56,382 bases of DNA. Origin: a virus (taxonomy: Duplodnaviria > Caudoviricetes). The translations under genes and the position numbers were made by a program. The stretch is taken from positions 1-56,382 of IMG/VR virus record IMGVR_UViG_3300037762_000131, one strand, 5' to 3'. The notes under the pieces were generated by a model. That model saw only the letters and a list, made by a program, of their open reading frames with translations. It was not told the origin of the DNA and made no database searches. Below are positions 1 through 56,382 of the stretch, piece after piece. Position 1 is the stretch's first letter. The number at the start of each line of letters is the position of its first letter.

Positions 1-127
1 CGCTTGATGATGGGCTGGCCCACACGGCGCTCCTCATCATCGGGAACAAAGCCGATGACGACGCCGAGCACACCCCTGTCGGGATAGTTCCAGTAGACGC
101 TGTCGCCCTTGGACGGCGCCCACCACT
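1..127. repeat. Terminal direct overlap, copy 1 (circular assembly)
   Basis: Positions 1-127 are identical to 56256-56382. A length of 127 matches a common assembler k-mer size, and an ORF reads through the join. Confidence 0.95.
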
Positions 128-170
128 TCGGCTCGCGCGTCCTTGCTGATAGCGGGTATGCCGACTTCAT
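1..170 (-). CDS. Hypothetical protein (90 aa), 5' part; spans the circular join (170->1, then 56255->56153)
   Basis: ATG at 170 overlaps the upstream stop (ATGA). MKSAYPLSAR...EGRIG* reads open across the join and its TGA overlaps the ATG at 56156. Confidence 0.75.
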   Translation of the reverse strand, partial: MKSAYPLSARTREPKWWAPSKGDSVYWNYPDRGVLGVVIGFVPDDEERRVGQPIIK

Positions 171-364
171 GTTTGATCCCCTAGGCTGGCTGCGCGGGCA
201 TGCTTGAGGCGACTACGAGCTGTGGCCAACTGCGTGCGTATATCATCCACCGTCATTGCATTATCAAGAATGACATCAATAGCTACTACTGCATCATCAA
301 CGCCTTGACAATAAGCGCGCAATGCCACATCCATAGCTGCATGTTGTGTTGTTATAGCAATCAT
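167..364 (-). CDS. Hypothetical protein (locally AT-richer)
   Basis: MIAITTQH...; ATGA overlaps with neighbours at both ends. Confidence 0.6.
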   Translation of the reverse strand: MIAITTQHAAMDVALRAYCQGVDDAVVAIDVILDNAMTVDDIRTQLATARSRLKHARAASLGDQT

Positions 365-648
365 GACGAGGGCCTGTTCATGGTTTTTCTGGACAGTCGC
401 CGTTCGGCCTCGGCGCGCCCGACATCGGTGAGCCGGTAGTAGCGGCGCGGCGGACGCTTCTTCTCCGACGGGTCGATCTGCTCCCACCCGTCAGTCACCC
501 AACCCTCGTCCAGCATCCTGTGCAAGATCGGGTAGAGCACGCCGGAGCGGACGCCTGACCACTTCGAGATCTGGTAGCCGTAGTGGCGGCCGTCGGGGTC
601 CTGCATCAGCGTGGATAGGACCATCCTGAGCGATTGGGTGTTCCGCAT
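361..648 (-). CDS. PadR-family winged-helix regulator
   Basis: HYGYQI..SGVRSGVLYPILHRMLDEGWV...RRYYRLTDVG is the PadR signature. Start trimmed to the ATG at 648. Confidence 0.9.
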   Translation of the reverse strand: MRNTQSLRMVLSTLMQDPDGRHYGYQISKWSGVRSGVLYPILHRMLDEGWVTDGWEQIDPSEKKRPPRRYYRLTDVGRAEAERRLSRKTMNRPSS

Positions 649-658
649 CCCCGCTAGC

Positions 659-700
659 CTACCTAGGTAGCGATGTCTCTGCTGCGCGGCTACGCGTAGC
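659..700. promoter_or_regulatory. Palindromic operator(s) upstream of the PadR gene
   Basis: Perfect palindromes CTACCTAGGTAG (659-670) and GCTACGCGTAGC (689-700) lie immediately upstream of the start. Confidence 0.55.
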
Positions 701-721
701 CATCCACACCCCGAAGGCGTT

Positions 722-1396
722 CTAACTGGATGACCGTTCTTTCCTGCGCTTGGCCTTGTAGGCGCGGTTGCGTTCTGACTGCGCCGCATAGCACGCGTCG
801 CATCGGCAGCCGTAGTACCCGTAGGTGTAGGCGGTACCGTGTTCCACGTTGTCGGGGATGCCCCGTTCACGGCGGGCTGCGGTGACACGGGCTTTGTCGT
901 CGGCGTTGGCTGCAGTGCACGCGTCGCACCGGCAGAACCAATACTCATATCCCTGCTTAGTCCCGTGCGGCACGACCGACGGATCCCGTTCAGCCAGTTC
1001 GCGGCGGGCTGCAGCCCGCCGCAGATCGTGCGTTTTGACGCAGCGTTCGCAGCGGCATTCCAGGGTGTCGTAGGTCCCGATGGTTCCGTGTTCCGCGTCG
1101 GACCTCGCGGCGGCCAACCGCTGTTGCCGCTCGGCCCGCTCGGCGCGGCGCCGATCCCGGTGCTTGTCCGCCATGATGGTGTTGGTAACCCATTGTGCGG
1201 TCGCGCATTTCCAGCAGCGACACCCGAAGAACTTGTAGACCCGCGCGAACCCGTGCTCGGCGTCGTCAGGGACACCACGCTTCCTTGCCCGTTTGCGATA
1301 GAGGCGGTTGTGCTCGCGGTTCGCGTCGCGGCAGGGTTCGCAGCGGCACCTGTCCTTGTTGTAGGCGGTGATGGTCCCGTGTTCGTAGCGGCTCAC
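722..1396 (-). CDS. Protein of five HGxxxxYxxxxCRCxxC zinc-finger-like repeats
   Basis: Five His/Cys repeats separated by Arg-rich helical linkers. Confidence 0.8.
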   Translation of the reverse strand: MSRYEHGTITAYNKDRCRCEPCRDANREHNRLYRKRARKRGVPDDAEHGFARVYKFFGCRCWKCATAQWVTNTIMADKHRDRRRAERAERQQRLAAARSDAEHGTIGTYDTLECRCERCVKTHDLRRAAARRELAERDPSVVPHGTKQGYEYWFCRCDACTAANADDKARVTAARRERGIPDNVEHGTAYTYGYYGCRCDACYAAQSERNRAYKAKRRKERSSS

Positions 1397-1399
1397 CTG

Positions 1400-1477
1400 T
1401 CACTCATCCCGTGACTCCGGTTTGACTCCCATCGGTGTGCAAGCCCACCGGACTCCACGGCACTGCAGCGGCACGCA
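1400..1477. repeat. 78-bp att-arm-like repeat, copy A
   Basis: 75/78 identical to 2942-3019; contains paired GTGACTCC/TTGACTCC direct repeats. Confidence 0.9.
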
Positions 1478-1484
1478 CAACAAC

Positions 1485-2717
1485 TCACGACCCCACCGTT
1501 CCGTCGAAAGTGAATACATCCTGCGCGAGCCGCCGGGCGATGAGCTGGCAGTAGTCGGCGTTGAGTTCGACGAGGAGTGAGCGGCGGCCGAGCCGGCGGG
1601 CCATGACGGCGGTGGTGCCGGCACCCGCGAACGGGTCGGCGACGGTGCCGGCGGCCCATCCGGCGTCACAGCCACAATCCGACCAGCCGACCGTCTGACG
1701 TTCAGCCGGCTTGCCGAAGCCGCCAGCCGCGCGGTCATCAGGGTCCGAGAGCGACCTGCTCAACGGCGCCGCGTTGCCGTTCAGCCCGTAGCGCATCGGA
1801 TCGCCGTCAGCCTTGCGGCGATCCCACGACGACGCCGACGCTTCGACGATGCGTTGGCGGCCGGCGCCGCACGCCCGACACGCCCACTCCGGCACCGTCG
1901 CGAGAATGGGGCGGCGGACCAGCTCCGGTGGGAACATCGCGAAGTGGCCATACGGGTTCGGGACAGTGGGGATGGTCCACACATCACCCGGATTCGCGCC
2001 GGACGATGGCGTCCACTCACGGTGCAGTTGCTCTACGGACCCGCCATCGGTCGTCGCCGCTCGTGCTTGTGCCAAACCCCGCGAAGTGGAGTAGCGAGAC
2101 CGGTCGATACTTGACCCCCGGTGGGGTTCGCGGATGGCGTCCAAATCGTAGTGATAGCGGGGTTGGCGGACGAAATGGAACAACGCCTCATGCTTCGTCG
2201 CCAACCGGTCCGTAGCAGATGAGGGCATGCCGTTGGGTTTGGCCCAGACGACGCGGTTGCGGAAGATCCAGCCGCGTTCGATGAGGGCGAGTGCGACGCG
2301 TTCGGGGATCATCAACAGACACTTGTTCGGGAAGTCGGTGGCTGATGTCGGCGGCCGCCCTGTGCCGTGCGCCATGTCAAGACGCTCTCGTTTCGGTCGC
2401 GACCCGACCGTCGCAGTAGCCCCGTAGTTGCCCCACGATCCGCTGTAGCTGTCGCCGAGGTTGAGCCACAACGACCCATCCGCCCGCAACACCGAAGTAC
2501 CCCAGTCGGTCAGCAGGTCGGCCAGCGGTTCGATGTACTCGGCGGGTGACTCCTCCAACCCGAGCTGCCCGTCGACGCCGTAGTCCCGCAGCCCGTAGTA
2601 CGGGGGGCTGGTGATGATCGCGTGGGCGGACTGCTCGGGCAGGTGTTGCCAGATGGTGCGGGCGTCGCCACAGTGGAGGGTGACGTCGGATGCCTGCCAG
2701 TACGGGACGGCGGTCAT
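1485..2717 (-). CDS. Beta-class N4-C/N6-A DNA methyltransferase with inserted Cys-rich segment
   Basis: ITSPPY motif IV, WLNLGDSY, HFAMFPPEL, C-terminal DPFAGAGTT motif I; CxxC...CxC insertion before motif I. Confidence 0.92.
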   Translation of the reverse strand: MTAVPYWQASDVTLHCGDARTIWQHLPEQSAHAIITSPPYYGLRDYGVDGQLGLEESPAEYIEPLADLLTDWGTSVLRADGSLWLNLGDSYSGSWGNYGATATVGSRPKRERLDMAHGTGRPPTSATDFPNKCLLMIPERVALALIERGWIFRNRVVWAKPNGMPSSATDRLATKHEALFHFVRQPRYHYDLDAIREPHRGSSIDRSRYSTSRGLAQARAATTDGGSVEQLHREWTPSSGANPGDVWTIPTVPNPYGHFAMFPPELVRRPILATVPEWACRACGAGRQRIVEASASSWDRRKADGDPMRYGLNGNAAPLSRSLSDPDDRAAGGFGKPAERQTVGWSDCGCDAGWAAGTVADPFAGAGTTAVMARRLGRRSLLVELNADYCQLIARRLAQDVFTFDGTVGS

Positions 2718-2718
2718 G

Positions 2719-2949
2719 TCAGCGCAGTCGATTGTTGTTGGTCATGACCTTCAACGCGAAGAGACTGCCCTTGAGCCTGTTCGTGTTGCCTTTCCCCCGT
2801 CCCGACGAAAGGTGATAGGCGTCGCAGTTGTCGTCCTGGCAGACGGTGATGTACCACTCCGGACGACCCCCGAGCTTGCGTAGGCGACGCAGGGCATCGG
2901 CGGCGATGGCTGCCGTCGCATACTTCTTCTTGGTGCAGCGCTCACTCAT
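2719..2949 (-). CDS. Small basic Cys/His protein (CxKKKY...CxxxxCxxYHL)
   Basis: ATG directly after repeat copy B, with GGAG 7 nt upstream. Confidence 0.7.
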   Translation of the reverse strand: MSERCTKKKYATAAIAADALRRLRKLGGRPEWYITVCQDDNCDAYHLSSGRGKGNTNRLKGSLFALKVMTNNNRLR

Positions 2950-3260
2950 CCCGTGACTCCGGTTTGACTCCCATCGGCGTGCGAGCCCACCGGACTCCAC
3001 GGGACTGCAGCGGCACGCAACCCCCCAGAACCCTGGAACAGTGCGGGTTTTGTGCGTGTCCACGCAACTGCACGCAACCCCACCGGACGGGGGGCGGATG
3101 GTTGACCGCCATGTGAACCCCTCGGCCCATCACGACTCGAACCCCGGCGCCGACACCCGAGAAATGGCTTGCCCACGCTGTTTCATGGGATTCATGAGAT
3201 TCATGGGAGTCGTGGATCTCATGGATTCCATGGCCCGTGACTCCCATCTGACTCCCATCC
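2942..3260. other. Putative attP (arm-type pairs near 2953-2972 and 3237-3256 flanking 9-10-bp periodic accessory-factor repeats)
   Basis: Largely non-coding gap downstream of the integrase. TGACTCC direct-repeat pairs at both ends; TTCATGGGA-like 9-bp tandem repeats at 3181-3232. Core site not identified. Confidence 0.7.
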
Positions 3261-3265
3261 GCGAG

Positions 3266-3408
3266 CTAGCGCTGCCATGACGACTCCGAATAGCTGCCCA
3301 GCATCCAGATACCTGCCTTCTTCCAACCTCGCCAGAAATCGGGTGAGGTCGTCGATCGGCATCCGCGGATATCAGACTCGATGAACCTGAACTCGTCTTC
3401 GAGCGTCA
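3266..3408 (-). CDS. Small hypothetical protein (approximate start)
   Basis: MTLEDEFRFIESDIRG...; coupled to the upstream small membrane ORF. Confidence 0.4.
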
Positions 3409-3552
3409 TCGCTCTACCGCCGCGCCGACGAGCACACCGACCGCGCCACCGCCGAACCCCAACAGGATCTTGGCGCCCAACGACATGTCGAATGTCAATG
3501 CGACGGCCAGCACTATCGCCATGGCGGCGATCCAACCTATGAATCTCATCAT
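3406..3552 (-). CDS. Small two-helix membrane protein (approximate start)
   Basis: MMRFIGWIAAMAIVLAVALTF...ILLGFGGGAVGVLVGAA is hydrophobic. Confidence 0.5.
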   Translation of the reverse strand: MMRFIGWIAAMAIVLAVALTFDMSLGAKILLGFGGGAVGVLVGAAVER

Positions 3553-3819
3553 TGCCACGCCTCCCATACCAGCCACCCCACTGCGAACAGCAGCCACCAG
3601 CCGGCGACCCAACGGAACAGGCTCCGCCGGTCGTTCCAGACGGCCCGTTTGAGATCGGCCCACGATCGTTGCAGGTCGTCCCACGGGTCATTCCATGGCT
3701 CGTTCATCTGGTGGTCCTTTTGGCGGTCCGCTCCGCCGCCGCCCCACGCCTCACCCGGCGCTCCTCGGGTGCCCGTCGGGACCCAGAGGCCACGTGCGCA
3801 TAGGTCCCGACGGACAGAC

Positions 3820-5007
3820 TCATCCTGTGATCCTTTTGGCGATCCGTTCGGCGGCGGCCCGATGCTGCCGGTCGGACACATGCCGATAGGTGCCCAACGT
3901 CGTGGACACATGCGCGTGCCCCAACCGCTCCGACACCACCTTGGCGTCCACACCCGCGTCCAACGCCATCGTCGCGTACCCGTGCCGCAACGCATGCACA
4001 TCAATCCGAGGGAGCCCCAAGGCTTTTGCGTGGCGGCGCAACGCCCGCCACAACCGGTCCGGATGCATCACACTGCCGTCTTCCCAGCACACCACCAGAT
4101 CCAGGTCGTGGTAGGCGGGGCCGCACGCCAGCTTTTCTTGCGACAAACGGGCGTGATGGGTCCTGAGAACCTCCACAGTCCGCGCGTCGAGTTCGACGGT
4201 CCGTTCCCCCGCCCGCGTCTTCGCGCCGTCCACCCACACCGGCCTGTTGTCAACCTCGGTCAACTCCCACCGCACCCTGAGCGCACCAGACTCAAGGTCG
4301 ACATCCTCCCAGTGCAGGCCGCACGCCTCCCCCCGCCGCAAACCCGTCGTCGCCAGCAGCCGCCACACCGGCCACAGCCGATCCCGCTTGGCTTCGAGCC
4401 AGGCGAGCCACCGGCCGGTCTGCTCCGGCGTCCACACCCGCTCGCTGTTCCTCGATGTCGCCGCCCTCTCCGACGGCGGGTGCGCCAACCCCGCCACATT
4501 CCGCGACACATACCCGCGCTCCACCGCCACCGCCAACGCCCGGTGCAACGCCACATGTGCAGACCGGACCGTCTTCGGCGACAGCGGTCCCACGTCCCGC
4601 AGCTTGCCCTTCGCTGTCCTGCGCTGCCACCCGCCGCGCTCGAGCAGCCGATACACCGCGTCGACCTGCTCCGCCGACAGCTTCTCCAACTTGATGCCGC
4701 CGAGATGCGGGATCAGATACCACTCGCACATGTTCCGACGATGCGCCGTGGTCGTCGCCTTCCCCCCAACCCCCACATACCAGGCGCGGAGATAGCCGGC
4801 GACCGTCTGCCGCTGCTCACGAACCAGAGGGATGTCGCCGGCCGCGATGCGGCCGCGCAACCCGTCCTCCCACACCCGCGCCTCACGTTTGGTGGCGAAC
4901 CCGCGTTTCGTGGACTTCCGCCGGCGGCCGTCCGGATGAGGTGGCAGCTCGTAGTTGACCCGCCACCGCTCCCGCCCCCTCCCGTCGACATACTTATGCA
5001 CACTCAC
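3820..5007 (-). CDS. int: Tyrosine integrase with N-terminal arm-binding domain
   Basis: GLRRGEACGL (R), AKT (K), HALRH, LGH and TYRH (Y) catalytic residues; N-terminal WRVNY..KRGFATKREA. GTG start overlaps the upstream TGA. Confidence 0.96.
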   Translation of the reverse strand: MSVHKYVDGRGRERWRVNYELPPHPDGRRRKSTKRGFATKREARVWEDGLRGRIAAGDIPLVREQRQTVAGYLRAWYVGVGGKATTTAHRRNMCEWYLIPHLGGIKLEKLSAEQVDAVYRLLERGGWQRRTAKGKLRDVGPLSPKTVRSAHVALHRALAVAVERGYVSRNVAGLAHPPSERAATSRNSERVWTPEQTGRWLAWLEAKRDRLWPVWRLLATTGLRRGEACGLHWEDVDLESGALRVRWELTEVDNRPVWVDGAKTRAGERTVELDARTVEVLRTHHARLSQEKLACGPAYHDLDLVVCWEDGSVMHPDRLWRALRRHAKALGLPRIDVHALRHGYATMALDAGVDAKVVSERLGHAHVSTTLGTYRHVSDRQHRAAAERIAKRITG

Positions 5008-5345
5008 AACGACCGTGCTTCTACCCAGCGGGGCATCTTGCGAGGGTGGAACACGACCTCCCAGTGCGGGCCGCAGACTTCGCCGTGGTTGATCTGCCAG
5101 ACCCGTTGCAGGTGCATGACGGGCATCCCGAAGTTCATGCAGACAGCGAGGACGCGCCACCCTTCACCGTGTGAGCCGACGAAGCCTACGGTCGGGTCGC
5201 AGTAGGCGTGGCCTTCGCCGCCCTCGCACGACTCGGTGGTGTGGACGTCGTGGTCGAGGAGGATCTTCACGGCATGCGCGATGCCGAGATCCAGCGGGTC
5301 GCCCGGGCAGATCGCCTTCGCTATCTCCTCGGCGGTCTGTGTCAT
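5004..5345 (-). CDS. Hypothetical protein (DxGI..TTESCEG motif)
   Basis: AGGA RBS; coupled overlaps on both sides. Confidence 0.7.
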   Translation of the reverse strand: MTQTAEEIAKAICPGDPLDLGIAHAVKILLDHDVHTTESCEGGEGHAYCDPTVGFVGSHGEGWRVLAVCMNFGMPVMHLQRVWQINHGEVCGPHWEVVFHPRKMPRWVEARSL

Positions 5346-5572
5346 CTGCTGTTCCTTTTGGTGTCGAACGCCTGGACGTCCAACGCGTCGCACGCGGCGA
5401 TCAGCGCGTCCTCCGCCCGATCCAACAACACCTCATCCACCCGCTCCAGGCGGACCGACGGGGTGTCAGCTATCCGCCCCGCCAACGCCTTCACCCTGCG
5501 CGCGTGCTCGATCCGGTCCTGGTAGCGGTGGTACGCCTGGTCGCCCGCAGCCCCACGCCCCCCGGCCATCAA
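5342..5572 (-). CDS. Hypothetical protein
   Basis: ATGA-coupled in the leftward operon. Confidence 0.55.
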   Translation of the reverse strand: MMAGGRGAAGDQAYHRYQDRIEHARRVKALAGRIADTPSVRLERVDEVLLDRAEDALIAACDALDVQAFDTKRNSR

Positions 5573-5766
5573 GATTCACCATCCATCGGCGAATTCGCGT
5601 TGTCCCATCCCAAGTGGCGCTCGACTTCGCCCAGCACCGCCTCCGGTCCGATCCACCACTCGGCATCCGCGTTCGGGTACTCACGGATTGCGGCTGCGAC
5701 CTTCCCCCGCAACTCATGGTGGAAGTGATCGCCGTCGTGTGCTTCGCATCGCAGCGGGTTCACCAT
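5569..5766 (-). CDS. Hypothetical protein
   Basis: Strong AAGGAGG RBS upstream; coupled to the next ORF. Confidence 0.6.
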   Translation of the reverse strand: MVNPLRCEAHDGDHFHHELRGKVAAAIREYPNADAEWWIGPEAVLGEVERHLGWDNANSPMDGES

Positions 5767-6023
5767 GACCCCTCCTTACTGTCCGTCGAATCCTTACAGC
5801 CCTGTGTCATCCGTTTGCTTTCACCCAGTGGAAGACGGCAGCCTTACGCACCTGCCGTACGCACCAGGGGTCACCATGCACGCCACGCCAGCACACCTCG
5901 CCTTGGCGGCCGCCGCCGTGGTTCTCCGGTGGGCCGCTGAGAACGGCCGCCTCCGCGACGAGTTGGCGTGGCACCGTGACGCCTTGCATTCGGCGCGGTC
6001 GGCGTTGGACGGCGCGTCGGCGG

Positions 6024-6365
6024 TCATCGCCTGTGGACGTAGCTTCGATAGTGAGCGACCAGAGCGTCCCGCTGAATCTGCGTGAGTTCCTTGTCGCGGC
6101 GCACCACTTCCTCGAAGCTCGGCCAACCACGGGGAGGTAGTTCGCCGTCGTTCCTGTCGAGCTGCTGCTCGATCGCGGTGACTGACGTGCCGAGTGCTTG
6201 TGCGAGTCGCGCCAAGTTCTCCAGGGTGATCGTGTTGTGGATGCCCCGTTCGATGCGGGACAGGGTGGATGTGTCGACGTTGGCGCGACGTGCAAGTTCG
6301 GTCATGGAGTAGCCGGCGTCCTCGCGTAGCCCGCGTAGGACGTCGCCCACACTCCGTTTCTCCAT
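6024..6365 (-). CDS. XRE-family HTH immunity repressor (probable)
   Basis: LRGLREDAGYSMTELARRANVDTSTLSRIERG; co-oriented with int; leaderless start just after a TTGCGC-N18-TATCCT promoter. Confidence 0.85.
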   Translation of the reverse strand: MEKRSVGDVLRGLREDAGYSMTELARRANVDTSTLSRIERGIHNTITLENLARLAQALGTSVTAIEQQLDRNDGELPPRGWPSFEEVVRRDKELTQIQRDALVAHYRSYVHRR

Positions 6366-6372
6366 GAGCGCA

Positions 6373-6402
6373 AGGATACGCATGTCCCTTGCTCATGCGC
6401 AA
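6373..6402 (-). promoter_or_regulatory. Leaderless promoter of the repressor, overlapping a GCGCAAC operator-like motif
   Basis: TTGCGC (6402-6397), 18-nt spacer, TATCCT (6378-6373), then ATG 7 nt later. Confidence 0.6.
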
Positions 6403-6411
6403 CCCCCCTTG

Positions 6412-7461
6412 TTACCGGTCGGTAGCGGCGGCGCCGTGGACAAAGCCGCAAGCAGGACATGCATGCGTGGCGGCTGATTCAGTCCCGGCCGCGGCAGGCG
6501 CTGTCTTGGCTCGTTCCTCACGCCTGCCGCGTTCCTGATCGACCACCTTTTGGACGCTGGCGGGGGTCCGGTTGCGCGTGGTGTCCAAGCCGAGGACTTC
6601 GTGGCCGAGTTCGTCCATCGTCTTGCCCTGCTCGAAGTAGCCCTCAATGATGTCAGCTTCCTGCTCGGGGGTGACTCTCGGTCGGCCCCCACGCGTCTTA
6701 GGTTTCCCATCGTGGGAAACTCCCGCGATGTCCCGGCCAACCGTCGAGGCGCTTACTTTGAGCGCCTCCGCGATCCGCTCAATCGTCCAGTCGCGCTCGC
6801 CATACAGGTACTCGGCGATCTCCTTACGCTCTTCCGGGGTGAATGGCTTCGCGCCGAGATTCGACCCGATCGCGTACGCGAACCGCTTGGCGTCGGCCTC
6901 ATCTCCTTGGCCGAGGGTGACCTTGGTGATCACCGGTTTGATCCCCAGCTCCTGCGCCACAGCCAGCCGCCGGTGGCCGACCAGGATCACTCCACGCTCA
7001 TCCGCGATTGCTGGCAATTCGGGCAGCCATCCGAACGAGCGCATCGACTCGCGCAACTCGGCCATGGTGTCCTTGCCCGTGTTGCGGCGGATGTTGTCCG
7101 AGAACCGTCCGGTCATCGGGTCGAACGGCGCGTGAAACCGCGCATATGGATCGTCGTACAGGTGCAGCAGCTTCTTGCCGGGATACCGGACCTTGTCGGC
7201 GTCGCGGGTTAAGCGGTAGCCACTGCCGTTCATCTCGACCTGCGAACCGAGCTCGGCGATCGCACGGTCGATCAGCCACGCCTCGGCCTCGGTGTTGCTG
7301 GCGCAGCCCTCCTGCGACCGGACACGCGCCAAGTCCCCCGTGTTCGGATGCTGATAGCTTGCCGCCAGGTCCGAGGCCGGCAAGGCCGCCGGAGCGGCCC
7401 TGCCAAGCTCGGTGGCGACGTGACGCACCGGACTCACAAGATCCAATGGGTAGTCGCCCAT
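6412..7461 (-). CDS. ParB/Srx-fold protein with HTH and C-terminal CPACG zinc knuckle
   Basis: NIRR..ELRESMRSFGW..AIADERGVILVGHRRL; WTIERIAEALKVSASTVGRD HTH. Confidence 0.82.
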   Translation of the reverse strand: MGDYPLDLVSPVRHVATELGRAAPAALPASDLAASYQHPNTGDLARVRSQEGCASNTEAEAWLIDRAIAELGSQVEMNGSGYRLTRDADKVRYPGKKLLHLYDDPYARFHAPFDPMTGRFSDNIRRNTGKDTMAELRESMRSFGWLPELPAIADERGVILVGHRRLAVAQELGIKPVITKVTLGQGDEADAKRFAYAIGSNLGAKPFTPEERKEIAEYLYGERDWTIERIAEALKVSASTVGRDIAGVSHDGKPKTRGGRPRVTPEQEADIIEGYFEQGKTMDELGHEVLGLDTTRNRTPASVQKVVDQERGRREERAKTAPAAAGTESAATHACPACGFVHGAAATDR

Positions 7462-7467
7462 AGCCGA

Positions 7468-8478
7468 TCAGCCCTTTCGTGCCAGCTCAGCGAGCACGTC
7501 CTCCGTGGTGGAGTTGCGCTGCATCCGCAGGACCTCGATCAGCACAACGACGGCCTCGGTGAGCGCCTCTGTGTGCGTCTCGTTGACCTTCGGGTCCGTC
7601 TCCAGCAGCTCCTGCTCGCGCTCGGCGAACTTCTTGATGAACCCGAGGCGCTGCCGCAACTGCCGTGACACCGGAGGCTTGCCGCTGCCGGTCAGCTCCT
7701 TTTCGCGGATCCTGTCACCGAGCTCCATCCGCAGCTCCGACACAGCATCGATCGCGCCCTGGTCGGAGCCGGTGTCGCGCATCTCCTTCGCGGTGTCCTT
7801 GATCTCGCTGGCGTTCAATCCGGCGTCCGCCGCGAGCGACGCCAGCTCCTTGTAGGGCACGTCGTTCAGCGCGACTACGTCCTTCGCGCCCAACGCGCGC
7901 AGCGACGGGCCACCGACGGCGCCGTTGGGGTTAAGCCCGACACGGCGCATCTTCGCCGCCGCGTCGATCTCCCGTTTGACCTGCGTGACGCTGCTTGACT
8001 TCAACCCGATCGCCCGGCCGATCTGCTCGGTCTTCCAACCGAGCTCGACCAACCGCGTCGCGACCTCGCGGGTCTCGCGGCCCGTGAGCGGCACGCCGTT
8101 CGACGCGTTGAGGGTCGCCGCGAGCGCGTGTAGCTCGTTCTGCCGCTTGCGGTTCGCGCCACCCCAGGCGACGTCCAGGACGATCGCGGGGCAGAACTTC
8201 TCCTTGCGGAGCAGCCTGGCGCCGACGCGGGTGTTGCCGTCCACGATCCAGTCGTCGGAGGTCACGACGATCGGCGGGAACGGGGTCTCGCCCATCTGGA
8301 CGGCGTACCGTTGGACGGAGTCCTTCGGCGCGTAGTGCTTGGGTTCACGGACCTGGATGCGCCGGTCGGGACTGAGCCGGGTGAGGTCGAAGTCAGCGAC
8401 CTCGCTCCAGTCGAAACCGAGGCGTTCAATCTCGGTCACGGCGCTGGGTTTGGTAGGGGTTGCAGACGGTACAGCCAT
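7468..8478 (-). CDS. ParB-like N-terminal domain protein with HTH
   Basis: QVR..VQRYAVQM..FPPIVV..IVDGNTRV; WKTEQIGRAIGLKSSSVTQ HTH; GAAAGGAGG RBS. Confidence 0.78.
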   Translation of the reverse strand: MAVPSATPTKPSAVTEIERLGFDWSEVADFDLTRLSPDRRIQVREPKHYAPKDSVQRYAVQMGETPFPPIVVTSDDWIVDGNTRVGARLLRKEKFCPAIVLDVAWGGANRKRQNELHALAATLNASNGVPLTGRETREVATRLVELGWKTEQIGRAIGLKSSSVTQVKREIDAAAKMRRVGLNPNGAVGGPSLRALGAKDVVALNDVPYKELASLAADAGLNASEIKDTAKEMRDTGSDQGAIDAVSELRMELGDRIREKELTGSGKPPVSRQLRQRLGFIKKFAEREQELLETDPKVNETHTEALTEAVVVLIEVLRMQRNSTTEDVLAELARKG

Positions 8479-8536
8479 CTGTAGCCCCTCCTTTCTTTGG
8501 TGGTTGGCAACCCTTGTGGCCGCCACTGCCTGGCAC

Positions 8537-8600
8537 ACGGTAGCGGACGCAATGGATCTGCGCAACTCCCTTGCGCAACCGTGCGCCACGGATATACGCT
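8537..8600. promoter_or_regulatory. Divergent promoter pair with TGCGCAAC repeats (genetic switch)
   Basis: Rightward TTGCGC(8571)-N18-TACGCT(8595)-N6-ATG; leftward TTGCGC(8565)-N17-TACCGT(8542); TGCGCAAC at 8559 and 8572. Confidence 0.6.
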
Positions 8601-8606
8601 GGACCC

Positions 8607-8876
8607 ATGCCAGCCAGATACCGCATCCTCGAAGCCGCCACCCGCCAGTTCATACGAGAGCGCACCCGCGAACCTGACGGCACGAACAAAGGCGACGGGC
8701 TCGCCAAGTTCGCCGCGCTCATCGGCGTCTCCGTCGGGCAACTGTCCCGCATCCTCAACGGCCGCGTCGACCTCACCTGGGACATGCGCAGCCGCATCGC
8801 CGACGGCCTCGGCGTCCCACCAGCAGCCATCGGCGAAGAAATCCGCGACATCGACACACAGGCGGTGAACTCCTGA
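8607..8876 (+). CDS. Cro-like XRE HTH protein
   Basis: LAKFAALIGVSVGQLSRILNG..RIADGLGV; first gene of the rightward early operon. Confidence 0.82.
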   Translation: MPARYRILEAATRQFIRERTREPDGTNKGDGLAKFAALIGVSVGQLSRILNGRVDLTWDMRSRIADGLGVPPAAIGEEIRDIDTQAVNS

Positions 8877-9142
8877 TGCGCGTCCGTCACAAGCCGACGA
8901 CGGTCGACGCGGTCCGCTGGGACGGCTCAGCGACCGCCCTTCAAGAGCTGATCGCGCTCGGCCTGACCGCGTACCGGTACGAACCCACCGTCGGCGACTC
9001 GACCGTCACGTTGGTGATCTCCACCGGCGAGGGCGACCGGCCTGCGCTGCCCGGCGACTACGTCGTCAAGGGCACGGCCGGGGAGTTCTACCCGATCCGC
9101 CCGGACGTCTATGAGGCGTGCTACGAGGTGGTGAGTTCATGA
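8876..9142 (+). CDS. Small conserved phage protein (KPxxVxAVRW...PGDYVVKG..GEFYP family)
   Basis: Motif typical of a widespread phage family; function unknown. Confidence 0.8.
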   Translation: MRVRHKPTTVDAVRWDGSATALQELIALGLTAYRYEPTVGDSTVTLVISTGEGDRPALPGDYVVKGTAGEFYPIRPDVYEACYEVVSS

Positions 9143-9465
9143 GCGCAGTCCTGACGCTTGTTCACAAGCCGACCGTCGTCAAAGCCGTCCGCTGGGACGA
9201 CACCGCCGAGGCCCGCGCCGCGCTTGCGTCTATCGGGTTCCAGTTCGGCCTCCACGGCTACCTCGGTGACGGTCCCGGCCCGCGGACGCTGACCATCCGC
9301 ACCCCCGAAGGCGACCGGGCCGCCCGACCCGGCGAGTCGACCGTCATCCAAGGGACGCGGGGTCAGTGGTACTGCATCGGCCACGACGTCGAAGCCGACT
9401 GCTACGACCCCGTGCTGGTCGAGATCGGGCCGATCACGGTCACCGGCACCGGCGGTGCGTCGTGA
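9139..9465 (+). CDS. Paralogue of 8876-9142
   Basis: HKPTVVKAVRWD...EGDRAARPG..GQWY..CYD aligns with its neighbour. Confidence 0.75.
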   Translation: MSAVLTLVHKPTVVKAVRWDDTAEARAALASIGFQFGLHGYLGDGPGPRTLTIRTPEGDRAARPGESTVIQGTRGQWYCIGHDVEADCYDPVLVEIGPITVTGTGGAS

Positions 9466-9749
9466 GGCGCGCTGTCGCCAACGAGCTGGCGGTCGAGCGC
9501 CTCGTAGCCGCCATCGACCGGCTCACCGATCTGCTCACCGCCGAAGTCGAGCATCGCACCCCGATGCTTGACGCCGGGATGCTCACCGTCGCCGAAACCG
9601 CCGCCATTTTGCGGTGGTCGGAGGACACCGTGTACCGCCGCTGCCATATCGACCTGCCCTGCATCCGCCACGGCAACTCCTACCGCATCCCCCGCCACGC
9701 CCTCAACCAATGGCTCCTCGAACAAGCGCTTAAGGCCGGTGCCGCATGA
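9462..9749 (+). CDS. xis: Excisionase-like HTH protein
   Basis: MLTVAETAAILRWSEDTVYR..LPCIRHGNSYRIPRHALNQWL. Confidence 0.75.
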   Translation: MRRAVANELAVERLVAAIDRLTDLLTAEVEHRTPMLDAGMLTVAETAAILRWSEDTVYRRCHIDLPCIRHGNSYRIPRHALNQWLLEQALKAGAA

Positions 9750-10240
9750 ACCGGCCGTACGTCGTCAAGCTCGGCGACTGGTGGACCGCAGGCTGCCCTG
9801 ACTGCGGTTGGCGTAGCGACGGTTGGATCTGGTGTGAAGCCGTTCGCTCGGCACACCTTCATGCACGCCGCCTGCTCGGACCGTGGCATGCCTGACTTCA
9901 GGTGTGGCTGCCAGCTACCCCCGCGGCTGGGCGGCCACGGCCCGCCGGGCACGTCTGGCGCTCCGGATGCCTACGGACGACGCCGGTTTCGCTCGGCGGG
10001 CACTCTCTCTCACCTGTCCCATCCGAGACCAAGGCCTCACGCGACCTCCGTGGCGGTCGCCTGCAGCCGTCGGCCGCGAGTTGCAGGCCTCGGATGGGCG
10101 CAATCCACCCCCGCCCTCACCGGCTCACCCCCGGCGCCAGGGCGGGGCCAGACAACACAAGAGGGAGCGTCAGCCAACAGCGACGACGACTGACGCTCCC
10201 ACAAGCCCCGGAACCCGGAACCCGCAACGGAGGCTACACG

Positions 10241-10465
10241 ATGCTCAACACACGCCACCTCATGCACAAACGGCCCCTACCCGTCCGCAGCTACGGCCGG
10301 CAAGTCGCACGACGCCTGCGCAGCGACCCACTCGCGGACTTCCGCGACGAACCATGCAGACGGTGGCCGTGGTGGGCGACGTGGCTGCTCACCGTAACCG
10401 TCACCGTCGCAGCCGGCCTCGCGACCGGCGCCGCGCTCGCCCACACCCTCACCAACCACCCATGA
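10241..10465 (+). CDS. Small membrane protein
   Basis: GGAGG RBS; C-terminal hydrophobic helix. Confidence 0.55.
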   Translation: MLNTRHLMHKRPLPVRSYGRQVARRLRSDPLADFRDEPCRRWPWWATWLLTVTVTVAAGLATGAALAHTLTNHP

Positions 10466-10692
10466 ACACCGCAGCCACGTGCGACATGGCCATCCACCTC
10501 GACGACGTCACAGACGACGACATCGAGATCTACGGCATGAACCATCAAAGGAGTGGTCACCGGTCGCTGTCGTTCGGCACGGCACGGCAGCAGATGACCG
10601 TGTTCAACACCCGCGACGGACTGCGGACGCTGCTGCAACGGCTGAACGACCGCCTCGACCAACTCGACACCGAGGCAGGTGACGACACGTGA
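10462..10692 (+). CDS. Hypothetical protein
   Basis: ATGA/GTGA-coupled. Confidence 0.6.
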   Translation: MNTAATCDMAIHLDDVTDDDIEIYGMNHQRSGHRSLSFGTARQQMTVFNTRDGLRTLLQRLNDRLDQLDTEAGDDT

Positions 10693-10964
10693 GCCGTCTC
10701 AGCATCGGGTTTCGCATCAAGTGGCAAGACCCCGGCCACACCCACTTCAGCGTCTTCGCAGCCCTCGCACGCGAAGAGGACGACCGTGAGTGGGCCGACA
10801 TCACCCGCGCTAATGCAGGCTCATTGACGCTTCGCACCGACGAGTTCGAGGCGCTCGCCATGTGCCTGGAGAACGAAGAGGCAACCGACCCCGAGCGCGT
10901 GCACATTGACATATACCGCGACCCGCAGGGTCCGCACCCATGCCTAGAGGCGGTTGTGTCGTGA
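10689..10964 (+). CDS. Hypothetical protein
   Basis: Coupled ORF in the early operon. Confidence 0.6.
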   Translation: MSRLSIGFRIKWQDPGHTHFSVFAALAREEDDREWADITRANAGSLTLRTDEFEALAMCLENEEATDPERVHIDIYRDPQGPHPCLEAVVS

Positions 10965-11149
10965 GCTGGTGGCAGTGGGCGCTCGTCTGGCTCGCCGCAT
11001 CCGCCATCGTCGCACTCATAGTCGGCCGGGTGCTCGGGCGCCTGTCCGAGATGGATGAACGCCGTTGGCATGCGATTCAAGAGCGTGACAAGGCGCGTGA
11101 TGAGTGGTTGCGCCACATCCGCGAGAAGGCTGGCGACCGCGATGGGTGA
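10961..11149 (+). CDS. Small membrane-anchored protein
   Basis: N-terminal WWQWALVWLAASAIVALIVG helix. Confidence 0.55.
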   Translation: MSWWQWALVWLAASAIVALIVGRVLGRLSEMDERRWHAIQERDKARDEWLRHIREKAGDRDG

Positions 11150-11426
11150 CCTCAACTCTGAGCTCACCGAACTGTTGCGCGACATGCGCCACCAAGCCGG
11201 ACTCACCCAAAGCGAACTCAGCCAACGACTTGGGTGGGCGTCCCACTACAAGGGCGCGGGCTACGGCTGCCCGCAGGTCAGCAAGTACGAGCACGGCGTC
11301 AAGGTCCCCAAGTGGGACGTGCTCGGTCGGTGGGCGGCGGCGTGCGGGTTCCACGCCGAACTCGTCATCACGCGCCCCGGCGCCGGCCGCTGGGTCGTCC
11401 CCCTTAACGACGGACCGAACCCATGA
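11142..11426 (+). CDS. XRE-family HTH protein, paralogue 1
   Basis: LRDMRHQAGLTQSELSQRLG..VSKYEHG..P. Confidence 0.85.
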   Translation: MGDLNSELTELLRDMRHQAGLTQSELSQRLGWASHYKGAGYGCPQVSKYEHGVKVPKWDVLGRWAAACGFHAELVITRPGAGRWVVPLNDGPNP

Positions 11427-11569
11427 CCGCGAAACGCATGCGCCGCCGCGCCGCCCGCCGCGACGTCGCCGCACATGACTGCGACGAACACTGCGCCGTC
11501 GTCGGCCCCCCATACGCCCACTGGTGGCGTGTCTGCCTGTCCTGCGGCAGAACCTGGAAACGCACATGA
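11423..11569 (+). CDS. Small Cys/His-rich protein (48 aa)
   Basis: ATGA overlaps at both ends; HDCDEHC..CLSCG. Confidence 0.5.
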   Translation: MTAKRMRRRAARRDVAAHDCDEHCAVVGPPYAHWWRVCLSCGRTWKRT

Positions 11570-11838
11570 CCGACCTCGACGCGCAGCTCACCGAACTCCT
11601 CCGCGACATGCGCCACCAAGCCGGACTCACCGGGGCAGACCTCGCCAACCGAATCGGTTGGCACGGGAAGCAACGCCGCACCGTTGTCAGCAACTACGAA
11701 TGCGGCCGATACATCCCCGGACTCGAGCTGGTCGGCCGGTGGGCCGCCGCGTGCGGGCTCCACGCCGAACTCGTCATCACACCACGAGGAACCGGCAGCC
11801 CGTGGGTCGTGCCGCTCAACGACGGACCACAACCATGA
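11566..11838 (+). CDS. XRE-family HTH protein, paralogue 2
   Basis: LRDMRHQAGLTGADLANRIG..VSNYECG..P. Confidence 0.85.
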   Translation: MTDLDAQLTELLRDMRHQAGLTGADLANRIGWHGKQRRTVVSNYECGRYIPGLELVGRWAAACGLHAELVITPRGTGSPWVVPLNDGPQP

Positions 11839-12032
11839 CCGGCATCGGCGGCTACGGCGGCAACGAACTGCTCGCGATGCACTGCTGGCTGTGCCCCTAC
11901 CCCATCGCCGTCGGCAGCGTCTACCACGGACGCAACGGCGAACCCCCCGCCCACCTCGCCTGCTGGCAAAACCACAACACCACGACGCCGCTCAAACGAC
12001 CCGACCTCACCCGACAAGGACTCGACCGGTGA
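11835..12032 (+). CDS. Small zinc-binding protein (CxxC..HxxC)
   Basis: Coupled ORF; CWLC...HLAC. Confidence 0.55.
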   Translation: MTGIGGYGGNELLAMHCWLCPYPIAVGSVYHGRNGEPPAHLACWQNHNTTTPLKRPDLTRQGLDR

Positions 12033-12376
12033 CCGAACTGAAACGACCGCGGCGCCGCACCCGCATCAACAGGATCGCCTGGCTCGAACGGGAAAACGAA
12101 CGGCTCCGCGAAGAAAACGACCTACTCCGCGCCAGCCTCGACCACATCCCCCCACACACGACCGTGCCCGCCGCGCCGCCCACTCCCGGGCCGCTGCGAC
12201 CCGCCGCCGACGGCCTCGTCATGGGCGCCCTGAAAGTACCCGTCCAACGCCCCGACTGCGGCCAGTGTGACGGGAAGCTCGACCGCGTCGCCAGCGACGA
12301 CCGCAGCGGCCTGCGGTTCTACATCTGCGACACCTGCCACCACCCCACCCGACGCATCGGAGCCGCGCATGGCTGA
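12029..12376 (+). CDS. Coiled-coil plus zinc-ribbon protein
   Basis: LERENERLREENDLL; CGQC..CDTC. Confidence 0.6.
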   Translation: MTELKRPRRRTRINRIAWLERENERLREENDLLRASLDHIPPHTTVPAAPPTPGPLRPAADGLVMGALKVPVQRPDCGQCDGKLDRVASDDRSGLRFYICDTCHHPTRRIGAAHG

Positions 12377-12596
12377 CAGCTGGATCGAGCTGGCAAACGG
12401 CCGCCGCTACGAGATCGCCAAGACCAACGGCCTGTACCTCGAAGAAGGCCAGTACGTGGTGGTCGACGACGGCGACACCATCCGCGCACGCCTCGTGGAG
12501 ACCGCGCTGGGCGCAGGAATGGTCATCTTCGACGGCGATGATCGCGTCTGCCAAGTGAGTGGCGAGGTGCTGGTGCTGGCAAGGGAACTGCCATGA
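12369..12596 (+). CDS. Hypothetical protein
   Basis: GGAG RBS; coupled. Confidence 0.55.
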   Translation: MADSWIELANGRRYEIAKTNGLYLEEGQYVVVDDGDTIRARLVETALGAGMVIFDGDDRVCQVSGEVLVLARELP

Positions 12597-12850
12597 CTGA
12601 ATACGACGACTACTACCGCCACTGGCTGGGCGCCATCTCCGACGCAGGCGAACGCGGACTACAACAAACCAGCTACGCGGCTGGCAACTACGGCGCGATC
12701 CCCACCGCGACCGCCGCCAAGCTCATCCGCGAAGGCCTCGCCCACAAGAACCCCCTCTACCGCGTATGCATCACCGAAGCCGGCCGGTTACGCCTCCAAC
12801 AGTTGCAGGAGCCCGCCGTCGAACTCCACACCCCCAAGGACACCCGATGA
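12593..12850 (+). CDS. Hypothetical protein (winged-helix-like)
   Basis: TAAKLIREGLA..ITEAGR pattern. Confidence 0.55.
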   Translation: MTEYDDYYRHWLGAISDAGERGLQQTSYAAGNYGAIPTATAAKLIREGLAHKNPLYRVCITEAGRLRLQQLQEPAVELHTPKDTR

Positions 12851-13728
12851 CCACCGCGGTCGAGAAACACCCGCCGGTCGATGTCACTCAAACGTCCGAC
12901 GACGACCAGCAACTCTGGTCCGTCACCACCATCCTGTCCGCCCTCGACCGGCCCGCGCTCACCTACTGGGCGTGCGAGAAAACCGCCGTCGCCGCCGTCA
13001 ACCAATCGAACACGTGGCGGGGGATGCTCGCCGACGACCACCCCGACTGCGACCACACCGACGCCCAAGCGTGCGCGGCGGTGAAGTGGCTCCGCGACGC
13101 CAGATGGCGGAAGGCGCCCGGCGAGAAATCCGACACCGAGATGGGCACCGACGTCCACACCGCATGCGAGGAATACGTCTTGACCGGCGTCCGACCGGAC
13201 GTGTCCGCCGACATCGAGCCCTACCTACGGCAGTTCGAAGCGTGGTGCCAGAAAGCGCAGCCCGCCTACGAGGCCGCAGAGATGACCGTCTATGCGCCGA
13301 CCTATGGCCATGCCGGAACGATGGACGCAATCCTGACCATCAATGACACGAAATTCGCAGTTGATTACAAGACGTCGAAGAAACCGTTCGATGCGAAGGG
13401 CAATAAGAAGCGCTGCTATCCGGAGCTGTCTCTCCAGCTCGCCGCCTATGTCAATTCTGAGTTCGCGGCGGCCTGGCGGCCCCGCCGGTACGAGAAGTGG
13501 CGCCGCCGCTACTACCTTCTCAGCGACCATGAACGCTCCAACGCCATCTCCATTCCGGACGTCGACGCCGGTCTGGGAATCATGATCACGCCGGAGTTCT
13601 GTGACGCCTATGTCGTGGACGTCGGCGAGCGGCCTTACACCGCCTTTCTCTACTGCCTCGAAGCCCACCGCTGGCAGATCGAGACGTCGCGAACAGTCAT
13701 CAGCTCTGATCCGCTGGAGTTCGAATGA
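12847..13728 (+). CDS. PD-(D/E)XK exonuclease (phage recombination exonuclease-like)
   Basis: SVTTILS, GTDVH, E, AGTMD, VDYKTS, QLAAY motifs. Confidence 0.88.
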   Translation: MTTAVEKHPPVDVTQTSDDDQQLWSVTTILSALDRPALTYWACEKTAVAAVNQSNTWRGMLADDHPDCDHTDAQACAAVKWLRDARWRKAPGEKSDTEMGTDVHTACEEYVLTGVRPDVSADIEPYLRQFEAWCQKAQPAYEAAEMTVYAPTYGHAGTMDAILTINDTKFAVDYKTSKKPFDAKGNKKRCYPELSLQLAAYVNSEFAAAWRPRRYEKWRRRYYLLSDHERSNAISIPDVDAGLGIMITPEFCDAYVVDVGERPYTAFLYCLEAHRWQIETSRTVISSDPLEFE

Positions 13729-14582
13729 AGGTCTGCACGATCGAAGGATGTGCGCGCAGCACCCGCGCTCGCGGCTGGTGCGCAACGCACTATTCCCGAT
13801 GGCGGCGCAACGGCACAACCGAACGCGTGCGTCGAGGCGGCCCAAAGGCTTGCGCGATCGAGAACTGCCCCAAGCCCGCAGGTGTACCAGGCACCGCGCA
13901 CGGATGGTGCTCAACCCACTACAACCGTTGGAAGCGAACCGGCGACCCACTGCTCACGAAAACAGCCATGCGGCCACCACCGCCTGCCACATGCAACGTC
14001 GAAGGCTGCGAGAAGGCGCCGTGGTCGCGCGGTTGGTGTCCCATGCATCTCATGCGCTGGCGACAGACCGGCGACCCTGGCACAGCCGATCCCCAATGGC
14101 GCACCGCACATGGCCCTTGCCGCGTTGGCAGCTGCGATCGAGACGCCGTCGTCGGAGTGCACCAGCTTTGCAAACCTCATCATCTTCGGATGTGGCGCCA
14201 CGGTGATCCGACCGCAGGTGCGACATCGCCGCGCCCTGGCGCGACGTGCGACGTAACCGGATGCGCCGAACCCCACTATGCCCTGCGGCTATGCGGACGC
14301 CACTGGCGTCGCGCCTATCGGCCAGTCAAAAGCAAACAACGTCGCGAAGCTCCCGGTACTGCGAGCATCGCGCAGATCGAAGCTCGGTTGGCCTACTGGG
14401 GCTGGAAATGCTGGAACTGCCGACGCCCCTACGAGCAGATCGACCACGTCAAGCCCATCGCAAAGGGTGGTAGCAATTGGCCCGCCAACCTGCGGCCGGC
14501 TTGCCAATCATGCAATGCCCGCAAACGCAGTCGGTGGTTTGGCGTAGTGCGTCTTAACGAACTCATCCGGGAGGTGGCTTAA
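13725..14582 (+). CDS. HNH endonuclease with five N-terminal CxxxxC..CxxH zinc-finger repeats
   Basis: CWNC..IDHVKPIAKGGSNWPANLRPACQSCNARK; repeated CxxxGC..RGWCxxH. Confidence 0.9.
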   Translation: MKVCTIEGCARSTRARGWCATHYSRWRRNGTTERVRRGGPKACAIENCPKPAGVPGTAHGWCSTHYNRWKRTGDPLLTKTAMRPPPPATCNVEGCEKAPWSRGWCPMHLMRWRQTGDPGTADPQWRTAHGPCRVGSCDRDAVVGVHQLCKPHHLRMWRHGDPTAGATSPRPGATCDVTGCAEPHYALRLCGRHWRRAYRPVKSKQRREAPGTASIAQIEARLAYWGWKCWNCRRPYEQIDHVKPIAKGGSNWPANLRPACQSCNARKRSRWFGVVRLNELIREVA

Positions 14583-14583
14583 C

Positions 14584-15864
14584 TTGGCGATCTTGACATT
14601 GCAGAAACGGATGTTCGAGGCAGGCCGGATTCGCCTAGGCGAGAAGGTGCCCACCGGCGGAACGGATAAGCACGGCAATCCAGCGTTCCGGCCGAAGAAG
14701 CTCGCCACATTCAGGTTCACGAGCAGCGATCGGTCGAAGATCGAGCACGTCGCGCACCTCTTCGGCGGCAAACCGGAGGCGTGGACCAACGGGCCGCTGC
14801 AACAGTGGCAGGTCACGACCGAAGCCGACCAGATCGACGTGATCGTCCCCCCAACTGACATGGCGTTCTCCCAATGGTTCGAGACTTGGGTTGGTGGCGG
14901 GGTCCAGAAACGCTGTGACGGTCAACGCGAAACGATCTCGGATCAGCCGTGCCTGTGCGACCCCGACCCGGCAGAACGTGAGTGCAAGCCCACGACGAGG
15001 CTGTCGGTGATGCTCGCGCAGGTCCAGGGGATGGGATTGTGGCGGGTCGAGGTCCACGGCTATTACGGCGCGGTGGAGCTCGCCGGGTCGGTCGAGCTGA
15101 TCATGGCCGCCGCGGGCCGCGGGCACTTGCTCCCGGCGACGCTGCGGTTGGATAAGCGGACGGTGACGCGGCCAGGTCAACCCAGGCGCGACTTCGCCGT
15201 CCCCGTCCTCGACGTCAAACTGCCGCTGGCCGCGATCGCCCACGCCACAGCAGGCGCCTTGGGGACACCCGTCAACGGACACGTCCCGCCGGGAGAGCTT
15301 GGTGGCGCCACCGTCACCCAACTCGAAGCCAAGACCTCGGACAAGCCCGTCCCATTCACCCCCGTCCCCGAGGCGGCGCCGACATGGCCGAAAACAACCG
15401 TCGCGGAACAGGTGCACGCGCAGCAGCAACGCGCGGACGCCGGCACCAAACGCACCAAACGGTCAGCGGCGCCCATCCCCACCACCGGCGTCAAACCGCG
15501 CACCGTCACCGAGGCGCGCGCCCAAACCCGCCCCGCGACGAAACCGCAGCGCGGGCAGATCCACAAGGCGTGCAAGGCCGCGAACCTCGACGACGACGGC
15601 CGCCACGACCTCCTGTTCCTCGTGACTGGCGGGCGCGCGAAATCCACCCAAGACGACACGCTGCTCTTCGACGACGTCGACCAAGTCCTCGTGGCATGCG
15701 AACTGCTCGAAGCGGGGCACGTGAAGCTCGGGTACACGGGCGAAGGCGACCTGCGGCTACTGCGCTCCGACGGCAGCGAGGTGACGTTCCCGGTGGACGC
15801 CGCCAAGGCCCACGCATGGATCAAAGCGCAACAACCCAAGCCTGTAGAGCAGGCCGGTGGATGA
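14584..15864 (+). CDS. Gp3-like / recombination directionality factor-like protein (probable ssDNA-annealing partner of the exonuclease)
   Basis: GRIRLG..RPKKLATFRFTS..RCDG..CKPTTRLSVML..GLWR family pattern, recalled from memory; TTG start. Confidence 0.7.
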   Translation: MAILTLQKRMFEAGRIRLGEKVPTGGTDKHGNPAFRPKKLATFRFTSSDRSKIEHVAHLFGGKPEAWTNGPLQQWQVTTEADQIDVIVPPTDMAFSQWFETWVGGGVQKRCDGQRETISDQPCLCDPDPAERECKPTTRLSVMLAQVQGMGLWRVEVHGYYGAVELAGSVELIMAAAGRGHLLPATLRLDKRTVTRPGQPRRDFAVPVLDVKLPLAAIAHATAGALGTPVNGHVPPGELGGATVTQLEAKTSDKPVPFTPVPEAAPTWPKTTVAEQVHAQQQRADAGTKRTKRSAAPIPTTGVKPRTVTEARAQTRPATKPQRGQIHKACKAANLDDDGRHDLLFLVTGGRAKSTQDDTLLFDDVDQVLVACELLEAGHVKLGYTGEGDLRLLRSDGSEVTFPVDAAKAHAWIKAQQPKPVEQAGG

Positions 15865-16075
15865 CCACTGCCGCGTCTGCGGACCCCACTGGGACGCCAT
15901 CACCGGCGGCCTTTGCCTGCTGCACCTCGAACGCGCGTTGGACGCGACCCGGCATCTCTTGGATCTGCTCGACACGTCCTCGGACCTCCGCGACGTGCGC
16001 ATCAGACAGGACTGGGTGTGGGCCGTCCAGATCGCTGGGGGAGACCTCGCCGACCGGCTCGGCTACCCCACATGA
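15861..16075 (+). CDS. Small Cys/His protein (start approximate)
   Basis: CRVC..CLLH; overlaps the upstream stop. Confidence 0.45.
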
Positions 16076-16077
16076 CA

Positions 16078-16189
16078 TGTTGCGCCTACCCGTTGCGCGC
16101 CGCCGCACGGTTGCGGGTGGGTTCGCGGTGTGGCGCCGTTTCGGTGTTGCGCGAGACCGTTGCGCGCAACGCCACCGGCACGGTAGGGT
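16078..16189 (+). promoter_or_regulatory. Promoter with a cluster of GTTGCGC operator-like sites
   Basis: Several GTTGCG(C) copies, including palindromic GTTGCGCGCAAC; TTGCGC(16160)-N18-TAGGGT(16184)-N6-ATG(16196). Confidence 0.6.
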
Positions 16190-16195
16190 CATGCA

Positions 16196-16396
16196 ATGCC
16201 TGACACTGACACACCGCCACAGATACGAGCGGCGAACAAGGCGCGGGTCCGCGTCCTCGCCGACGCCGCCGCGAGAGACGACGACAAACTCCGCCGCGCC
16301 GTCAACATCGTCGTCGCCGCCATCGCCGCAGAACGACTCACGTTCTCAGATTTGAGACGCGAACTCGAAGCGCGCGCCGAAAAGGCCAGCGCGTGA
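16196..16396 (+). CDS. Hypothetical protein
   Basis: Leaderless start after the promoter; coupled to the MTase. Confidence 0.65.
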   Translation: MPDTDTPPQIRAANKARVRVLADAAARDDDKLRRAVNIVVAAIAAERLTFSDLRRELEARAEKASA

Positions 16397-17574
16397 CGAT
16401 CGTCGATGCAGAAACCGGTCAAGTCATCCCGCAGACCGGCCAGTCGTTGCAGCGTTTCACACAGGCAGAGCGGATGCTCGCCGAAGTGGCATCGGTGCAG
16501 GAAGCCGTCACCGTCACAAAGTTCGCCGAGGCCGCCCGCGTCTATGCCAAAGAAGTCGGTCTCGGCACAAGCTCGATCAACTACGCGACGGCGATCAAGG
16601 CGCGCGCCCTGTGTCGTCTCGCTGACATGGTCGATGCCGGACAAGCCGCAGGAGAGATCGCCAAGAAGACCGATGGGCGGCCCAAAAAGTCTAAGGAGTC
16701 CTTAGACATATCGGCACCGGCCTTGATCAAGGACCTAGGCACTACCAGTCAGCAGATCAAAGAAGCACGCAAGCTCCGCGACTTCTACGGCGAGGAAGGC
16801 ATCACCCGAGAAGAGCGGGCCGCCACCGAATCCGACGAACCACTCACACTCAGTGGGTTGGTTGCCAAAGCTGAGGTCGAGCGTGACAAGGGTAAGGAGA
16901 TCCGCACCAGCACGCTCATCAAGGAAGCCGCCGCCGCGGAGACGAAAAGACGTCGCCAAGCTTCCCGCAACGCCAAACCGCTTCCCGACGGCGCCGATCT
17001 CCGCATAGGCGACGCTCGTGAGGTCCTGGAAGATGTCGCCGACGATTCTGTAGCGCTCGTCCTCACCGACCCGCCCTATGGTGACGAAGCCGAACCGCTT
17101 TACGACTGGCTTGCGAAGTGGGCCACTCGTGTGCTCATCCCCGGCGGATCCTTGATCTGCTACACCGGCCAATCGCGCCTAGACCGCGACATGCGCATCC
17201 TCGGTGAACATCTCCGCTACTGGTGGCTGCTCGCCATGATGCACCACCAGTCACAACGTCTGCCAGGGAAGTTCGTTGTCGCAGAGTTCAAACCCGTCCT
17301 TTGGTTTGTCAAAGACAACCGTCGCGGTCGCACGCTCGTCAATGACGTACTACGACCACCGAAACGCGAGAAGGACGATCACGACTGGTCACAAGGCGAA
17401 GGCGGTGTACCGCTACTCGTCGAGCAACTCACCGCACCGGGCGAACTCATCGCCGACCCATTCGCCGGCACCGCTCGCTGGGGTGCCATCGCGGCTGGTA
17501 TGGGCCGCTATTGGGTCGGCGCTGAAGCTATCGAGGACCCTGCAGAACGCGGCGAAGGCGTGGTCCGCACGTGA
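16393..17574 (+). CDS. Amino-DNA methyltransferase with N-terminal helical/HTH extension
   Basis: LVLTDPPY motif IV; ADPFAGT motif I. Confidence 0.85.
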   Translation: MTIVDAETGQVIPQTGQSLQRFTQAERMLAEVASVQEAVTVTKFAEAARVYAKEVGLGTSSINYATAIKARALCRLADMVDAGQAAGEIAKKTDGRPKKSKESLDISAPALIKDLGTTSQQIKEARKLRDFYGEEGITREERAATESDEPLTLSGLVAKAEVERDKGKEIRTSTLIKEAAAAETKRRRQASRNAKPLPDGADLRIGDAREVLEDVADDSVALVLTDPPYGDEAEPLYDWLAKWATRVLIPGGSLICYTGQSRLDRDMRILGEHLRYWWLLAMMHHQSQRLPGKFVVAEFKPVLWFVKDNRRGRTLVNDVLRPPKREKDDHDWSQGEGGVPLLVEQLTAPGELIADPFAGTARWGAIAAGMGRYWVGAEAIEDPAERGEGVVRT

Positions 17575-18080
17575 ATGGGTGTGGCCGCCAATGGTGCACC
17601 AAGTGCAGCGAAGAGTTGATCCACCGCGACCACCGCAAGGGCTATGAGAGCGCATCCGCCTTGGGTCAGATCATCTGGCGCGAAGGGCCCGCTGCGATCA
17701 GCGCCATGGACCTCGACCTCGTCGCACGAAAAGGACTCCGCGACGGCTCGCAGCTCCTGAGATTTCTTGAACAGAAGCAACCCGGACACACATTCAAACG
17801 ACCGCAGGAGCAGACGCTGCGGCTGCTTGACGCGATCACCGTCCACGCCTCGCTCTGCCCTGATGCGGCCGATCTGCGCGTAGCAGCCCGTTCAGGCGCT
17901 TATGTCATCCGTGGGGAGATCGCTGCTGCCACGGACTCCGCTCGACAGCACACGACGTTTCTGGGTCCACAGGAGATCGAGAAGCTCTTCACCAGCGAGC
18001 GGTATGTCATCACTCAGCCCGAAGCGCTGTTCCAGTGGCTGGACCCGGAGAATCTGGCACGCCGTAGAGGCGGCCGCTGA
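17571..18080 (+). CDS. Putative PD-(D/E)XK nuclease-fold protein
   Basis: MDLDLV...FLEQK...QEQTL spacing resembles D..ExK. Confidence 0.5.
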   Translation: MNGCGRQWCTKCSEELIHRDHRKGYESASALGQIIWREGPAAISAMDLDLVARKGLRDGSQLLRFLEQKQPGHTFKRPQEQTLRLLDAITVHASLCPDAADLRVAARSGAYVIRGEIAAATDSARQHTTFLGPQEIEKLFTSERYVITQPEALFQWLDPENLARRRGGR

Positions 18081-18280
18081 TGGCGCGCAAGTCTCGGTTG
18101 CCGCTGCTCGGTGACATCCCAGTCACCCTCCCGCCACGCACGACCGCCGACGGCACCACAGTCACTTACATCCGCGGTTGCGAGTCGTGTGTTGTCTGCA
18201 CCTTGGACTGCTACGTCCACGTCGACGGCGTCCCACTGCACTCCGATCGCTGCCACACCTACTACCAAAGGGCCGGGTGA
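18080..18280 (+). CDS. Small Cys/His protein
   Basis: TGATG-coupled; CESC..C..H..C. Confidence 0.5.
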   Translation: MARKSRLPLLGDIPVTLPPRTTADGTTVTYIRGCESCVVCTLDCYVHVDGVPLHSDRCHTYYQRAG

Positions 18281-18284
18281 ATCG

Positions 18285-18878
18285 ATGGTATGGGTGAAAC
18301 TCGACGACGGATTTCCAGAGCACCCAAAAATGGCGACCGCCGGTCCGCTCGGATTGGCCATGCAAGTCAGCGCGCTCTGCTACTGCAACCGCAACCTCAC
18401 TGACGGCTTCATCCCACACGCCATGGCCAAGAAGCTCCTCGACCTCGACGACATCCGCGGCGTCGCCTGGAAAGGCGTCGTCAAACGACTAGTGGACGTC
18501 GGCGCGTGGCGAGAAGTGACCGGTGGTTGGCAGATCCACGATTACGCGGAGTATCAGCCGACGCGTGCTCAGGTCGAGGACGAGCGGAAGGCCGCCCGCG
18601 ACCGGATGCAGGCTGTTCGCGCGAACAAATCACGAACTTCAACCGAACGTTCGCCCGAACTTCGCCGAAGTTCGCCTTACCCCGTTCCCGTACCCGACGT
18701 TCCTACGGAACGTACGCGCGCGCACGCACGCGACCCAACCCCCAAAACCCAACCACCCGTCTTCAACGGCGCCGTCGACGTCGCCCCACTCGCCGAGGCG
18801 TCCGACCCGGAAACCACCGCCGCACAGCTCGCGGCGATCCGCCGGCAACTCACCCCCACCGAACAGGACACCCCATGA
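18285..18878 (+). CDS. Phage replication initiation-type protein
   Basis: MVWVKLDDGFPEHPK..LTDGFIP..WQIHDYAEYQP..ARDRM is typical of actinophage/prophage replication proteins. Confidence 0.7.
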   Translation: MVWVKLDDGFPEHPKMATAGPLGLAMQVSALCYCNRNLTDGFIPHAMAKKLLDLDDIRGVAWKGVVKRLVDVGAWREVTGGWQIHDYAEYQPTRAQVEDERKAARDRMQAVRANKSRTSTERSPELRRSSPYPVPVPDVPTERTRAHARDPTPKTQPPVFNGAVDVAPLAEASDPETTAAQLAAIRRQLTPTEQDTP

Positions 18879-19186
18879 CCGCTATCGACGCAGCACACCT
18901 ACAACGCCTCCGCGAGTGGAGCACCGCCACCTTCGGACCCGGCTTACACACACACCGTGTCATCGATCACATCCGCAAGGAACTCACCGAGATCGAAGCC
19001 GACCCCACCGACCTCGCCGAGTGGACGGACGTCATCATCCTCGCCTTCGACGGCGCATGGCGCGCAGGCCACGAACCGCAGGCAATCATCGACGCCGTCA
19101 AGACCAAGCAGGCGCACAATGAAGCGCGGCAATGGCCTGACTGGCGGTCGATGTCGGTTGACCGAGCAATCGAGCACGTCCGATGA
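18875..19186 (+). CDS. DUF550 / MazG-like dNTP pyrophosphohydrolase
   Basis: EWSTATFGPG..DHIRKELTEIEADPTDLAEWTDVIILAFDGAWRAG..R.WPDW. Confidence 0.85.
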   Translation: MTAIDAAHLQRLREWSTATFGPGLHTHRVIDHIRKELTEIEADPTDLAEWTDVIILAFDGAWRAGHEPQAIIDAVKTKQAHNEARQWPDWRSMSVDRAIEHVR

Positions 19187-19545
19187 CTGATTTGCAGGTG
19201 GTGTTCGCGGTCGGCGGCGCATTCGGCGGCGTCACCGGCATCCTCCTCGGCGCCTCTCTCGCCGTCTGGTGGTTTCGCCGCCCGCGACGCCACAGCGCCG
19301 CACACCACAAGTTGCCGTTCGCATCCCGTCGGCGACTGGTCTCTCCACCCCGAAGACCACCTGATGCACGGGCCGCCCACCCCACTCGAGCTCGACAAGA
19401 CGGCGCCGTTGACCCCGCTGCCACCGTCCTGCTGGGGATGCTGGACACCGCCGCGTCTCGCTCTGGATTCTCAGCCCTTCAACCCGCCTACCCACACTCA
19501 CCCATGCACCGACCCCCCAACGGCGCTTACAGCTCAGATGCGTGA
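19183..19545 (+). CDS. Membrane-anchored hypothetical protein
   Basis: N-terminal hydrophobic helix; ATGA-coupled. Confidence 0.45.
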   Translation: MTDLQVVFAVGGAFGGVTGILLGASLAVWWFRRPRRHSAAHHKLPFASRRRLVSPPRRPPDARAAHPTRARQDGAVDPAATVLLGMLDTAASRSGFSALQPAYPHSPMHRPPNGAYSSDA

Positions 19546-19599
19546 GCGAACAGCGGCATTCAACGGCCACCACCCAACCGCCGCCCTGGAGAGCCCGCT

Positions 19600-20085
19600 A
19601 TGACCCCTCAGCCGCAGTACTCGAAAACGACGCCCGTCGACCCTCGCTGCTCCTCCTACTTCGAGGCCATCACACTGCTCGGTGATGCCCGAAGACCGAC
19701 CTACCACTGCGAGCTTCCGGTCGGACATCGCGGCGCTCATCAAAGCGGCGGGACACATTGGACGCCCATCGACCGCCCGACGCACGATGCCGTCACGGAC
19801 CCGGCGCCCGTGGCGCCTGTCCCGGACGGCCACGACGACCCACCCGACCAGGATGATGCGGATTCGGAGCGCATCCGACCCGCCGCGCTATCTGACCTCG
19901 ACCGGCTGATGGCCAACGTGTTCGAACGGTGGCGGCTCATCCAAGAACTCGCGAACAGCGACCCCTCCGACGAAGGTAACTGTTGCTGTCGCTACTGCCA
20001 AGGCGACCTTGAACGCCCCCATCCAACCCGTTGCTTCTGGCTCAGAGCGAACCGGCTCGTCGACCAAGCAGGCGACCGACCATGA
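19600..20085 (+). CDS. Hypothetical protein with C-terminal CxxC-H-C-W domain
   Basis: C-terminus is paralogous to 20082-20327. Confidence 0.65.
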   Translation: MTPQPQYSKTTPVDPRCSSYFEAITLLGDARRPTYHCELPVGHRGAHQSGGTHWTPIDRPTHDAVTDPAPVAPVPDGHDDPPDQDDADSERIRPAALSDLDRLMANVFERWRLIQELANSDPSDEGNCCCRYCQGDLERPHPTRCFWLRANRLVDQAGDRP

Positions 20086-20327
20086 CCGACGACGCCGACT
20101 GCATCACTCAACCCGAAGCCGAACGGCCACCGTGGGTAACTCAGCTCATGGCCAACACTCGGAAGCGTTGGCAGCTCATCCAAGACCTCGCCGCAACAGA
20201 GCCCTACTCCCGTGTCTACGGCAGAGCATGCAACCACTGCTTTCGCTACGTCGGCAAGGGCCACACCGACAACTGCATCTGGGCTCGGGCACGCAGGCTC
20301 GTCGACGAAGCAGCCGACCGACCATGA
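20082..20327 (+). CDS. Small CxxC-H-C-W domain protein
   Basis: LMAN..RWQLIQDLA..CNHC..H..CIWARARRLVDEAADRP. Confidence 0.65.
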   Translation: MTDDADCITQPEAERPPWVTQLMANTRKRWQLIQDLAATEPYSRVYGRACNHCFRYVGKGHTDNCIWARARRLVDEAADRP

Positions 20328-20494
20328 TCGCCGCCACCCTTGTCGCTGTCCTGCTGCTGGTGGTAGCGCTCACCGGCTACGCCTGGTGGGACTGGCACAC
20401 AAGACCCGAACGCTACGGCCGGCCACACCGCCAAGACCGTGGTGTCACCCGCCAACCCGTCCGACACTGGACCGCACGATGGATACGCCGATGA
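20324..20494 (+). CDS. Small membrane protein
   Basis: MIAATLVAVLLLVVALTGYAWW; coupled. Confidence 0.5.
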   Translation: MIAATLVAVLLLVVALTGYAWWDWHTRPERYGRPHRQDRGVTRQPVRHWTARWIRR

Positions 20495-20653
20495 AGGAGA
20501 AGACTGCGATGACCACCATCGCTGAACTGCAAGCAGCCATCGCCGACCTTGACGCCCGCACCACCCGCCTCGAACATCACGTCCTCGGCAAGCTCACCGC
20601 CGAACAGCTCGCCGAATACGAACGCACCCTCAGTCAGCCACGACAATGACCTC

Positions 20654-20998
20654 ATGCCACGTTCACCCCAACCAACCGTCTGCGCCGAGCCAGGCTGCCC
20701 CACCCTCACCACCCAACGACGCTGTCCCAACCACACACGCCACCCCGTCGACTACCGGCCGAGCGCATGGCAACGTGGCTACAACCAAGAGCACCGAGCA
20801 CTCCGCAACGTCACTGCCAAGACGCCATGCAACCACTGCGGTGCACCATGGGAACCGCAGTACCACCTCGACCACGTCAACGGCAACAACCGAGACAACC
20901 GACCCGAGAACCTCCAATGGCTCTGCCACCCATGCCACTCACGCAAGACGATCAAGCATGACGGCGGCTTCGGCCAACCGAAACCCTACGGACAGTGA
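20654..20998 (+). CDS. Packaging-associated HNH endonuclease
   Basis: CAEPGC..RRCPNH..RGY..CNHC..DHVNG..NLQWLCHPCHSRKT; immediately upstream of terminase. Confidence 0.88.
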   Translation: MPRSPQPTVCAEPGCPTLTTQRRCPNHTRHPVDYRPSAWQRGYNQEHRALRNVTAKTPCNHCGAPWEPQYHLDHVNGNNRDNRPENLQWLCHPCHSRKTIKHDGGFGQPKPYGQ

Positions 20999-20999
20999 C

Positions 21000-21345
21000 A
21001 ACATGACACAGAGTCACAGACCGGAGCACCAGAAGCTGTCGACCGAAACTACTATCGGTCACCGACATCTCGTCACTCACTCGGTCGCCGACACGACTGA
21101 CCTAGGTCACCGATGCTCGCAGGGTGTGATATCACCGGCTGCTACCTCTCGGGGACCTGGACCGTTCCATGCACCGTTCCAAGTCACCCACAGTCACAAG
21201 GGGGGGCGGGGTCGGAACCTCAGCCGAGGCCATAGAGGACCACTGGGGTGCGTCTGCTCGAAGTTTGCCGGGTCAGAGACTCGTGGAGTTGTGACTCTGA
21301 GTGGTTATGACGGTGTGCTACTGAGCGTAGGGTGGTGACTGTCTG
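21000..21345. other. Probable cos/packaging region
   Basis: Intergenic between HNH and terS; many GTCAC/GTGAC motifs; CAGAGTCACA (21009) / TGTGACTCTG (21290) inverted repeat; C/A-rich to G/T-rich strand switch. Confidence 0.55.
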
Positions 21346-21347
21346 TC

Positions 21348-21800
21348 ATGAAGGGTGGGCATGCTCGGTCGGGTCCTGCTCCTGATCCGAATGCGTTGCG
21401 GCGGGATCGTGATGGCGCGGAGTGGGTGGATTTGCCGGCGTCTGGTCGTGAGGGTGCGGTGCCGGTGTGGCCGTTGGCTGGGAAGCAGACGGCGCGTGAG
21501 CGGGAGTTGTGGGCGCAGTTGTGGTGCAAGCCGCAGGCGGTGATGTGGGAGTTGCGGGGTCAGGAGTTGGAGGTGGCGTTGTATGTGCGGCGGTTTCGTG
21601 AGGCGGAGAAGCCTGGCGCGCCGGTGGCGCTTTCGACGTTGATTGTGCGGCAGATGGAGGTGTTGGGGTTGTCTTCGATGGGGTTGCGGGCGAATAAGTG
21701 GCGGATTGGTGACGCTCAGGGTGCGGTGAGGCGGCGTGCGCGTGGTGTAGGTCCGTCGTCGCGTGAGCGGTTCAAGGTCGTGGACGGTGAAGCGTCGTGA
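21348..21800 (+). CDS. terS: Terminase small subunit
   Basis: GGHARSGPAPDPNALRR..LWxxPQAxxW..LGLS..GL typical of actinophage TerS; gene position. Confidence 0.8.
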   Translation: MKGGHARSGPAPDPNALRRDRDGAEWVDLPASGREGAVPVWPLAGKQTARERELWAQLWCKPQAVMWELRGQELEVALYVRRFREAEKPGAPVALSTLIVRQMEVLGLSSMGLRANKWRIGDAQGAVRRRARGVGPSSRERFKVVDGEAS

Positions 21801-22075
21801 ACGATCCTGGCGTTGATCCTGTCACGGGCGAGCCGTATGACTTGTCGCGGATGGACGCGGCTGGTGCCCGCGCCTTGCTCATCAACGTTGCTGCTCGCGG
21901 CCCGTACCGGAACGCCGACGGCTGCCTGATGTGCGACGACGACAAGGAACAGCAGCTACAGAAGGACGGACACCGGGAGTACTGCCTATGGCGCGAGGTC
22001 AAGGCGTGGGTGCGCGAGCCGCTGAATCACCCTCCGCTGCAGGAGTACCCGCAATCTCATGGCGCTGCAGGCTGA
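21797..22075 (+). CDS. Hypothetical CxxC-H-C-W protein inserted between terS and terL
   Basis: CLMC..GHREYCLW; GTGA-coupled. Confidence 0.6.
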   Translation: MNDPGVDPVTGEPYDLSRMDAAGARALLINVAARGPYRNADGCLMCDDDKEQQLQKDGHREYCLWREVKAWVREPLNHPPLQEYPQSHGAAG

Positions 22076-23714
22076 GTTTGTTGTTGATTTCCCGACGCTG
22101 TGGGTCGCGGCGGATTGGGTGCAGGCGCATTGCATCGTCCCCGACCGCCGTGATGAGGATGGGGATCATCAGCCGTTCGTGATGTATGACTGGCAGTTGT
22201 GGGCGCTGCTGAACTTCTACCGCGTCAAACCGGGCGCGCAGGTGGGGCAGTTGGCGCCCGCGTTCCACTACCGTCGCAGCCAGATCGTGTTGCCGCAGAA
22301 GGCGGGCAAAAGCCCGTACACCGCCGCGCACGTCTGCGTCGAGGCGGTCGGCCCCGCGTTGTTCGCGGGGTGGGCTCAGGGCGGCGAGGTGTGGGATTGT
22401 CGGGATCACGGCTGCGGGTGCGGCTGGTGGTACGAGTACCGCGCGGGCGAAGCCATGGGCCGCCAGTGGGGGACGCTTGGGTCGACGCCGCCGTTGATTC
22501 AGATCACCGCCTACAGCGAGGAGCAGACCGACAACGTCTATGACGCGTTGCGGCCGATGATCGATCAGGGGCCGTTGCACGAGTTGATCCCGAAGACGGG
22601 TGAGGAGTTCATCCGACTTCCGGGCCGCGGCCGGATCGATGTGGTCACGAGCTCGGCGCAGTCGCGGTTGGGGCAGCGGGTGACGTTCGTGCCGCAGGAC
22701 GAAACGGGTATCTGGACGGCCAAGTCGGGGATGGTTAAGGTCGCGCGCACGCAGCGGCGGGGGTTGGCGGGCATGGGCGGGCGGGCTGAGGAGACCACGA
22801 ACGCGTGGGACCCGAACGAAGACAGCGTGGCGCAACAGACGGCGGAGTCGAAGGTGAAAGACATCTTCCGGCTGCATCCGCAGGCGCCCCGCGGGTTGTC
22901 GTACAAGAACAAGGCGGAGCGCCGGAAGATCCACCGGCGCGTTTACGCGGGTTGCGAGCATGTCGATTTGGACTCGATTGAGGCGGATGCGGTCGAGTCG
23001 TTGGAGCGGGATCCGGGCGAAGCCGAGCGGTGGTACGGCAACCGGGTGGTAGCCGGCCAGGGCCACGCGTTCAACGTCGACCGGTGGAAGAAACTCGCCG
23101 ACCCCGACCACGTGGTCCCGGACGGCGCGCTAGTCGTTGTGTTTGTGGATGGCGCGCGGTTCGACGACGCGTTGGCGATGATCGCCACCCATGTGGTCGA
23201 TGAGAACCGGGGGTTTCAATGGCCGTTGGGGATCTGGGAAGTCCCCGCGAACGCGCCGGACGACTACGAGCACCCCGACGAGGCGGTGGATGGGGCGTTG
23301 GTGGACGTGTTCGAGCGGTTCCGGGTGTGGCGGGTGTACGTCGATCCGCAGCGGATCGAGCATTTGTTGGAGCGGTGGCAGAACCGGTGGGGCGCCGATC
23401 GTGTGGTGGCGTGGCGGACGAACCGGCCGCAGCCGATCGCGTGGGCGGTCCGGAACTACACGGACGCGCAGATCGCCGGCACCGTCACGCACGACGGGGA
23501 CGCCGTGTTCACGCGGCATATGGGCAATGCGGTGAAGCAGATGTTGACGGTGCGGGATGATAAGCGCCGGTTGATGTGGACGATCAGCAAGGATCGGGCG
23601 GATTCGCCGAACAAGATGGATGGTGCGATGGCGGGGGTGGGGTCGTGGGAGTGTCGGGGGGACGCGGTCGCGGCTGGCGCGCTCGAGGAAGCCCCGGAGG
23701 CTGCGATATTTTAG
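22059..23714 (+). CDS. terL: Terminase large subunit
   Basis: PQKAGKS Walker A, QDETG Walker B, TTNA motif, VDGARFDD and KMDG nuclease aspartates. Confidence 0.93.
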   Translation: MALQAEFVVDFPTLWVAADWVQAHCIVPDRRDEDGDHQPFVMYDWQLWALLNFYRVKPGAQVGQLAPAFHYRRSQIVLPQKAGKSPYTAAHVCVEAVGPALFAGWAQGGEVWDCRDHGCGCGWWYEYRAGEAMGRQWGTLGSTPPLIQITAYSEEQTDNVYDALRPMIDQGPLHELIPKTGEEFIRLPGRGRIDVVTSSAQSRLGQRVTFVPQDETGIWTAKSGMVKVARTQRRGLAGMGGRAEETTNAWDPNEDSVAQQTAESKVKDIFRLHPQAPRGLSYKNKAERRKIHRRVYAGCEHVDLDSIEADAVESLERDPGEAERWYGNRVVAGQGHAFNVDRWKKLADPDHVVPDGALVVVFVDGARFDDALAMIATHVVDENRGFQWPLGIWEVPANAPDDYEHPDEAVDGALVDVFERFRVWRVYVDPQRIEHLLERWQNRWGADRVVAWRTNRPQPIAWAVRNYTDAQIAGTVTHDGDAVFTRHMGNAVKQMLTVRDDKRRLMWTISKDRADSPNKMDGAMAGVGSWECRGDAVAAGALEEAPEAAIF

Positions 23715-23737
23715 GTTCGGCTGATATCTTCGGCGGC

Positions 23738-24064
23738 ATGCAACGCCTGATCGCTGCCGCCCTCGTCACCGCCGGGATTCTCGTACTCGTCGGCCCTGGC
23801 TGGGCGTTGGTTTCAGCTGGCGCCCTGGTCTTGCTGCTGGACGACCGATCGCTCCAGTGGTTGGCCGATCGTCGCGATCAGGCGCAGGCGCTGGGCAGGC
23901 GGCTCGCGGCGGTGCCCCGCCGGTCATTGTCTGCGACGTCGATGGGCGTCGGGTTGGTCGCTGTCCCGGCCGGCGCGACGATGGCAGTCGGGACCGGCGT
24001 CGGGTTGCTCGCCCTCGGCGGCCTACTGATCGGCTTCTCTCTGCTGTTCGGTGAAGGTGCATAA
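23738..24064 (+). CDS. Membrane protein upstream of portal
   Basis: Two hydrophobic hairpins. Confidence 0.65.
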   Translation: MQRLIAAALVTAGILVLVGPGWALVSAGALVLLLDDRSLQWLADRRDQAQALGRRLAAVPRRSLSATSMGVGLVAVPAGATMAVGTGVGLLALGGLLIGFSLLFGEGA

Positions 24065-24067
24065 GCC

Positions 24068-25423
24068 GTGGGCTGGCTGGACGGGTCCCGTGTCGCGAAG
24101 CAGATCACGTCGATCCCGGACGGGACGCAGGGGTTCATCAACCTCCCGGCGGCGCCTGGTGTCCGCCCGAATCTGTCGGGGATCGTGGAGCCTGACGGGT
24201 CGTTCGAGAAGTTCGCCCGCCTTGGCTACTCACGCAATGAGCTGGTCTACGCGTGCATTTCGGAGAAGGCGCAGTCGTTGCCGCAGTCGGTCTTGCGGGT
24301 GTATCCGCAGGCGTCGAACGAGCCCGCCGATGGCCACCGCATGCGGCGGGTGATCGAGCAGCCGAACCCGCTGATGGGCGAGTTCGAGCTGTTCGAACTG
24401 TCGGTGACATATCTGGATCTGGCGGGGATCACGTATCTGCTGGTCGACCGCGGCCGCGACCGGTTGCCCGCGCAGTTGTGGCCGTTGCGCCCGGATCTGG
24501 TCGGGGTGTTGCCATCTGCGAGGGATCCCCGGGTGTTCATGTGGGTCTACCGCCCGGACCCGAACAAGCCGGAGCAGTACGTGCTGGTGCCGCGGTCGGA
24601 CATGATAGTGGTCAGGTATCCGAATCCGATGGACCGCTATTTCGGTCAGCCGCCGCTGCGGGCTGCGGCGCGGGCTACGACGTTGGACAACGCGGCGACG
24701 GATTTCGTCGACCGGTTGTTGCGGAACGACGCGACCCCGACGTCGGTGGTGACGACGACTGAGACGATCACCGAGACGATCGCCGACCGGTTGCGGGAGA
24801 AGTGGACGCAGCGGTTCGGCGGCGGCCGCGGGGGTCCGGCGTTTTTGCAGAAGGGCATGGACGTCAAGCCGCTCGGGCTGAATCTCCGCGATCTGGAGTT
24901 TCCTGATTTGCGGGCGTACGCCGAGTCTCGGATCTGCATGGATTTCGGGGTGCCTCCGATCCTGATCGGCGCCAAGGTCGGCCTTGACCGATCCACGTAT
25001 GCGAACTATCGGGAGGCCCGCCAGAGCTTCTGGGACGAAGCGCTCGCGTCGCTGCAACGTAGGTTCCACAGCGCATTCCTGCCATTGATGAACGAGTTCT
25101 CCGGCGTCGGCCGTGCGCGGATGCGGCTGGGATGGGACAACTCGGGTGTCCGCGCGTTGCAGGAGGCGGAGTCGGAACGGTGGGAACGCGCCACCAACGC
25201 GCTCGCCCGCGGCGGAATCACGATCAACGACTTCCGTCGCACCGTCGGGCTGACGCCGGTCCCGGCCGGCGACGTGTTCCTCACCCCCGCAGGGGTCGTG
25301 CCGTCGCCTGCTGGTGAGACCACCCCTGAGACGGTCGCCGCCTCATATACGCTGCTGGCGGCAGAGTTCGGCGTCGCATTGTCGGACCGGGAGCGAGACG
25401 CGCTCGAGGAGATGGCACGGTGA
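24068..25423 (+). CDS. HK97-family portal protein
   Basis: VYACI, QPNP, LWPLRPD, FGVPPILIG..STYANY, ITINDFR. Confidence 0.93.
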   Translation: MGWLDGSRVAKQITSIPDGTQGFINLPAAPGVRPNLSGIVEPDGSFEKFARLGYSRNELVYACISEKAQSLPQSVLRVYPQASNEPADGHRMRRVIEQPNPLMGEFELFELSVTYLDLAGITYLLVDRGRDRLPAQLWPLRPDLVGVLPSARDPRVFMWVYRPDPNKPEQYVLVPRSDMIVVRYPNPMDRYFGQPPLRAAARATTLDNAATDFVDRLLRNDATPTSVVTTTETITETIADRLREKWTQRFGGGRGGPAFLQKGMDVKPLGLNLRDLEFPDLRAYAESRICMDFGVPPILIGAKVGLDRSTYANYREARQSFWDEALASLQRRFHSAFLPLMNEFSGVGRARMRLGWDNSGVRALQEAESERWERATNALARGGITINDFRRTVGLTPVPAGDVFLTPAGVVPSPAGETTPETVAASYTLLAAEFGVALSDRERDALEEMAR

Positions 25424-26511
25424 ACAAGATCGGCAGTTTCCCGTTCACGGTCGTCAAGTCTGCATCCGACGGCCCGGGATTCATCGAGGGCTACGCGTCG
25501 GTGTACGACGTCGTCGACCTCCAAGACGAGATCGTTGAACGCGGCGCGGTGACCAGAACAATCAAGGCGCTGACCAACTCGGGTCGTCGGCTGCCGTTGA
25601 CCGCTGAGCATTCGACGAAGCCCGATGACGTGATCGGATCCGCAGATCTCGTGCGGGAAGACGCCAGCGGGATGTGGACCAAGTTCCGTTTCGCGACTGA
25701 CAGGCGGTCGCAGGATCTCCGAACGAAGGCGGTGGAAGGGCATCTCAACGGGCTGTCGATCTTCGGCAACATCGTCCGGAGCACGATGAGGATGGTCGAA
25801 GGTCGCCCGGTGCGGGTCCTCAAGGACGTCAACCTGATGGCGGTGGGGTTGACGCCGTTCCCCGTGAACGGGTTGTCGGTCGGTGTCGCCAAGGCCGCCG
25901 ATTACAGTCCCGACGAATGGCGCCGTGCGTGCCTGATCGACACCGACGCCGGCGACGTGGTTTCGAAGTCCCGGTATGTGCTGCCGGTCAAAGACCCCGG
26001 TGGGACGATCAGCCGCTCTGGTGTGCACGCCGCCGCGGCTGCGCTCGACAACGTCGATGTCCCCGACGGCCAGAAGATCGCTGTGGCCAAGACGCTGGTG
26101 CGGATCTACCGCGCCGACCTGAACGAAGACCCACCTGAGTCGCTGTTGCAAACGGCGGGGATGCCGGTCGCGTCTTTGGACTTCGACGGGTTCACCATCG
26201 CGATGAAGTCGGCGTTGGCGATCGCGCATCGCCCGGCGATGAAGGCCGCAGTCGACGAGCTGCTTGCCGGTTATGACGTCGACGCGGACAAAGACGTCAC
26301 ACCGGAACACTGGCAGGACGCAGTAGGGGTGTCCGAGGATGACCCGGATTCTTCACAAGATCACTATGATGCCGCGAAGTACGCGTTGTCCGTGATCGGC
26401 GAGACCGAACCGATCGACTTCGCCGAACGAGTGGTCGCGAGTGTCGAGCTCGCGCAACAGAACAGCGACCTGGATGCACTGGCCGCATCGATTGAGAAGG
26501 AATTGGCGTGA
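25420..26511 (+). CDS. HK97-type prohead protease with extra C-terminal domain
   Basis: IEGYASVYDVVD..EIVERGA, H, GLSI; C-terminal WRRACLID..YVLPVK domain. Confidence 0.88.
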   Translation: MNKIGSFPFTVVKSASDGPGFIEGYASVYDVVDLQDEIVERGAVTRTIKALTNSGRRLPLTAEHSTKPDDVIGSADLVREDASGMWTKFRFATDRRSQDLRTKAVEGHLNGLSIFGNIVRSTMRMVEGRPVRVLKDVNLMAVGLTPFPVNGLSVGVAKAADYSPDEWRRACLIDTDAGDVVSKSRYVLPVKDPGGTISRSGVHAAAAALDNVDVPDGQKIAVAKTLVRIYRADLNEDPPESLLQTAGMPVASLDFDGFTIAMKSALAIAHRPAMKAAVDELLAGYDVDADKDVTPEHWQDAVGVSEDDPDSSQDHYDAAKYALSVIGETEPIDFAERVVASVELAQQNSDLDALAASIEKELA

Positions 26512-27785
26512 ACGAAGACCGTCACAAGCAGCTGATGGAGAAAAGCCTCCAGTGCATCCACCTCGCGCGGACCATCCGGGACCGCCATAAGGATCCAGCG
26601 GCGATCCCCACCGAGGACGCGACGAAGATGAAGTCGCTGATGGGCGAGGCGACGCGGTTGCGTGACCTCGCCGCGATGGAGAAGCAGCAGTCCGAGCTCG
26701 AATCGTGGGCGATGCAGCCGGATCAAGTGCCGGCCGCGTTGTCGGCTGAGGCTTCCATGGTGTCGAAGGTCGACGGCGACGGCGTGCAGTTCGCGGAGAG
26801 CCGCAAGCGCCGGGAGATCGAGCTGTTCGCCAAGGCGTTGCGGACCCCACGTGGGTCGCTTGACCAGTGGGCCAGTTCGCTGGACACGGTCGAGAAGGCC
26901 GCCATCGTTGAGAACGCCACCGGTGAAGTGCTGGTCCCGCACGACATCGCCGGACCGATCTTCAAGACGCTGCCGCACCTCGGGATTTTCCGGTCGTCCG
27001 GTCCGACGATCCGTCCGACCACGTCGAACAAGGTGGATCTGCGGTCGTTGACCGGCGCGACCGCCGGGTGGGGGCAGCTCGAGCTGACCGCCACGACCGT
27101 CGACGCGAACGTGGTGCCGAACACTCCGGTCGACGTGATCCAGGTGCACGACCTGACCGCGATGTCGCAGATCGGCGTCGACGAGCTGATGGACACCGAC
27201 GCGAACCTCGTCGCGTTGATCCAGGACATCGTCGGGCAGCAGGCCGCGATGATGGAAGACGACGCGTTCGCCGCCGGCAACGGCGTGTCCAAGCCGTGGG
27301 GTCTCGCCGCGCGCGCAACCAGCGCGGCGAACCAGATCACCCAGGCCGTCACCGCCTCGGCGAACGCGGTGCCGACGGGTGACAACCTCAAGGCATTGCA
27401 GTATCGGGTGCCGTCGCGGTTCCGCCCCAACGGCGCCTATTTCGCGAGCAATGATGCGTCCGAGGGGATCGCGCTGCTCAAGGACGCGAACAGCAACTAC
27501 CTGTGGCAGCCGTCGGTCCGCGCAGGCGAACCCGACCAGCTGTTCGGCAAACGCTTCTACACCCTCGAGGGGCTCCCCAGCATGGGCGCGTCGGCTGCTG
27601 CGGTCGACCCGTCGGTGATCTTCGGCGACCCCTCCTTGGGATACATGGTCGCGGACCGGCAGCGGATCACCGTCCAACGGCTCGACGAGCGGTACGCCGA
27701 ACTCGGCCTGGTGGCATTCCTGTTCCGGTTGCGTGTCGGCGGCGACGTGATGCGCCCCGCAGCGTTCGCGAAGTACCTGCTGTAA
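26508..27785 (+). CDS. Major capsid protein (HK97 fold)
   Basis: GEVLVP, ELMD, EDDAFAAGNG..KPWG, LKDANSNYLWQ, FGD, RVGG. Confidence 0.95.
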   Translation: MNEDRHKQLMEKSLQCIHLARTIRDRHKDPAAIPTEDATKMKSLMGEATRLRDLAAMEKQQSELESWAMQPDQVPAALSAEASMVSKVDGDGVQFAESRKRREIELFAKALRTPRGSLDQWASSLDTVEKAAIVENATGEVLVPHDIAGPIFKTLPHLGIFRSSGPTIRPTTSNKVDLRSLTGATAGWGQLELTATTVDANVVPNTPVDVIQVHDLTAMSQIGVDELMDTDANLVALIQDIVGQQAAMMEDDAFAAGNGVSKPWGLAARATSAANQITQAVTASANAVPTGDNLKALQYRVPSRFRPNGAYFASNDASEGIALLKDANSNYLWQPSVRAGEPDQLFGKRFYTLEGLPSMGASAAAVDPSVIFGDPSLGYMVADRQRITVQRLDERYAELGLVAFLFRLRVGGDVMRPAAFAKYLL

Positions 27786-27788
27786 CCG

Positions 27789-27838
27789 TTCGGCTGCGGG
27801 TGCGGGCGTTTCCCCCTTAGCCCGCGCTCGCGGTCGGA
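27789..27838 (+). terminator. Stem-loop after the capsid gene
   Basis: 19-bp stem with G-U pairs (27789-27807 / 27820-27838); no U-tract. Confidence 0.5.
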
Positions 27839-27864
27839 CTCCGTAGGGGAAACCGGAGGACAGC

Positions 27865-28215
27865 ATGCGAATCACGACGAACGATCAGGTCAACGCCCGC
27901 ACCGCCGACGGCCGTGTCTACTCGGCCGGCGCGGGTGCGGTCACCGACGTCGACGACGACGACAAGGGCATGGTCGCGATGTTCCGCGACCTCGCCGCCA
28001 CGGGCCTCGTTGACATCGCAGGCGACGACGAAGACGTCGACGAGGAAGAGTCTGAGCCCGCTGAGACAGCCGAAACTACAGACACCGCGGAGTCGGTGGA
28101 GGCCGGGGACGGCTACGAAGACAAGACTGTCCCCGAACTCCGCGACTTGGCACGTGACCGCGGCCTGCCGGTCTACGGCCCCAAGGACGAGCTGATCGCC
28201 CGACTCCGAGACTGA
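27865..28215 (+). CDS. Small head-associated protein with C-terminal SAP/HeH motif
   Basis: TVPELRDLARDRGLPVYGPKDELIARL. Confidence 0.75.
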   Translation: MRITTNDQVNARTADGRVYSAGAGAVTDVDDDDKGMVAMFRDLAATGLVDIAGDDEDVDEEESEPAETAETTDTAESVEAGDGYEDKTVPELRDLARDRGLPVYGPKDELIARLRD

Positions 28216-28219
28216 CCAG

Positions 28220-30115
28220 ATGCGGATCCTCTGGCATTCCGTGCACCCAGCGGTCGGGTCCGGATACGGGCAGCAGACCGCCACGTTCACCCCCCGCATC
28301 AAATCGCTGGGGCATGATCTCGCGATCTCCGCGTACTACGGGATCCAGGGGTTCAAGATGTCCTGGCAGGGGATCACCTGCTACCCCGCCTACGCCAAGT
28401 CGTACGGCAGCGACGTGATCGTCCCCCACGCGATCGACCATTTCGGCGGCGGCCCGGGCCATTCGTTCCGCGACGTCGCCGACAAAGGCGTGATCATCAC
28501 GCTCGGTGACGTGTGGACGTTCGAGCAGCCGCTGCTCCGCGAGATGAACGTCGCGTCGTGGGTGCCCGTCGACCATGAGGAACTCCCGCCGTCGGTGGCG
28601 GGTTGGTTCGAACGGACTGGTGCAGCGCCGATCGCGATGTCCCGCTTCGGCGAGAAGCTGTTGCAAGACGCGGGGATGGACCCGCTGTACGTCCCCCACG
28701 GGATCGACACGAACATCTTTCGGCCGGGCGACCAGGCCGAAGCCCGCGCCCGCGCTGGCCTCCCCGAAGACGCGTTCGTGATCGCGATGGTGTCCGCGAA
28801 CGTCGGCAAGGACGGCGCCCGCAAGGCGTTCTACGAGCAGATCACCGCGTTCGGCGAGCTCCGCAAGAAACACTCCGACGCCGTCCTCGTGCTCCACACC
28901 GACGTCACTTCGCCGCACGGGGTCGACATCCGCCATCTGCTCTCCGACTTCCCCGACGGCTCCTATCACTTCACCGACCAGTACGCGTACAAGGTGGGGT
29001 TGCCGCCGTTGACGGTCGCGGACGTCTACCAATCCGCCGATGTGCTGACGAACACGTCGTGGGGTGAGGGGTTCGGCATTCCGATCGTGGAGGCGCAGGC
29101 GTGCGGGACGCCGGTGGTGGTGACGGACACGACGGCGATGCCCGAGCTGTGCGGCGCTGGCTGGAAGGTGCCGGGTGAGGTGTTGTGGCACGAGTCGCAG
29201 CACGCGTGGGCCAGGCGGCCGTTCATCGCGTCGATCGCCGAAGCCTACGAACAAGCCTACGAATCGGCGCGGGATGAGGGGATGCGCGCGAGGGCGTGGG
29301 CGTTCGCGCAGGACTATGACGCCGATCTCGTTCTCAACGAGTTCTGGAAGCCCGCGCTCGAACGGCTGGAAGCTGCGTTGGAGCTCCGCCGGAGCGAGGC
29401 ACCCGAGTCGTTCAAGCCGACGGTGCGTGAGTCCGACGGGCTGCTGTGGCTCGACCGCGGTCCCGCCTATGGCGATGCGGTTGGTTGGGCTGACCACGAA
29501 CCGGAGCTGAAACCGATCGTCGAAGGGTTGTTGCCTAAGGGCGGTGTGCTGCTCGACGTCGGCGCGCACGTCGGTCACTGGACCCTCCGTCTCGCATCAA
29601 AGGCGTCCAAGGTCATCGCGGTCGAGGCCAACCCTGAGACGGCGTCCACCTTGCGGCGGAACCTCGCGATCAACGACATCACCAATGTCAGGGTGTGGGA
29701 AATCGCGGCCTGGGACAGCAACACATCCATGCGGCTGGAAGACCCCAACAAACAGACCGAAGGCGGATCCACCCGCACCATGCCCGACGATGATGGCGTT
29801 GCTGTCGGCCTCCGCCTCGACGAAGCCATCGTCGACGACCTACGAGACCGTCTCGACCTGGTGAAGCTCGACGTCGAAGGCGCGGATCTTCACGCTCTCC
29901 GCGGGATGTCCGGGCTGCTCGAGAAGCACCGGCCGGTGCTGTTCATCGAGTGCCACGATTACTGCGGCTACTACAAGCGCGAAGACCTCGAAGAACTCCT
30001 CACCGACCTCGGCTACGGCTTCGAGGTCGCCTACACGTATCCGTCGCATTGGCGGCCCGACGGGATCGCCGACGAACCCGCCGACGCCGACTACCTCATC
30101 TGCCGACCCAAATGA
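28220..30115 (+). CDS. GT4 glycosyltransferase fused to FkbM-family methyltransferase
   Basis: SGYG, VPHGIDT..F, RK, EGFGIPIVEAQACGTPVV (GT-B); LDVGAHVG, VEAN, VKLDVEGAD..LRG, PVLFIE (FkbM). Confidence 0.92.
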   Translation: MRILWHSVHPAVGSGYGQQTATFTPRIKSLGHDLAISAYYGIQGFKMSWQGITCYPAYAKSYGSDVIVPHAIDHFGGGPGHSFRDVADKGVIITLGDVWTFEQPLLREMNVASWVPVDHEELPPSVAGWFERTGAAPIAMSRFGEKLLQDAGMDPLYVPHGIDTNIFRPGDQAEARARAGLPEDAFVIAMVSANVGKDGARKAFYEQITAFGELRKKHSDAVLVLHTDVTSPHGVDIRHLLSDFPDGSYHFTDQYAYKVGLPPLTVADVYQSADVLTNTSWGEGFGIPIVEAQACGTPVVVTDTTAMPELCGAGWKVPGEVLWHESQHAWARRPFIASIAEAYEQAYESARDEGMRARAWAFAQDYDADLVLNEFWKPALERLEAALELRRSEAPESFKPTVRESDGLLWLDRGPAYGDAVGWADHEPELKPIVEGLLPKGGVLLDVGAHVGHWTLRLASKASKVIAVEANPETASTLRRNLAINDITNVRVWEIAAWDSNTSMRLEDPNKQTEGGSTRTMPDDDGVAVGLRLDEAIVDDLRDRLDLVKLDVEGADLHALRGMSGLLEKHRPVLFIECHDYCGYYKREDLEELLTDLGYGFEVAYTYPSHWRPDGIADEPADADYLICRPK

Positions 30116-30723
30116 CCGTGCGGGTGGACTTGGCCGAGGTCGCGGCGGTCGCGTGCTCCCGCTACGCCGCGTCCCAAGCGCCGGATGAACTCGGCGAAGC
30201 TCTTGAGGTCGTCGCCGCGTTGGACCCGCGGGTGATTGTGGAGATCGGCTGCGACGCCGGCGGCACCCTCTACGCGTGGCGCCAAATCTGCGACGCTGTC
30301 TACGGCATCACCCTGAGCGACAATTCGCATGACACCGGCGGGTCGAACATGGCGCTCGCCGACCACGGCGCGACCGTCCGGTTCGGCGACTCACACGACC
30401 TCGCCAGCCTCGAGTGGCTCACCCGACAGCTCGAGGGCCGCTCGGTCGACGCGCTGATCCTGGACGGCGACCACACGGTCGACGGGGTCACCAGAGACCT
30501 CGCGATGTACGCGCCTTTCGTCCGGCCCGGCGGGCTGATCCTGCTGCACGACATCGCCGTCACCACCGACCACCGCGCCGAAGTCTTCAAGGTCTGGCCG
30601 GAGCTCGCCGGCCGCTGGGAGACCTCCGAGATCCGCTCACCCATCCACGCCTACGGTTGGGGTGTTATCCACGTTGGCGGCCGGTCGCCGTGGCATCCTG
30701 ACGGCGACCCATCCGGGAGGTGA
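30112..30723 (+). CDS. Class I SAM-dependent (O-)methyltransferase
   Basis: VEIGCDAGGT, GDSH, LILDGDH, VRPGGLILLHD. Confidence 0.88.
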   Translation: MTVRVDLAEVAAVACSRYAASQAPDELGEALEVVAALDPRVIVEIGCDAGGTLYAWRQICDAVYGITLSDNSHDTGGSNMALADHGATVRFGDSHDLASLEWLTRQLEGRSVDALILDGDHTVDGVTRDLAMYAPFVRPGGLILLHDIAVTTDHRAEVFKVWPELAGRWETSEIRSPIHAYGWGVIHVGGRSPWHPDGDPSGR

Positions 30724-30729
30724 CATTCA

Positions 30730-31284
30730 GTGCGGTACGCGGAGCCCAACGACTTCGGCCTTGTGCTCGACGTCGACGTCTCATCGGGCCCGACGCTGAT
30801 CCGCGCTGAACTCGTGCTCGACATGGCATCCGCGGCCGTCCGCGCCGCCGCGAAATCGCTTGACGCGACGATCGACGGGGCATCCGAGACGGTCACGCTC
30901 GACGCCAACGGGACAACCAAGCTGGTGTTGCCGTCATGGCCGGTGACGGCCGTCGCGAGCGTCGCCGTCGAGGGCGCGACGCTGCCAGCGACGGAGTATG
31001 AGTGGTCCCGCGTCGGGCTGCTCAGCCGGATATCCGGGGTGTGGCCAACCAAGCTGGCGTCGGTGGCGGTGACCTACACACACGGCTACGCGTCGTTGCC
31101 GGCCAATGTGGCTGACGCGTTGAAGTCGGTGACGTTGGCGGTGGCGGCGCGGGCGTGGTCGAACCCTGCGGGGCTGGTGCGGATGCAGATCGGTTCGTAC
31201 TCCGAGCAGCACGCCACAACCGGCGGCGAAGGCGGCGCGTTGACGGAGCAGGAACGCGCCACGATCGTAGGGGTGCTTGCATGA
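30730..31284 (+). CDS. Head-to-tail adaptor
   Basis: VTYTHGY, ARAWSNPAG..IGSYS; gene position. Confidence 0.8.
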   Translation: MRYAEPNDFGLVLDVDVSSGPTLIRAELVLDMASAAVRAAAKSLDATIDGASETVTLDANGTTKLVLPSWPVTAVASVAVEGATLPATEYEWSRVGLLSRISGVWPTKLASVAVTYTHGYASLPANVADALKSVTLAVAARAWSNPAGLVRMQIGSYSEQHATTGGEGGALTEQERATIVGVLA

Positions 31285-31613
31285 GCACGCCGACGAACTC
31301 CACCGTCGTGTATCGCACCCATGGGGACGGGGCGGTGGATGATTGGGGGAACCCCGCGCCCGCTTGGGCGGATGGGTCGTCGCGGCGGGTGTGGTTGGAG
31401 CAGACGTCCGCGGTGGAGGTCACCGAGGGGCGTGATGTGGCGGTGTCGGACTGGCTGCTCGTCGACCCCGACCCGGCTGCCGTGTTGGGGTATCGGGATC
31501 AGGTGCGTGACGAGTTGGGCAGGTTGTTCGAAGTCGTCGGCGCCCCCGACATACTTCGCCGTCCGGGCGGGCAGGCGCACCACGCCGAGGCACGGCTCAG
31601 GCTGGTGATCTGA
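31281..31613 (+). CDS. Head-to-tail stopper
   Basis: DDWGN..FEVVGAP..HHAEARL; gene position. Confidence 0.75.
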   Translation: MSTPTNSTVVYRTHGDGAVDDWGNPAPAWADGSSRRVWLEQTSAVEVTEGRDVAVSDWLLVDPDPAAVLGYRDQVRDELGRLFEVVGAPDILRRPGGQAHHAEARLRLVI

Positions 31614-31931
31614 GTGGCGGTGAAGGTGAAGCTCAGCGCCGATCTGAACAAGCGGGTCGCTCGCCACGACGACGTCACCCAGGCGCGCGTCAAGGTCGCC
31701 AACCGGATCTCTGCCCGGGCGGCCGCCAGGACCGAGGCCGGCGAGACGCGGGAGTCGCATCGGGTGGACGTTGACCGCTCCCAGGACCCACCGCGGGTGG
31801 CGTGTGTTGCGGGGGAGGGCGACGCCTGGCCGTATATCTTCCAAGAGCTCGGCGGTTCGGGTTGGCGGCCGCCGCCTGCTCCGCTCCGCACGGCGGCGAA
31901 GGCCGAAGGCAACTACCAGGACAGGAGATAG
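31614..31931 (+). CDS. Neck/tail completion protein (HK97 gp10-like position)
   Basis: QELG..APLRTA; gene position. Confidence 0.6.
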   Translation: MAVKVKLSADLNKRVARHDDVTQARVKVANRISARAAARTEAGETRESHRVDVDRSQDPPRVACVAGEGDAWPYIFQELGGSGWRPPPAPLRTAAKAEGNYQDRR

Positions 31932-31935
31932 CCCG

Positions 31936-32112
31936 ATGGGTGACAACGTGAAGGTGGAGTTGACCGCCGACCACGCTGAGGAGGGCATGGCAGGCGACGT
32001 CGTGGAGGTGCACCCGGACCGCGCGCAGACGCTGATCAAGGGCGGCGTCGCCCGTCCCGCGCCTGAACCGGAATCCGCGAAGGCCGGCGCCAAGGGTAAG
32101 GGTGGTGGCTGA
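31936..32112 (+). CDS. Small structural protein
   Basis: GDVVEV..AQTLIKGGVA; AGGAG RBS. Confidence 0.55.
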   Translation: MGDNVKVELTADHAEEGMAGDVVEVHPDRAQTLIKGGVARPAPEPESAKAGAKGKGGG

Positions 32113-32453
32113 TGGCGTTCCGTGAGGCGCAGTCCGCGACATTGGCGGGCACTCAGATCACGTATTTCGCGGCGACCTCTGGTCCCGGCGACACGTTCCA
32201 GGCTGACCCGAGGCATGTTCTGCTGGTCCGCAACGCGCATACCGCGCCGATTGTCGTGACGCTCGTCACGCCTGGGACGATCCTGGGTGAGGCGATCCCG
32301 AACCTGGCCCGGACGGTCACCAACGCCACCGATAAGATCATCGGACCGTTCGCCGAGCCCGGCTATTTCAACGACCCGACGACCGGCCTGACGACGATCA
32401 CGTGGGATATCGTGACCAACATCACGTTCGCGGTGCTCAGGGTGGCGGCGTAG
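32112..32453 (+). CDS. Beta-rich virion protein
   Basis: Coupled ORF within the structural operon. Confidence 0.65.
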   Translation: MAFREAQSATLAGTQITYFAATSGPGDTFQADPRHVLLVRNAHTAPIVVTLVTPGTILGEAIPNLARTVTNATDKIIGPFAEPGYFNDPTTGLTTITWDIVTNITFAVLRVAA

Positions 32454-32462
32454 GGGTTCCAA

Positions 32463-32888
32463 ATGTTGCCGGATGTGTTGCCGGTCGCCCGCGCCTTCCT
32501 CTTGGCTGACGGCGCGGTGGCGGCGCTGGTCGGCTCCCGGATCTACGGGCGGACGTTGCCGGCGAACCCTGACCGCGACGTCCCCCTGGTCGTGCTCACC
32601 CCGATCGCCGAGTCGTCCGTGACGAACACCGCTTCCGACCACACGTTGGACTGCGGCCTGCAGGTGGACGTGTGGGGCCGGTACCCGCAGGACGCGGCGC
32701 ACGCGCGGAAGGTCGCCGCGACCATCCACAACGCGCTCCGCACCGGACTGCCCGGCTACGTCCACACCAACGGGCACGTGTCTGCGGTACTGCCCGACAT
32801 CGGAATCCAGCCGCTACCCGACGACGAGCTTGCGCGTGCCAGGGCGATGTTCCAAGTGAGGGTCATCGCCTACCCCGCCGCCGCATAG
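32463..32888 (+). CDS. Tail terminator
   Basis: LLADGAVAALVGSRIY..LP..LQVDVW; precedes the major tail gene. Confidence 0.8.
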   Translation: MLPDVLPVARAFLLADGAVAALVGSRIYGRTLPANPDRDVPLVVLTPIAESSVTNTASDHTLDCGLQVDVWGRYPQDAAHARKVAATIHNALRTGLPGYVHTNGHVSAVLPDIGIQPLPDDELARARAMFQVRVIAYPAAA

Positions 32889-33104
32889 GACGCCGCTCGG
32901 TGAGCCCTGCGCGCTCGACCGGTGGGGCATAACCCGTCGACTTTCGTCGCACTGCTACCGGCCAGGTCGTACCAACCCTTGACTCACCGAGCGGTTGGCA
33001 ACCGTACCGCTGGCTGACGGGAAATCTAGCCGCTCTGTGTGAAACTGCGTGCTGGCATGTCAGCAGCATGTCAGCAGGTCGCCTAACACGGAAGGGGCGG
33101 CAGG

Positions 33105-33665
33105 ATGCCGCAAAACGCAGACAACGTCATGATCGCCGGCGACGGCAACCTGTTCGTCGCCCCCACCGGCACCCCGCTGCCGACCAACATCTCCACCGCG
33201 CTGAACGCCGCGTTCATCAACACCGGGTTCATCTCCGAGGACGGCGCCACGTTCCGCGACGAGAAAACCAAGGAACCCGTCAACGTCTGGCAGAGCTTCT
33301 ACGCGGTCAAGTATCGCGTGACCGAGAGCAACGCCGAAATCGAACTCGTGTTGAAGCAGTGGGACAAGAACACCGTCCCCCTCGCGTTCGGCGGCGGCGC
33401 CGTCACCACCAACGCCGGCCCCCCCGTGTTCTACACGTACACGCCGCCAAGCCCGGATGTGATCGACGAACGCGCCGCAGTGTTGGAGTGGCGTTACGCG
33501 ACGAAGACGTTCCGCCTCGCGATCCCCCGCGTGATGGCCACGTCAGGCGCGGAGTCGCAGCTCGCTCGCGCCTCGGAATCCGACCTGCCGCTGACGCTGG
33601 GCATCTTGGGGACGTCCGGGGTGTCGCCGTATCTGCTGTACAGCGACCACGCAGCGTTCGCCTGA
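33105..33665 (+). CDS. Major tail protein
   Basis: GNLFVAPTGTPLP..GFISEDG..WQ actinophage MTP pattern. Confidence 0.88.
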   Translation: MPQNADNVMIAGDGNLFVAPTGTPLPTNISTALNAAFINTGFISEDGATFRDEKTKEPVNVWQSFYAVKYRVTESNAEIELVLKQWDKNTVPLAFGGGAVTTNAGPPVFYTYTPPSPDVIDERAAVLEWRYATKTFRLAIPRVMATSGAESQLARASESDLPLTLGILGTSGVSPYLLYSDHAAFA

Positions 33666-34024
33666 TGGCTATCGATCTCAACGCCGCCCGCGCGTTGCGG
33701 GACGAGGCGTCCAATCAGCCGCACACCGTCGTGTTCGGCGACCCACCGAAGGAATTCCAGATCCCTCGGACGAAGCGGTGGGACCCCGAACACCTGGAGC
33801 TGGCGATCGACGGTCGGGTCGCGTCCGCGTTCCGCCGGGTCATGGGCGACGAGCAGTACGAGCAATTCCGCGCGCTTGGCCCCGACCTCGAGGACTACGA
33901 GACGCTGTTCGAGCAGCTCACGGCCGCAGAGGGCATTGATGTGGGAAACTCCGAGCGCTCCTCGCGGTCGTCGAGGAGCACACCGCAGCAGTCGAGGCGG
34001 ACCTCGCCCGCTACTACCGGGTAG
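33665..34024 (+). CDS. Tail assembly chaperone (G-like)
   Basis: Between MTP and TMP; contains a slippery site. Confidence 0.8.
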   Translation: MAIDLNAARALRDEASNQPHTVVFGDPPKEFQIPRTKRWDPEHLELAIDGRVASAFRRVMGDEQYEQFRALGPDLEDYETLFEQLTAAEGIDVGNSERSSRSSRSTPQQSRRTSPATTG

Positions 34025-34371
34025 AGCTCGCCGACCTGTACCGCGGCCGGTTGACGCACCGGCGGCTGCTTGTGCTGCTCAGCCATTTGCCGCCCGACTC
34101 TGCGGTGGGGCGGGCGCTCGGCGGCGACGCGGTGGGGTGGACGATCGAGCACGAGCTGCTCGCGACGCTGGTGGATGTCGCGAATGTGCATCGGTGGCAG
34201 CACGCCCGGGCGCATTTCAAGGGCGTCCCGGGCAAGCCGCCGGAGCGTGTCCCCAGGCCGCACCGGCCGGTTCATGCGCCGCGACGGCGGCATATGACGG
34301 TCGAGGAGATGTCCGCGATGTTCGGCCGCGAGTTGAAACCCGACTGGGAGGACGACGCTGATGGCGATTGA
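33665..34371 (+). CDS. Tail assembly chaperone, frameshifted long form (GT-like)
   Basis: Joined via the -1 slip at 33943-33949. Confidence 0.8.
33943..33949 (+). other. Programmed -1 frameshift site G GGA AAC
   Basis: X XXY YYZ in the correct phase. The -1 frame is open (GKLRALLAVVEEH..EADLARYY..HLPPDS) to the stop at 34371. Confidence 0.85.
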
Positions 34372-37300
34372 CGCCGGCGCCGTCGTTCTCCCGGTCGAGC
34401 CGGGTGCGTCTGATTTCGCGCGGAATCTGGCGCGGCAGATCGGCGGGCAGACCCGCGCCTTCACATCTCTGGGCCGGGAGTTGGGCGGCAAGGTCGCCGC
34501 CGGGATGTTCTCAAACGCCGACGCCGGCGGGTTCACCCGCAAGCTGCAGCAGGGCGTCGCGCGTGACACCGGCGGGTTCACGAAGACCGGGAAAGACATC
34601 GGTGAGAAGATCGGCGACGGCATCTCCGACGCCTTGGATGGCGTCTCCGCGCGGGTAGGGACGCGGATCGGGCCGGGGTTCGCGTCGATTGGGGGGAAGC
34701 TCGGCGGGAAAGTCATCGGAGGGTTCGCCGCCTTGGGCGTCGGCGCGGTCATCGCCGGCGAGATCGGCAAAGGCCTCGACACCGAAGAGGCGAACGACAA
34801 GCTCGCCGCGCAACTCGGGTTGACCGGCAAGGTCGCCGAGAAGGCCGGGCGGGCAGCTGGGAACCTCTACGCGGGTGCCTACGGCGACTCGATCGGGCAG
34901 GTCAACGACGCGCTCAAGGGCATCCAGGACAACATCGGCAACCTCGGGAAATTCACCCGGGGGCAGCTTGAAAGCATGGGCGCGAAGGCGTTGGACCTTG
35001 CGACGATCCTCGATGAGGACGTCGGTCGTACGACCCGCGCCGCCGGGCAGTTGATGCGCAACAACCTGGCGCCGAACGCGACAGCGGCGTTCGATCTGAT
35101 CACCCGCGCGCAGCAGCGGGGCGGTAATGCCGCCGGTGATCTGCTCGACACGATCGAGGAGTACGCGCCGTCGTTCAAGGAACTGGGCTTGACCGGTCCG
35201 CAGGCGCTCGGGGCGATCTCCGCGAGCCTGCGGGCGGGTGCCCGCAATGGCGACCTCGCCGCGGACGCGATCAAAGAGTTCTCGATCCGCGCGATCGACG
35301 GGTCGGAGTCCACGAAGGACGGGTTCAAGGCGCTTGAGTTGAACGCCAAGGACATGGCCGGCGCGATCGCCAGCGGAGGTCCGTCGGCGCGGAAGGCGTT
35401 CTCCACGGTCCTCACTGAGCTGGGGAAGATCAAGGACCCGGTGAAGCAGGAGGCTGCCGGCGTCGCGCTGTTCGGCACCCAGTTCGAGGACTTGGGGATC
35501 AAGGCGATTCTCGCGCTGAACCCGACCAAGAACGCGTTGGACGATGTTGGTGGCGCGTCGAAGCGGATGGGAAAGACGCTCGCGGACAACGCCAAAACGA
35601 ACATCGAGTCGTTCAAGCGGACGCTGTCGGGCGTGGCCACCGACGTGATCGGCAACCACGTCATCCCCGCGCTCAAGGATGCGGCGGCCGGGGCGCAGCG
35701 GCTGGGTGACCGGTTCGGCCCGTACATCAAAACCGCGATCGATGTCGGCCGGAAGGCGTTCGCGGCGATCGCGCCGATCATCCGGGACGTGGCTGACACC
35801 GTCAGCCGGTTCGTCGAGCGGGTGCAGGAGTGGTTCGGGTCCGGCGGCGGGGTGCAGCAGGCGCTGGGCAGCAACCGGCGGTTCTTCTCCGAGACGTTCA
35901 ACCAGATCCGCGGCATCGTGAAGTCCGCGCTCGACCTGATCCGCGTGATCATCAAGAACTTCACGGAGTCCGCGCGGGAGTTCTGGGACCGTTGGGGCGC
36001 GACCATCCTCAAGATCGCGGGCCATGTGTGGCAGGCGATCAAGGAGGTCATCCGCGGGGTCCTCAACGTCATCCAGGGGATCATCAAGACCGTCACCGCC
36101 GCGATCCGCGGCGACTGGCGCGGCGTGTGGGAAGGGATCAAGAAGATCCTCGACGGCGTGTGGGACGCGATGTTCGGGATCGTCCGCGGCGCCGTGAAAT
36201 CGATCGGGGATGTGCTGTCGAACTGGTGGCAGAACCAGCGGGAGAAGTGGCGGAACTTCTGGGATGGCGTCCGCACGACGGCCCGCAACGCGTGGGAGAG
36301 CCTCAAGGATGGCGCCCGCGGGGTGGTCGCCGCGCTCGGCAACGCGTTCAACAGCCTCAAGTCGAAGGTGGCGGCGCCGATCAACTGGATCATCTCGCGG
36401 GTGATCAACGGCGGGATCATCAAGGCGTGGAACAGCCTGATGCGCGCCCTGGGGTTCGGCAGTCTCACGGTCGGCGGCGTCAACCTCGTCAACAGCGGTT
36501 CCTCCACCGGCCGCACGAGCCCCGGAACGTTCGCCAAAGGCGGCCCCGTGCCGGCGTGGGCGGGCGACCATCAAGTGCCGATCCTCGCCGAGGCCGGCGA
36601 GTTCGTCATCCGCAAAGACATCGTCGACAAGATCGGCATGCGGACATTCGAGGCGTTGAACAAGTACGGGCTGGTCCCTCCGACGGGCGGTGACCCGCCG
36701 GGGGTCCGCCGGTACGCGGCGGGCGGGCTGGTCGCCGCGAAGCGGTTCGCGCAGGCGCAGTCGGGCAAGCCGTACATCTGGGGCGGCGTCGGCCCCGGCG
36801 GCTATGACTGTTCCGGGTTCATGTCCGCGATCCTCAACGTCCTCGAAGGCAAGGCCCCGTATTCGCGGCGGTTCACCACATCCTCGATCTCGTCGGGCAA
36901 CGGGATCGTCGCCGGGCTCGTGCCCGACCGCGGCGCGTTCAACATCGGGTCGTACGTCGGGAACCCGGGGCACATGGCCGGCACCTTGGACGGCGTCGAC
37001 GTCGAAGCGGGGGGCACGTCGGGCAACGTCGGGTACGGCGGCGACGCGTCGGGCGCGCGGCACCCGCGGTTCAACCGCAAGTGGCACGCCTCGGCCGCGT
37101 TCAGCCTGATCGACACGATCAAGGATCTGCTCGGCAAGGTCGTCGACCGGATCCTCGGCGGTGTCAGCAACCTGATCCGCAGTCACCTTGACCCCCCATT
37201 CGAGACGCTCGGCGTCGGGTTGGTCAACCGCGCGCGGGCCAGCGTGTTCGACCCGAAGGCGGTCGAGAAGCGCGCGGCGGCGGACGGGTTCATGGGCACC

Positions 37301-37540
37301 GTGCGGAGTCCGATGAGCCTCACGGTGGGCGAAGGCGGCCGGCCGGAGGACGTGATCGTGTGGCCCCACAAGTACGGTCGCCTCGAGCTGCGCGAACCGG
37401 GCGGCGTGTCGCTGGAAGGCGCCACGATCTACATCCAGTCTGATGACATGCCAGCCGGCATCAGGGGTGTGGTCCGGCAGGTCCAGTTCGACGACTCGCG
37501 TTGGACGCGGCATCACATCCGCGGGGGAGGGCGCCGCTGA
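34361..37540 (+). CDS. Tape measure protein with C-terminal NlpC/P60-like peptidase
   Basis: DLLDTIEEY..ADAIKEFSIRAIDGS TMP block, Trp-periodic repeats, KPYIWGGVGPGGYDCSGF..H. Confidence 0.93.
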   Translation: MAIDAGAVVLPVEPGASDFARNLARQIGGQTRAFTSLGRELGGKVAAGMFSNADAGGFTRKLQQGVARDTGGFTKTGKDIGEKIGDGISDALDGVSARVGTRIGPGFASIGGKLGGKVIGGFAALGVGAVIAGEIGKGLDTEEANDKLAAQLGLTGKVAEKAGRAAGNLYAGAYGDSIGQVNDALKGIQDNIGNLGKFTRGQLESMGAKALDLATILDEDVGRTTRAAGQLMRNNLAPNATAAFDLITRAQQRGGNAAGDLLDTIEEYAPSFKELGLTGPQALGAISASLRAGARNGDLAADAIKEFSIRAIDGSESTKDGFKALELNAKDMAGAIASGGPSARKAFSTVLTELGKIKDPVKQEAAGVALFGTQFEDLGIKAILALNPTKNALDDVGGASKRMGKTLADNAKTNIESFKRTLSGVATDVIGNHVIPALKDAAAGAQRLGDRFGPYIKTAIDVGRKAFAAIAPIIRDVADTVSRFVERVQEWFGSGGGVQQALGSNRRFFSETFNQIRGIVKSALDLIRVIIKNFTESAREFWDRWGATILKIAGHVWQAIKEVIRGVLNVIQGIIKTVTAAIRGDWRGVWEGIKKILDGVWDAMFGIVRGAVKSIGDVLSNWWQNQREKWRNFWDGVRTTARNAWESLKDGARGVVAALGNAFNSLKSKVAAPINWIISRVINGGIIKAWNSLMRALGFGSLTVGGVNLVNSGSSTGRTSPGTFAKGGPVPAWAGDHQVPILAEAGEFVIRKDIVDKIGMRTFEALNKYGLVPPTGGDPPGVRRYAAGGLVAAKRFAQAQSGKPYIWGGVGPGGYDCSGFMSAILNVLEGKAPYSRRFTTSSISSGNGIVAGLVPDRGAFNIGSYVGNPGHMAGTLDGVDVEAGGTSGNVGYGGDASGARHPRFNRKWHASAAFSLIDTIKDLLGKVVDRILGGVSNLIRSHLDPPFETLGVGLVNRARASVFDPKAVEKRAAADGFMGTVRSPMSLTVGEGGRPEDVIVWPHKYGRLELREPGGVSLEGATIYIQSDDMPAGIRGVVRQVQFDDSRWTRHHIRGGGRR

Positions 37541-37920
37541 TGCCGTCCGTGTCGTATGTGAAGGCGTTCCTGCACCGCGCGGAGGATCTCGAGGACTGGA
37601 TCGGCTGCTGGGTGAAAGACGGCCGCCCCCAGCTCGAAGTCGACGTGACCCGCGAGTTCGCCGCGTCCGGCCGGGCGATCCTCACCCGCTCCCGTCGGCG
37701 GACACGCGACATGGACCTCGTGCTCGTCGACTGCGACCGCATGGACCTCGACTGGCTCGAAGCCGCCGCCGGCGAGACGCTGCTGATCCGCGTGCCCCGC
37801 CGCTACTACGGCTACGGCACGTTCGCGGTCTTGGCGCCGACAGAGCTGCCGGGGATGGGCGCCACCGTCGACATCCCACTGGCGATCATGTTCGTCTCCG
37901 ACCCGACGACAGGATCATAG
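37540..37920 (+). CDS. Minor tail protein (distal-tail position)
   Basis: Coupled to TMP. Confidence 0.6.
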   Translation: MPSVSYVKAFLHRAEDLEDWIGCWVKDGRPQLEVDVTREFAASGRAILTRSRRRTRDMDLVLVDCDRMDLDWLEAAAGETLLIRVPRRYYGYGTFAVLAPTELPGMGATVDIPLAIMFVSDPTTGS

Positions 37921-37922
37921 GG

Positions 37923-38342
37923 ATGGTTTTGGAGCTTCCGACCGCGTCGCGGAACGCCGCGTGCGACGCCGTCGTCGACCGCTGCGAGGGCGGCACCCCA
38001 CCGGCGCTCATCCGCGTCTACACCGGCACCAAGCCGGGCGCGAACAACGCCGCGACGGGGACGCTGCTCGCGCAGTTCACGTGTTCGAACCCGGCGTTTA
38101 CGGCTGCCGTGACGGGCACCGCCACGTTGGACATCACCCCGGCGTTGACGGCGACCGGGCTCGCGAACGGCACCGCAGGGTGGTTTCGGATCGTCACCGG
38201 CGCCACGATCGCGACGGTGATCGATGGGACGGTGACGGTGACGGGCGGCGGCGGCGACCTGGAGCTGAACACCTTGTCGGTCACGACGTCGATCCCAGTC
38301 GAGATCACCGGTGGGACCGTGACCATGGGCGTCGGAGGGTAG
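37923..38342 (+). CDS. Small beta-rich virion protein, paralogue of 45230-45622
   Basis: RNA..LIRVYTGTKP..LLAQFTC..GTAGWFRI..DG..GDLELNT. Confidence 0.8.
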   Translation: MVLELPTASRNAACDAVVDRCEGGTPPALIRVYTGTKPGANNAATGTLLAQFTCSNPAFTAAVTGTATLDITPALTATGLANGTAGWFRIVTGATIATVIDGTVTVTGGGGDLELNTLSVTTSIPVEITGGTVTMGVGG

Positions 38343-38346
38343 GCCG

Positions 38347-39567
38347 GTGCCGTTCACGGGTGTCGTGTCCGCCCCGTCGGGGTTCTTCGTCGCGGGCGGC
38401 GCCACATCCGGCACCGCAGTCAACTTGCAGTCCGTCATCAATACCCAGACCGGCGAAACCGTGTTCGATCTCGGCGACGGCTGGTTCCAGGGCACCAACA
38501 TCACGAGATCGGGGATCATCGTCCAAGCCGTCAACTCCAGATTGGCGCAGTTCGCCGGCGGGATCGACATCAACGCCGCCGACGTCACCATCGACGGTCT
38601 CAAGATCGACTGCAACAACACCTTCACCGGCGTCGAGATCTTCGACCCCGGCGCGACCGTCCGGGACTGCCACATCTTCGACTTCGGCAAAACCACGTTC
38701 ACACAAGGCGTATGGATCTATCAGGAAGCCCTCCTGGCGGCCAACCCGATCATCGTGGAGGACTGCCTCGTCGAGGACTGGGGCGGCCAACAGTTCGTCT
38801 GCGCGGTCTCCGTCGGCCTCGCGGCGGACGCGGACAAGACGACCCCCGCGAAAGAATCGGTCGTCATCCGCAACAACCAGGTGCTGACCGGCCCGACCGC
38901 CAGCAACATGTTCTCCGCCGGGATCCAACTGTTCCACCCCGGCATCGTCCACGGCAACCGCGTCGACCGCGTGTCCGGCACCACCTGTCAGGTCAAGGCG
39001 TCGCACAGCTGGATCTACTGCAACGAGCTCTCCGGGTCGGTCGACGGGGCGATGTACAACCGGGAGGACTCAAACAACAACCTATGGGAGCACAACTGGG
39101 TCCACGACAGCAACGTCGGCGTCGACCACTTCATGGGCGACGACTGCACGTACCGGCACAACGTCATCTCTGACTGTCCGCAGGCGATGCGGATCAAGGA
39201 TCAGGCGACCGCGCCGCTGACGGGCACCGATAACCTGCAGTTTCTCAGCAACACGATCTACAACATGACCGGCGGCGGCGCCGCGATCTTCTGGGACACC
39301 ACGTCCGGGCAGGGGACGATCACGAACGTCGTGATCTCGAACAACGTGTTCTCGGTGGTCAACAGCGCCGTGATCGACGAGGCGGGCGATCCGCCCGGCG
39401 CCGCGTCCGGATCCGGGAACGTGTTCCACTCGGTGGGGGGGACGCCGACGGTGATTTCCGGGGCGACCGCGAACCCGAACCTGGCAGACCCCGCCGCGGA
39501 CGACTTCGAAGTCACGAACCCGACGTATGCGGGTGTAGCTGGGGCGACCTGGCCGAGGCCCTGCTGA
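38347..39567 (+). CDS. Right-handed parallel beta-helix protein (pectin-lyase-like receptor-binding candidate)
   Basis: Repeated xxRxNxx/EHN/SNTIYN/SNNVF ladders. Confidence 0.75.
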   Translation: MPFTGVVSAPSGFFVAGGATSGTAVNLQSVINTQTGETVFDLGDGWFQGTNITRSGIIVQAVNSRLAQFAGGIDINAADVTIDGLKIDCNNTFTGVEIFDPGATVRDCHIFDFGKTTFTQGVWIYQEALLAANPIIVEDCLVEDWGGQQFVCAVSVGLAADADKTTPAKESVVIRNNQVLTGPTASNMFSAGIQLFHPGIVHGNRVDRVSGTTCQVKASHSWIYCNELSGSVDGAMYNREDSNNNLWEHNWVHDSNVGVDHFMGDDCTYRHNVISDCPQAMRIKDQATAPLTGTDNLQFLSNTIYNMTGGGAAIFWDTTSGQGTITNVVISNNVFSVVNSAVIDEAGDPPGAASGSGNVFHSVGGTPTVISGATANPNLADPAADDFEVTNPTYAGVAGATWPRPC

Positions 39568-39568
39568 C

Positions 39569-41500
39569 ATGGCGGTCCGTTTCGACGCCGAAGCCGATGT
39601 CCTCAAACGCACCGGCGGGCTCGGCCTCACCGGCAACACCATCCCTTACACCTACTGCGTGTGGGTTAAGCGGATGGTCGACCGCAACGACTTCTCCGCC
39701 GTCCTCTACGTCGGCCCGGGAACGACTGCGGACGGCGACCAGATCACCACCCAGGTCAACGGTGACGTCTGCGCCGCGATGGACATCGTCGGCGGCGGGT
39801 CCGTCGCCGGCCCAACCTACGTCAACGGGACGTGGTTCTTCGTCGCCGTCGTCGTAAGCGGAACGACCCGCACGTTCTACTGGAAAACCGACGGCGCCGG
39901 GTCGCTGAGCTCAGGGTCGGCGACGGTCACGGCGGGCAACCAGGACAACCTGACTCAACTGTGGGTCGGCGACGTCCCTTGGTCGGGCGAGTGGTTCAAC
40001 GGGTCCGCGACCTGCCCGCGCGTCTGGAACGCCGCGCTCTCATCAAGCGAGTTGTTGGCGGAGTCGAACTCGCCGACGCCGGTGCGCACCAGCAACCTGC
40101 AACTCGCGGTCCGCCTATCCACGGTCACCGACCTGTCGGACGTGTCAGGCAACTCGCGGAACCTGACGGGCGGCGCCGGCGCCGCGACCGACACGAACGA
40201 GCCGGTCGACATCCTCACCGACGTCACCGGCGTGCTCCTCGGCGTGCTGCCCGCGCTGACCGGCGCGTTCGCCGGCGCGTCGCAGACCGTCGCGGACCTC
40301 CCGCCGTTGACCGGGTCGTTCAACGGCGTCGTCGGCACCCTCGCGCCGCCACCTATATCGACGACGCCGATCACATCGGCGGAACGCGCGGCGCTGGTCG
40401 AGTCCGCCCACTCCGGGGGGATCGACTACGACCTCCACCGCGTCCTCGTCTTGGACCAGATGGGCCGCCAGCAGGGCGACATCGTCGACTACGTCACCGC
40501 CTGCATTGTTGAGCACGACGTGTCCCGCACGGTCCACCGCATGATCGACATCACCCTGAAAGCCGAGTTGGATTGGGGGCGGCACCGGATTCAACCGTGG
40601 GTGTTCATGTCCGGCGGCGGGTGGACCGACGACGTCCCGTTAGGCGTGTTCCGGTTGACGCGGCCGCGGCCGACCGCGTTCAAAACCCCGCCGACATTCG
40701 CGGTGAAAGGCTACGACCTGCTGTTCCTGTTGGACCAGCAGATCCCCCGCCCGTTCTCCGCGTTGCGCGGCGACTCGATCCTCGGGACGGTCCGGTCGAT
40801 CCTCGCAGCGGCAGGGTTCGTCGACGTGCGGATCGACGCGTCCCGCAGCGGCGATACCCTACCCGACATCCGCTCGTGGCCGGTCGACGAGGGCCGCGTC
40901 ACCTGGCTCGACATCGTCAACGACCTGCTCGGCAAAGTGTCGTACATCCCGTTGCACATCGACAGCCTCGGACGGCCGGTGTCCGCGCCGATCCCCCCCG
41001 CCGACCAGCGCAGAGTGGATTGGCGGTACGACGTGACCGCGCCGACCACGACGGTGCTGGATGATGAATACGCGTTGGAAGAGGACACAGAGACCCCGAA
41101 CTTCTGGCGTTTCCGGCACATGGACCCGGAACGGTCAGGTGAGGAGCCGATGGGCGACGAGGGCGAACCGTTCGAGTACACGAACGAGGCGACGGGCGAC
41201 TACTCAGTGGACGCGCAGGGCGGCCTGACCGTCCCGCACATCGAAGCGTTGGAGGCCGTGTCGCACATGGACCTGATGGAGCAGGGGCTGCGGATCGTCG
41301 CGTCGCACATGCACGCCGGGAAGACCGTGACGTTCACGTCGACGTTGAACCCGTATCACGGGCACCGAGACATCCTGCAGCTGGTGAACCCGGATCTGCG
41401 GGTCGCGTCGGCGGCGGAGCATCAGACGTGGCGGCACGACGTGTTCGCGCGGCGGACCGCGCACACCGCGTTGACGATCGCCGGCGGCGTCCGCACATGA
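39569..41500 (+). CDS. LamG-like domain fused to tail baseplate/hub-like protein
   Basis: TYCVWVK..GTWFFVAVV..FNGS..RVWNAALSSSE (LamG); VPLGVF..VKGYD..LDIVNDLL (phage minor tail). Confidence 0.72.
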   Translation: MAVRFDAEADVLKRTGGLGLTGNTIPYTYCVWVKRMVDRNDFSAVLYVGPGTTADGDQITTQVNGDVCAAMDIVGGGSVAGPTYVNGTWFFVAVVVSGTTRTFYWKTDGAGSLSSGSATVTAGNQDNLTQLWVGDVPWSGEWFNGSATCPRVWNAALSSSELLAESNSPTPVRTSNLQLAVRLSTVTDLSDVSGNSRNLTGGAGAATDTNEPVDILTDVTGVLLGVLPALTGAFAGASQTVADLPPLTGSFNGVVGTLAPPPISTTPITSAERAALVESAHSGGIDYDLHRVLVLDQMGRQQGDIVDYVTACIVEHDVSRTVHRMIDITLKAELDWGRHRIQPWVFMSGGGWTDDVPLGVFRLTRPRPTAFKTPPTFAVKGYDLLFLLDQQIPRPFSALRGDSILGTVRSILAAAGFVDVRIDASRSGDTLPDIRSWPVDEGRVTWLDIVNDLLGKVSYIPLHIDSLGRPVSAPIPPADQRRVDWRYDVTAPTTTVLDDEYALEEDTETPNFWRFRHMDPERSGEEPMGDEGEPFEYTNEATGDYSVDAQGGLTVPHIEALEAVSHMDLMEQGLRIVASHMHAGKTVTFTSTLNPYHGHRDILQLVNPDLRVASAAEHQTWRHDVFARRTAHTALTIAGGVRT

Positions 41501-42105
41501 CTGGGGGATTGTTGCCGGAGCCGACGCGGCAGCTCAGCGTCGCGGATGTCGAGGCGGTCTTCGACCGCAAGCTGCGGGAGTGGAGCAAACAGAAGGACAT
41601 CGTCGGGAAGGTCTCGGCGTTGGCCCCGTTGACCGTGGAACTGCGGTCCGGCGACGTGCCGGTCGCCCGCCGCGACCCGAGTGTGGTGTTGGCGGTCGGC
41701 GATCAGGTGCAGCTGGTCCACGACGGCGCCGGCTACGCGCTCGTCGGCAGGCTGGCGGATGTCGACGACCCAGCGACGGGGACACCCGGGGCGGTGCCGT
41801 TCGTCAATGGGGTGTCGGGGATTTGTCTGTGGCCGGCGAACCAGCCGATCCCCGCCGGGTGGGAAGAGGTCACTGCGCTGCGCGGCCGGTTCGTGGTGTC
41901 GCCGAATGGCACGACGTTCGTGTCCGGGACGGTGGGTGGGTCGACGACGCACAACCATGGTGGGAACACGGGCGGGCCATCGGGCTATCAGGGGACGATG
42001 GTGGACGGCGCGAACCGGACGGGCGATCACACCCATACGATCAGCAACTCGACGTTTCTGCCGCCGTGGACCGCCGAGTACATCTGGATCCGCAGGACGG
42101 TCTGA
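41497..42105 (+). CDS. Minor tail protein
   Basis: OB-like N-terminus; GICLW..IPAGWE..LRGRFVV..GGSTTHNH..LPPW..WIRR collar-like C-terminus. Confidence 0.72.
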   Translation: MTGGLLPEPTRQLSVADVEAVFDRKLREWSKQKDIVGKVSALAPLTVELRSGDVPVARRDPSVVLAVGDQVQLVHDGAGYALVGRLADVDDPATGTPGAVPFVNGVSGICLWPANQPIPAGWEEVTALRGRFVVSPNGTTFVSGTVGGSTTHNHGGNTGGPSGYQGTMVDGANRTGDHTHTISNSTFLPPWTAEYIWIRRTV

Positions 42106-42108
42106 CAT

Positions 42109-44205
42109 ATGGCGACGACGATCACGACCACGACCGGGACCACATCACCCACCCGGTTCAACCACCAGAAGCACTACGACCGCTGCGGCAACGGCGTCCG
42201 CTGGCAACTCATCCACCGGCCCGCCGACAACCGCCTCGAATTCTGGTACTCGATCGACCTCGGCGCCACCTGGACCGAATACACCCCCCGCCGTCTGTCC
42301 TCGATCGACTCCGACGCTGGCGCGAGCATGGTCATCGGCGCCCGCTCGGACGGCGTCGAACGGATCGGCGTGACCTACACCGTCGGCGACCGCGTCCGCG
42401 TGTCGTTGGGTGCGTTCGGCGCGAACCGGCAGACGTTCACATGGCAGCAAAGTGGCTTGGCGGTCGCGGGGACCGTCCACGGCAAGATGCACCCCGACCT
42501 CGAACTCCTCCCCATCGGCGACTACTGGGTGATGCCGGTCTTCTGGTCGTACCACGCCGGGACCGTCTCGCGGCTCTACTGGACGAGAGCCCGGTGGGGG
42601 CAGACCGGGTCGGCGTCGGTGAACGCGCCGGCGAAGCTGCACGAACGCGTGTCGTCGGTGTCGACCCGGCCGACGGTCGCGTTCCGCCATCTCGGGGACC
42701 GCAGCCTGGTCGCGAACCCGCATGATCTGTATGTGGCGTGGGCGCAGGGCGCGTCGGGCGACCCGCAGCCCCGGCAGTATCTGATGCGGATGACCGCTCG
42801 CGGCACGACGTGGGATCCGCAGGCGATCCGGGTGCTGCGCGGCAACGCCGAAGGCGAATACGCCGGCGTCTACTCCGGATCCACGGCGGCGTGTTTCACG
42901 GGGCAGACGGTCGCGTGTGTCCGCGCGCCGGACGGCACCGACTCCTCGGACCCCGCCAGCTTGCAGTTGCATCTGATGGACCCCGTCGACGCGCGCCGCG
43001 AAGTCGTCGACGTCCCCGCGCTGGGCAAGGGCAACGTCGTCAACGTCGGCGTCACCTGGGACACCTACAACGGCGACATCTACATCGTCGCATGCGGCGC
43101 GACCGACCAGACACTCGCGCGGATCAAGTACACATGGGCGACCCGCGTGTGGGGCGCGTGGACCGCGGTCAACGCCGACGGCGCCGTCCAAGACTCCCTC
43201 GGCCTACGCCAGGGATCGTTGGGGAACCGGGTCGACGGGACCTACGCGATCGTGTCCGGCTCCAACCGCGCGGCCCGCCACGAACTGGTCACGACGACGA
43301 ACACGCCGCCGTTCGCCGCCACCTGGCTCGAAGACGACGGCCCCCGCTCCACCACCGCATCGCTGGCGGTGGGACCGTGGTCCCACAACGACGTCGACGG
43401 CGACCCCCAAGCCCAATACACCCTCGAACGCCACGTCAACGACGGCGCCACGGAATATTGGAACGGCGTGTCCTGGCAGACCACCCTCGTCAACGTCTCC
43501 TCCGCAGCGAGCTCTGTGACGTTCTCCGCCGGGTGGGCGACGCCGGGCGACGTCATCGACTACCGCGTGCGCACGTCCGACGGCGCGGCGTTCGGGCCAT
43601 GGTCGGACACATGGACGATCACCGCCGCCACCGTCGTCACCGTGGCGATCGTGTCGCCTGGAGACGAATCGACCGTGACGGTACAACCGTTGACGGTCGT
43701 GTGGAGCGCCGCCGAGCAGTCCGCGTACCTCGTGGAGCTGAAAACCGGCGACGGCGTCGGCCTGGTCTACTCCAGCGGCCAGGTGGGGGAGTCTGGGTTC
43801 CGCACACACGAGATCCCCATGGCCGGCCCGGACGGCGTCGAACTGGTCAACGGCGCCGCCTACGACGTCGAAGTCACCGTGTGGTCGGACGCGGGGTTGG
43901 CGTCGGCGACCGCGAAACACGACTTCACCGCGTCGCTGATCCCCCCGCCGCTCCCGTCGTACACGTGGGTGGGGGTGTCGGCCGAGGGCGCGATCGACGT
44001 GACGGTCAACAATGGCACTCCCGGCGGTGGGGAGGCCGCCGCGGTGGAGAACGACATCTACCAGACGATCGCCGGCGTCGAGCTGTTCCTCGCGACAGCA
44101 GAGACGCCGACGGTGTTCCGCGACCGCAGGGTGCCGTGGGAAACCGAGATCACCTACCGGATCGTCGCGCGGACCGCCGCCGGCGCCACCCGCGAAAGCG
44201 TCTGA
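42109..44205 (+). CDS. Large minor tail protein with Ig/FN3-like C-terminal domains
   Basis: WSHNDVDGDPQ..YRVRT..GPWS; beta-rich. Confidence 0.75.
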   Translation: MATTITTTTGTTSPTRFNHQKHYDRCGNGVRWQLIHRPADNRLEFWYSIDLGATWTEYTPRRLSSIDSDAGASMVIGARSDGVERIGVTYTVGDRVRVSLGAFGANRQTFTWQQSGLAVAGTVHGKMHPDLELLPIGDYWVMPVFWSYHAGTVSRLYWTRARWGQTGSASVNAPAKLHERVSSVSTRPTVAFRHLGDRSLVANPHDLYVAWAQGASGDPQPRQYLMRMTARGTTWDPQAIRVLRGNAEGEYAGVYSGSTAACFTGQTVACVRAPDGTDSSDPASLQLHLMDPVDARREVVDVPALGKGNVVNVGVTWDTYNGDIYIVACGATDQTLARIKYTWATRVWGAWTAVNADGAVQDSLGLRQGSLGNRVDGTYAIVSGSNRAARHELVTTTNTPPFAATWLEDDGPRSTTASLAVGPWSHNDVDGDPQAQYTLERHVNDGATEYWNGVSWQTTLVNVSSAASSVTFSAGWATPGDVIDYRVRTSDGAAFGPWSDTWTITAATVVTVAIVSPGDESTVTVQPLTVVWSAAEQSAYLVELKTGDGVGLVYSSGQVGESGFRTHEIPMAGPDGVELVNGAAYDVEVTVWSDAGLASATAKHDFTASLIPPPLPSYTWVGVSAEGAIDVTVNNGTPGGGEAAAVENDIYQTIAGVELFLATAETPTVFRDRRVPWETEITYRIVARTAAGATRESV

Positions 44206-44209
44206 CCGG

Positions 44210-44368
44210 TTAGTCCTTCGGTGTCCACTCGCTGTCGACGTAGGCCGTGATGGCCGCCTCGATCAGCTGCTGCCAGCCAAGCCGGTCGACGACCATGCGG
44301 ACGGCTGCGTCCTGGTACAGCTCGCGGGGGATACGCGCACCAACATGCGCCCGATCGTTGGTGTCCAT
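44210..44368 (-). CDS. Ribbon-helix-helix-like small regulator
   Basis: HVGARIPRELY..QQLIEAAITAYV. Confidence 0.65.
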   Translation of the reverse strand: MDTNDRAHVGARIPRELYQDAAVRMVVDRLGWQQLIEAAITAYVDSEWTPKD

Positions 44369-44373
44369 CGCGG

Positions 44374-44847
44374 TCACTCTTCGAAGGTGAGGTCGACCAG
44401 TTCCCACTGGTCGCCGCCCGCGTGCTGGATCTTGCATGTGAACTCGGTGCGGATCTGCGCGCCGAACCCGTTCTCCGAGTCGACGTGTGAGTCCATCCGA
44501 TAGCGGCCGTTGCCCTTGTGTTCGATTGTGTAATCGGTCGCGAGTGGGAACCCGGCGGTTGCCGGTGCCTTGAGGTTGTCTCTGACGAACTCTTCGCACA
44601 TGACGGCTGCGGTGAATTCGTCGTGCTCAGGCTCCGGTTCGGGTGCAGGCTCTTCGGCGACCGGCTCAGGCTCGGGTTCGGCTGCGGGCTCCGCCGGCTT
44701 GGGCGCCATGTCCGCCGCGGGGTCCGCGGACCCCGCGAAGACGACGACGATCGCGGCGAGAATCAGAACGAACGTCCACAGCGGGTGACGGACGAACCAG
44801 TTGCGCCGTTTCGGCGCTTGCTCGGGTTGGGTTTGTAGGGTGGTCAT
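44374..44847 (-). CDS. Membrane-anchored extracytoplasmic protein (moron)
   Basis: RRNWFVRH + TM helix, PE-rich linker, CEEFVRDNLKAPATA.F..VDSENGFGAQIRTEFTC domain. Confidence 0.82.
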   Translation of the reverse strand: MTTLQTQPEQAPKRRNWFVRHPLWTFVLILAAIVVVFAGSADPAADMAPKPAEPAAEPEPEPVAEEPAPEPEPEHDEFTAAVMCEEFVRDNLKAPATAGFPLATDYTIEHKGNGRYRMDSHVDSENGFGAQIRTEFTCKIQHAGGDQWELVDLTFEE

Positions 44848-44922
44848 GGCCTTCAGCCTTTTTCTGATGGTCCGGGCCCCGGCCGCGGGTATCGGCGCGG
44901 GGCCGCTCTTGTGTCAACTCAC

Positions 44923-44951
44923 AGTATGGCACTGTGGCGGTGTGGCGTCAA
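44923..44951 (-). promoter_or_regulatory. SigA-type promoter of the moron
   Basis: TTGACG-N17-CATACT on the minus strand; TGTGGC repeats in the spacer. Confidence 0.65.
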
Positions 44952-45064
44952 CCACGAGTGTCGGTCCATCGGTATCGGGTGGTGGCGGTGTCCGCGACGT
45001 ACACCACCGCGCTTGGCGCCTAGCCTTCGCCCGGTTTGTCAGCAGGTGTCAGTAGGATGCGCCA

Positions 45065-45229
45065 ATGATGTCCGCTGACGATTTCAAGGTCCACGCGACC
45101 GGTGAGGTGTCCGGTCCCACGCGGGAGTCGGTCGAGCGGCTCCGTCGTGTCGCTGAGGAAACCGGCGACGAGAAGGACCGCGCCGCGTACGAGCGCGCGA
45201 AGACAGCGTTGGAAGAGCAGGAGAAGTAG
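45065..45229 (+). CDS. Small charged protein (54 aa)
   Basis: Open frame abutting the ATG at 45230. Confidence 0.55.
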   Translation: MMSADDFKVHATGEVSGPTRESVERLRRVAEETGDEKDRAAYERAKTALEEQEK

Positions 45230-45622
45230 ATGGCGCTCGGGTACGTCGCGACGTTGCGGAACAACCAGCTCGCTCAGATCACCACCTCCGTCGGCACAAG
45301 CGGGTTGATTCGAATCTTCTCAGGCACCCGTCCTGCGACCGGCGGGGCGGAGACGACGAAGCTCGCCGAGCTGACATGTTCGGCGACGTTCGCGCCTGCG
45401 CCTTCCGCAGGTGTGCTGACCGCGAACGCGATCACGCAGGACTCATCGGCGGATGCGACGGGGACGGCATCGTGGTTCCGGTTGTGTACGTCGGCTGGCG
45501 CGGCGGTGATGGATGGTGACGTCGGTCAGGGCACGGGTGATTTGCAGCTCAACAGCACGAGCATCACGTCCGGCGGCACGGTCGCGATCACGTCGTACGT
45601 GGTCACTGCGGGCAACCCGTAG
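45230..45622 (+). CDS. Small beta-rich virion protein, putative fibre subunit
   Basis: Paralogue of 37923-38342. Confidence 0.8.
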   Translation: MALGYVATLRNNQLAQITTSVGTSGLIRIFSGTRPATGGAETTKLAELTCSATFAPAPSAGVLTANAITQDSSADATGTASWFRLCTSAGAAVMDGDVGQGTGDLQLNSTSITSGGTVAITSYVVTAGNP

Positions 45623-45625
45623 CCG

Positions 45626-45829
45626 ATGTTGTCGCGTCGGGTGTTGCTGCGGCGGCTGGCGGCGGTCGCCGCGTGGCCGATCATCGCGAGTCACAAACCG
45701 AACCACGGCGGCCCGCCGATGGGGCACGCGCGGGTCACGTGGGCCGAGTTCCAGATCGCCGTCGGCGGCGGCTCCGGCGGGGCGTTCCAGCTCGGCGCGT
45801 TCCAGGCTGACGCGTTCCAGATCGGCTGA
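45626..45829 (+). CDS. Mini linker protein (ARVTWAEF + FQxxAFQ motifs); may start at the internal ATG 45719
   Basis: Both motifs recur in 48139-48534 and 49688-51574. Confidence 0.55.
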   Translation: MLSRRVLLRRLAAVAAWPIIASHKPNHGGPPMGHARVTWAEFQIAVGGGSGGAFQLGAFQADAFQIG

Positions 45830-45832
45830 CCC

Positions 45833-47005
45833 ATGGCGATCAGACACACGTTCGTCAGCGCGAAGGCCGACGGCGCCGACACCACGGTCGTGCAGCCGGG
45901 CGACTGGAACGCCGACCACGTCGTCGACGGCGACCCGGGCGTCCAGTACGTCAAAGCGTCGGGCGGCAACGACAGCAACAACGGGCGGTCGTGGGACACC
46001 GCGAAGGCGACGATCCAAGCGGCGGTCGACGCGTTGCCGAACAACTCACCGACCGGGATCTGGGGTGGGACGATCTATCTCGGGGCAGGCTGGTACAACT
46101 CCGAGCCGGTGGAGATCACCAAGCCTGGGGTGTTCATCGTCGGCGCGAGCGAGATGGCGACCAAGATCTCTGTCGCCGCTGGCCATGGGTACGCGTTCCA
46201 TTGGAACGGCAACTTCATCGGCGGCGGCGCCCGCAACATCCGGATCGTGTCCGGGTCGTCGACCACCAGCCACGGCGGCATCCTCGTCGACACCACCGAG
46301 AAACTCATCTTCGAGAATCTGGTGTTCCAGTCGTTCGGCGGCGGCGTCGCGCAGTCCACGTCGTTCGACGTCGACGCGGGCCCGTACGGGTCGAAGATCC
46401 GCGGCGACAACTCCGCAGCGTTCGCGGACTGGATCACGTTCCTGAACTGCGAATGGTTCGCCTGCTACCGCGGGTTCGTCAACGCCGGCGGCGGCGCCGG
46501 CGCGACCATCCTCGGCGGGTTCATGCGCGACATGCGCCACGAGGCCGTCTACTGCAAACGGCAGGTCCGCGCGGGCGGCGGCGGCGGCAGCGCTGCGGCG
46601 GCGGGCGCGGACATCATCGGCGTCTACATGAAAGCGACATTCGGGACCGTCGGGAACTACCTGATCCGCATCGAGAACGACCCGGCGATGGGGTCGAACA
46701 ACGACACCGACGCCGAGATTCTGGGTTGTAAGACTGAAGTGATCTCGAGCGACACCGGCCATCACATCCTGCTCGACGCAGGAGGCAACTACGTGATTGG
46801 CCACAAGTTCCTGAATGGCGCCGCCGAAGGTGGCGGCACCGCCGACGCGGTGTTCTTCGGCGCCAACTCCGACAACAACGTGATTGGCCCGCACCTTCTG
46901 TCGGGCAACCCGAAGCAGTTCCGGGCTGCGAACTCGACGATCGCAACCGCAAGCGGCAACGTCGTGTGGCAGCCGTCCGACTACACCCGCACGATCGTGG
47001 TCTGA
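45833..47005 (+). CDS. Beta-helix (pectin-lyase-like) receptor-binding protein
   Basis: YVKASGGNDSNNGRSWDTAKATIQAAVDAL..GTIYLGAGWY cap motif. Confidence 0.78.
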   Translation: MAIRHTFVSAKADGADTTVVQPGDWNADHVVDGDPGVQYVKASGGNDSNNGRSWDTAKATIQAAVDALPNNSPTGIWGGTIYLGAGWYNSEPVEITKPGVFIVGASEMATKISVAAGHGYAFHWNGNFIGGGARNIRIVSGSSTTSHGGILVDTTEKLIFENLVFQSFGGGVAQSTSFDVDAGPYGSKIRGDNSAAFADWITFLNCEWFACYRGFVNAGGGAGATILGGFMRDMRHEAVYCKRQVRAGGGGGSAAAAGADIIGVYMKATFGTVGNYLIRIENDPAMGSNNDTDAEILGCKTEVISSDTGHHILLDAGGNYVIGHKFLNGAAEGGGTADAVFFGANSDNNVIGPHLLSGNPKQFRAANSTIATASGNVVWQPSDYTRTIVV

Positions 47006-47006
47006 C

Positions 47007-48119
47007 ATGGCGACGTGGCTGGAATCGACGGGGCAGACGTACATCGCGCGGGCGCCTGACTCGGCGGCGTTGTCGATCGTCGGCGACATCGACCTGCGGA
47101 TGGTCGCGAAGGCCGTCGACTGGACACCGACGGTCGACGGCAGGTTCTTCGCGAAACGCACCAGCCTCGACGCGTCACAGCACGAGTGGCATTTCACGAA
47201 CCTGTCGGGCGCGACCCGGCGGTTGGACTTCGGGTGGCGGAACGCCGCCGCGACGCTGCTTTCTCATCAGATGACGGGTGTGCATTCCGGTGTCGACGGG
47301 GAGTGGCTATCGGTTCGCGTGACGCTCGACGTCGACGACGGCGCGGGCAACCGGGTGTGCACGTTCTACGAGAAGGCCGCGGCCGGCCCCGACGCCGATA
47401 TCGACACGAGCACCGGGTGGACGCAGCTGCAGCAGTTCACGGTGGCGGGGACCACCGACATCCGCGGGACGGTCGCGACGTTCGTGGAGATCGGGTCGGA
47501 GAACAACGGCGTCGGCGGCCGGTTCGTCGGCGGCGTAGGGCGCGGGCAGATCCGCGACGGGATCAACGGCACCGTCGTCGCGTCGCCGGACTTCACCGCA
47601 CTGACGGCCGGCGCCACGTCGTACACGGACACGCAGGGCAACGTGTGGACGTTCGGCACCAGCGGCATCACGATCGGCGAGGAGGCGCAGATCGCCCGGC
47701 CCGCCGTTGACGTGTCTGTCGGGTCGTGGTTGACGCACACGGGTGCGTCGACGAACCTGTTCGCCACGATCGACGAGGCATCCCCGGACGATTCGGATTA
47801 CATTCGGTCGCCGACCGACCCGGTCAACGCGCCGGTCGTTGTGAAGCTCGGGCCGTTGACCGACCCGGCGATCTCGACGGGGCATATCTTCCGTTACCGC
47901 TACGGGAAATCCGGGTCCGCGACGATCGACATCGTCGCGCAGCTGCGGCAGGGCTACACCAACGAGGGGTCGCCGGGGACGTTGATCGCGTCGGCGACGC
48001 ACACGAACGTATCGGCGACGCTGACCACCGCCGCGTTGACGTTGACCGGCGGCGAGGCGGACGCGATCACGAACTACGGGGATCTGTACCTGCGGTTCGT
48101 GGCGAACAAGACCGCCTGA
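47007..48119 (+). CDS. LamG-like domain plus C-terminal shared docking domain
   Basis: PDSAALSIVGDIDLR..; C-terminal RPxxDVSVGSW..IDE..DLYLRF domain. Confidence 0.75.
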   Translation: MATWLESTGQTYIARAPDSAALSIVGDIDLRMVAKAVDWTPTVDGRFFAKRTSLDASQHEWHFTNLSGATRRLDFGWRNAAATLLSHQMTGVHSGVDGEWLSVRVTLDVDDGAGNRVCTFYEKAAAGPDADIDTSTGWTQLQQFTVAGTTDIRGTVATFVEIGSENNGVGGRFVGGVGRGQIRDGINGTVVASPDFTALTAGATSYTDTQGNVWTFGTSGITIGEEAQIARPAVDVSVGSWLTHTGASTNLFATIDEASPDDSDYIRSPTDPVNAPVVVKLGPLTDPAISTGHIFRYRYGKSGSATIDIVAQLRQGYTNEGSPGTLIASATHTNVSATLTTAALTLTGGEADAITNYGDLYLRFVANKTA

Positions 48120-48138
48120 CCCGATCGGAGGTGCTGCG

Positions 48139-48534
48139 GTGCTGCCGATCGCTGCGCGACGCATCGACTACGTCGACGGTACGTCCGACGAGACGTCGGG
48201 TGTGCCCGCCCGCAAGACGGGCGTCCGCGGGGTCATCTACTGGCACAACGAGCCGTACCGCACGTTCGACTACGGCAACGACACCTACGTCCTCGACGCC
48301 GGCGGCGAGATCGCGGGCGAGACCGAGTCCGACGAGACCCACGAGACGTGGCGGCAAGGTATCCACGGGGAGGCGCACAAGAACAAGCCGCCCTACGCGC
48401 GGGTCGCGTGGGCGCAGATGCAGGTGACGGCGCCGACGGCGGTGCAGGCGATCGTCACGTGGGCGCAGCTGGAGATCAATCAGGGCTCGGGGCATGCGCG
48501 GGTGACGTGGGCGGCGTTTGAGCCGGGTCCATGA
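48139..48534 (+). CDS. Linker protein with three (A)RVxWAx motifs
   Basis: YARVAWAQMQ, AIVTWAQLE, HARVTWAAFE. Confidence 0.7.
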   Translation: MLPIAARRIDYVDGTSDETSGVPARKTGVRGVIYWHNEPYRTFDYGNDTYVLDAGGEIAGETESDETHETWRQGIHGEAHKNKPPYARVAWAQMQVTAPTAVQAIVTWAQLEINQGSGHARVTWAAFEPGP

Positions 48535-49688
48535 CCACCACCTACGTCCTCGGGCCGACCAACTCGGACATCACCGGCCAGACCGGCGACTTCTCCAAGC
48601 AGCTGGACGACACGGCGGTGGGCGCGTCGACGTTGACGTGGACGAAACCAGGAAACGGCACTGAGCAGATCTGGGGGGTCTCGCAGGCCGGTGTGCCTGG
48701 TGCGCAAGGTGTCACCGGCGACTACAACCCCATCGAGTTCAACATCATCACCGGCATCGACGCTTCGTCGACGGTGCGGGTCGCGCTCCGGCGGATCAAC
48801 GCGGCTGGAGCCGCGCAGGCGACGTCGCCGTTCACCGCGACGCAGCTCGCCACCGCCGGGCTGAAGACGTTCACACACCCGACCGTCACGCTGGGCACGT
48901 GGGCGGCGGGCGACCGGCTGGTCGTGATCTACGAGTGGGCTGGCGGCAGCACGATGTCCAGTCCGGTGTCCATCCAGTTCGAGGTCGGGTCGACGTCGGC
49001 GGAGGTTGTCGCGCCGTGGACGATCATCCCGCCGGTCTCCGGCACCCTGGGCGTGACGCAGGCCGGCGACACGCTCGCGGCGGCTGGCGCGCTCGGGTAC
49101 AGCGGGTCGCTCGCCGCTGCACAGGCTGGGGACACGTTGGCGGCGTCGGGGACGAGCGCCGCTGGAGGCGTCTCCGGCACACTCTCAGTAACCCAGGCGT
49201 CGCAGACGTTGGTGGCGGCGGGGACGAGCGGGGAACCGCAGCTCATCCGACCTACGTCCGACCGGCTGGTGGGGGCGTGGACGACCGACACCGGCGCCGC
49301 CAGCAACCTGTTCTCGGCGGTCGATGAGGCGGTCGCGTCGTTCGCTGACCACATCCGCTCCGAAAACAACCCGACCGCGTCGCCGGTGGCGGTCCGACTC
49401 GCCGCCTTGACCGAACCCGCCGGCGCCGTGTCTGACGGCGACGTCCAAGTCCGCGTCCAATACGACAAAGAAGGCGCCGCCACCGCGACCCTGATCATGC
49501 AGCTCCGGCAGGGCTACGTGTCCGAAGGATCCCCGGGAACGCTCATCGCGTCGGTTACTGACAGCAACGTGACCGACGCCGCTGAGGACGGCGTGATCTC
49601 GCTGACCGCCGTCGAGCACGACGCGATCGTCTACACCGGCGGCGTCGCCTCTGATCTCGACGTCCGCCTCGTCGCAGGCGTGACCTGA
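48531..49688 (+). CDS. Virion fibre branch protein: beta domain, 3 TQA repeats, shared docking domain
   Basis: GTLxVTQAxxTLAAxG x3; RPTSD..VGAW..VDEA..DLDVRL. Confidence 0.75.
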   Translation: MTTTYVLGPTNSDITGQTGDFSKQLDDTAVGASTLTWTKPGNGTEQIWGVSQAGVPGAQGVTGDYNPIEFNIITGIDASSTVRVALRRINAAGAAQATSPFTATQLATAGLKTFTHPTVTLGTWAAGDRLVVIYEWAGGSTMSSPVSIQFEVGSTSAEVVAPWTIIPPVSGTLGVTQAGDTLAAAGALGYSGSLAAAQAGDTLAASGTSAAGGVSGTLSVTQASQTLVAAGTSGEPQLIRPTSDRLVGAWTTDTGAASNLFSAVDEAVASFADHIRSENNPTASPVAVRLAALTEPAGAVSDGDVQVRVQYDKEGAATATLIMQLRQGYVSEGSPGTLIASVTDSNVTDAAEDGVISLTAVEHDAIVYTGGVASDLDVRLVAGVT

Positions 49689-51574
49689 TGACCCAGTTCG
49701 CGCGCCCCGACTCCGACGTCACCGTCGGCTCATGGACGACCGCGCCGCTGTTCCAAGCGATCGACGAGGCGGTCGCGTCCGACGCCGACTTCATCTCGTC
49801 GAACAACAACATCAACGAGACCGTCGAGGTCGGCCTCTCCGACGTCGGCGACCCCGCCGTCTCCACCAACCATGTCGTCCGCTACCGCTACCGCAAGTCG
49901 GCGTCGGCGGGGAACTCCCGCACCATCCAAGTGCAGTTGGTGCAGGGCGCCACGATCGTCGCCACCGGCACACTGCATACGCCGACGGACGCGACGTGGC
50001 TGGCGGGAACCTTCACCCTCACCGGTCCTGAGGCCGACGCGGTCACCGACTACGCCGACCTGCGGCTGCGGTTCATCGCGGGCGGCACCACCGGCGGGTC
50101 CGGCGGCAACCGCCGCAGCGTCGAGATCTCGTGGGCCGAACTCGAAACCCCCAACGCGGTCACGACCGGGACGCTCGCGGTCACCCAAGCGGACCAGACG
50201 CTGGCGGCATCCGGGACGGCTCCGACCGTCGGCGAAGCCAGGGTCACGTGGGCTGAGCTCGAGACGCCCGCCGCCACGGGGATCAGCGGCACGCTCGCGG
50301 TCACCCAAGCGGACGACACGCTCGCGGCTGGTGGGACGGTCACAGAGCCGCCGGTCTCCGGCGCCCTCGCCGTCACCCAGGCCGACCAGACAATCGCCGC
50401 TGCGGGGCAGTTGGGCGCGTCTGGGACCCTCTCAGCCACCCAAGCCGGCCAGACGCTCGCGGCGTCCGGGACGATTAGCGGCCCGGCGGTCACCTATGTG
50501 CGGGTGTCGCAGATCTACCTGCAGGCCCCCGCAGGCGCCGAAACCGGCGGCGTCACTGGCACCCTCGCAGTAACTCAGGCGAACCAGACGCTCGCCGCGA
50601 CGGGCGTCCAGCAGTACACCGGCACGTTGGCGGTCGCGCAGGACGACCAGACTCTGGCGGCGGCCGGCGCGACCATCACCGGCATCCTCGGCGGCCCCAC
50701 ATTCCAAGCCGACGCGTTCCAAACCGACGCGTTCCAAGGCCCCCTCGTCAACCAAGCCGACCAGACCCTCGCCGCGTCGGGGACCGTCACAAGCCTCGGC
50801 TTCTCCGGCTCACTCGCCGAAACGCAGGACAACCAGACGCTCGCCGCGTCCGGGCAGCTGCGCTACACCGGAACTCTCGCCGTCGCACAGGTCGGTCAGA
50901 CGCTGGCGGCGGCAGGCACATCCACGCCGCCAGGTGTGTCGGGCTCACTCGCGCAAACCCAAGCCGGCCAGACGTTGGCCGCGTCCGGCACGGTCACGTC
51001 GCTTGGGATCGCCGGGAACCTCGCGGTCACCCAAGCCGGCCAGACCTTGGCGGCAGCCGGTGTGCTCCGCTACACCGGCACCCTCGCACAAATCCAGCAA
51101 GCGCAGACGCTGGCGGCGGCCGGGTGGATCCGCGTCACCGGCACCCTCGCCGTGACGCAGGCCGCACAAACGCTCGCGGCCTCCGGCGGGACAGCGCAGC
51201 ACATCGGCACCCTCGCTGCCACCCAAGCCGCACAGACCATCGCGGCGAGCGGCGTGCTCCGCTACACCGCCACGCTCGCTATCACCCAGGCGAACCAGAC
51301 GCTCACCGCCGCCGGCACCCTCCGTTACACCGGCACCGCCGCAGCAACCCAGGCGCCACAGACACTCGCCGCCGCCGGGATCGTCACCATCATCGGCATC
51401 GCCGGCAACCTGTCTGTCACCCAGCAGAATCAGACGCTCAACGCAGTCGGCGAACTGCCCGTCGCCACCGCCGCGCGGACCTACCGCATCCCCGGGCCGA
51501 ACGCATACCGGCCGTCTGGGCCGCAGCACATCTACCGGCCGGCCCGCCACGACCGCGTAACATCCCCACCATGA
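49688..51574 (+). CDS. Fibre scaffold protein: shared domain plus ~17 GTLAVTQAxQTLAAxG repeats
   Basis: Repeats counted in the translation. Confidence 0.82.
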   Translation: MTQFARPDSDVTVGSWTTAPLFQAIDEAVASDADFISSNNNINETVEVGLSDVGDPAVSTNHVVRYRYRKSASAGNSRTIQVQLVQGATIVATGTLHTPTDATWLAGTFTLTGPEADAVTDYADLRLRFIAGGTTGGSGGNRRSVEISWAELETPNAVTTGTLAVTQADQTLAASGTAPTVGEARVTWAELETPAATGISGTLAVTQADDTLAAGGTVTEPPVSGALAVTQADQTIAAAGQLGASGTLSATQAGQTLAASGTISGPAVTYVRVSQIYLQAPAGAETGGVTGTLAVTQANQTLAATGVQQYTGTLAVAQDDQTLAAAGATITGILGGPTFQADAFQTDAFQGPLVNQADQTLAASGTVTSLGFSGSLAETQDNQTLAASGQLRYTGTLAVAQVGQTLAAAGTSTPPGVSGSLAQTQAGQTLAASGTVTSLGIAGNLAVTQAGQTLAAAGVLRYTGTLAQIQQAQTLAAAGWIRVTGTLAVTQAAQTLAASGGTAQHIGTLAATQAAQTIAASGVLRYTATLAITQANQTLTAAGTLRYTGTAAATQAPQTLAAAGIVTIIGIAGNLSVTQQNQTLNAVGELPVATAARTYRIPGPNAYRPSGPQHIYRPARHDRVTSPP

Positions 51575-51843
51575 GCCGCATCCAGGTGAAAGACCCCGCC
51601 GACATCGACGACTTCGGATGGGACTTCACCGACCTGCTCAACACCGGCGAAACCATCGCCACGAAACAGATCCTCGCGCCAACCGGGGTCACCGCCGCCG
51701 CACCCACCGAAACCGGCGGGATCGTCACGTCGCGGGTATCCGGCGGGACGCTCGGCGCGAACTACGACGTGCCGTGCCGGGTGACGACGTCGACCGGGCG
51801 GACGCTGGACCGCGCACTGCGGCTGTACATCCGCGACCTGTAG
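51571..51843 (+). CDS. Putative fibre-tail adaptor (KDP..D..WD family)
   Basis: KDPADIDDFGWDF..L..GETI..SGGT.G..Y...CRVTTS.GRT.DR; family recalled from memory. Confidence 0.6.
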   Translation: MSRIQVKDPADIDDFGWDFTDLLNTGETIATKQILAPTGVTAAAPTETGGIVTSRVSGGTLGANYDVPCRVTTSTGRTLDRALRLYIRDL

Positions 51844-51940
51844 GTGCTGCTGCTCGAGGCCATGGAGCTGTGGCAGCTACTACATGATGCGTCGACGCTG
51901 GGGGATACTCACGGGCACACCCACTGAAAGGTTCGTGAAC

Positions 51941-52117
51941 ATGCGCAAGCTCGTTGCCACTGCCTTGACCGCCGCCGCTCTCCTGTTGTCCATGCTCGCC
52001 GGCCCCGCCGCTGCTGATCCGTCGTTCGGCCCAGGCAACGCTGATGGTGCGCCGTCGGACGCGCAGTCGAAGTGTCACCCGCCAGGGCAGACCGAGGATG
52101 TCCCCGGCTGCAAGTAG
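51941..52117 (+). CDS. Small secreted peptide (signal peptide + ~33-aa mature part with two Cys)
   Basis: GAAAGG RBS; MRK-hydrophobic core-PAAA cleavage motif. Confidence 0.7.
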   Translation: MRKLVATALTAAALLLSMLAGPAAADPSFGPGNADGAPSDAQSKCHPPGQTEDVPGCK

Positions 52118-52145
52118 ACTCGTAGCGTCCATGCGAGGATGCTGC

Positions 52146-52406
52146 TGCGTTGGTGGCTGGCGGGGATTCTGTCCCCGTCGCGCTGCTCGCCCATGAGATC
52201 GGCGGCCTGGGAGAGTCATGGAGCCCAGGCGGTCACCAACGCACTAAACTGACGGCGAATGGAGCCCTACCGGTAGGCGGTCTCCTGCCCGTTGGCCCTG
52301 AAAGCGGCCCGCGTTTGACGGCAGGCAGGGGCCGTCGCCACTACACCCCGCCGGAGCGTCTACTCCGGCCCGACGCCCCCCACACAGCCCCGTCGCGGGG
52401 GGCGTC
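52146..52406 (+). ncRNA. Candidate structured RNA upstream of the lysis genes (strand uncertain)
   Basis: Nested helices: 52146-55/52234-43 enclosing hairpins, 52276-89/52324-36, 52350-69, 52372-81/52397-406. Confidence 0.45.
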
Positions 52407-52494
52407 CTCTATCTCTGGCGCGTGTTCCCGCGTCGCACGCCCACCACAGGCGATACTTGACGCGCAACACCCGCACGCAACCAGGAGACCGGTC

Positions 52495-52809
52495 ATGACT
52501 GCAGCGAAGGCGATCGCCGCCGCGATCGGCGTTTTCGTCACCGCGCTGGCCGCAGCGCTGGCAGACGAGGTCCTCGACCTGTCAGAGGTCGGGCAGCTCG
52601 TCGCCGTGCTGATCACCGCCGTCGGCACGGTCGTCGCCGTCTACAAGGTCCCCAACCAACCGGCCGACACGGCGCCCGCTGAGAAGGTCCGCTACCCCAG
52701 CGACGGCGGATATGCCACGTCAGAGTTGCTGCTGTTGATCATCGCGGTATGTGTCGTGTTGGCGTTGCTGTTCGGGTGGGACATCCTCCGCATCGCCATC
52801 GCCGACTAA
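52495..52809 (+). CDS. Holin-like membrane protein
   Basis: AKAIAAAIG..VVAVYKVPN actinobacterial holin pattern plus a third TM; AGGAG RBS. Confidence 0.72.
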   Translation: MTAAKAIAAAIGVFVTALAAALADEVLDLSEVGQLVAVLITAVGTVVAVYKVPNQPADTAPAEKVRYPSDGGYATSELLLLIIAVCVVLALLFGWDILRIAIAD

Positions 52810-53096
52810 TGAACGCTGACCCGGACCGCGACGTCGAAGAGATCCCCATCGACGTCCCCGACGAACACGACCCACCCGGCGAAGGCGAACTCGACCCCGA
52901 CGACGACTACGTCGAAGGCACCACCCGCGAATGGATCGAATCCCTCCCCGACGAAGAACGCCCACCCGCGTTCCAGGACCCAGACTCGGCGCCCGCCGCG
53001 ACCTGTCCGAAGTGCGGCAAGCCGCTGCATGTCCGCCGCGAGGGTGCGAACGTAACTGTCCAAGCCTGCCCACGGATCCACCCGGGTGACCACTGA
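52809..53096 (+). CDS. Acidic protein with zinc ribbon
   Basis: TAATG/TGATG-coupled between holin and endolysin; CPKCG. Confidence 0.6.
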   Translation: MNADPDRDVEEIPIDVPDEHDPPGEGELDPDDDYVEGTTREWIESLPDEERPPAFQDPDSAPAATCPKCGKPLHVRREGANVTVQACPRIHPGDH

Positions 53097-54028
53097 TGGC
53101 GCTGCGACTCCAGCGCCGCTCCGCGTTCGGCTGGCCAGCGTCCGCCGCCGGAACCGCGAACCCCACACTCGGGATGGCCGTCCACTACGAAGGCTCCGAC
53201 ACCGGCATCGCCAACTTCTCGCACGCCGAATGCATTGACCACTGGCAGGACACGCGGCGGTTCCACATGAACACCCGCGGCTGGTTCGACATCGGCTATT
53301 CGTTCGGCGTTTGCCCCCACTACGTCCTCGAAGGCCGCGGCAAAGACAAGGCACAGGCCGCCCAGCCCGGCGGTAACACGACCTGGTACTCGTGCACGTT
53401 CATGACCGGCCCAGGAGAGCAGCCGCACCCCGGGCAGGTCGAGAACTTCCGGGCGTTACGCGCGTGGCTGATGGCCGACGACGTCGCCGCGGCGATCCGG
53501 CCGCACAGCTCGTTCGTCGCGACCGGCTGCCCCGGCGACGTGCTGCGGGCCATGATCAGCGACGGCACCATCATCCGCACGCCGACCCCAACCCCCAAGC
53601 CTGAGCCGCAGGAGGACCCGGACATGCTCGAGATCAGCACCGCCGACCGTGGCGACGGGCAGGGCGTCGCCGTCCGCGAAGCCTTGAACGACTGGCTGCG
53701 CGCGTGGAACCGCGTCAAGGACGCGCTCGCCGAACCCGCCAGCACATGGGAGTTGTTGCCGTTGCCCGACACCGTCGACAGCACAGTGGTCGCCCGCGTC
53801 GAGTACGTGTGCCGCAACGCCCGCGCCAAGTCGATACCGGACGGCGGTCTGAAGGGCGTGTCGTTCGCGCACCTCGATCTGGTCGCGATGGACTACGCGC
53901 GGATGGTCGAGCTGGCCAACCGCATCCACGATGGCAGCCACCACGAGATGATGGCGATGATGCAAGCGCAGGTCGACCGGTTGCTCGCCGCCGAACCGGA
54001 GCCGACCGAACCCACGCCGACATCATGA
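53096..54028 (+). CDS. Endolysin, N-acetylmuramoyl-L-alanine amidase (Amidase_2/PGRP-like)
   Basis: AVHY, HMNTRGWFDIGYSF, EGRG, PH..TGCPG. Confidence 0.88.
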   Translation: MALRLQRRSAFGWPASAAGTANPTLGMAVHYEGSDTGIANFSHAECIDHWQDTRRFHMNTRGWFDIGYSFGVCPHYVLEGRGKDKAQAAQPGGNTTWYSCTFMTGPGEQPHPGQVENFRALRAWLMADDVAAAIRPHSSFVATGCPGDVLRAMISDGTIIRTPTPTPKPEPQEDPDMLEISTADRGDGQGVAVREALNDWLRAWNRVKDALAEPASTWELLPLPDTVDSTVVARVEYVCRNARAKSIPDGGLKGVSFAHLDLVAMDYARMVELANRIHDGSHHEMMAMMQAQVDRLLAAEPEPTEPTPTS

Positions 54029-54294
54029 GCACGGTGGTCCGGTATGGAATGCAGCGGCCCGACTTGCTGCCCACGTGGTGGCAGCTGACCAACGGATTCG
54101 ACAGCGGGCACCCGACGTCGTTTCCAGCCAAAGAGGGCGAGGCCTATCCCGTTGCAGCGCGTGCTCGGGTGACTCGGGATGTGCCGTGCCCGACGTGTGA
54201 CGCCGAGCCCGGTGCGCCGTGCTACTGGGAGCCGCACCGCCGCATCGACCCCGACCGGTTGCACCGGCACCGTCTGATGCTGATCACGGAATAG
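54025..54294 (+). CDS. Small zinc-finger protein
   Basis: VPCPTCDAEPGAPC..HRHR. Confidence 0.6.
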   Translation: MSTVVRYGMQRPDLLPTWWQLTNGFDSGHPTSFPAKEGEAYPVAARARVTRDVPCPTCDAEPGAPCYWEPHRRIDPDRLHRHRLMLITE

Positions 54295-54302
54295 CCGTCG
54301 TC

Positions 54303-54533
54303 GTGAGCTACCTGTATCACTGTCAGATCTGCGACGTCCGTGGCACGTGGCGGGTGATGCGCACCGGCGACGTGATCACGGCGTGGGCCTGCGACGAGCA
54401 CCTGGCCGGCGTGTGCGATCTGCTGCAACGTCCTGGTGAGATCACGGAGTTGACGGTCACGTCGGCGGTCAAGTCGCGGGAGTGGCGTGAGATCACCGAC
54501 GCGCTCGACGCCGTCGCCCAGGAAGACATCTGA
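54303..54533 (+). CDS. Small zinc-binding protein
   Basis: CQIC..WACDEHL. Confidence 0.55.
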   Translation: MSYLYHCQICDVRGTWRVMRTGDVITAWACDEHLAGVCDLLQRPGEITELTVTSAVKSREWREITDALDAVAQEDI

Positions 54534-54591
54534 CGGGGCCATCGGCTGCGATAATTGGGGCTGGTAGGACAGGCTCAACGCATGTCGGGCG

Positions 54592-55149
54592 GTGGAAGTG
54601 GATGACAACGACGACACCACCGTCGGCAAGACCATTCGGATCCCGTTCCCCGACCCGACCGAGCGGACACTCGAGCAGTCCCGCCGCGAGATCGCCCAAC
54701 TCAAAGAACTGCTCGAGGCCGACCTCGAAGCGATCCGAGCGCAGGGCGACATGCGTTACGGGCTCGCCCGCGAGCTGCTCGACACCCGCCTCGGCGACCA
54801 CGCGCATCTGACGACGGAGCGGTTCGAGTCGATCCGCCGGGAAACCATGCTGGCGTTGTCCGCGGCGCAGGCCGCGGTCGACAAGGCCGAGCAGTCGACG
54901 ACGAAGACGATCGACGCGATCCAGGTGAGCATCGCGAAGCAGTTGGAGGCGCTCAGCGTTCAGGTCGGGGCGGAGGTCAAGGCGTTGGAGGAGCAGATCA
55001 TCGCGGTGAAGGAACGCCAGGACCGCAGCGAGGGGAAGGGCGCGGGGATCGCGACGTCGTGGGGTGTCATCGTGGCTGCGGTCGGCGCGGTCGGTGTGTT
55101 GATCTCGATCGTGGTGGTCGTGACGAACCTCCTCACGAACGCCGGCTAG
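54592..55149 (+). CDS. Coiled-coil protein with C-terminal TM helix (lysis-accessory-like)
   Basis: Long heptad region followed by EGKGAG and a hydrophobic helix. Confidence 0.7.
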   Translation: MEVDDNDDTTVGKTIRIPFPDPTERTLEQSRREIAQLKELLEADLEAIRAQGDMRYGLARELLDTRLGDHAHLTTERFESIRRETMLALSAAQAAVDKAEQSTTKTIDAIQVSIAKQLEALSVQVGAEVKALEEQIIAVKERQDRSEGKGAGIATSWGVIVAAVGAVGVLISIVVVVTNLLTNAG

Positions 55150-55496
55150 CCGACTTCGTCCGCGATGGCTGCGCCGAACGTCTCCAACGAAGCGTTCATG
55201 ACGACGTTGAACTCGTCGCGGCGGGTGCTATCAAGCGGCCCGAGGTAGTCGGCGTTCAGTTCCATGACGTCCTCGACGATGTCCTTGTCGCCGCCGATGA
55301 GCACCGTCACGTCAAGCCTGCGCTTGAGCAGGCCGCGCAGCAGGTCGCGCCACCCGATCAGCACCGTGTGTCGCACGAACGGGTCCGTGATCGGGTGGCG
55401 CCACGCCACCGACCGGCCGTCGATGGTCGACGTCACGTGATACCGGTCACCGGTCTCTTGGTGGTCATAGGTTGATTCGATCGACTGTCGCTTCAC
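55146..55496 (-). CDS. Hypothetical cargo protein
   Basis: Follows repeat copy C; converges on the late operon. Confidence 0.65.
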   Translation of the reverse strand: MKRQSIESTYDHQETGDRYHVTSTIDGRSVAWRHPITDPFVRHTVLIGWRDLLRGLLKRRLDVTVLIGGDKDIVEDVMELNADYLGPLDSTRRDEFNVVMNASLETFGAAIADEVG

Positions 55497-55514
55497 TTCT
55501 GCTCATCCTCACTG

Positions 55515-55584
55515 CCGTGACTCCGGTTGACTCCCATCGGCGTGCGAGCCCACGGCACTGCAGCGGACTGCAGCGGCACGCAAC
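55515..55584. repeat. att-arm-like repeat, copy C
   Basis: CCGTGACTCCGGTTGACTCCCATCGGCGTGCGAGCCCAC...ACTGCAGCGGCACGCAAC closely matches copies A and B. Confidence 0.88.
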
Positions 55585-55595
55585 CATGACCGCCA

Positions 55596-55811
55596 TTACT
55601 CCCATGGCTTGCCTGGCGGCCTTCGTAATGCCGACTTGATCGCGTCCCCTACATCGGCCAGCAGCAGCGTCCGCCGAGTCGGCTTCGTCACCACGGCACC
55701 GGCGCCCTCATCCAGGACGTGGTCGGTGGCCTTGAGCCAGTGCAGCGCGCAATACGGGGTGTCGTCGACCAGGGACACTGGCCACACATAGCACAGGATG
55801 CAACGCTTCAT
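55596..55811 (-). CDS. Small Cys/His cargo protein
   Basis: CILC..CALH; GGGGGA RBS. Confidence 0.6.
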   Translation of the reverse strand: MKRCILCYVWPVSLVDDTPYCALHWLKATDHVLDEGAGAVVTKPTRRTLLLADVGDAIKSALRRPPGKPWE

Positions 55812-55823
55812 GGTCCCCCTGAT

Positions 55824-56156
55824 CTATCGCGTGACTCCCGTGTGACTCCCAAACCCGTGGCAGCCCAGCACACCACAGCCCGAACCGCCAGCCAACTCGG
55901 CGACCATGACGACCTTGTCGCCAAGTTCCTCGGTCCACATGTGGACCCGCGCCGTCTCCTCCAACTCGCGGCGGGTGACCTCGATACGGCCGTCAGCTCG
56001 CGACAGCATGGCACCGAGAATCAACGTCAGGATGTCGCCACGCACCATCTCGTACTCCGCGATGCGGTCCCGCACGTAGGACTCCAACGCGTCGAGGAAC
56101 TCCATTTCGTCGAGCGCGAACGCCGTGTCCCGCAGGTCCGTCTCAGGACTCGTCAT
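55824..56156 (-). CDS. Hypothetical cargo protein (3' end overlaps repeat D)
   Basis: ATGA-coupled to the join-spanning ORF. Confidence 0.6.
   Translation of the reverse strand: MTSPETDLRDTAFALDEMEFLDALESYVRDRIAEYEMVRGDILTLILGAMLSRADGRIEVTRRELEETARVHMWTEELGDKVVMVAELAGGSGCGVLGCHGFGSHTGVTR
55830..55850. repeat. Divergent arm-type pair, copy D
   Basis: CGTGACTCCCGTGTGACTCCC, same orientation as the other copies. Confidence 0.65.
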
Positions 56157-56255
56157 CCGATGCGCCCCTCAGCTGCAGCCCGCTGCCACTCCACCCCGCC
56201 ATATTCGAATGGCAGCAGAAACATGGGATGCACCACGACGTGCTCTCCGTCCTCG

Positions 56256-56382
56256 CGCTTGATGATGGGCTGGCCCACACGGCGCTCCTCATCATCGGGA
56301 ACAAAGCCGATGACGACGCCGAGCACACCCCTGTCGGGATAGTTCCAGTAGACGCTGTCGCCCTTGGACGGCGCCCACCACT
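56256..56382. repeat. Terminal direct overlap, copy 2
   Basis: Identical to 1-127. Confidence 0.95.

Follow-up and report, generated by a model that had tools for sequence, protein, structure and literature searches.

In the genome of a temperate phage recovered from a sediment metagenome, copies of one arm of the putative attachment site (attP) recur ahead of several accessory operons, and a gene-content breakpoint found in comparison with the only close relative shows that these repeats mark sites of accessory-gene gain or loss. The sequence analyzed here, referred to as the window, is a complete IMG/VR virus record of 56,382 nucleotides; its ends overlap by 127 nt (positions 1-127 are the same as 56256-56382), giving a unit length of 56,255 nt. 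The explanation that we hold to be somewhat probable combines integrase arm sites, stacked copies of the P arm that act as portable homology, and a possible contribution to regulation.

A repeat search revealed a 78-nt family with three members, A (1400-1477), B (2942-3019), and C (55505-55582), and two further copies, D (55828-55864) and E (3234-3270), emerge from a 37-nt family. The copies, with the positions of the paired heptamer TGACTCC in each, are as follows.

1400 to 1477, plus strand: copy A, an extra copy; pair at 1412-1418 and 1423-1429
2942 to 3019, plus strand: copy B, the distal P arm of the putative attP; pair at 2954-2960 and 2965-2971
3234 to 3270, plus strand: copy E, the P' arm pair, 79 nt to the right of the core; pair at 3238-3244 and 3249-3255
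55505 to 55585, plus strand: copy C, an extra copy heading the open reading frame (ORF) 55146..55496; pair at 55518-55524 and 55528-55534
55828 to 55864, plus strand: copy D, an extra copy, old and diverged, heading ORF 55596..55811; pair at 55832-55838 and 55843-55849

Copies A and B are identical at 75 of 78 positions (96%), and copy C is 71% identical in an ungapped comparison but aligns well once one 1-nt and one 10-nt indel are allowed. The first-pass annotation had noted that the distal attP arm recurs at 1400-1477, with a further copy near 55515-55584 and a diverged pair at 55830-55850, all in the same orientation; the repeat search confirmed these observations, the latter two as C and D, and all five TGACTCC pairs are on the plus strand. 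This heptamer occurs 11 times in the window, always on that strand, and 10 of the 11 occurrences form the five pairs, with a phasing of 10 to 11 nt. As a single word its count is ordinary (11 observed versus 7.35 expected, with 11 of 100 shuffled sequences reaching 11). The paired pattern GTGACTCCNNNNTGACTCCCA, which misses copy C with its 3-nt spacer, has 4 matches versus 0.24 expected, a number reached in none of 100 shuffles. A profile built from seven copies recovers these five sites, and no others, in the window at E values of 4e-10 or lower, the next match having an E value of 15. All five lie within 4.1 kb of attP; on the circle, A, C, and D are 1,542, 3,691, and 3,377 bp from B, respectively. 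Thus, arm-like pairs are not confined to the attP of approximately 250 bp, as A, C, and D are outside it.

Both 9-mers are intact in every copy, and the extra pairs are found 3 to 20 nt ahead of start codons. Copy A is 3 nt from the GTG (1396) of an operon that begins with a zinc-ribbon array and 8 nt past the stop codon of a DNA methyltransferase (MTase) gene. Copy B shares its left end with the ATG (2949) of the cargo gene that comes first in the leftward direction. Besides its pair, it holds GGACTCC (2992-2998), a third word of the same kind, and the first of the CACGCAAC words (3014-3021). Copy C has lost the third word and has ACTGCAGCGG in duplicate. Copy D coincides with the last 13 codons of ORF 55824..56156 and carries the diagnostic bases of the close relative; its 9-mers are perfect (18/18), as against 46 to 50% identity in the flanks, a difference that is partly an ascertainment effect because copies without the motif would have escaped detection. 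No conserved gene start follows copy E, where the window has only a 33-codon frame crossing the core and the close relative has none. Copies A and C stop on the right at matching positions, to within 3 nt, and the junction at the right of A recurs in the close relative as a 25-nt copy downstream of the homolog of ORF 55146..55496. Random illegitimate joins would not predict this coincidence and recurrence, which point tentatively to a discrete unit and away from chance scars.

The putative attP lies between copies B and E, next to the integrase gene, and comprises the following additional elements.

3061 to 3078, plus strand: candidate sites of an accessory protein (e.g., excisionase), two CACGCAAC words 10 nt apart, kept in the close relative
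3143 to 3159, plus strand: putative common core of attP, similar to a tRNA-Leu 3' end (3' strand of the T arm and acceptor strand)
3820 to 5031, minus strand: tyrosine integrase Int, start codon uncertain, reading frame open to 5160

The 17-nt core has a single exact copy in the genome, and the same 17 nt are found in the close relative; nothing within 3 mismatches of it is present near A, C, or D, the only matches with 2 to 3 mismatches being at 4424 and 44886. Of 401 Actinomycetota genomes sampled, 19 have a tRNA-Leu(GAG) whose 3' end agrees with the core at 22 of 24 positions. A host attB with fewer than 2 mismatches in the 24-nt core pattern was found in none of these 401 genomes, and no prophage carrying the motif was found among 185,579 species genomes. 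ARAGORN predicted no tRNA in the window or in either relative described below; Rfam gave a weak tRNA-like match (mascRNA, E = 0.75) on the core of the close relative and nothing meaningful at the repeats; its microRNA matches were spurious. The Int protein contains an Arm-DNA-bind_4 domain (PF14657, E = 1e-8) at residues 22 to 57 and a catalytic domain (PF00589, E = 1.1e-21). Pairs B and E flank the core beside int, and the two CACGCAAC words at 3061-3078, on the core side of pair B within the P arm, might serve an accessory protein such as excisionase.

The close relative, G001, has an Int that is 76% identical and exactly two pairs, located 169 and 70 nt from the core, compared to 172 and 79 nt in the window. 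The only part of the P' arm that aligns between these phages is a 35-nt island at E. G001 also carries two decayed partial copies, namely the 25-nt one mentioned above and, at 17919-17998, an E-type remnant with a profile E value of 0.062 and a pairwise score that 1 of 2,000 shuffles equaled. In a distant relative, L011, whose Int is 33% identical, a triple with 11-nt phasing and a pair of a different word, TTGCCCTCCGA, flank a tRNA-like core in one orientation; all 3 matches of this word in the 21 kb of L011 are at the att region (0.28 expected). Because of the conserved positions in G001, the island at E, and the geometry in L011 with another word, pairs B and E are most likely arm-type sites of Int, a link between Int and the heptamer that rests on geometry and conservation. 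The composite word (C)GTGACTCC-N3/4-TGACTCCCA would then be the arm-type binding site of a lambda-like tyrosine integrase. After TGACTCCCA, window copies A, B, C, and E have a T and both G001 copies have an A, in line with the covariation between phage and arm-site sequence that has been reported for Cluster K (PMC3203893). The earlier proposal of attP arms at this locus is supported, with a unique tRNA-like core flanked by the pairs, an adjoining Int with an arm-binding domain, and positions kept in G001.

In actinobacteriophages, the core is normally flanked by paired arm sites (PMC10865867, PMC3706429, PMC3203893). As in the attP sites of L5, Giles, and Clusters J and K, direct-repeat pairs of approximately 10 to 11 bp border a tRNA-derived core here, the neighboring gene encodes an Int that begins with an arm-binding domain, and the consensus covaries with the phage. 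However, the sites in those phages are confined to attP, whereas the window has three more pairs 1.5 to 3.7 kb away.

Further relatives proved scarce. Motif scans yielded 4 loci in viral contigs, 1 of them related, and only unrelated single matches in genome contigs (n = 15) and metagenome contigs (n = 27). A 17-mer of the P arm hit 4 loci in viral contigs, the related one being G001. Searches for related loci with Int or an Int alignment returned only G001 and L011 (33%), and those with the product of ORF 55146..55496 only G001; ORF 55824..56156 gave one weak match (40% over 47 aa), and the MTase matched 16 loci at 27 to 59% identity, none of which had the motif pair. Among isolated phages, there was no nucleotide match to the attP region or the structural genes, Int matches were at most 33.5% identical, and a search for near-identity found only a 38-nt stretch in a Gordonia phage methylase gene.

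The cargo genes on the P side are all transcribed leftward and, with the map closed into a circle, are arranged as follows.

1485 to 2949, minus strand: B-headed module, a 76-aa ORF (2719..2949) and the MTase gene (1485..2717)
1 to 1396, minus strand: A-headed operon, part 1; zinc-ribbon array (722..1396), PadR (361..648), ORF 167..364, and the 5' part of a wrap-around gene (170..1)
55824 to 56255, minus strand: A-headed operon, part 2; 3' part of the wrap-around gene (56255..56153) and ORF 55824..56156
55596 to 55811, minus strand: D-headed single-gene module, 71 aa, no family match
55146 to 55496, minus strand: C-headed single-gene module, 116 aa

The division of these genes into modules along the repeats, as drawn in the first-pass annotation, is correct for the B, A, D, and C modules. 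The MTase is an orphan type II-like N6/N4 DNA methyltransferase. The A-headed operon consists of five genes, the last four joined by overlapping stop and start codons, with the wrap-around gene spanning 56153..170. Its zinc-ribbon protein has five modules, and the phage families that it matches carry DNA-binding, HNH, and integrase N-terminal module annotations. PADLOC and PHROGs assigned no family to 6 of the 8 cargo proteins scanned in both, and Pfam added only PadR there. The product of ORF 55146..55496 is the only cargo protein with an ortholog in G001 (89% amino acid identity), where its gene adjoins the P arm directly.

This last gene leads to the breakpoint. Window positions 55153-55585 correspond to G001 20142-19712 (90.6% identity) and positions 2949-3159 to G001 19785-19578 (88%), and the two matches share a 74-nt overlap, which is the repeat. 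Thus, G001 has a single copy where the window has the entire interval from C to B and lacks the intervening 3,691 bp with 8 genes. Five of these 8 genes have no tblastn match in G001, while PadR, the zinc-ribbon modules, and the C-terminal end of the MTase match it only elsewhere, at 37 to 61% identity. The repeats had been suggested to be joints for the gain and loss of cassettes, and the gene-content breakpoint, one case in the one relative examined, falls exactly inside the repeat, as that suggestion would have it. A contig with a G001-type attP is also present in the source sample at about half the depth; coming from that sample, it is not independent evidence. In one DNA sequencing run, probably the source and the only run listed for this sequence, with no RNA run beside it, contigs end at the repeats and none joins two copies, although contigs cannot reveal rare variants and so do not bear on deletions or circles.

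These observations are consistent with the following scenario. A normal attP, centered on a tRNA-Leu-like 3' end, would have copies B and E as its P and P' arm sites, respectively. Copies A, C, and D would repeat the distal P arm, the duplication having included the few bases just ahead of the first cargo gene. Accessory modules adjacent to the att sites of related phages may have been stacked in series, each retaining its former piece of P arm; one possible route is illegitimate joining, for instance when tandem lysogens collapse. General recombination, RecA or phage mediated, between any two copies could then add or remove whole modules, and the difference between the window and G001 would be an instance of it. 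Exchange of cassettes thus probably proceeds by general homologous recombination rather than by integron-like strand exchange, and Int would not be its catalyst, since the extra copies lack a core site.

Accessory genes of temperate phages ("moron," defense, and methylase genes) cluster beside attachment sites. To our knowledge, the building of such att-adjacent arrays is poorly documented, and four module boundaries marked by att-arm copies, together with a clean repeat-to-repeat indel, provide a concrete and testable route for stacking and loss. In uncultured phages without a known host, the pattern may also be of practical use for locating attP, the arm sites, and the boundaries of the cargo. 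A comparable arrangement is seen in the PeSL cassettes of T4-type phages, where short repeats punctuate a plastic, nonessential region, the differences between close relatives end in the repeats, and recombination between neighboring copies is the proposed mechanism (PMC2839356). PeSL contains a strong sigma-70 promoter and a terminator stem-loop, neither of which was detected at the copies described here, and the repeat in the window, in contrast, is derived from or shared with an att arm.

Whether the extra copies do more than provide homology is a separate matter. It had been proposed that they are alternative arms for complexes of Int and Xis, which is unlikely given their distance of 1.5 to 3.7 kb from the only core. 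That they nevertheless bind Int, so that the cargo operons respond to it by occlusion, is a tentative possibility, less probable than not in our estimate; Int-bound operators are plausible because the extra pairs are 3 to 20 nt before start codons. As in KplE1 and Cluster J, the arm-type words overlap a gene start or promoter, and regulation of transcription by Int has been demonstrated for KplE1 and suggested for Cluster J. However, the KplE1 sites are within attL and control int, and those of Cluster J are inverted and located at the int start codon, whereas the direct pairs in the window precede accessory operons, for which a regulatory role is hypothetical. Taken further, the copies are predicted, with low confidence, to constitute a small Int regulon as well as a cassette platform heading the accessory operons. 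Int would be abundant at infection and induction and scarce in the settled prophage, so that its level would switch the cargo off or on; the same copies would allow operon swaps between coresident relatives, and the array on the int side would form the second half of an att-centered accretion zone. If Int binds the extra copies, the self-regulation of integrases that is known from KplE1 and has been suggested for Cluster J would be broadened to take in cargo genes.

Alternatively, the repeats might be a regulatory cassette, an operator or leader preceding leftward operons that are probably expressed from the prophage, bound by a protein other than Int; candidates include the five-module zinc-ribbon protein, PadR, and the XRE-type repressor (6024..6383). 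The copies flanking the core would then be there because attP is bordered by such operons. Copies A to D do end 3 to 20 nt ahead of start codons, codirectionally with transcription, the tandem zinc-ribbon modules could read tandem words, and regulatory repeats in one orientation are known from actinobacteriophages, namely the Cluster A stoperators and the SAS (PMC3203893). However, copy E has no conserved gene start and is still the sole conserved island of the P' arm, G001 retains both att-flanking pairs without an ortholog of the zinc-ribbon array there, the unrelated word of L011 has the same att geometry, and no sigma-70-like promoter (the scan used the sigma-70 consensus) or terminator was found at any copy. 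We regard a cassette of this kind as unlikely.

A translation-initiation or RNA-leader element acting in the mRNA, like the SAS/ESAS of Cluster K, is conceivable because the extra copies precede start codons and contain GGAG; we consider it very unlikely. The GGAG is inside the second word, 7 nt from the ATG in copy B, and is buried by a hairpin in A (z = -1.8) and B (-46.4 kcal/mol, z = -3.7). However, copies C, D, and E fold no better than shuffled sequences (z = -0.07, +0.62, and -0.11, respectively), the start codon is anywhere between 3 and 20 nt away, with other Shine-Dalgarno-like runs closer in C, D, and G001, neither E nor its G001 ortholog has a conserved start codon, and the copies number only 5, none of them more than 4.1 kb from attP. 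Like the SAS/ESAS and the Cluster A stoperators, the repeats are asymmetric, in one orientation, and just upstream of nonstructural start codons; the SAS, in contrast, are far more numerous, being tabulated at 93 sites, and are spread over the nonstructural half and unrelated to attP (PMC3203893), whereas two of the 5 copies in the window are in att arms and E lacks a gene start.

Very improbable is an integron-like platform, also raised in the first-pass annotation, in which Int, with or without excisionase, would cut and join at the reiterated arms and release cassettes as circles: co-oriented repeats do bound modules beside a tyrosine recombinase gene, as in an attI/attC array, and G001 differs by the content between two repeats, but arm-type sites are not strand-exchange sites in the established mechanism of lambda Int (summarized in PMC2951348), the core is unique and the extra copies have none, no conserved hairpin comparable to attC exists (that of A and B is absent from C, D, and E), the enzyme is a phage Int with an arm-binding domain, and repeats of 74 to 78 nt with 90 to 96% identity suffice for ordinary homologous recombination.

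On the other side of the core, the int-side array consists of small genes with a copy of the int 3' end ahead of each one (3704-3749 and 3820-3865 in the window; 7 to 8 copies in G001). The 41-codon frame at 3707-3829 was considered as a longer remnant of the int 3' end and rejected, as BLASTP gave no alignment and the DNA alignment supports only the last ~46 nt.

The arm of the putative attP recurs in the window as five same-strand copies, each with a paired TGACTCC heptamer, so that the reiteration claimed in the first-pass annotation was borne out. The repeat search yielded a 78-nt family (A to C; A and B identical at 75 of 78 positions) and a 37-nt family that adds D and E. The features are as follows.

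1400-1477 (heptamers on +), copy A, heads the operon with the Zn-ribbon array and PadR
2942-3019 (+), copy B, P-arm side of attP, ahead of the methyltransferase gene
3234-3270 (+), copy E, P'-arm side of attP
3704-3749 and 3820-3865, repeat of the int 3' end, 2 copies, 78% identical
3820-5031 (-), tyrosine integrase (Int), in the leftward block
~8.6 to 55.1 kb, rightward early, structural and lysis genes
55,496 across the junction to ~8.6 kb, leftward block with cargo genes, attP, tyrosine integrase and an XRE-type repressor candidate
55505-55582 (+), copy C, ahead of orf55146
55828-55864 (+), copy D, ahead of a leftward cargo gene

All 11 TGACTCC words in the window lie on the + strand, and 10 of them make the five pairs, spaced 10-11 nt. 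The paired pattern, which misses C (spacer, 3 nt), has 4 matches against 0.24 expected, a count reached in none of 100 shuffles; the feature is real and non-random. A profile from seven copies found no further site in the window. The 9-mers CGTGACTCC and TGACTCCCA are intact in all seven, against 28-50% identity to other copies in the flanks of D and E, a contrast that for D is partly an ascertainment effect. Copies A to D each stop 3-20 nt short of the start codon that opens a leftward gene or operon; because the frames behind A and C are closed upstream, the repeat is non-coding there.

B and E flank the 17-mer core CCCGGCGCCGACACCCG (3143-3159), which occurs once in the genome; pair B ends 172 nt to its left and pair E starts 79 nt to its right. 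Int has an arm-type DNA-binding domain. Judging from sequence, the pairs are probably Int arm-type sites, since L011, a remote relative whose Int shares 33% identity, has the same layout with another word and published sites are alike. At 11234-11509 of L011, a triple and a pair of the 11-nt-phased word TTGCCCTCCGA, in one orientation, surround a tRNA-like core (T-arm plus acceptor end), and this word occurs nowhere else in 21 kb; the region, from an uncultured phage, is a textbook-looking attP directly downstream of int. Actinobacteriophage attP sites (PMC10865867, PMC3706429, PMC3203893) share the layout of the window pairs around the core, and Cluster K arm sites are reported to covary per phage (PMC3203893), the same kind of change as that of the base after TGACTCCCA; this base reads T in copies A, B, C and E of the window, and A in the two copies of its close relative G001. 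D carries diagnostic bases of the G001 type.

G001, a 53,068-bp record from one motif scan of IMG/VR, encodes an Int 76% identical to that of the window. Its core is the same, follows a T-arm, and lies 169 nt and 70 nt from the two pairs, the only ones in G001. Of 401 Actinomycetota genomes sampled, 19 have a tRNA-Leu(GAG) whose 3' end differs at 2 positions from the 24-nt T-arm-plus-acceptor pattern; this sample yielded no closer match, no host and no attB. From pair to core, the P arm is ~88-90% conserved between the two phages, whereas the P' arm is unalignable apart from a 35-nt island, the E pair. As this island was defined through synteny, not motif search, it is an unbiased sign of constraint.

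The P arm contains the word CACGCAAC at 3014-3021, 3061-3068 and 3071-3078, the second and third at a 10-nt spacing, and the word is kept in G001; A and C end within the first. These words may be binding sites of an excisionase or of another accessory protein. In the P' arm, three tandem 9-nt units, TTCATGGGA, TTCATGAGA and TTCATGGGA, then an inverted partner, lie at 3181-3234, after the core and before pair E. These units are absent from G001, and Rfam returned for this stretch only a spurious miRNA-type hairpin match (E=0.018).

The extra pairs sit just ahead of start codons. In Cluster J, the start of int is overlapped by words that resemble arm-type sites (PMC3706429); in KplE1, arm sites overlap the intS promoter, which IntS represses (PMC2951348). 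By analogy, Int-dependent control of the cargo is plausible, if tentative. Neither a terminator nor a promoter of the sigma-70 type was seen at any copy, the promoter scan covering the sigma-70 consensus only. It is less likely that the pairs are instead bound by another regulator, such as the five-module Zn-ribbon protein encoded behind A: E has no gene behind it, and G001 lacks the array protein at the corresponding place.

The most likely reading is that Int arm-site pairs have been repeated ahead of cargo operons and act there as joints at which modules are gained and lost. Arm-type sites and repeat-mediated modular shuffling are both known kinds of feature. Window segments 55153-55585 and 2949-3159 align with G001 20142-19712 (90.6%) and 19785-19578 (88%), respectively, and the two alignments overlap in G001 at a 74-nt repeat; G001 thus has a single copy in place of C through B. 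The intervening 3,691 bp, with eight genes, are missing. Five of these genes have no tblastn match in G001; for the Zn-ribbon modules, PadR and the C-terminal end of the methylase, matches (37-61%) occur only at other places in it. The gene-content breakpoint at the repeats, named beforehand as a check, was therefore seen, as one breakpoint in one relative. G001 also contains a decayed remnant of the E type, whose one heptamer is mutated and which lies in the int-side gene array, and a decayed 25-nt copy of the right-hand junction of A, downstream of the orf55146 homolog. In run X1, probably the source sample, G001-type bases of the P arm (window 2985-3115) are present on a second contig, of about half the depth; two related phages with the same attP thus co-occur and do meet.

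Repeats of 74-78 nt with 90-96% identity suffice for general homologous recombination, a process proposed for the PeSL cassettes of T4-type phages (PMC2839356). Att-adjacent modules of related phages may have been stacked, each retaining its own piece of the P arm. The right ends of A and C coincide within 3 nt; this speaks against joins made wholly at random and may reflect a defined unit. Integron-like exchange catalyzed by Int, also suggested at first, is unlikely, as A, C and D have no core-like sequence and C, D and E do not retain the hairpin that is possible in A and B (z=-3.7 for B).

The window, a complete virus record, has ends that overlap by 127 nt, which gives a unit of 56,255 bp, and no nucleotide relative was found among isolated phages. 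A low-G+C island at 200-400 (47.5% versus 66.6% overall), spanning orf 167..364 in the A-headed operon, suggests a recent foreign insertion. The 224-aa protein at 722-1396 (-) falls in no Pfam family and consists of five tandem HGT..Y..GCRC..C zinc-ribbon-like modules, which match end portions of phage families with HTH, HNH and integrase annotations. A unit of 59-72 nt (commonest period, 63 nt or 21 codons) recurs up to 16 times at 49031-51451, within two large rightward ORFs (48531..49688 and 49688..51574), and probably encodes repeats of a tail-fibre-like protein. An Acidimicrobiales MAG contig has four tandem 11-nt units with GACTCCCAC (5670-5720), intergenic between divergent genes, and no tRNA in the 8-kb locus; this is the same word in an apparently unrelated context. 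Finally, the small genes between int and attP are preceded by repeats of the last ~46 nt of int, together with an AAAGGA that resembles a Shine-Dalgarno sequence and an ATGA start; G001 has 7-8 of these copies (16922-19192), and at every one a small ORF begins with ATGAAC. This array mirrors that of the P arm on the opposite, int side.

Follow-up and report, generated by a model that had tools for sequence, protein, structure and literature searches.

Two adjacent genes lying between the repressor and Cro-like genes of a temperate soil phage encode ParB-type proteins, here called ParB1 and ParB2, and these form a fixed pair of distant paralogues, a combination that appears to be new. The window, by which we mean the whole stretch of 56,382 nucleotides that was analysed, is the complete 56-kb genome of this phage. 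Fold, motifs, pairing, genomic contexts and the absence of ParA were computed directly. Because the two genes are always found together in the related phages, they probably constitute one new DNA-binding switch. The explanation that we favour, tentatively and with slightly less than even confidence, is that the pair forms a DNA-binding module of the KorB/BisD kind, with two subunits, an NTP switch and a promoter of its own, which works on the DNA of the phage early in infection.

Organization of the repressor/cro region

An earlier note on this DNA had placed two minus-strand genes for ParB-fold plus HTH proteins, in GHRR and DGNTR variants and without a ParA, between the repressor and Cro-like genes (Table 1). 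Open reading frames, Pfam matches and predicted structures bear out this arrangement, and both variants are present, GHRR in ParB1 and DGNTR as the P-motif of ParB2 (8227-8241). The absence of ParA extends to the whole phage for PF13614, the sole ParA family searched, in a search whose control was positive in 14 of 14 genomes. The start of ParB2 is most likely ATG 8478, with GAAAGGAGG ahead of the ATG, and this start matches all 24 aligned homologues as well as the 336-aa entry P0001 (100% identity). The repressor gene has two candidate starts, ATG 6383 and ATG 6365, the latter being leaderless from the promoter-like site P_rep. The tyrosine integrase is the final recognisable gene in the leftward arm. 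The phage also encodes its own replication initiator (phrog_2447, 1.1e-37), because of which a role for the pair as replication initiator was rejected.

Table 1. Genes, protein domains and promoter-like sites in and around the repressor/cro region, in window coordinates
Feature	Position	Strand	Details
Tyrosine integrase	3820-5160	-	Phage_integrase 1.3e-21, Arm-DNA-bind_4
XRE repressor-like gene	6024-6383	-	HTH_3 6.9e-15; phrog_3 transcriptional repressor 3.4e-12
P_rep, promoter-like site directly past ParB1 stop	6373-6402	-	TTGCGC-N18-TATCCT; ATG 6365 seven bases on
ParB1 gene	6412-7461	-	349 aa, GHRR
ParB1 HTH	about residues 205-245	-	Pfam HTH families
ParB1 NTP-binding ParB domain (predicted)	GHRR residues 162-165, 6967-6978	-	Alignment to M. 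xanthus ParB
ParB1 winged helix	residues 3-102, 7156-7455	-	VIA winged-helix matches, Z 7-7.9
ParB2 gene	7468-8478	-	336 aa, DGNTR; ORF spans 7468-8589
P_L, leftward promoter-like site ahead of ParB2	8537-8565	-	TTGCGC-N17-TACCGT; consensus match only
Three GTTGCGC-type heptamers, 13-bp spacing	8547-8579	-	Cover both -35 boxes of the divergent promoter-like sites
P_R, rightward promoter-like site	8571-8600	+	TTGCGC-N19-TACGCT; ATG 8607 six bases on
Cro-like XRE HTH gene	8607-8876 (ORF open from 8571)	+	HTH_31 7.7e-7; phrog_8
Second site with the same motifs	16079-16189	+	Two GTTGCGC-N6-GTTGCGC pairs, 14-bp palindrome CGTTGCGCGCAACG, TTGCGC-N18-TAGGGT six bases ahead of ATG 16196

Promoter-like sites and repeats

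Matching TTGCGC promoters on either side of the pair had also been claimed, with the pair as the first genes of the leftward transcript. Both statements hold at the level of promoter-like sites, which are found at the repressor (P_rep), the ParB operon and cro, and the two genes come first behind the leftward site P_L. The pattern TTGCGC-N17-19-TAnnnT occurs four times, in each case where a gene begins (the repressor, the ParB operon, cro and the gene at 16196), compared with 0.34 expected and with none of 100 shuffles reaching four, a statistic that is inflated because the pattern was written after the sites were seen. A strict sigma-70 promoter scan of positions 5000-9200 returned no site, and no RNA runs carrying 5200-9200 were listed. 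The position of the cro start codon directly past P_R suggests that the cro transcript is leaderless. In most of the related loci, a TTGACA-type or TTGCGC-type promoter-like site lies immediately upstream of the pair, and one locus (L013) carries TTGCGC-N17-TAGCTT ahead of its ParB2.

Alone, the GCGCAAC motif exceeds expectation only slightly (27 sites where 19 are expected, with 4 of 100 shuffles reaching 27), and the paired form GTTGCGC-N6-GTTGCGC occurs in exactly three copies, at 8560-8579, 16079-16098 and 16146-16165. The GTTGCGC repeats may be merely -35 boxes or operators of XRE proteins. No conserved palindrome adjoins the pair and no DNA target was identified; in a search for a repeated parS-like site, no palindrome of at least 12 bp recurred in the window. 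A conserved hairpin in the ParB2 leader was considered as a general cis element and rejected, as just 6 of the 15 related upstream regions had it and the window did not.

Predicted fold and motifs of the two proteins

Structure predictions assign both proteins to the ParB fold of the ParB/Srx (ParB-CTPase) superfamily. For the AF2 model of ParB2 (pLDDT 86), the best Foldseek match was Noc (7ol9_B, 5.5e-6), with ParB and KorB also matched and a probability of 1.00, and VIA gave Z scores of 9.9 for pNOB8 ParB-N, 9.5 for PadC, 8.5 for KorB and 7.8 for sulfiredoxin. The ParB1 model (pLDDT 80) matched ParB best (6sdk_B, 7.2e-5) and also Noc and KorB, again at probability 1.00, with VIA Z scores of 6.8 for pNOB8 ParB-N and 6.4 for Spo0J. 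Support from sequence searches is weak, with PHROG ParB-like families reached at 1e-9 to 1e-10. Pfam PF02195 (ParB_N) matched neither protein at E 0.01 and nothing in a six-frame search of the genome at E 0.1; the KorB domain PF08535 and HTH_ParB PF17762 were found in neither protein in the Pfam scans, and the KorB resemblance is structural only. ParB2 matched no Pfam family and did not match TIGR00180, to which ParB1 scored 25.6 bits (E 8.5e-6), below the cut-off of 58.45. When the ParB2 profile was searched against PDB sequences, no meaningful match emerged (best E 0.18). In the ESM Atlas, the nearest ParB2 clusters are viral “hypothetical proteins,” in some of which a minority of members carry ParB_N or KorB, and the N-terminal part of ParB1 yielded no usable feature match, with TM values below 0.5 only. 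A precomputed PF02195 match exists for the homologue P0137.

ParB2 is composed of the ParB fold, an HTH and a long helical stretch at the C terminus (about residues 160-337), for which VIA matched only designed or generic helical repeats. In ParB1, the HTH is followed by a second helical or HTH region and then by a C-terminal H/CxCPxCGxxH knuckle, and Sigma70_r4 matches the protein at 27.4 bits (cut-off 24.1). Residue-level alignment of ParB1 to M. xanthus ParB recovers Box I, GERR (here GHRR) and ENLQR (here SNLGA). The ParB1 and ParB2 families align over their core in hhalign as homologues (probability 91%, E 1e-6, 17% identity), with DGNTR placed opposite GHRR, and on this profile comparison the two proteins are distant paralogues.

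The GxxR phosphate-binding motif (Box II) is present in every member of both families (25/25 for ParB2 and 30/30 for ParB1), as are the fuller forms DG.TR in the 25 ParB2-family sequences and G[HN][RS]R in the 30 aligned ParB1-family sequences. Members of the ParB-like nuclease or sulfiredoxin type typically carry the motif as DGxxR. The glutamate of GERR is replaced in both proteins, by histidine in ParB1 and by asparagine in ParB2, a change that may alter or abolish hydrolysis and, with it, switching. Nucleotide specificity of ParB-fold proteins is reported not to be predictable from sequence or AlphaFold3, and 17 of the 28 purified ParB-fold proteins of a PNAS survey are reported to have bound no NTP (PMC12704722).

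Pairing and distribution in related phages

Related loci were recovered only when an alignment was used, as a search with the single ParB2 sequence returned none. The ParB2 profile found 22 loci other than our own; five end before the downstream DNA and one duplicates another, and in all of the 16 that are left (16/16) a ParB1-type open reading frame comes directly after ParB2. Measured from the ParB2 stop, it starts at -17 to +23 nt, and the two reading frames overlap in 10 of the 16, which supports the part of the earlier note that read the genes as a two-component module. Indirectly, equal-sized contigs are listed for at least 29 ParB1 matches and a ParB2 match. In the reverse direction, the ParB1 profile found 21 viral loci, among which all six with the N-terminal winged helix have ParB2 upstream, 11 clear relatives without the winged helix have no ParB2 within 1.6-7 kb upstream, and four are too distant to judge. 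The winged helix of ParB1 thus occurs only where ParB2 is present, and it is the prime candidate for an element through which the two proteins make contact or are targeted. No fused ParB2-ParB1 protein was found among longer proteins, which is weak evidence, and a prediction of the ParB1 + ParB2 complex scored 0.00 in a run without controls that counts neither way on binding.

The location of the pair between repressor and cro was seen only in this phage among the loci compared. The description “inserted inside the switch” therefore stands for this phage and fails as a general rule, the pair lying elsewhere by integrases or by replication/recombination genes. An integrase adjoins it in four loci (L002, L003, L013 and L017) and DNA polymerase A, DUF2800 and an SNF2 helicase adjoin it in three (L005, L007 and L010), with RecT (L008), Rad52 (L006) and Prim-Pol (L023) as further neighbours. 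Exonuclease genes also occur among the neighbours. One pair-bearing record, rated 100% complete, has the pair in a replication/recombination context and is without a detectable tyrosine or serine integrase. ParA (PF13614) was found in none of five other pair-bearing records. The family comprises 197 clusters at E 1e-30 and is almost confined to uncultured soil and sediment viruses; its closest relatives are P0122 for ParB1 (83%) and P0002 for ParB2 (80%). A tblastn search of isolate phages (INPHARED) matched neither ParB1 nor ParB2, plasmids (PLSDB, 72,556 records) held no relatives, and 185,579 species genomes gave a single match, on a phage-like MAG contig.

Proposed mechanism and alternative explanations

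In the mechanism that we propose, the pair would be one mobile phage cassette with its own promoter, and its products would be two diverged ParB NTP-switch paralogues, each with an HTH. These paralogues may act jointly as a nucleotide-gated two-subunit DNA-binding complex on phage DNA, in the role of a regulator or DNA organiser of the KorB/BisD/VirB/Noc kind rather than in ParA-driven partition. Because the cassette lies behind P_L, the site that faces cro, it would be made with, and upstream of, the repressor and integrase when P_L fires. Nucleotide binding, complex formation, DNA target, time of expression and biological role are what we infer here. A bolder version, which we regard as unlikely, is a heterodimeric, asymmetric ParB clamp that would be the first of its kind. 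In this clamp, ParB2 and ParB1 would close through their differing NTP-binding domains, the winged helix and extra HTH of ParB1 would pick the loading site and the helical tail of ParB2 would serve as the output, and the closed clamp would slide from the switch over the phage genome, helping to set the lysis-lysogeny or early-to-late programme.

Quite unlikely is a role in partition or anchoring, in which the pair would keep a non-integrated phage genome (in an episomal or pseudolysogenic stage, or as the excised circle) in dividing cells, either without ParA or via the host chromosomal ParA. The ParB fold and HTH of both proteins agree with it, as do the complete-rated phage without a detectable integrase and an invariant N-terminal EIERLGF peptide of the ParB2 family, about 25 residues ahead of the QVR element, which on our reading of the alignment takes the place of the ParA-contact peptide of canonical ParBs. 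In Streptomyces, moreover, a CTP-independent ParB-like segrosome protein has been reported (10.1101/2024.05.08.592561). This phage, however, carries an integrase, ParA was found neither here nor in the five other records, and the pattern given for ParA binding in PMC12704722, (L|F|I)G[K|R]G(L|F|I), was matched as a regular expression by 0/25 ParB2-family and 0/30 ParB1-family sequences. No palindrome of 12 bp or longer recurs in the window as a candidate parS, the plasmid records hold no relatives, and partition would not need two different ParBs.

Host takeover or anti-defence comes next and is improbable. Here the pair would bind host DNA or proteins early, for example disturbing host ParB/parS, the nucleoid or silencing, or would shield phage DNA from restriction. 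Early-gene contexts of the pair are in line with this, and there are precedents in the anti-defence or phage-host roles suggested for prophage ParB fusions (PMC12704722), in a plasmid ParB-like protein reported to reprogramme its host (PMC13370423) and in literature accounts of VirB counteracting H-NS silencing, but the integrase neighbours in four loci agree equally well or better with action on the DNA of the element itself.

The earlier note had preferred a lysogen-expressed module, such as a defence that senses nucleotides; defence or superinfection exclusion by a module sensing nucleotides or foreign DNA now ranks after the two foregoing explanations, as doubtful. No significant match was obtained from PADLOC-DB 2.0, where the best was the methyltransferase model MTase_II (5.7e-6, over the ParB domain of ParB1) and the others were at 0.007 or worse, and neither protein has an effector domain (nuclease, membrane protein or toxin). 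The pair does belong to the immunity region and shares its strand with repressor and integrase, and the ParB fold is reported to be used by defence proteins such as DndB (PMC12704722). Against this, the repressor has its own promoter-like site just past ParB1, so a lysogen could express the repressor without the pair, and other phages, including one without a detected integrase, embed the pair in replication/recombination operons. With only one match among the species genomes, the pair is not located in bacterial defence islands, where the note had proposed to look for it. Finally, that one or both proteins are “ParB-like nucleases” for recombination, replication or packaging is very improbable, as the DGxxR form in ParB2 and the RecT, Rad52 and exonuclease neighbours are outweighed by closest structural matches to DNA-binding clamps, HTH domains in both proteins and the lack of any nuclease family in either (Pfam, PHROG).

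Comparison with known systems

For the preferred reading of an NTP-switched, two-subunit DNA-binding module, one of the closest parallels is BisD, a mobile-element CTP clamp resembling ParB and reported to activate promoters with a partner (PMC12409273). Like the pair, BisD (with BisC) of ICEclc from Pseudomonas putida is a mobile-element ParB-like protein without a ParA role and with a second element-encoded partner, and it has an extra domain that ParB lacks and a nucleotide switch reported to depend on GxxR (PMC12409273). In contrast to ParB1 and ParB2, BisC is not a ParB paralogue, and the likeness to BisD is not based on a sequence relation. BisD loads at bisS, whereas no loading site was identified for the pair, and its element is an ICE of Proteobacteria, whereas the pair belongs to a phage, probably of Actinomycetota.

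The KorB-KorA system of plasmid RK2 likewise joins a ParB-fold regulator to a partner, KorB being a CTP clamp, and the KorB structures 8qa8 and 8qa9 were matched (Foldseek 1.1e-4 to 1.8e-3; VIA Z 8.5). KorA, however, is a small HTH repressor where the pair has a second ParB, and the pair is without the Pfam KorB domain. RK2 also has IncC (ParA). Canonical ParB/Spo0J and Noc share with the pair the same fold and the order Box I, GxxR, Box III and HTH. The pair differs from them in being without ParA and the ParA-binding peptide, in falling below the TIGR00180 and PF02195 thresholds, in the replaced glutamate of GERR, in having no recognised C-terminal dimerisation domain and in probably consisting of two different subunits instead of a homodimer.

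Orphan ParB-fold proteins are described as common on prophages and as binding CTP, ATP or GTP (Kaljevic et al., PNAS 2025, PMC12704722). These ParB-CTPase-fold proteins resemble the pair in being stand-alone genes on mobile elements with extra domains, and a Sigma70-domain ParB fusion among those reported is said to bind ATP (PMC12704722). The main text of that paper describes no fixed pair of different ParB-fold genes, and the terms “tandem,” “two ParB,” “paralog” and “heterodimer” are absent from it (PMC12704722). Nor did the wider literature searched yield an account of different ParB paralogues in a fixed pair.

Significance

ParB-type CTP switches were long regarded as partition proteins only, and KorB, BisD, VirB and Noc have since made clear that such switches can regulate genes or organise DNA. 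To our knowledge, all characterised ParB-type examples are homodimers. The pair lends itself naturally to testing whether a ParB clamp can have a heterotypic N-gate, and it bears on what role such a clamp has in a phage already equipped with repressor, Cro, integrase and replication initiator. The heterodimeric clamp, if true, would be a nucleotide-gated layer above the classical repressor/Cro switch. Should the pair prove to act on the switch, lysis-lysogeny decisions would have a new kind of input; otherwise the pair would still represent a widespread early phage function.

Two ParB-fold genes form a conserved pair

The ParB2 and ParB1 genes are a fixed pair. A ParB2 profile retrieved 22 related loci outside the window (nine viral, one from a MAG and 12 metagenomic; the loci found with either profile carry L numbers). 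After five whose contigs end before the DNA downstream of ParB2 (L014, L019, L021, L022 and L023) and one on the same contig as L006 (L020) were left out, a ParB1-family open reading frame was found directly 3' of ParB2 in all 16 that remained. Measured from the ParB2 stop, the likely ParB1 start falls at -17 to +23 nt, with overlap in 10 of the 16; the gap in the window is 6 nt. The open reading frame list starts ParB2 at GTG 8589, and the true start is most likely ATG 8478, because it is preceded by GAAAGGAGG, 24 of 24 aligned homologues start there and a database entry of 100% identity is 336 residues long.

Metagenomic sequences make up almost the whole of the large ParB2 family. In an exhaustive profile search, cluster representatives numbered 1083 at E 0.001 and 197 at the stricter 1e-30, with lengths of 315-350 residues in nearly every case, and word-indexed matches came to 205 for ParB2 and 118 for ParB1. 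Neither protein was matched in 50,697 isolate-phage records, no relatives of the pair were detected in 72,556 plasmid records, and 185,579 species genomes gave one match, on an Actinomycetota MAG contig with an amidase gene as well.

The GHRR and DGNTR variants reported in an earlier note on this sequence are present, as VGHRRL in ParB1 and VDGNTRV in ParB2. At the sequence level, support for ParB identity is weak: PHROG "ParB-like partition protein" families match both proteins at 1e-9 to 1e-10, TIGR00180 gives ParB1 25.6 bits against a cut-off of 58.45 and does not match ParB2, and Pfam ParB_N has no match in either protein or anywhere in the window genome. Structures predicted from alignments of 25 (ParB2) and 30 (ParB1) homologues were confident (pLDDT 86 and 80, respectively), and the ParB fold called in that note agrees with the structure search, in which both models match ParB-type structures. 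The top Foldseek matches in the PDB for both were Noc, ParB-CDP/CTPγS, KorB, Spo0J and pNOB8 ParB-N (best E 5.5e-6 for ParB2 and 7.2e-5 for ParB1; probability 1.00 throughout), and an independent structural aligner placed ParB2 with pNOB8 ParB-N (Z 9.9), PadC (9.5), KorB (8.5) and sulfiredoxin (7.8). Aligned residue by residue against M. xanthus ParB, ParB1 has ELRESMRSFGWLPELPAI on Box I, SNLGAKPFTPEE on ENLQRADLNPIEE and GHRR on GERR, so the ParB1 histidine occupies the E93A position of PDB 7o0n; in a profile alignment, ParB2 has asparagine at the matching position. Profile-profile comparison (probability 91%, E 1e-6, 17% identity over 145 columns) shows the two families to be distant paralogues. 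Structural alignment of the ParB2 helical tail, about 160 residues, matched nothing specific.

The ParB1 winged helix occurs with ParB2

Residues 3-102 of ParB1 are predicted to form a winged helix; the 50 matches listed, at middling yet consistent Z scores of 6.1-7.9, are nearly all winged-helix regulators. The HTH is followed by a GGRP stretch, a second helical region and a short C-terminal (H/C)xCPxCGxxH element. A ParB1 profile search of viral contigs gave 21 loci, four of them too distant to judge. The winged helix is at the N-terminus in six, all with ParB2 just upstream. A further 11 clear relatives (L029, L030 and L032-L040) start at about profile position 104-123, without the winged helix, and have no ParB2 in the 1.6-7 kb of upstream DNA examined. 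In L002, L003, L015 and L017, the fit of the ParB1 partner to the profile is closest over the winged helix and tail and poor in mid-protein. Because the gene junctions are tight and often overlapping, and one domain occurs only with the partner, we infer that ParB1 and ParB2 work together, with the ParB1 winged helix probably taking part.

Several of the 11 relatives without the winged helix have a different conserved small gene upstream, about 130-150 codons long, whose product starts in a PPLPEKIEDW-like manner (MPPPLPEKIEDW) and matches no Pfam family. Integrase, AlpA/Xis-like gene, small gene and ParB-like gene follow one another in that order in L033 and L034. The small gene and its ParB-like neighbour look like a second, parallel two-gene cassette. 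Four ParB1-like database homologues (P0213, P0218, P0221 and P0225) have a long C-terminal extension with LHPD(R/K), which we take to resemble the HPD signature of J-domains.

Genomic context and the switch region

The window record has 56,382 bases, direct terminal repeats (end overlap about 127 bases from k-mer positions), a completeness rating of 100% and a G+C content of about 66%. Its gene set is that of a temperate siphovirus, with terminase, portal, protease, capsid and tape measure genes, exonuclease, HNH and Gp3-like genes and two DNA methylases. On the minus strand, ParB2 is followed by ParB1, the XRE repressor-like gene, two small open reading frames and the integrase, and a Cro-like HTH gene runs in the opposite direction from 8607.

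Positions of features in the window and in related loci
Feature	Location	Coordinates	Strand	Match
ParB2	window	7468-8478	-	
ParB1	window	6412-7461	-	
XRE repressor-like gene	window	6024-6383	-	
Tyrosine integrase	window	3820-5160	-	
Excisionase-like HTH	window	9366-9749		
Replication initiation protein	window	18111-18878		phrog_2447, 1.1e-37
TTGCGC site before ParB2	window	8565-8537	-	
TTGCGC site before cro	window	8571-8600	+	
TTGCGC site before repressor	window	6402-6373	-	
TTGCGC site before small gene at 16196	window	16160-16189	+	
Small gene before winged-helix-less ParB1-like gene	L030	1200-1610		
Same	L032	6483-6935		
Same	L034	6181-6579		
Same	L040	6537-6932		
Same	L037	3999-4385		
Same	L038	4072-4458		
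dATP/dGTP pyrophosphohydrolase just downstream of pair	L005	11161-11754		PF04447
Same	L007	8891-9409		PF04447
ParB2-leader hairpin	L004	6913-6951		
Same	L005	6907-6961		
Same	L007	6912-6952		
Same	L008	6906-6940		
Same	L018	192-218		
Same	L021	3041-3079		

The pattern TTGCGC-N17-19-TAnnnT has four sites in 56 kb, compared with 0.34 expected and with no shuffle of 100 reaching four, a statistic that overstates the enrichment because the pattern was derived from these sites. At three of the four, an ATG lies 6-7 bases beyond the second hexamer, a spacing suggestive of leaderless mRNAs. A strict sigma-70 scan of the switch region returned zero promoters. GTTGCGC heptamers at 13-bp spacing occur exactly three times (8560-8579, 16079-16098 and 16146-16165), and their reader could be a host sigma factor, the XRE proteins or the pair; the bare GCGCAAC motif singled out in the earlier note is hardly enriched in the window. 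The leftward transcript that the note had begin with the pair is one that we also infer: the promoter-like site before ParB2 is there, and the transcript could run on into the repressor and integrase. A second source of repressor may be the gene's own site, immediately beyond the end of ParB1, and therefore repressor synthesis in a lysogen does not imply synthesis of the pair. Two possible repressor starts lie within 6363-6402, ATG 6383 behind AAGGGGGG and ATG 6365, 7 nt after a TATCCT box; the former may serve transcripts from upstream and the latter a leaderless transcript from the gene's own promoter-like site.

Elsewhere in the window, a ~70-bp element with GACTCC-type sub-repeats has three near-exact copies (1409-1480, 2951-3020 and 55515-55585) and a partial fourth near 3238-3260. 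Each copy precedes a leftward gene close to the ends of the genome (722-1396, HNH/HTH-like; 1485-2717, DNA methylase region; 55146-55496). The element may be a regulatory region that these genes share, and it is a candidate target of one of the phage's DNA-binding proteins. Tandem paralogous early genes of small phrog_419 type (8876-9142 and 9118-9465) are 42-45% identical, tandem XRE HTH genes (11055-11426 and 11524-11838) lie on a 410-424-bp direct repeat of 73-80% identity, and a 631-residue glycosyltransferase fused to an FkbM-type methyltransferase (28220-30115) sits amid virion structural genes.

The pair has no fixed tie to a repressor/cro switch. A tyrosine integrase directly adjoins it upstream in L002, L003 and L013 and downstream in L017, which resembles the window in also having an XRE gene upstream. 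In L005 and L007, the pair is flanked by a DUF2800 nuclease and DNA polymerase A on one side and by an SNF2 helicase and a dATP/dGTP pyrophosphohydrolase on the other, the latter from a family associated with phages whose DNA has its adenine replaced. A polymerase (L010) or RecT (L008, directly) lies downstream in other loci, and Rad52 with a serine recombinase (L006) or, directly, a Prim-Pol/AAA_25 gene (L023) lies upstream. The 65.5-kb record holding L005 is rated 100% complete, and single-family searches of it for tyrosine integrase, resolvase and AAA_31 ParA gave no match, although a virus record may yet lack sequence. In most loci a promoter-like site immediately precedes ParB2, of TTGACA type in most and TTGCGC-N17-TAGCTT in L013. 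Such sites and such varied neighbours suggest that the pair is a self-contained cassette, one that takes up residence where various phages keep their early or lysogeny-control genes. Between promoter-like site and ParB2 ribosome-binding site, six of 15 related loci have a G+C-rich hairpin (for example, AACGCCGGG...CCCGGCGTT), absent from the window, that may act as an operator, as an attenuator or to stabilise the mRNA 5' end.

Discussion

Neither the ParB fold nor the concept of an orphan regulatory ParB is new; the fixed heterotypic ParB pair and the partner-linked winged helix were not known. Full-text literature searches turned up no account of phages in which two different ParB-fold genes form a conserved pair. 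A 2025 survey of orphan ParB-CTPase-fold proteins describes such genes as common on prophages, their products as binding CTP, ATP or GTP, and nucleotide specificity as unreadable from sequence (PMC12704722). The terms "tandem", "two ParB", "paralog" and "heterodimer" do not occur in its main text, and its supplementary datasets may list members of both families.

Partition or anchoring without a ParA of its own is unlikely: ParA, as the earlier note stated, was not found in single-family searches, a ParA-binding peptide is also absent, the window encodes an integrase and plasmid relatives number zero. Host takeover or anti-defence is quite unlikely. The lysogen-expressed defence proposed in the note is improbable, as PADLOC gave no match, the pair is nearly missing from bacterial genomes and lies among replication genes in other loci, and neither protein has an effector domain. 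A nuclease or DNA-processing role is very improbable.

We tentatively favour a two-subunit, nucleotide-gated DNA-binding module resembling regulatory ParB relatives. KorB, one of the PDB structure matches, acts with KorA in a regulatory ParB-type system, the plasmid counterpart for the proposed mode. BisD of ICEclc, a ParB-like CTP clamp with an extra domain, is described as loading at bisS sites and activating promoters with BisC (PMC12409273), and the pair is proposed to work likewise, as a regulatory ParB relative with a partner. Nucleotide would gate DNA binding by ParB1 and ParB2 together, and the module would have phage DNA as its target, at an early stage of infection or during establishment.

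What the first reader, a model, noticed from the sequence alone, without database searches (positions are those of the whole stretch)
45626..51574. Donor-strand-like docking code for a branched virion adhesin
Seen: a ~140-aa domain (RPxxDxxVGxW..LFxxIDE..DxIxS..RYRYxK..QLxQG..IA..LTLTxxEADA..DLxLRFxA) occurs in three proteins. In 49688-51574 it is followed by a final strand (SVEISWAELETP). In 47007-48119 and 48531-49688 the protein stops just before that strand. Free copies of the missing strand occur elsewhere: HARVTWAEFQ (45626), three copies in 48139-48534, and EARVTWAELETP plus a degenerate YVRVSQIYLQAP inside the scaffold. Inference: incomplete domains are completed in trans by these strands, as in donor-strand complementation of chaperone-usher pili. 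This would let lectin-like (LamG) and other heads plug onto a scaffold, with 48139 acting as a three-way splitter. I do not know of this being described for phage fibres.
Basis: partly seen in the sequence, partly recalled or inferred. Interest (0 to 1): 0.88.

Follow-up and report, generated by a model that had tools for sequence, protein, structure and literature searches.

The report
Strand-and-socket joints in a phage fibre
Three tail-fibre proteins of this uncultured phage share a sugar-binding-like domain that seems to need one extra strand, and spare copies of that strand sit on neighbouring proteins, so the parts probably clip together much like the "rope-and-bead" fibres recently seen in a few other phages.

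Summary
Three proteins (gpD 47007-48119, gpF 48531-49688, gpG 49688-51574) share a ~140-aa domain "D" (49-52% identity). Seven copies of a 12-13-aa strand motif "s" lie only in this module.

D is a large unnamed family: 4,507 representative proteins, with no Pfam or PDB sequence match.

- AlphaFold2 packs the strand of gpG onto its own domain in cis (pLDDT 95). The fold is a CBM-like jelly roll.
- A complex model docks the gpE strands onto the gpD domain (score 0.74, best control 0.06).
- In relatives, D either ends the protein or is followed by s. Podophage nozzle proteins carry three D followed by three s. Stand-alone ~146-aa D genes sit next to proteins with 6-29 tandem s copies of 16-aa period.

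Trans completion is therefore supported in silico, but binding has not been shown.

The principle is already in print as the chain-like "rope-and-bead" fibres of podophages GP4, VP1 and A1002 (PMC13730344). The scan has noted analogous split-domain fibres on other DNA. I rate this a new variant of a known kind: an undescribed bead family and rope motif, here fused to lectin-like heads in a siphophage.

The parts
45626..45829 (+). gpB, 67 aa (or 36 aa from the ATG at 45719). It carries one free strand, GHARVTWAEFQIA, at 45722-45760, then GGGSGG and three AFQxx units.
   Evidence: Strand matrix score 17.1.
45833..47005 (+). gpC, 390 aa. Context only. It has no D domain and no strand. No family was found.
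47007..48119 (+). gpD, 370 aa. LamG-like head (residues 1-228) plus a C-terminal strand-less D domain.
   Evidence: Atlas: TM 0.64-0.77 to clusters in which 100% of members carry PF13385. phrog_5313 on residues 14-219.
47691..48116 (+). D domain of gpD (residues 229-370). It ends the protein. This is the predicted socket.
   Evidence: Complex model.
48139..48534 (+). gpE, 131 aa. An orphan N-terminal part plus three tandem strands at 48391-48429, 48442-48480 and 48490-48528, with spacing of 16-17 aa.
   Evidence: Only one relative, at 81% identity. Strands 2 and 3 docked on two D copies.
48531..49688 (+). gpF, 385 aa. An unnamed viral beta-sandwich head (about residues 1-170), three GTLxVTQAxxTLxAAG units, and a C-terminal strand-less D domain at 49242-49685.
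49688..50095 (+). D domain of gpG (residues 1-136). It is completed in cis by the strand at 50114-50152.
   Evidence: AlphaFold2: pLDDT 95.3, strand E145-154 with pLDDT above 90. Foldseek finds CBM-like jelly rolls.
50114..50152 (+). Strand s1 of gpG, RSVEISWAELETP. It follows the conserved linker GGTTGGSGGN.
   Evidence: Matrix score 39.8.
50231..50269 (+). Strand s2 of gpG, GEARVTWAELETP. It is a free, near-consensus copy.
   Evidence: matrix score 32.1.
50492..50530 (+). Degenerate strand s3 of gpG, TYVRVSQIYLQAP.
   Evidence: Matrix score 3.0, below the cut-off of 3.4.
49688..51574 (+). gpG, 628 aa. The scaffold: D, s1, s2, s3, about 20 units of a second 16-aa repeat (GTLAVTQAxQTLAAxG), and an FQADAFQTDAFQ motif.
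   Evidence: phrog_38872 on residues 441-587.

Best explanation
The ~140-aa domain D is a carbohydrate-binding-module-like jelly roll. Its fold includes one further beta-strand, the motif xRVxWAELExP ('s').

The strand lies next to the conserved RYRY strand and is covered by the conserved IDE / DxDYIxS segment.

In gpG the strand is supplied in cis through a conserved Gly-rich linker. gpD (LamG-like head + D) and gpF (beta-sandwich head + D) end just before it. They are completed in trans by spare strands on gpE (three), gpB (one) and gpG (one good copy and one degenerate copy).

The result would be a branched, multivalent adhesin in the tail-fibre module of this siphophage.

This is the window's version of a wider system. 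In relatives, small stand-alone D 'beads' are strung on 'rope' proteins carrying 6-29 tandem 16-aa strand units. It works like the chain-like rope-and-bead fibres of podophages GP4, VP1 and A1002.

Shown: the repeats, the domain family, the architectures and the gene neighbourhoods. Inferred from models only: the packing of the strand, in cis and in trans. Not shown: binding, stoichiometry, presence in the virion, sugar binding.
For: 1. Cis packing. AlphaFold2 of gpG 1-171 with 28 aligned sequences gives mean pLDDT 95.3 and pTM 0.87. The linker has pLDDT of about 94-97. Residues 145-154 form a beta-strand with pLDDT above 90.

2. Trans docking. Three copies of gpD 229-370 were modelled with gpE 84-131.
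- ipSAE was 0.74, 0.75 and 0.73 in three runs. The best of three controls was 0.06 (the others 0.01 and 0.00).
- The tool's calibration: the mark was reached by 58 of 80 solved complexes and 2 of 110 mismatched pairs.
- Partner pLDDT was at least 63. The runs agree in at least 69% of contacts.
- Strand 2 (residues 104-112) sat on one D copy and strand 3 (120-125) on another.
- The D copies had pLDDT 87 with gpE, against 66 and 68 with unrelated partners.

3. The predicted contact residues of D are 1-4, 27-29, 31-34, 36-44, 63-77 and 132-140. These are the family's conserved motifs RP, IDE, DxDYIxS, RYRYxK and LRFxA.

4. Architecture dichotomy in the 150 best of 4,507 relatives plus the window proteins. 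Of 204 domain instances:
- 90 end the protein;
- 53 are followed by a strand within 35 aa;
- 37 run straight into the next domain;
- 24 are other.

5. Stoichiometry (with the listing for P0026).
- 25 proteins are of the three-D type (24 with three D detected, plus P0133, where only two were detected).
- Three strand units follow in 22 of the 25 by eye (15-aa period wherever the matrix scored adjacent units). The other three are unclear. The relaxed matrix calls them DDDsss 11, DDDss 10 and one each of four other patterns.
- Also seen: DsDsDs 2, DsDs 1, and six proteins in which the first D has its strand and the terminal D has none (DsD 5, DssD 1).
- AlphaFold2 of one such protein (P0012) gives all three strands pLDDT 93-94.

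6. Neighbourhood, in 82 loci.
- 79 of 88 D instances end their frame.
- 533 strand hits were found, 517 of them on the D-bearing DNA strand.
- 362 of 434 neighbour spacings are exactly 16 aa.
- Arrays hold up to 29 copies and usually lie 0.5-2 kb downstream of the D gene.

7. Loci chosen by the strand motif instead: 33 arrays of 3 or more copies, of which 21 have a D gene. In 10 of the other 12 the first strand lies at most 1.5 kb from the upstream end of the stretch held. One has a D remnant at the contig's first bases. One is an array frame that runs off the contig end.

8. Covariation. The three distinct loci whose strands have A-F/V in place of W-A (L041, L058, L070) have D domains changed at contact positions 3, 28, 29, 49 and 51.
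Against: - Everything structural is a model. No coordinates could be inspected, so 'groove' and 'insertion' rest on contact lists only.
- The complex model may simply reproduce the cis fold it has learnt. The job (three copies, my own alignment) differs from the tool's calibration.
- The first gpE strand was not docked confidently.
- The strand is a 16-aa tandem repeat that also flanks beta-helix domains and follows other N-terminal domains. It could therefore form a fibre shaft on its own.
- The related loci share ancestry. Co-occurrence and the single covarying clade are not independent events.
- Strands (six or seven) and sockets (two genes) do not match in number in the window.
- In the solved chain-like fibres each site binds a dimer (PMC13730344). 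The model put one D on each strand.
- Neither D nor the arrays were found in 50,697 GenBank phage records. No cultured example exists to check against.
Confidence: 0.6

Rival explanations
1. The strand motif is a structural repeat of the fibre itself. It would be a 16-aa unit that builds an oligomeric beta-shaft, and its first copy merely leans on whichever domain precedes it. The C-terminal and stand-alone D domains would then be complete lectin-like modules that bind host sugars, not strands.
For: - The period is strict: 16 aa in 362 of 434 spacings.
- Arrays of up to 29 copies flank a beta-helix domain (L016) and follow non-D N-terminal domains (L052, L016).
- gpG also holds about 20 units of a second 16-aa repeat.
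- The D fold resembles carbohydrate-binding modules.
Against: - It does not explain why D is never followed by a strand when it ends a protein, yet almost always is when it does not.
- It does not explain why three strand units follow the three domains in nozzle proteins (22 of 25 by eye).
- It does not explain why the family's conserved motifs coincide with the predicted strand contacts.
- It does not explain why the trans model scores 0.74 against 0.06 for the best control.
Confidence: 0.2
2. The strand completes D only in cis (gpG, nozzle proteins). The free strands of gpB and gpE and the later gpG strands bind some other partner, such as a baseplate protein, or each other. gpD and gpF would attach by another route.
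For: - Cis packing is the best-supported model.
- The first gpE strand was not docked.
- The numbers of strands and sockets do not match in the window.
Against: - Stand-alone D proteins have no cis strand at all. There are 21 among the 149 non-window proteins with a D among the best hits and 46 of 85 D instances in the loci. They are encoded beside strand arrays.
- In L002 the stand-alone D gene is followed at once by a gene whose product starts with a strand.
- The trans model passes its controls.
Confidence: 0.12
3. D acts as a chaperone-like assembly factor. It would hold the strand repeats during fibre folding and would be absent from the finished virion.
For: Phage fibre genes are often followed by assembly chaperones (established knowledge, no call). 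Stand-alone D genes sit next to array genes.
Against: - D is fused to putative receptor-binding heads in 61 of 149 relatives, and in gpD and gpF.
- D is built into nozzle proteins, which are virion parts.
- The D gene usually lies upstream of the array gene, not downstream of it.
Confidence: 0.05

Closest known systems
Chain-like ('rope-and-bead') fibres of podophages GP4 (gp80 plus a rope protein), VP1 (gp11) and A1002 (gp40/gp41 on nozzle-rope gp39). Source: PMC13730344. I read the abstract, section 11 and passages of sections 4, 6, 9 and 12. The GP4 and VP1 papers themselves were not read.
   Same: - Small proteins of 140-171 aa are strung on tandem docking sites of a rope protein, each forming an augmented beta-sheet with the rope.
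- The rope can be part of, or attached to, the nozzle.
- Here, stand-alone D is about 146 aa and ropes carry 6-29 units of 16 aa.
- The three-D/three-strand proteins are nozzle proteins. They resemble the Pa223, SU10, VP1, P22 and GP4 tail chains.
   Different: - D has no sequence match in the PDB. No GP4, VP1 or A1002 chain appears among the Foldseek hits shown for the D model.
- The solved beads bind as dimers. The model here puts one D per strand.
- In the window the phage is a siphophage (tape-measure gene). The beads are fused to LamG-like and other heads, which gives branches rather than a plain chain.
- The rope motif here is a recognisable sequence repeat.
Donor-strand complementation in chaperone-usher pili, and related strand-exchange filaments (established knowledge, recalled; no paper read)
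   Same: A domain that lacks one strand is completed by a strand from another polypeptide. The predicted strand is flanked on both sides (residues 63-77 and 36-44 of D).
   Different: - The fold is a jelly-roll CBM-like fold, not Ig-like.
- There is no chaperone or usher.
- The donor is a multi-site rope or adaptor, not the next identical subunit.
- The strand is C-terminal to the domain when supplied in cis.
Branching domain plus conserved docking peptide of dual receptor-binding proteins in Klebsiella podophages, and the branched tailspike complexes of Ackermannviridae (PMC13352976 and PMC11414711; only titles and the start of abstracts seen in the listing)
   Same: A short conserved peptide on one receptor-binding protein docks on a dedicated domain of another, giving branched, exchangeable adhesins.
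   Different: The domains and peptide are different (a T4 gp10-like branching domain is recalled, not tested here). No tandem arrays are involved. No sequence relation was tested.
Carbohydrate-binding modules CBM16, CBM35, CBM4 and CBM36
   Same: Beta-jelly-roll fold. Foldseek E-value 2.5e-5 to 7.6e-4, TM 0.4-0.55.
   Different: Sequence identity in the listed hits is only 7-17%. No sugar-binding residues were examined. CBMs are complete single-chain folds.

Membership tests
Rope-and-bead (chain-like) phage fibres | A small bead protein of about 140-170 aa encoded separately | tested here: met
   Met in relatives. There are 21 stand-alone D proteins among the 149 non-window proteins with a D among the best hits, and 46 of 85 D instances in viral loci. 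In the window itself D is fused to heads (gpD, gpF), so the feature is met only in modified form.
Rope-and-bead (chain-like) phage fibres | A rope protein with several tandem docking sites | tested here: met
   Arrays of 6-29 units with 16-aa period occur in relatives. In the window there are three units in gpE, two or three in gpG and one in gpB.
Rope-and-bead (chain-like) phage fibres | Bead joined to rope by beta-sheet augmentation | tested here: inconclusive
   This is predicted only. The cis model has pLDDT 95. The trans model scores 0.74 against 0.06 for the best control. There is no experimental structure.
Rope-and-bead (chain-like) phage fibres | Beads bind as dimers at each site | tested here: inconclusive
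   The model placed one D copy per strand, and the third copy had no confident contact.
Rope-and-bead (chain-like) phage fibres | Bead homologous to GP4 gp80, VP1 gp11 or A1002 gp40 | tested here: not met
   Profile searches of PDB sequences gave no hit at E up to 10 with A3 and only azurin at E 0.14 with A1. No such chain is among the Foldseek hits shown, down to E 7.6e-4. tblastn of gpG 1-165 against GenBank phages gave no match. A distant fold relation is not excluded.
Chaperone-usher donor-strand complementation | Ig-like pilin fold lacking its last strand, with a periplasmic chaperone and an usher | tested here: not met
   The fold is a CBM-like jelly roll. This is a phage tail module between the tape-measure gene and the endolysin gene. 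No chaperone or usher family was hit in the proteins scanned.
Carbohydrate-binding module (galactose-binding-like jelly roll) | Beta-jelly-roll fold | tested here: met
   The best Foldseek PDB hits are CBM16, CBM35, CBM4 and CBM36, with E 2.5e-5 to 7.6e-4 and TM 0.4-0.55.
Carbohydrate-binding module (galactose-binding-like jelly roll) | Sugar-binding site or sugar-binding activity | not testable with these tools
   No coordinates or ligand tools were available. There is no Pfam CBM hit.
LamG / concanavalin A-like domain (head of gpD) | Similarity to Laminin_G_3 (PF13385) | tested here: inconclusive
   Pfam gives no hit at E up to 0.1. The Atlas structure search gives TM 0.64-0.77 to clusters in which 100% of members carry PF13385.

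The most novel reading that the evidence does not exclude
D and its 12-13-aa strand would form a sequence-readable plug-and-socket code used by thousands of uncultured phages, both siphophages and podophages. One strand completes one jelly-roll bead.

Tandem strand arrays would then set the number of lectin-like beads per fibre. Fusing the bead to other heads would turn a chain into a branched adhesin. The valency and wiring of a fibre could be read straight from a genome.

This would be a second, independent and far more widespread bead family for the rope-and-bead principle. It would also be the first case in which beads carry cargo domains.
Probability: 0.45. Interest if true: 0.75.

Novelty: new variant of a known kind. 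Interest (0 to 1): 0.62.

Why it matters
If the joint is real, it gives a function to a large family of unannotated phage proteins: 4,507 clusters at 50% identity, with no Pfam entry.

It would extend the recently discovered rope-and-bead fibre principle from three podophages to siphophages and to head-carrying beads.

It would also offer a simple sequence rule, counting sockets and strands, for predicting how multi-protein adhesins are wired in uncultured phages.

Tried and rejected
- **Family and structure databases.** Pfam gave nothing for any of the eight module proteins. PHROGs gave only unnamed families or 'virion structural protein'. PDB sequence searches with two profiles found nothing useful.
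- **GenBank phages.** megablast of the module found nothing. tblastn of gpG 1-165 found nothing. tblastn of a strand array found nothing, although BLAST's low-complexity filter may hide repeats. A nozzle protein matched only through its C-terminal nozzle part.
- **gpE relatives.** gpE has one relative only, so no alignment could be made for it.
- **Bacterial and archaeal genomes.** It was limited to one peptide pattern, so it says little about range.
- **Possible counter-example.** L119 has 27 strands and no D in a contig estimated 59% complete. The array frame runs off the contig end, so it cannot be judged.
- **Single WAELEVP matches without D.** L153, L156 and L171 lack the upstream half of the motif, and I take them as chance matches.
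- **Beta-meander reading.** I considered that the three strands after the nozzle domains form a beta-meander. I cannot exclude it without coordinates. The contact list shows the strand flanked on both sides within one D, which argues against it.
- **GP4 gp80 comparison.** I could not test whether D resembles GP4 gp80 in fold, because no tool gave me that chain. I did not read the GP4 and VP1 papers; one search for the GP4 paper did not find it in the library.
- **Literature.** The searches found no description of this domain or motif. These are the only searches behind 'not in print'.
- **Supplements.** Supplementary files were not opened. Those of PMC13730344 may hold rope-site details that bear on the comparison.

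Full report
**What the window is**

The window is a complete 56,382-bp virus record with direct terminal repeats. Its G+C content is 63-70%.

The finding lies in the late operon. Upstream is a 1,059-aa tape-measure protein at 34361-37540, with further tail proteins after it. Downstream is an endolysin at 53096-54028. The phage is therefore a siphophage, and the region is its tail-fibre module.

I name the genes as follows:

| Gene | Coordinates | Size and notes |
|---|---|---|
| gpA | 45230-45622 | 130 aa |
| gpB | 45626-45829 | 67 aa, or 36 aa from an inner ATG |
| gpC | 45833-47005 | 390 aa |
| gpD | 47007-48119 | 370 aa |
| gpE | 48139-48534 | 131 aa |
| gpF | 48531-49688 | 385 aa |
| gpG | 49688-51574 | 628 aa |

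**Checking the observation**

The shared domain, which I call D, is real. gpD 229-370, gpF 238-385 and gpG 1-136 align with 49% and 52% identity and 42 invariant columns.

gpD and gpF end two or three residues after the last domain strand. gpG goes on through GGTTGGSGGN to RSVEISWAELETP.

A loose regular expression for the strand matches six times in all six frames of the genome. All six are in the coding frames of gpB, gpE and gpG. A position matrix adds the degenerate copy in gpG and gives the coordinates listed under parts.

**What the domain is**

No Pfam family matches any protein of the module. PHROGs gives only unnamed families.

A profile of the three copies, run against 1.84 billion representative proteins, finds 4,507 proteins at E up to 0.001. 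Of these, 2,570 are at E up to 1e-10 and 130 at E up to 1e-30. There is no PDB sequence match.

AlphaFold2 of gpG 1-171, with an alignment of 28 sequences, gives mean pLDDT 95.3 and pTM 0.87. The Gly-rich linker scores about 94-97. Residues 145-154 (VEISWAELET) form a beta-strand with pLDDT above 90. In cis, then, the strand belongs to the fold.

Foldseek places the model among carbohydrate-binding jelly rolls. The best PDB hits are CBM16, CBM35, CBM4 and CBM36, with E-values of 2.5e-5 to 7.6e-4 and TM 0.4-0.55. Against predicted viral structures the best hits are uncharacterised phage proteins with TM 0.64-0.74.

The head of gpD is LamG-like by Atlas comparison. The structure search gives TM 0.64-0.77 to clusters in which every member carries PF13385. 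The head of gpF is an unnamed viral beta-sandwich.

**Architectures in relatives**

I took the 150 best relatives plus the window proteins and located D with hmmsearch. I located strands with a 13-residue matrix built from 33 strict instances. Its cut-off corresponds to 1 in 100,000 shuffled positions.

The 204 domain instances fall into four groups:
- 90 end the protein;
- 53 are followed by a strand within 35 residues;
- 37 run directly into another D;
- 24 are 'other', several of which are weak strands or insertions.

Among the 149 non-window proteins with a D among the best hits:
- 61 are head-plus-terminal-D fusions like gpD and gpF;
- 21 are stand-alone D proteins of about 146 aa;
- 6 are multi-D proteins ending in D;
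- 61 have D elsewhere.

The linker before the strand is itself conserved.

The rule is clear. A D that is not at the C-terminus has a strand, and a terminal or stand-alone D has none.

**Stoichiometry**

About 25 proteins of roughly 1,000 aa carry three D in a row. In the sequences printed, together with the listing for P0026, I count three strand units after the third D in 22 of the 25 (15-aa period wherever the matrix scored adjacent units). P0091, P0133 and P0143 are unclear.

The relaxed matrix alone calls these proteins DDDsss 11 times and DDDss 10 times. DDDssss, DDsDsss, DDDs and DDss occur once each.

Other multi-D proteins read DsDsDs (2) and DsDs (1). In six more the first D has its strand and the terminal D has none (DsD 5, DssD 1).

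AlphaFold2 of one three-D protein (P0012, 25 aligned sequences) gives mean pLDDT 87.5 and pTM 0.57. The three strands (490-501, 506-515, and from 520) score 93-94.

Foldseek shows that these proteins are podophage nozzle proteins:
- Pa223 tail chain, E 5.6e-22;
- SU10;
- VP1, E 4.6e-16;
- P22;
- GP4, E 1.5e-9.

**Neighbourhoods**

A scan of viral contigs with an 11-sequence D alignment confirmed 192 stretches and returned 80 loci. With two earlier loci and the window, I scanned 82 loci in six frames, 1.03 million residues in all.

- Of 88 D instances, 79 end their frame.
- There are 533 strand hits, 517 of them on the DNA strand that carries D.
- The strand turns out to be the unit of a tandem repeat. 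Of 434 neighbour spacings, 362 are exactly 16 residues, with a consensus near APRRAQVSWAELEVPT.
- Arrays reach 29 copies in one frame. They usually start 0.5-2 kb downstream of the D gene.
- Some arrays flank a beta-helix domain (L016). Some follow other N-terminal beta domains (L052).
- In L002 a stand-alone D gene is followed directly by a gene whose product begins with a strand and continues as a beta-helix-like protein.

I then chose loci by the strand instead, using a DNA pattern for WAELEVP. This gave 105 loci and 98 in-frame matches. D is in the same frame in 31, in another frame in 32, and not found in 35.

Of the 33 arrays with three or more copies, 21 have D. The other 12 cannot be judged:
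- in 10 the first strand lies at most 1.5 kb from the upstream end of the stretch held;
- one shows a D remnant at the first bases of its contig;
- one is an array frame that runs off the contig end.

These loci share ancestry, and some are pieces of the same contigs. The counts are therefore not independent events.

**The trans test**

I gave the one complex job three copies of the gpD domain, with its alignment, plus gpE 84-131.

- The score (ipSAE) was 0.74, 0.75 and 0.73 in three runs.
- The three controls scored 0.01, 0.06 and 0.00.
- In the tool's calibration, the mark was reached by 58 of 80 solved complexes and 2 of 110 mismatched pairs.
- Partner pLDDT was at least 63. The runs agree in at least 69% of their contacts.
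- The tool warns that its calibration holds only roughly for this kind of job.

In the best run, strand 2 of gpE (104-112) lies on one D copy and strand 3 (120-125) on another. Strand 1 has no confident contact.

The strand pairs with D residues 63-77, the RYRY strand. It also touches residues 1-4, 27-34 and 36-44, and alternate residues of 49-53, 79-85, 107-113 and 129-140. These are the conserved motifs of the family.

The D copies have pLDDT 87 with gpE, but 66 and 68 with unrelated partners.

The model supports binding. It does not show it, and it may partly be replaying the cis fold.

**A hint of co-evolution**

I paired each stand-alone D with the consensus of its neighbouring array. In three distinct loci (L041, L058, L070) the strands read S-A-F/V instead of S-W-A.

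Their D domains differ at contact positions: 3 (Arg to Val or Thr), 28-29 (Asp-Glu to Ala/Val-Pro), 49 (Tyr to Cys or Ser) and 51 (Thr to Phe). This fits a knob-and-hole exchange. They may, however, form one clade, so this may be a single event.

**Mechanism proposed**

D is a jelly roll that needs one more strand.
- gpG completes its own D in cis and offers one good and one degenerate free strand.
- gpE offers three strands and gpB offers one.
- gpD (LamG-like head) and gpF (another beta-sandwich head) are sockets that plug onto those strands.

Together they would give a branched, multivalent adhesin. In relatives the same joint strings stand-alone beads along ropes of 6-29 sites.

My confidence is 0.6. 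The repeats, the family, the architectures and the neighbourhoods are shown. The packing is modelled. Binding, copy numbers and virion presence are not shown.

**Rivals**

- The strand repeat could form a shaft by itself, with D a complete lectin (0.2).
- The strand could complete D only in cis, with the free strands binding something else (0.12).
- D could be an assembly chaperone (0.05).

The terminal/non-terminal rule, the 3:3 match, the overlap of conserved motifs with predicted contacts and the control-backed complex model argue against the first two. The fusion of D to heads and to nozzle proteins argues against the third.

**Comparison with what is known**

A note from this scan on another genome (e1-6182804) pointed me to chain-like fibres. 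I then found and read parts of PMC13730344.

In podophage A1002, eleven dimers of 147-aa and 171-aa proteins sit on the fibre-dock part of a nozzle-rope protein. Each forms an augmented beta-sheet with it. According to that paper, GP4 (140-aa gp80 plus a separate rope protein) and VP1 (160-aa gp11) have similar fibres.

The system here works like these. I do not file it as a member of their bead family:
- no sequence similarity was found;
- none of their chains is among the fold hits shown;
- the solved beads bind as dimers.

Chaperone-usher pili are an analogy only. The fold differs, and there is no chaperone or usher.

The docking-peptide joints of Klebsiella phages are a functional parallel. 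I saw them only in a search listing.

Four literature searches found no description of this domain or motif.

Neither D nor the arrays occur in 50,697 GenBank phage records at tblastn sensitivity.

**Verdict**

It is a new variant of a known kind: an undescribed and very large bead family with a readable rope motif, found in a siphophage and fused to adhesin heads. Interest is 0.62.

Noticed in passing
window 49688-51574 and 49020-49240: gpG holds about 20 units, and gpF three units, of a second 16-aa repeat (GTLAVTQAxQTLAAxG). It has the same period as the strand repeat of relatives. It could be a second kind of rope site or a shaft repeat.
   Followed up: no
window 45230-45622 and 37443-38342: The 130-aa gpA (phrog_3758, 'virion structural protein') recurs as the C-terminal part (residues 162-297) of the protein encoded just after the tape-measure gene. 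It may be another small module used twice in the tail.
   Followed up: partly
window 45761-45826 and about 50690-50740: An AFQxx pentapeptide triplet follows the strand in gpB. It recurs as FQADAFQTDAFQ in the middle of gpG. It could be a second docking motif.
   Followed up: no
P0007, P0012 and about 23 further proteins; L003 7140-10358: Proteins of about 1,000 aa with three D domains and three strands are podophage nozzle proteins. They resemble the Pa223, SU10, VP1, P22 and GP4 tail chains. Beads and rope are fused into the nozzle itself.
   Followed up: partly
L002 7288-7989 and 11071-12222: Next to a stand-alone D gene, two frames carry repeated HLAVTVT(L/M)(F/Y)PPS-like strands. This is a different strand-like repeat that my matrix does not score.
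   Followed up: no
L041, L058, L070/L071: A group of loci has strands that read VSAFELE or VSAVELE, with no Trp. Their D domains lack the conserved Arg3 and Asp28-Glu29 and have Phe at position 51.
   Followed up: partly
window 44374-44847, minus strand: A 157-aa gene on the opposite strand interrupts the tail operon. It has a hydrophobic N-terminal segment followed by a Pro/Glu/Ala-rich stretch, and matches phrog_13160 of unknown function.
   Followed up: no
whole D family: The family has 4,507 representative clusters. tblastn with two of its proteins found no D in 50,697 GenBank phage records. One pattern-limited scan of 185,579 species genomes found a single locus. The family seems confined to uncultured viral contigs.
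   Followed up: partly
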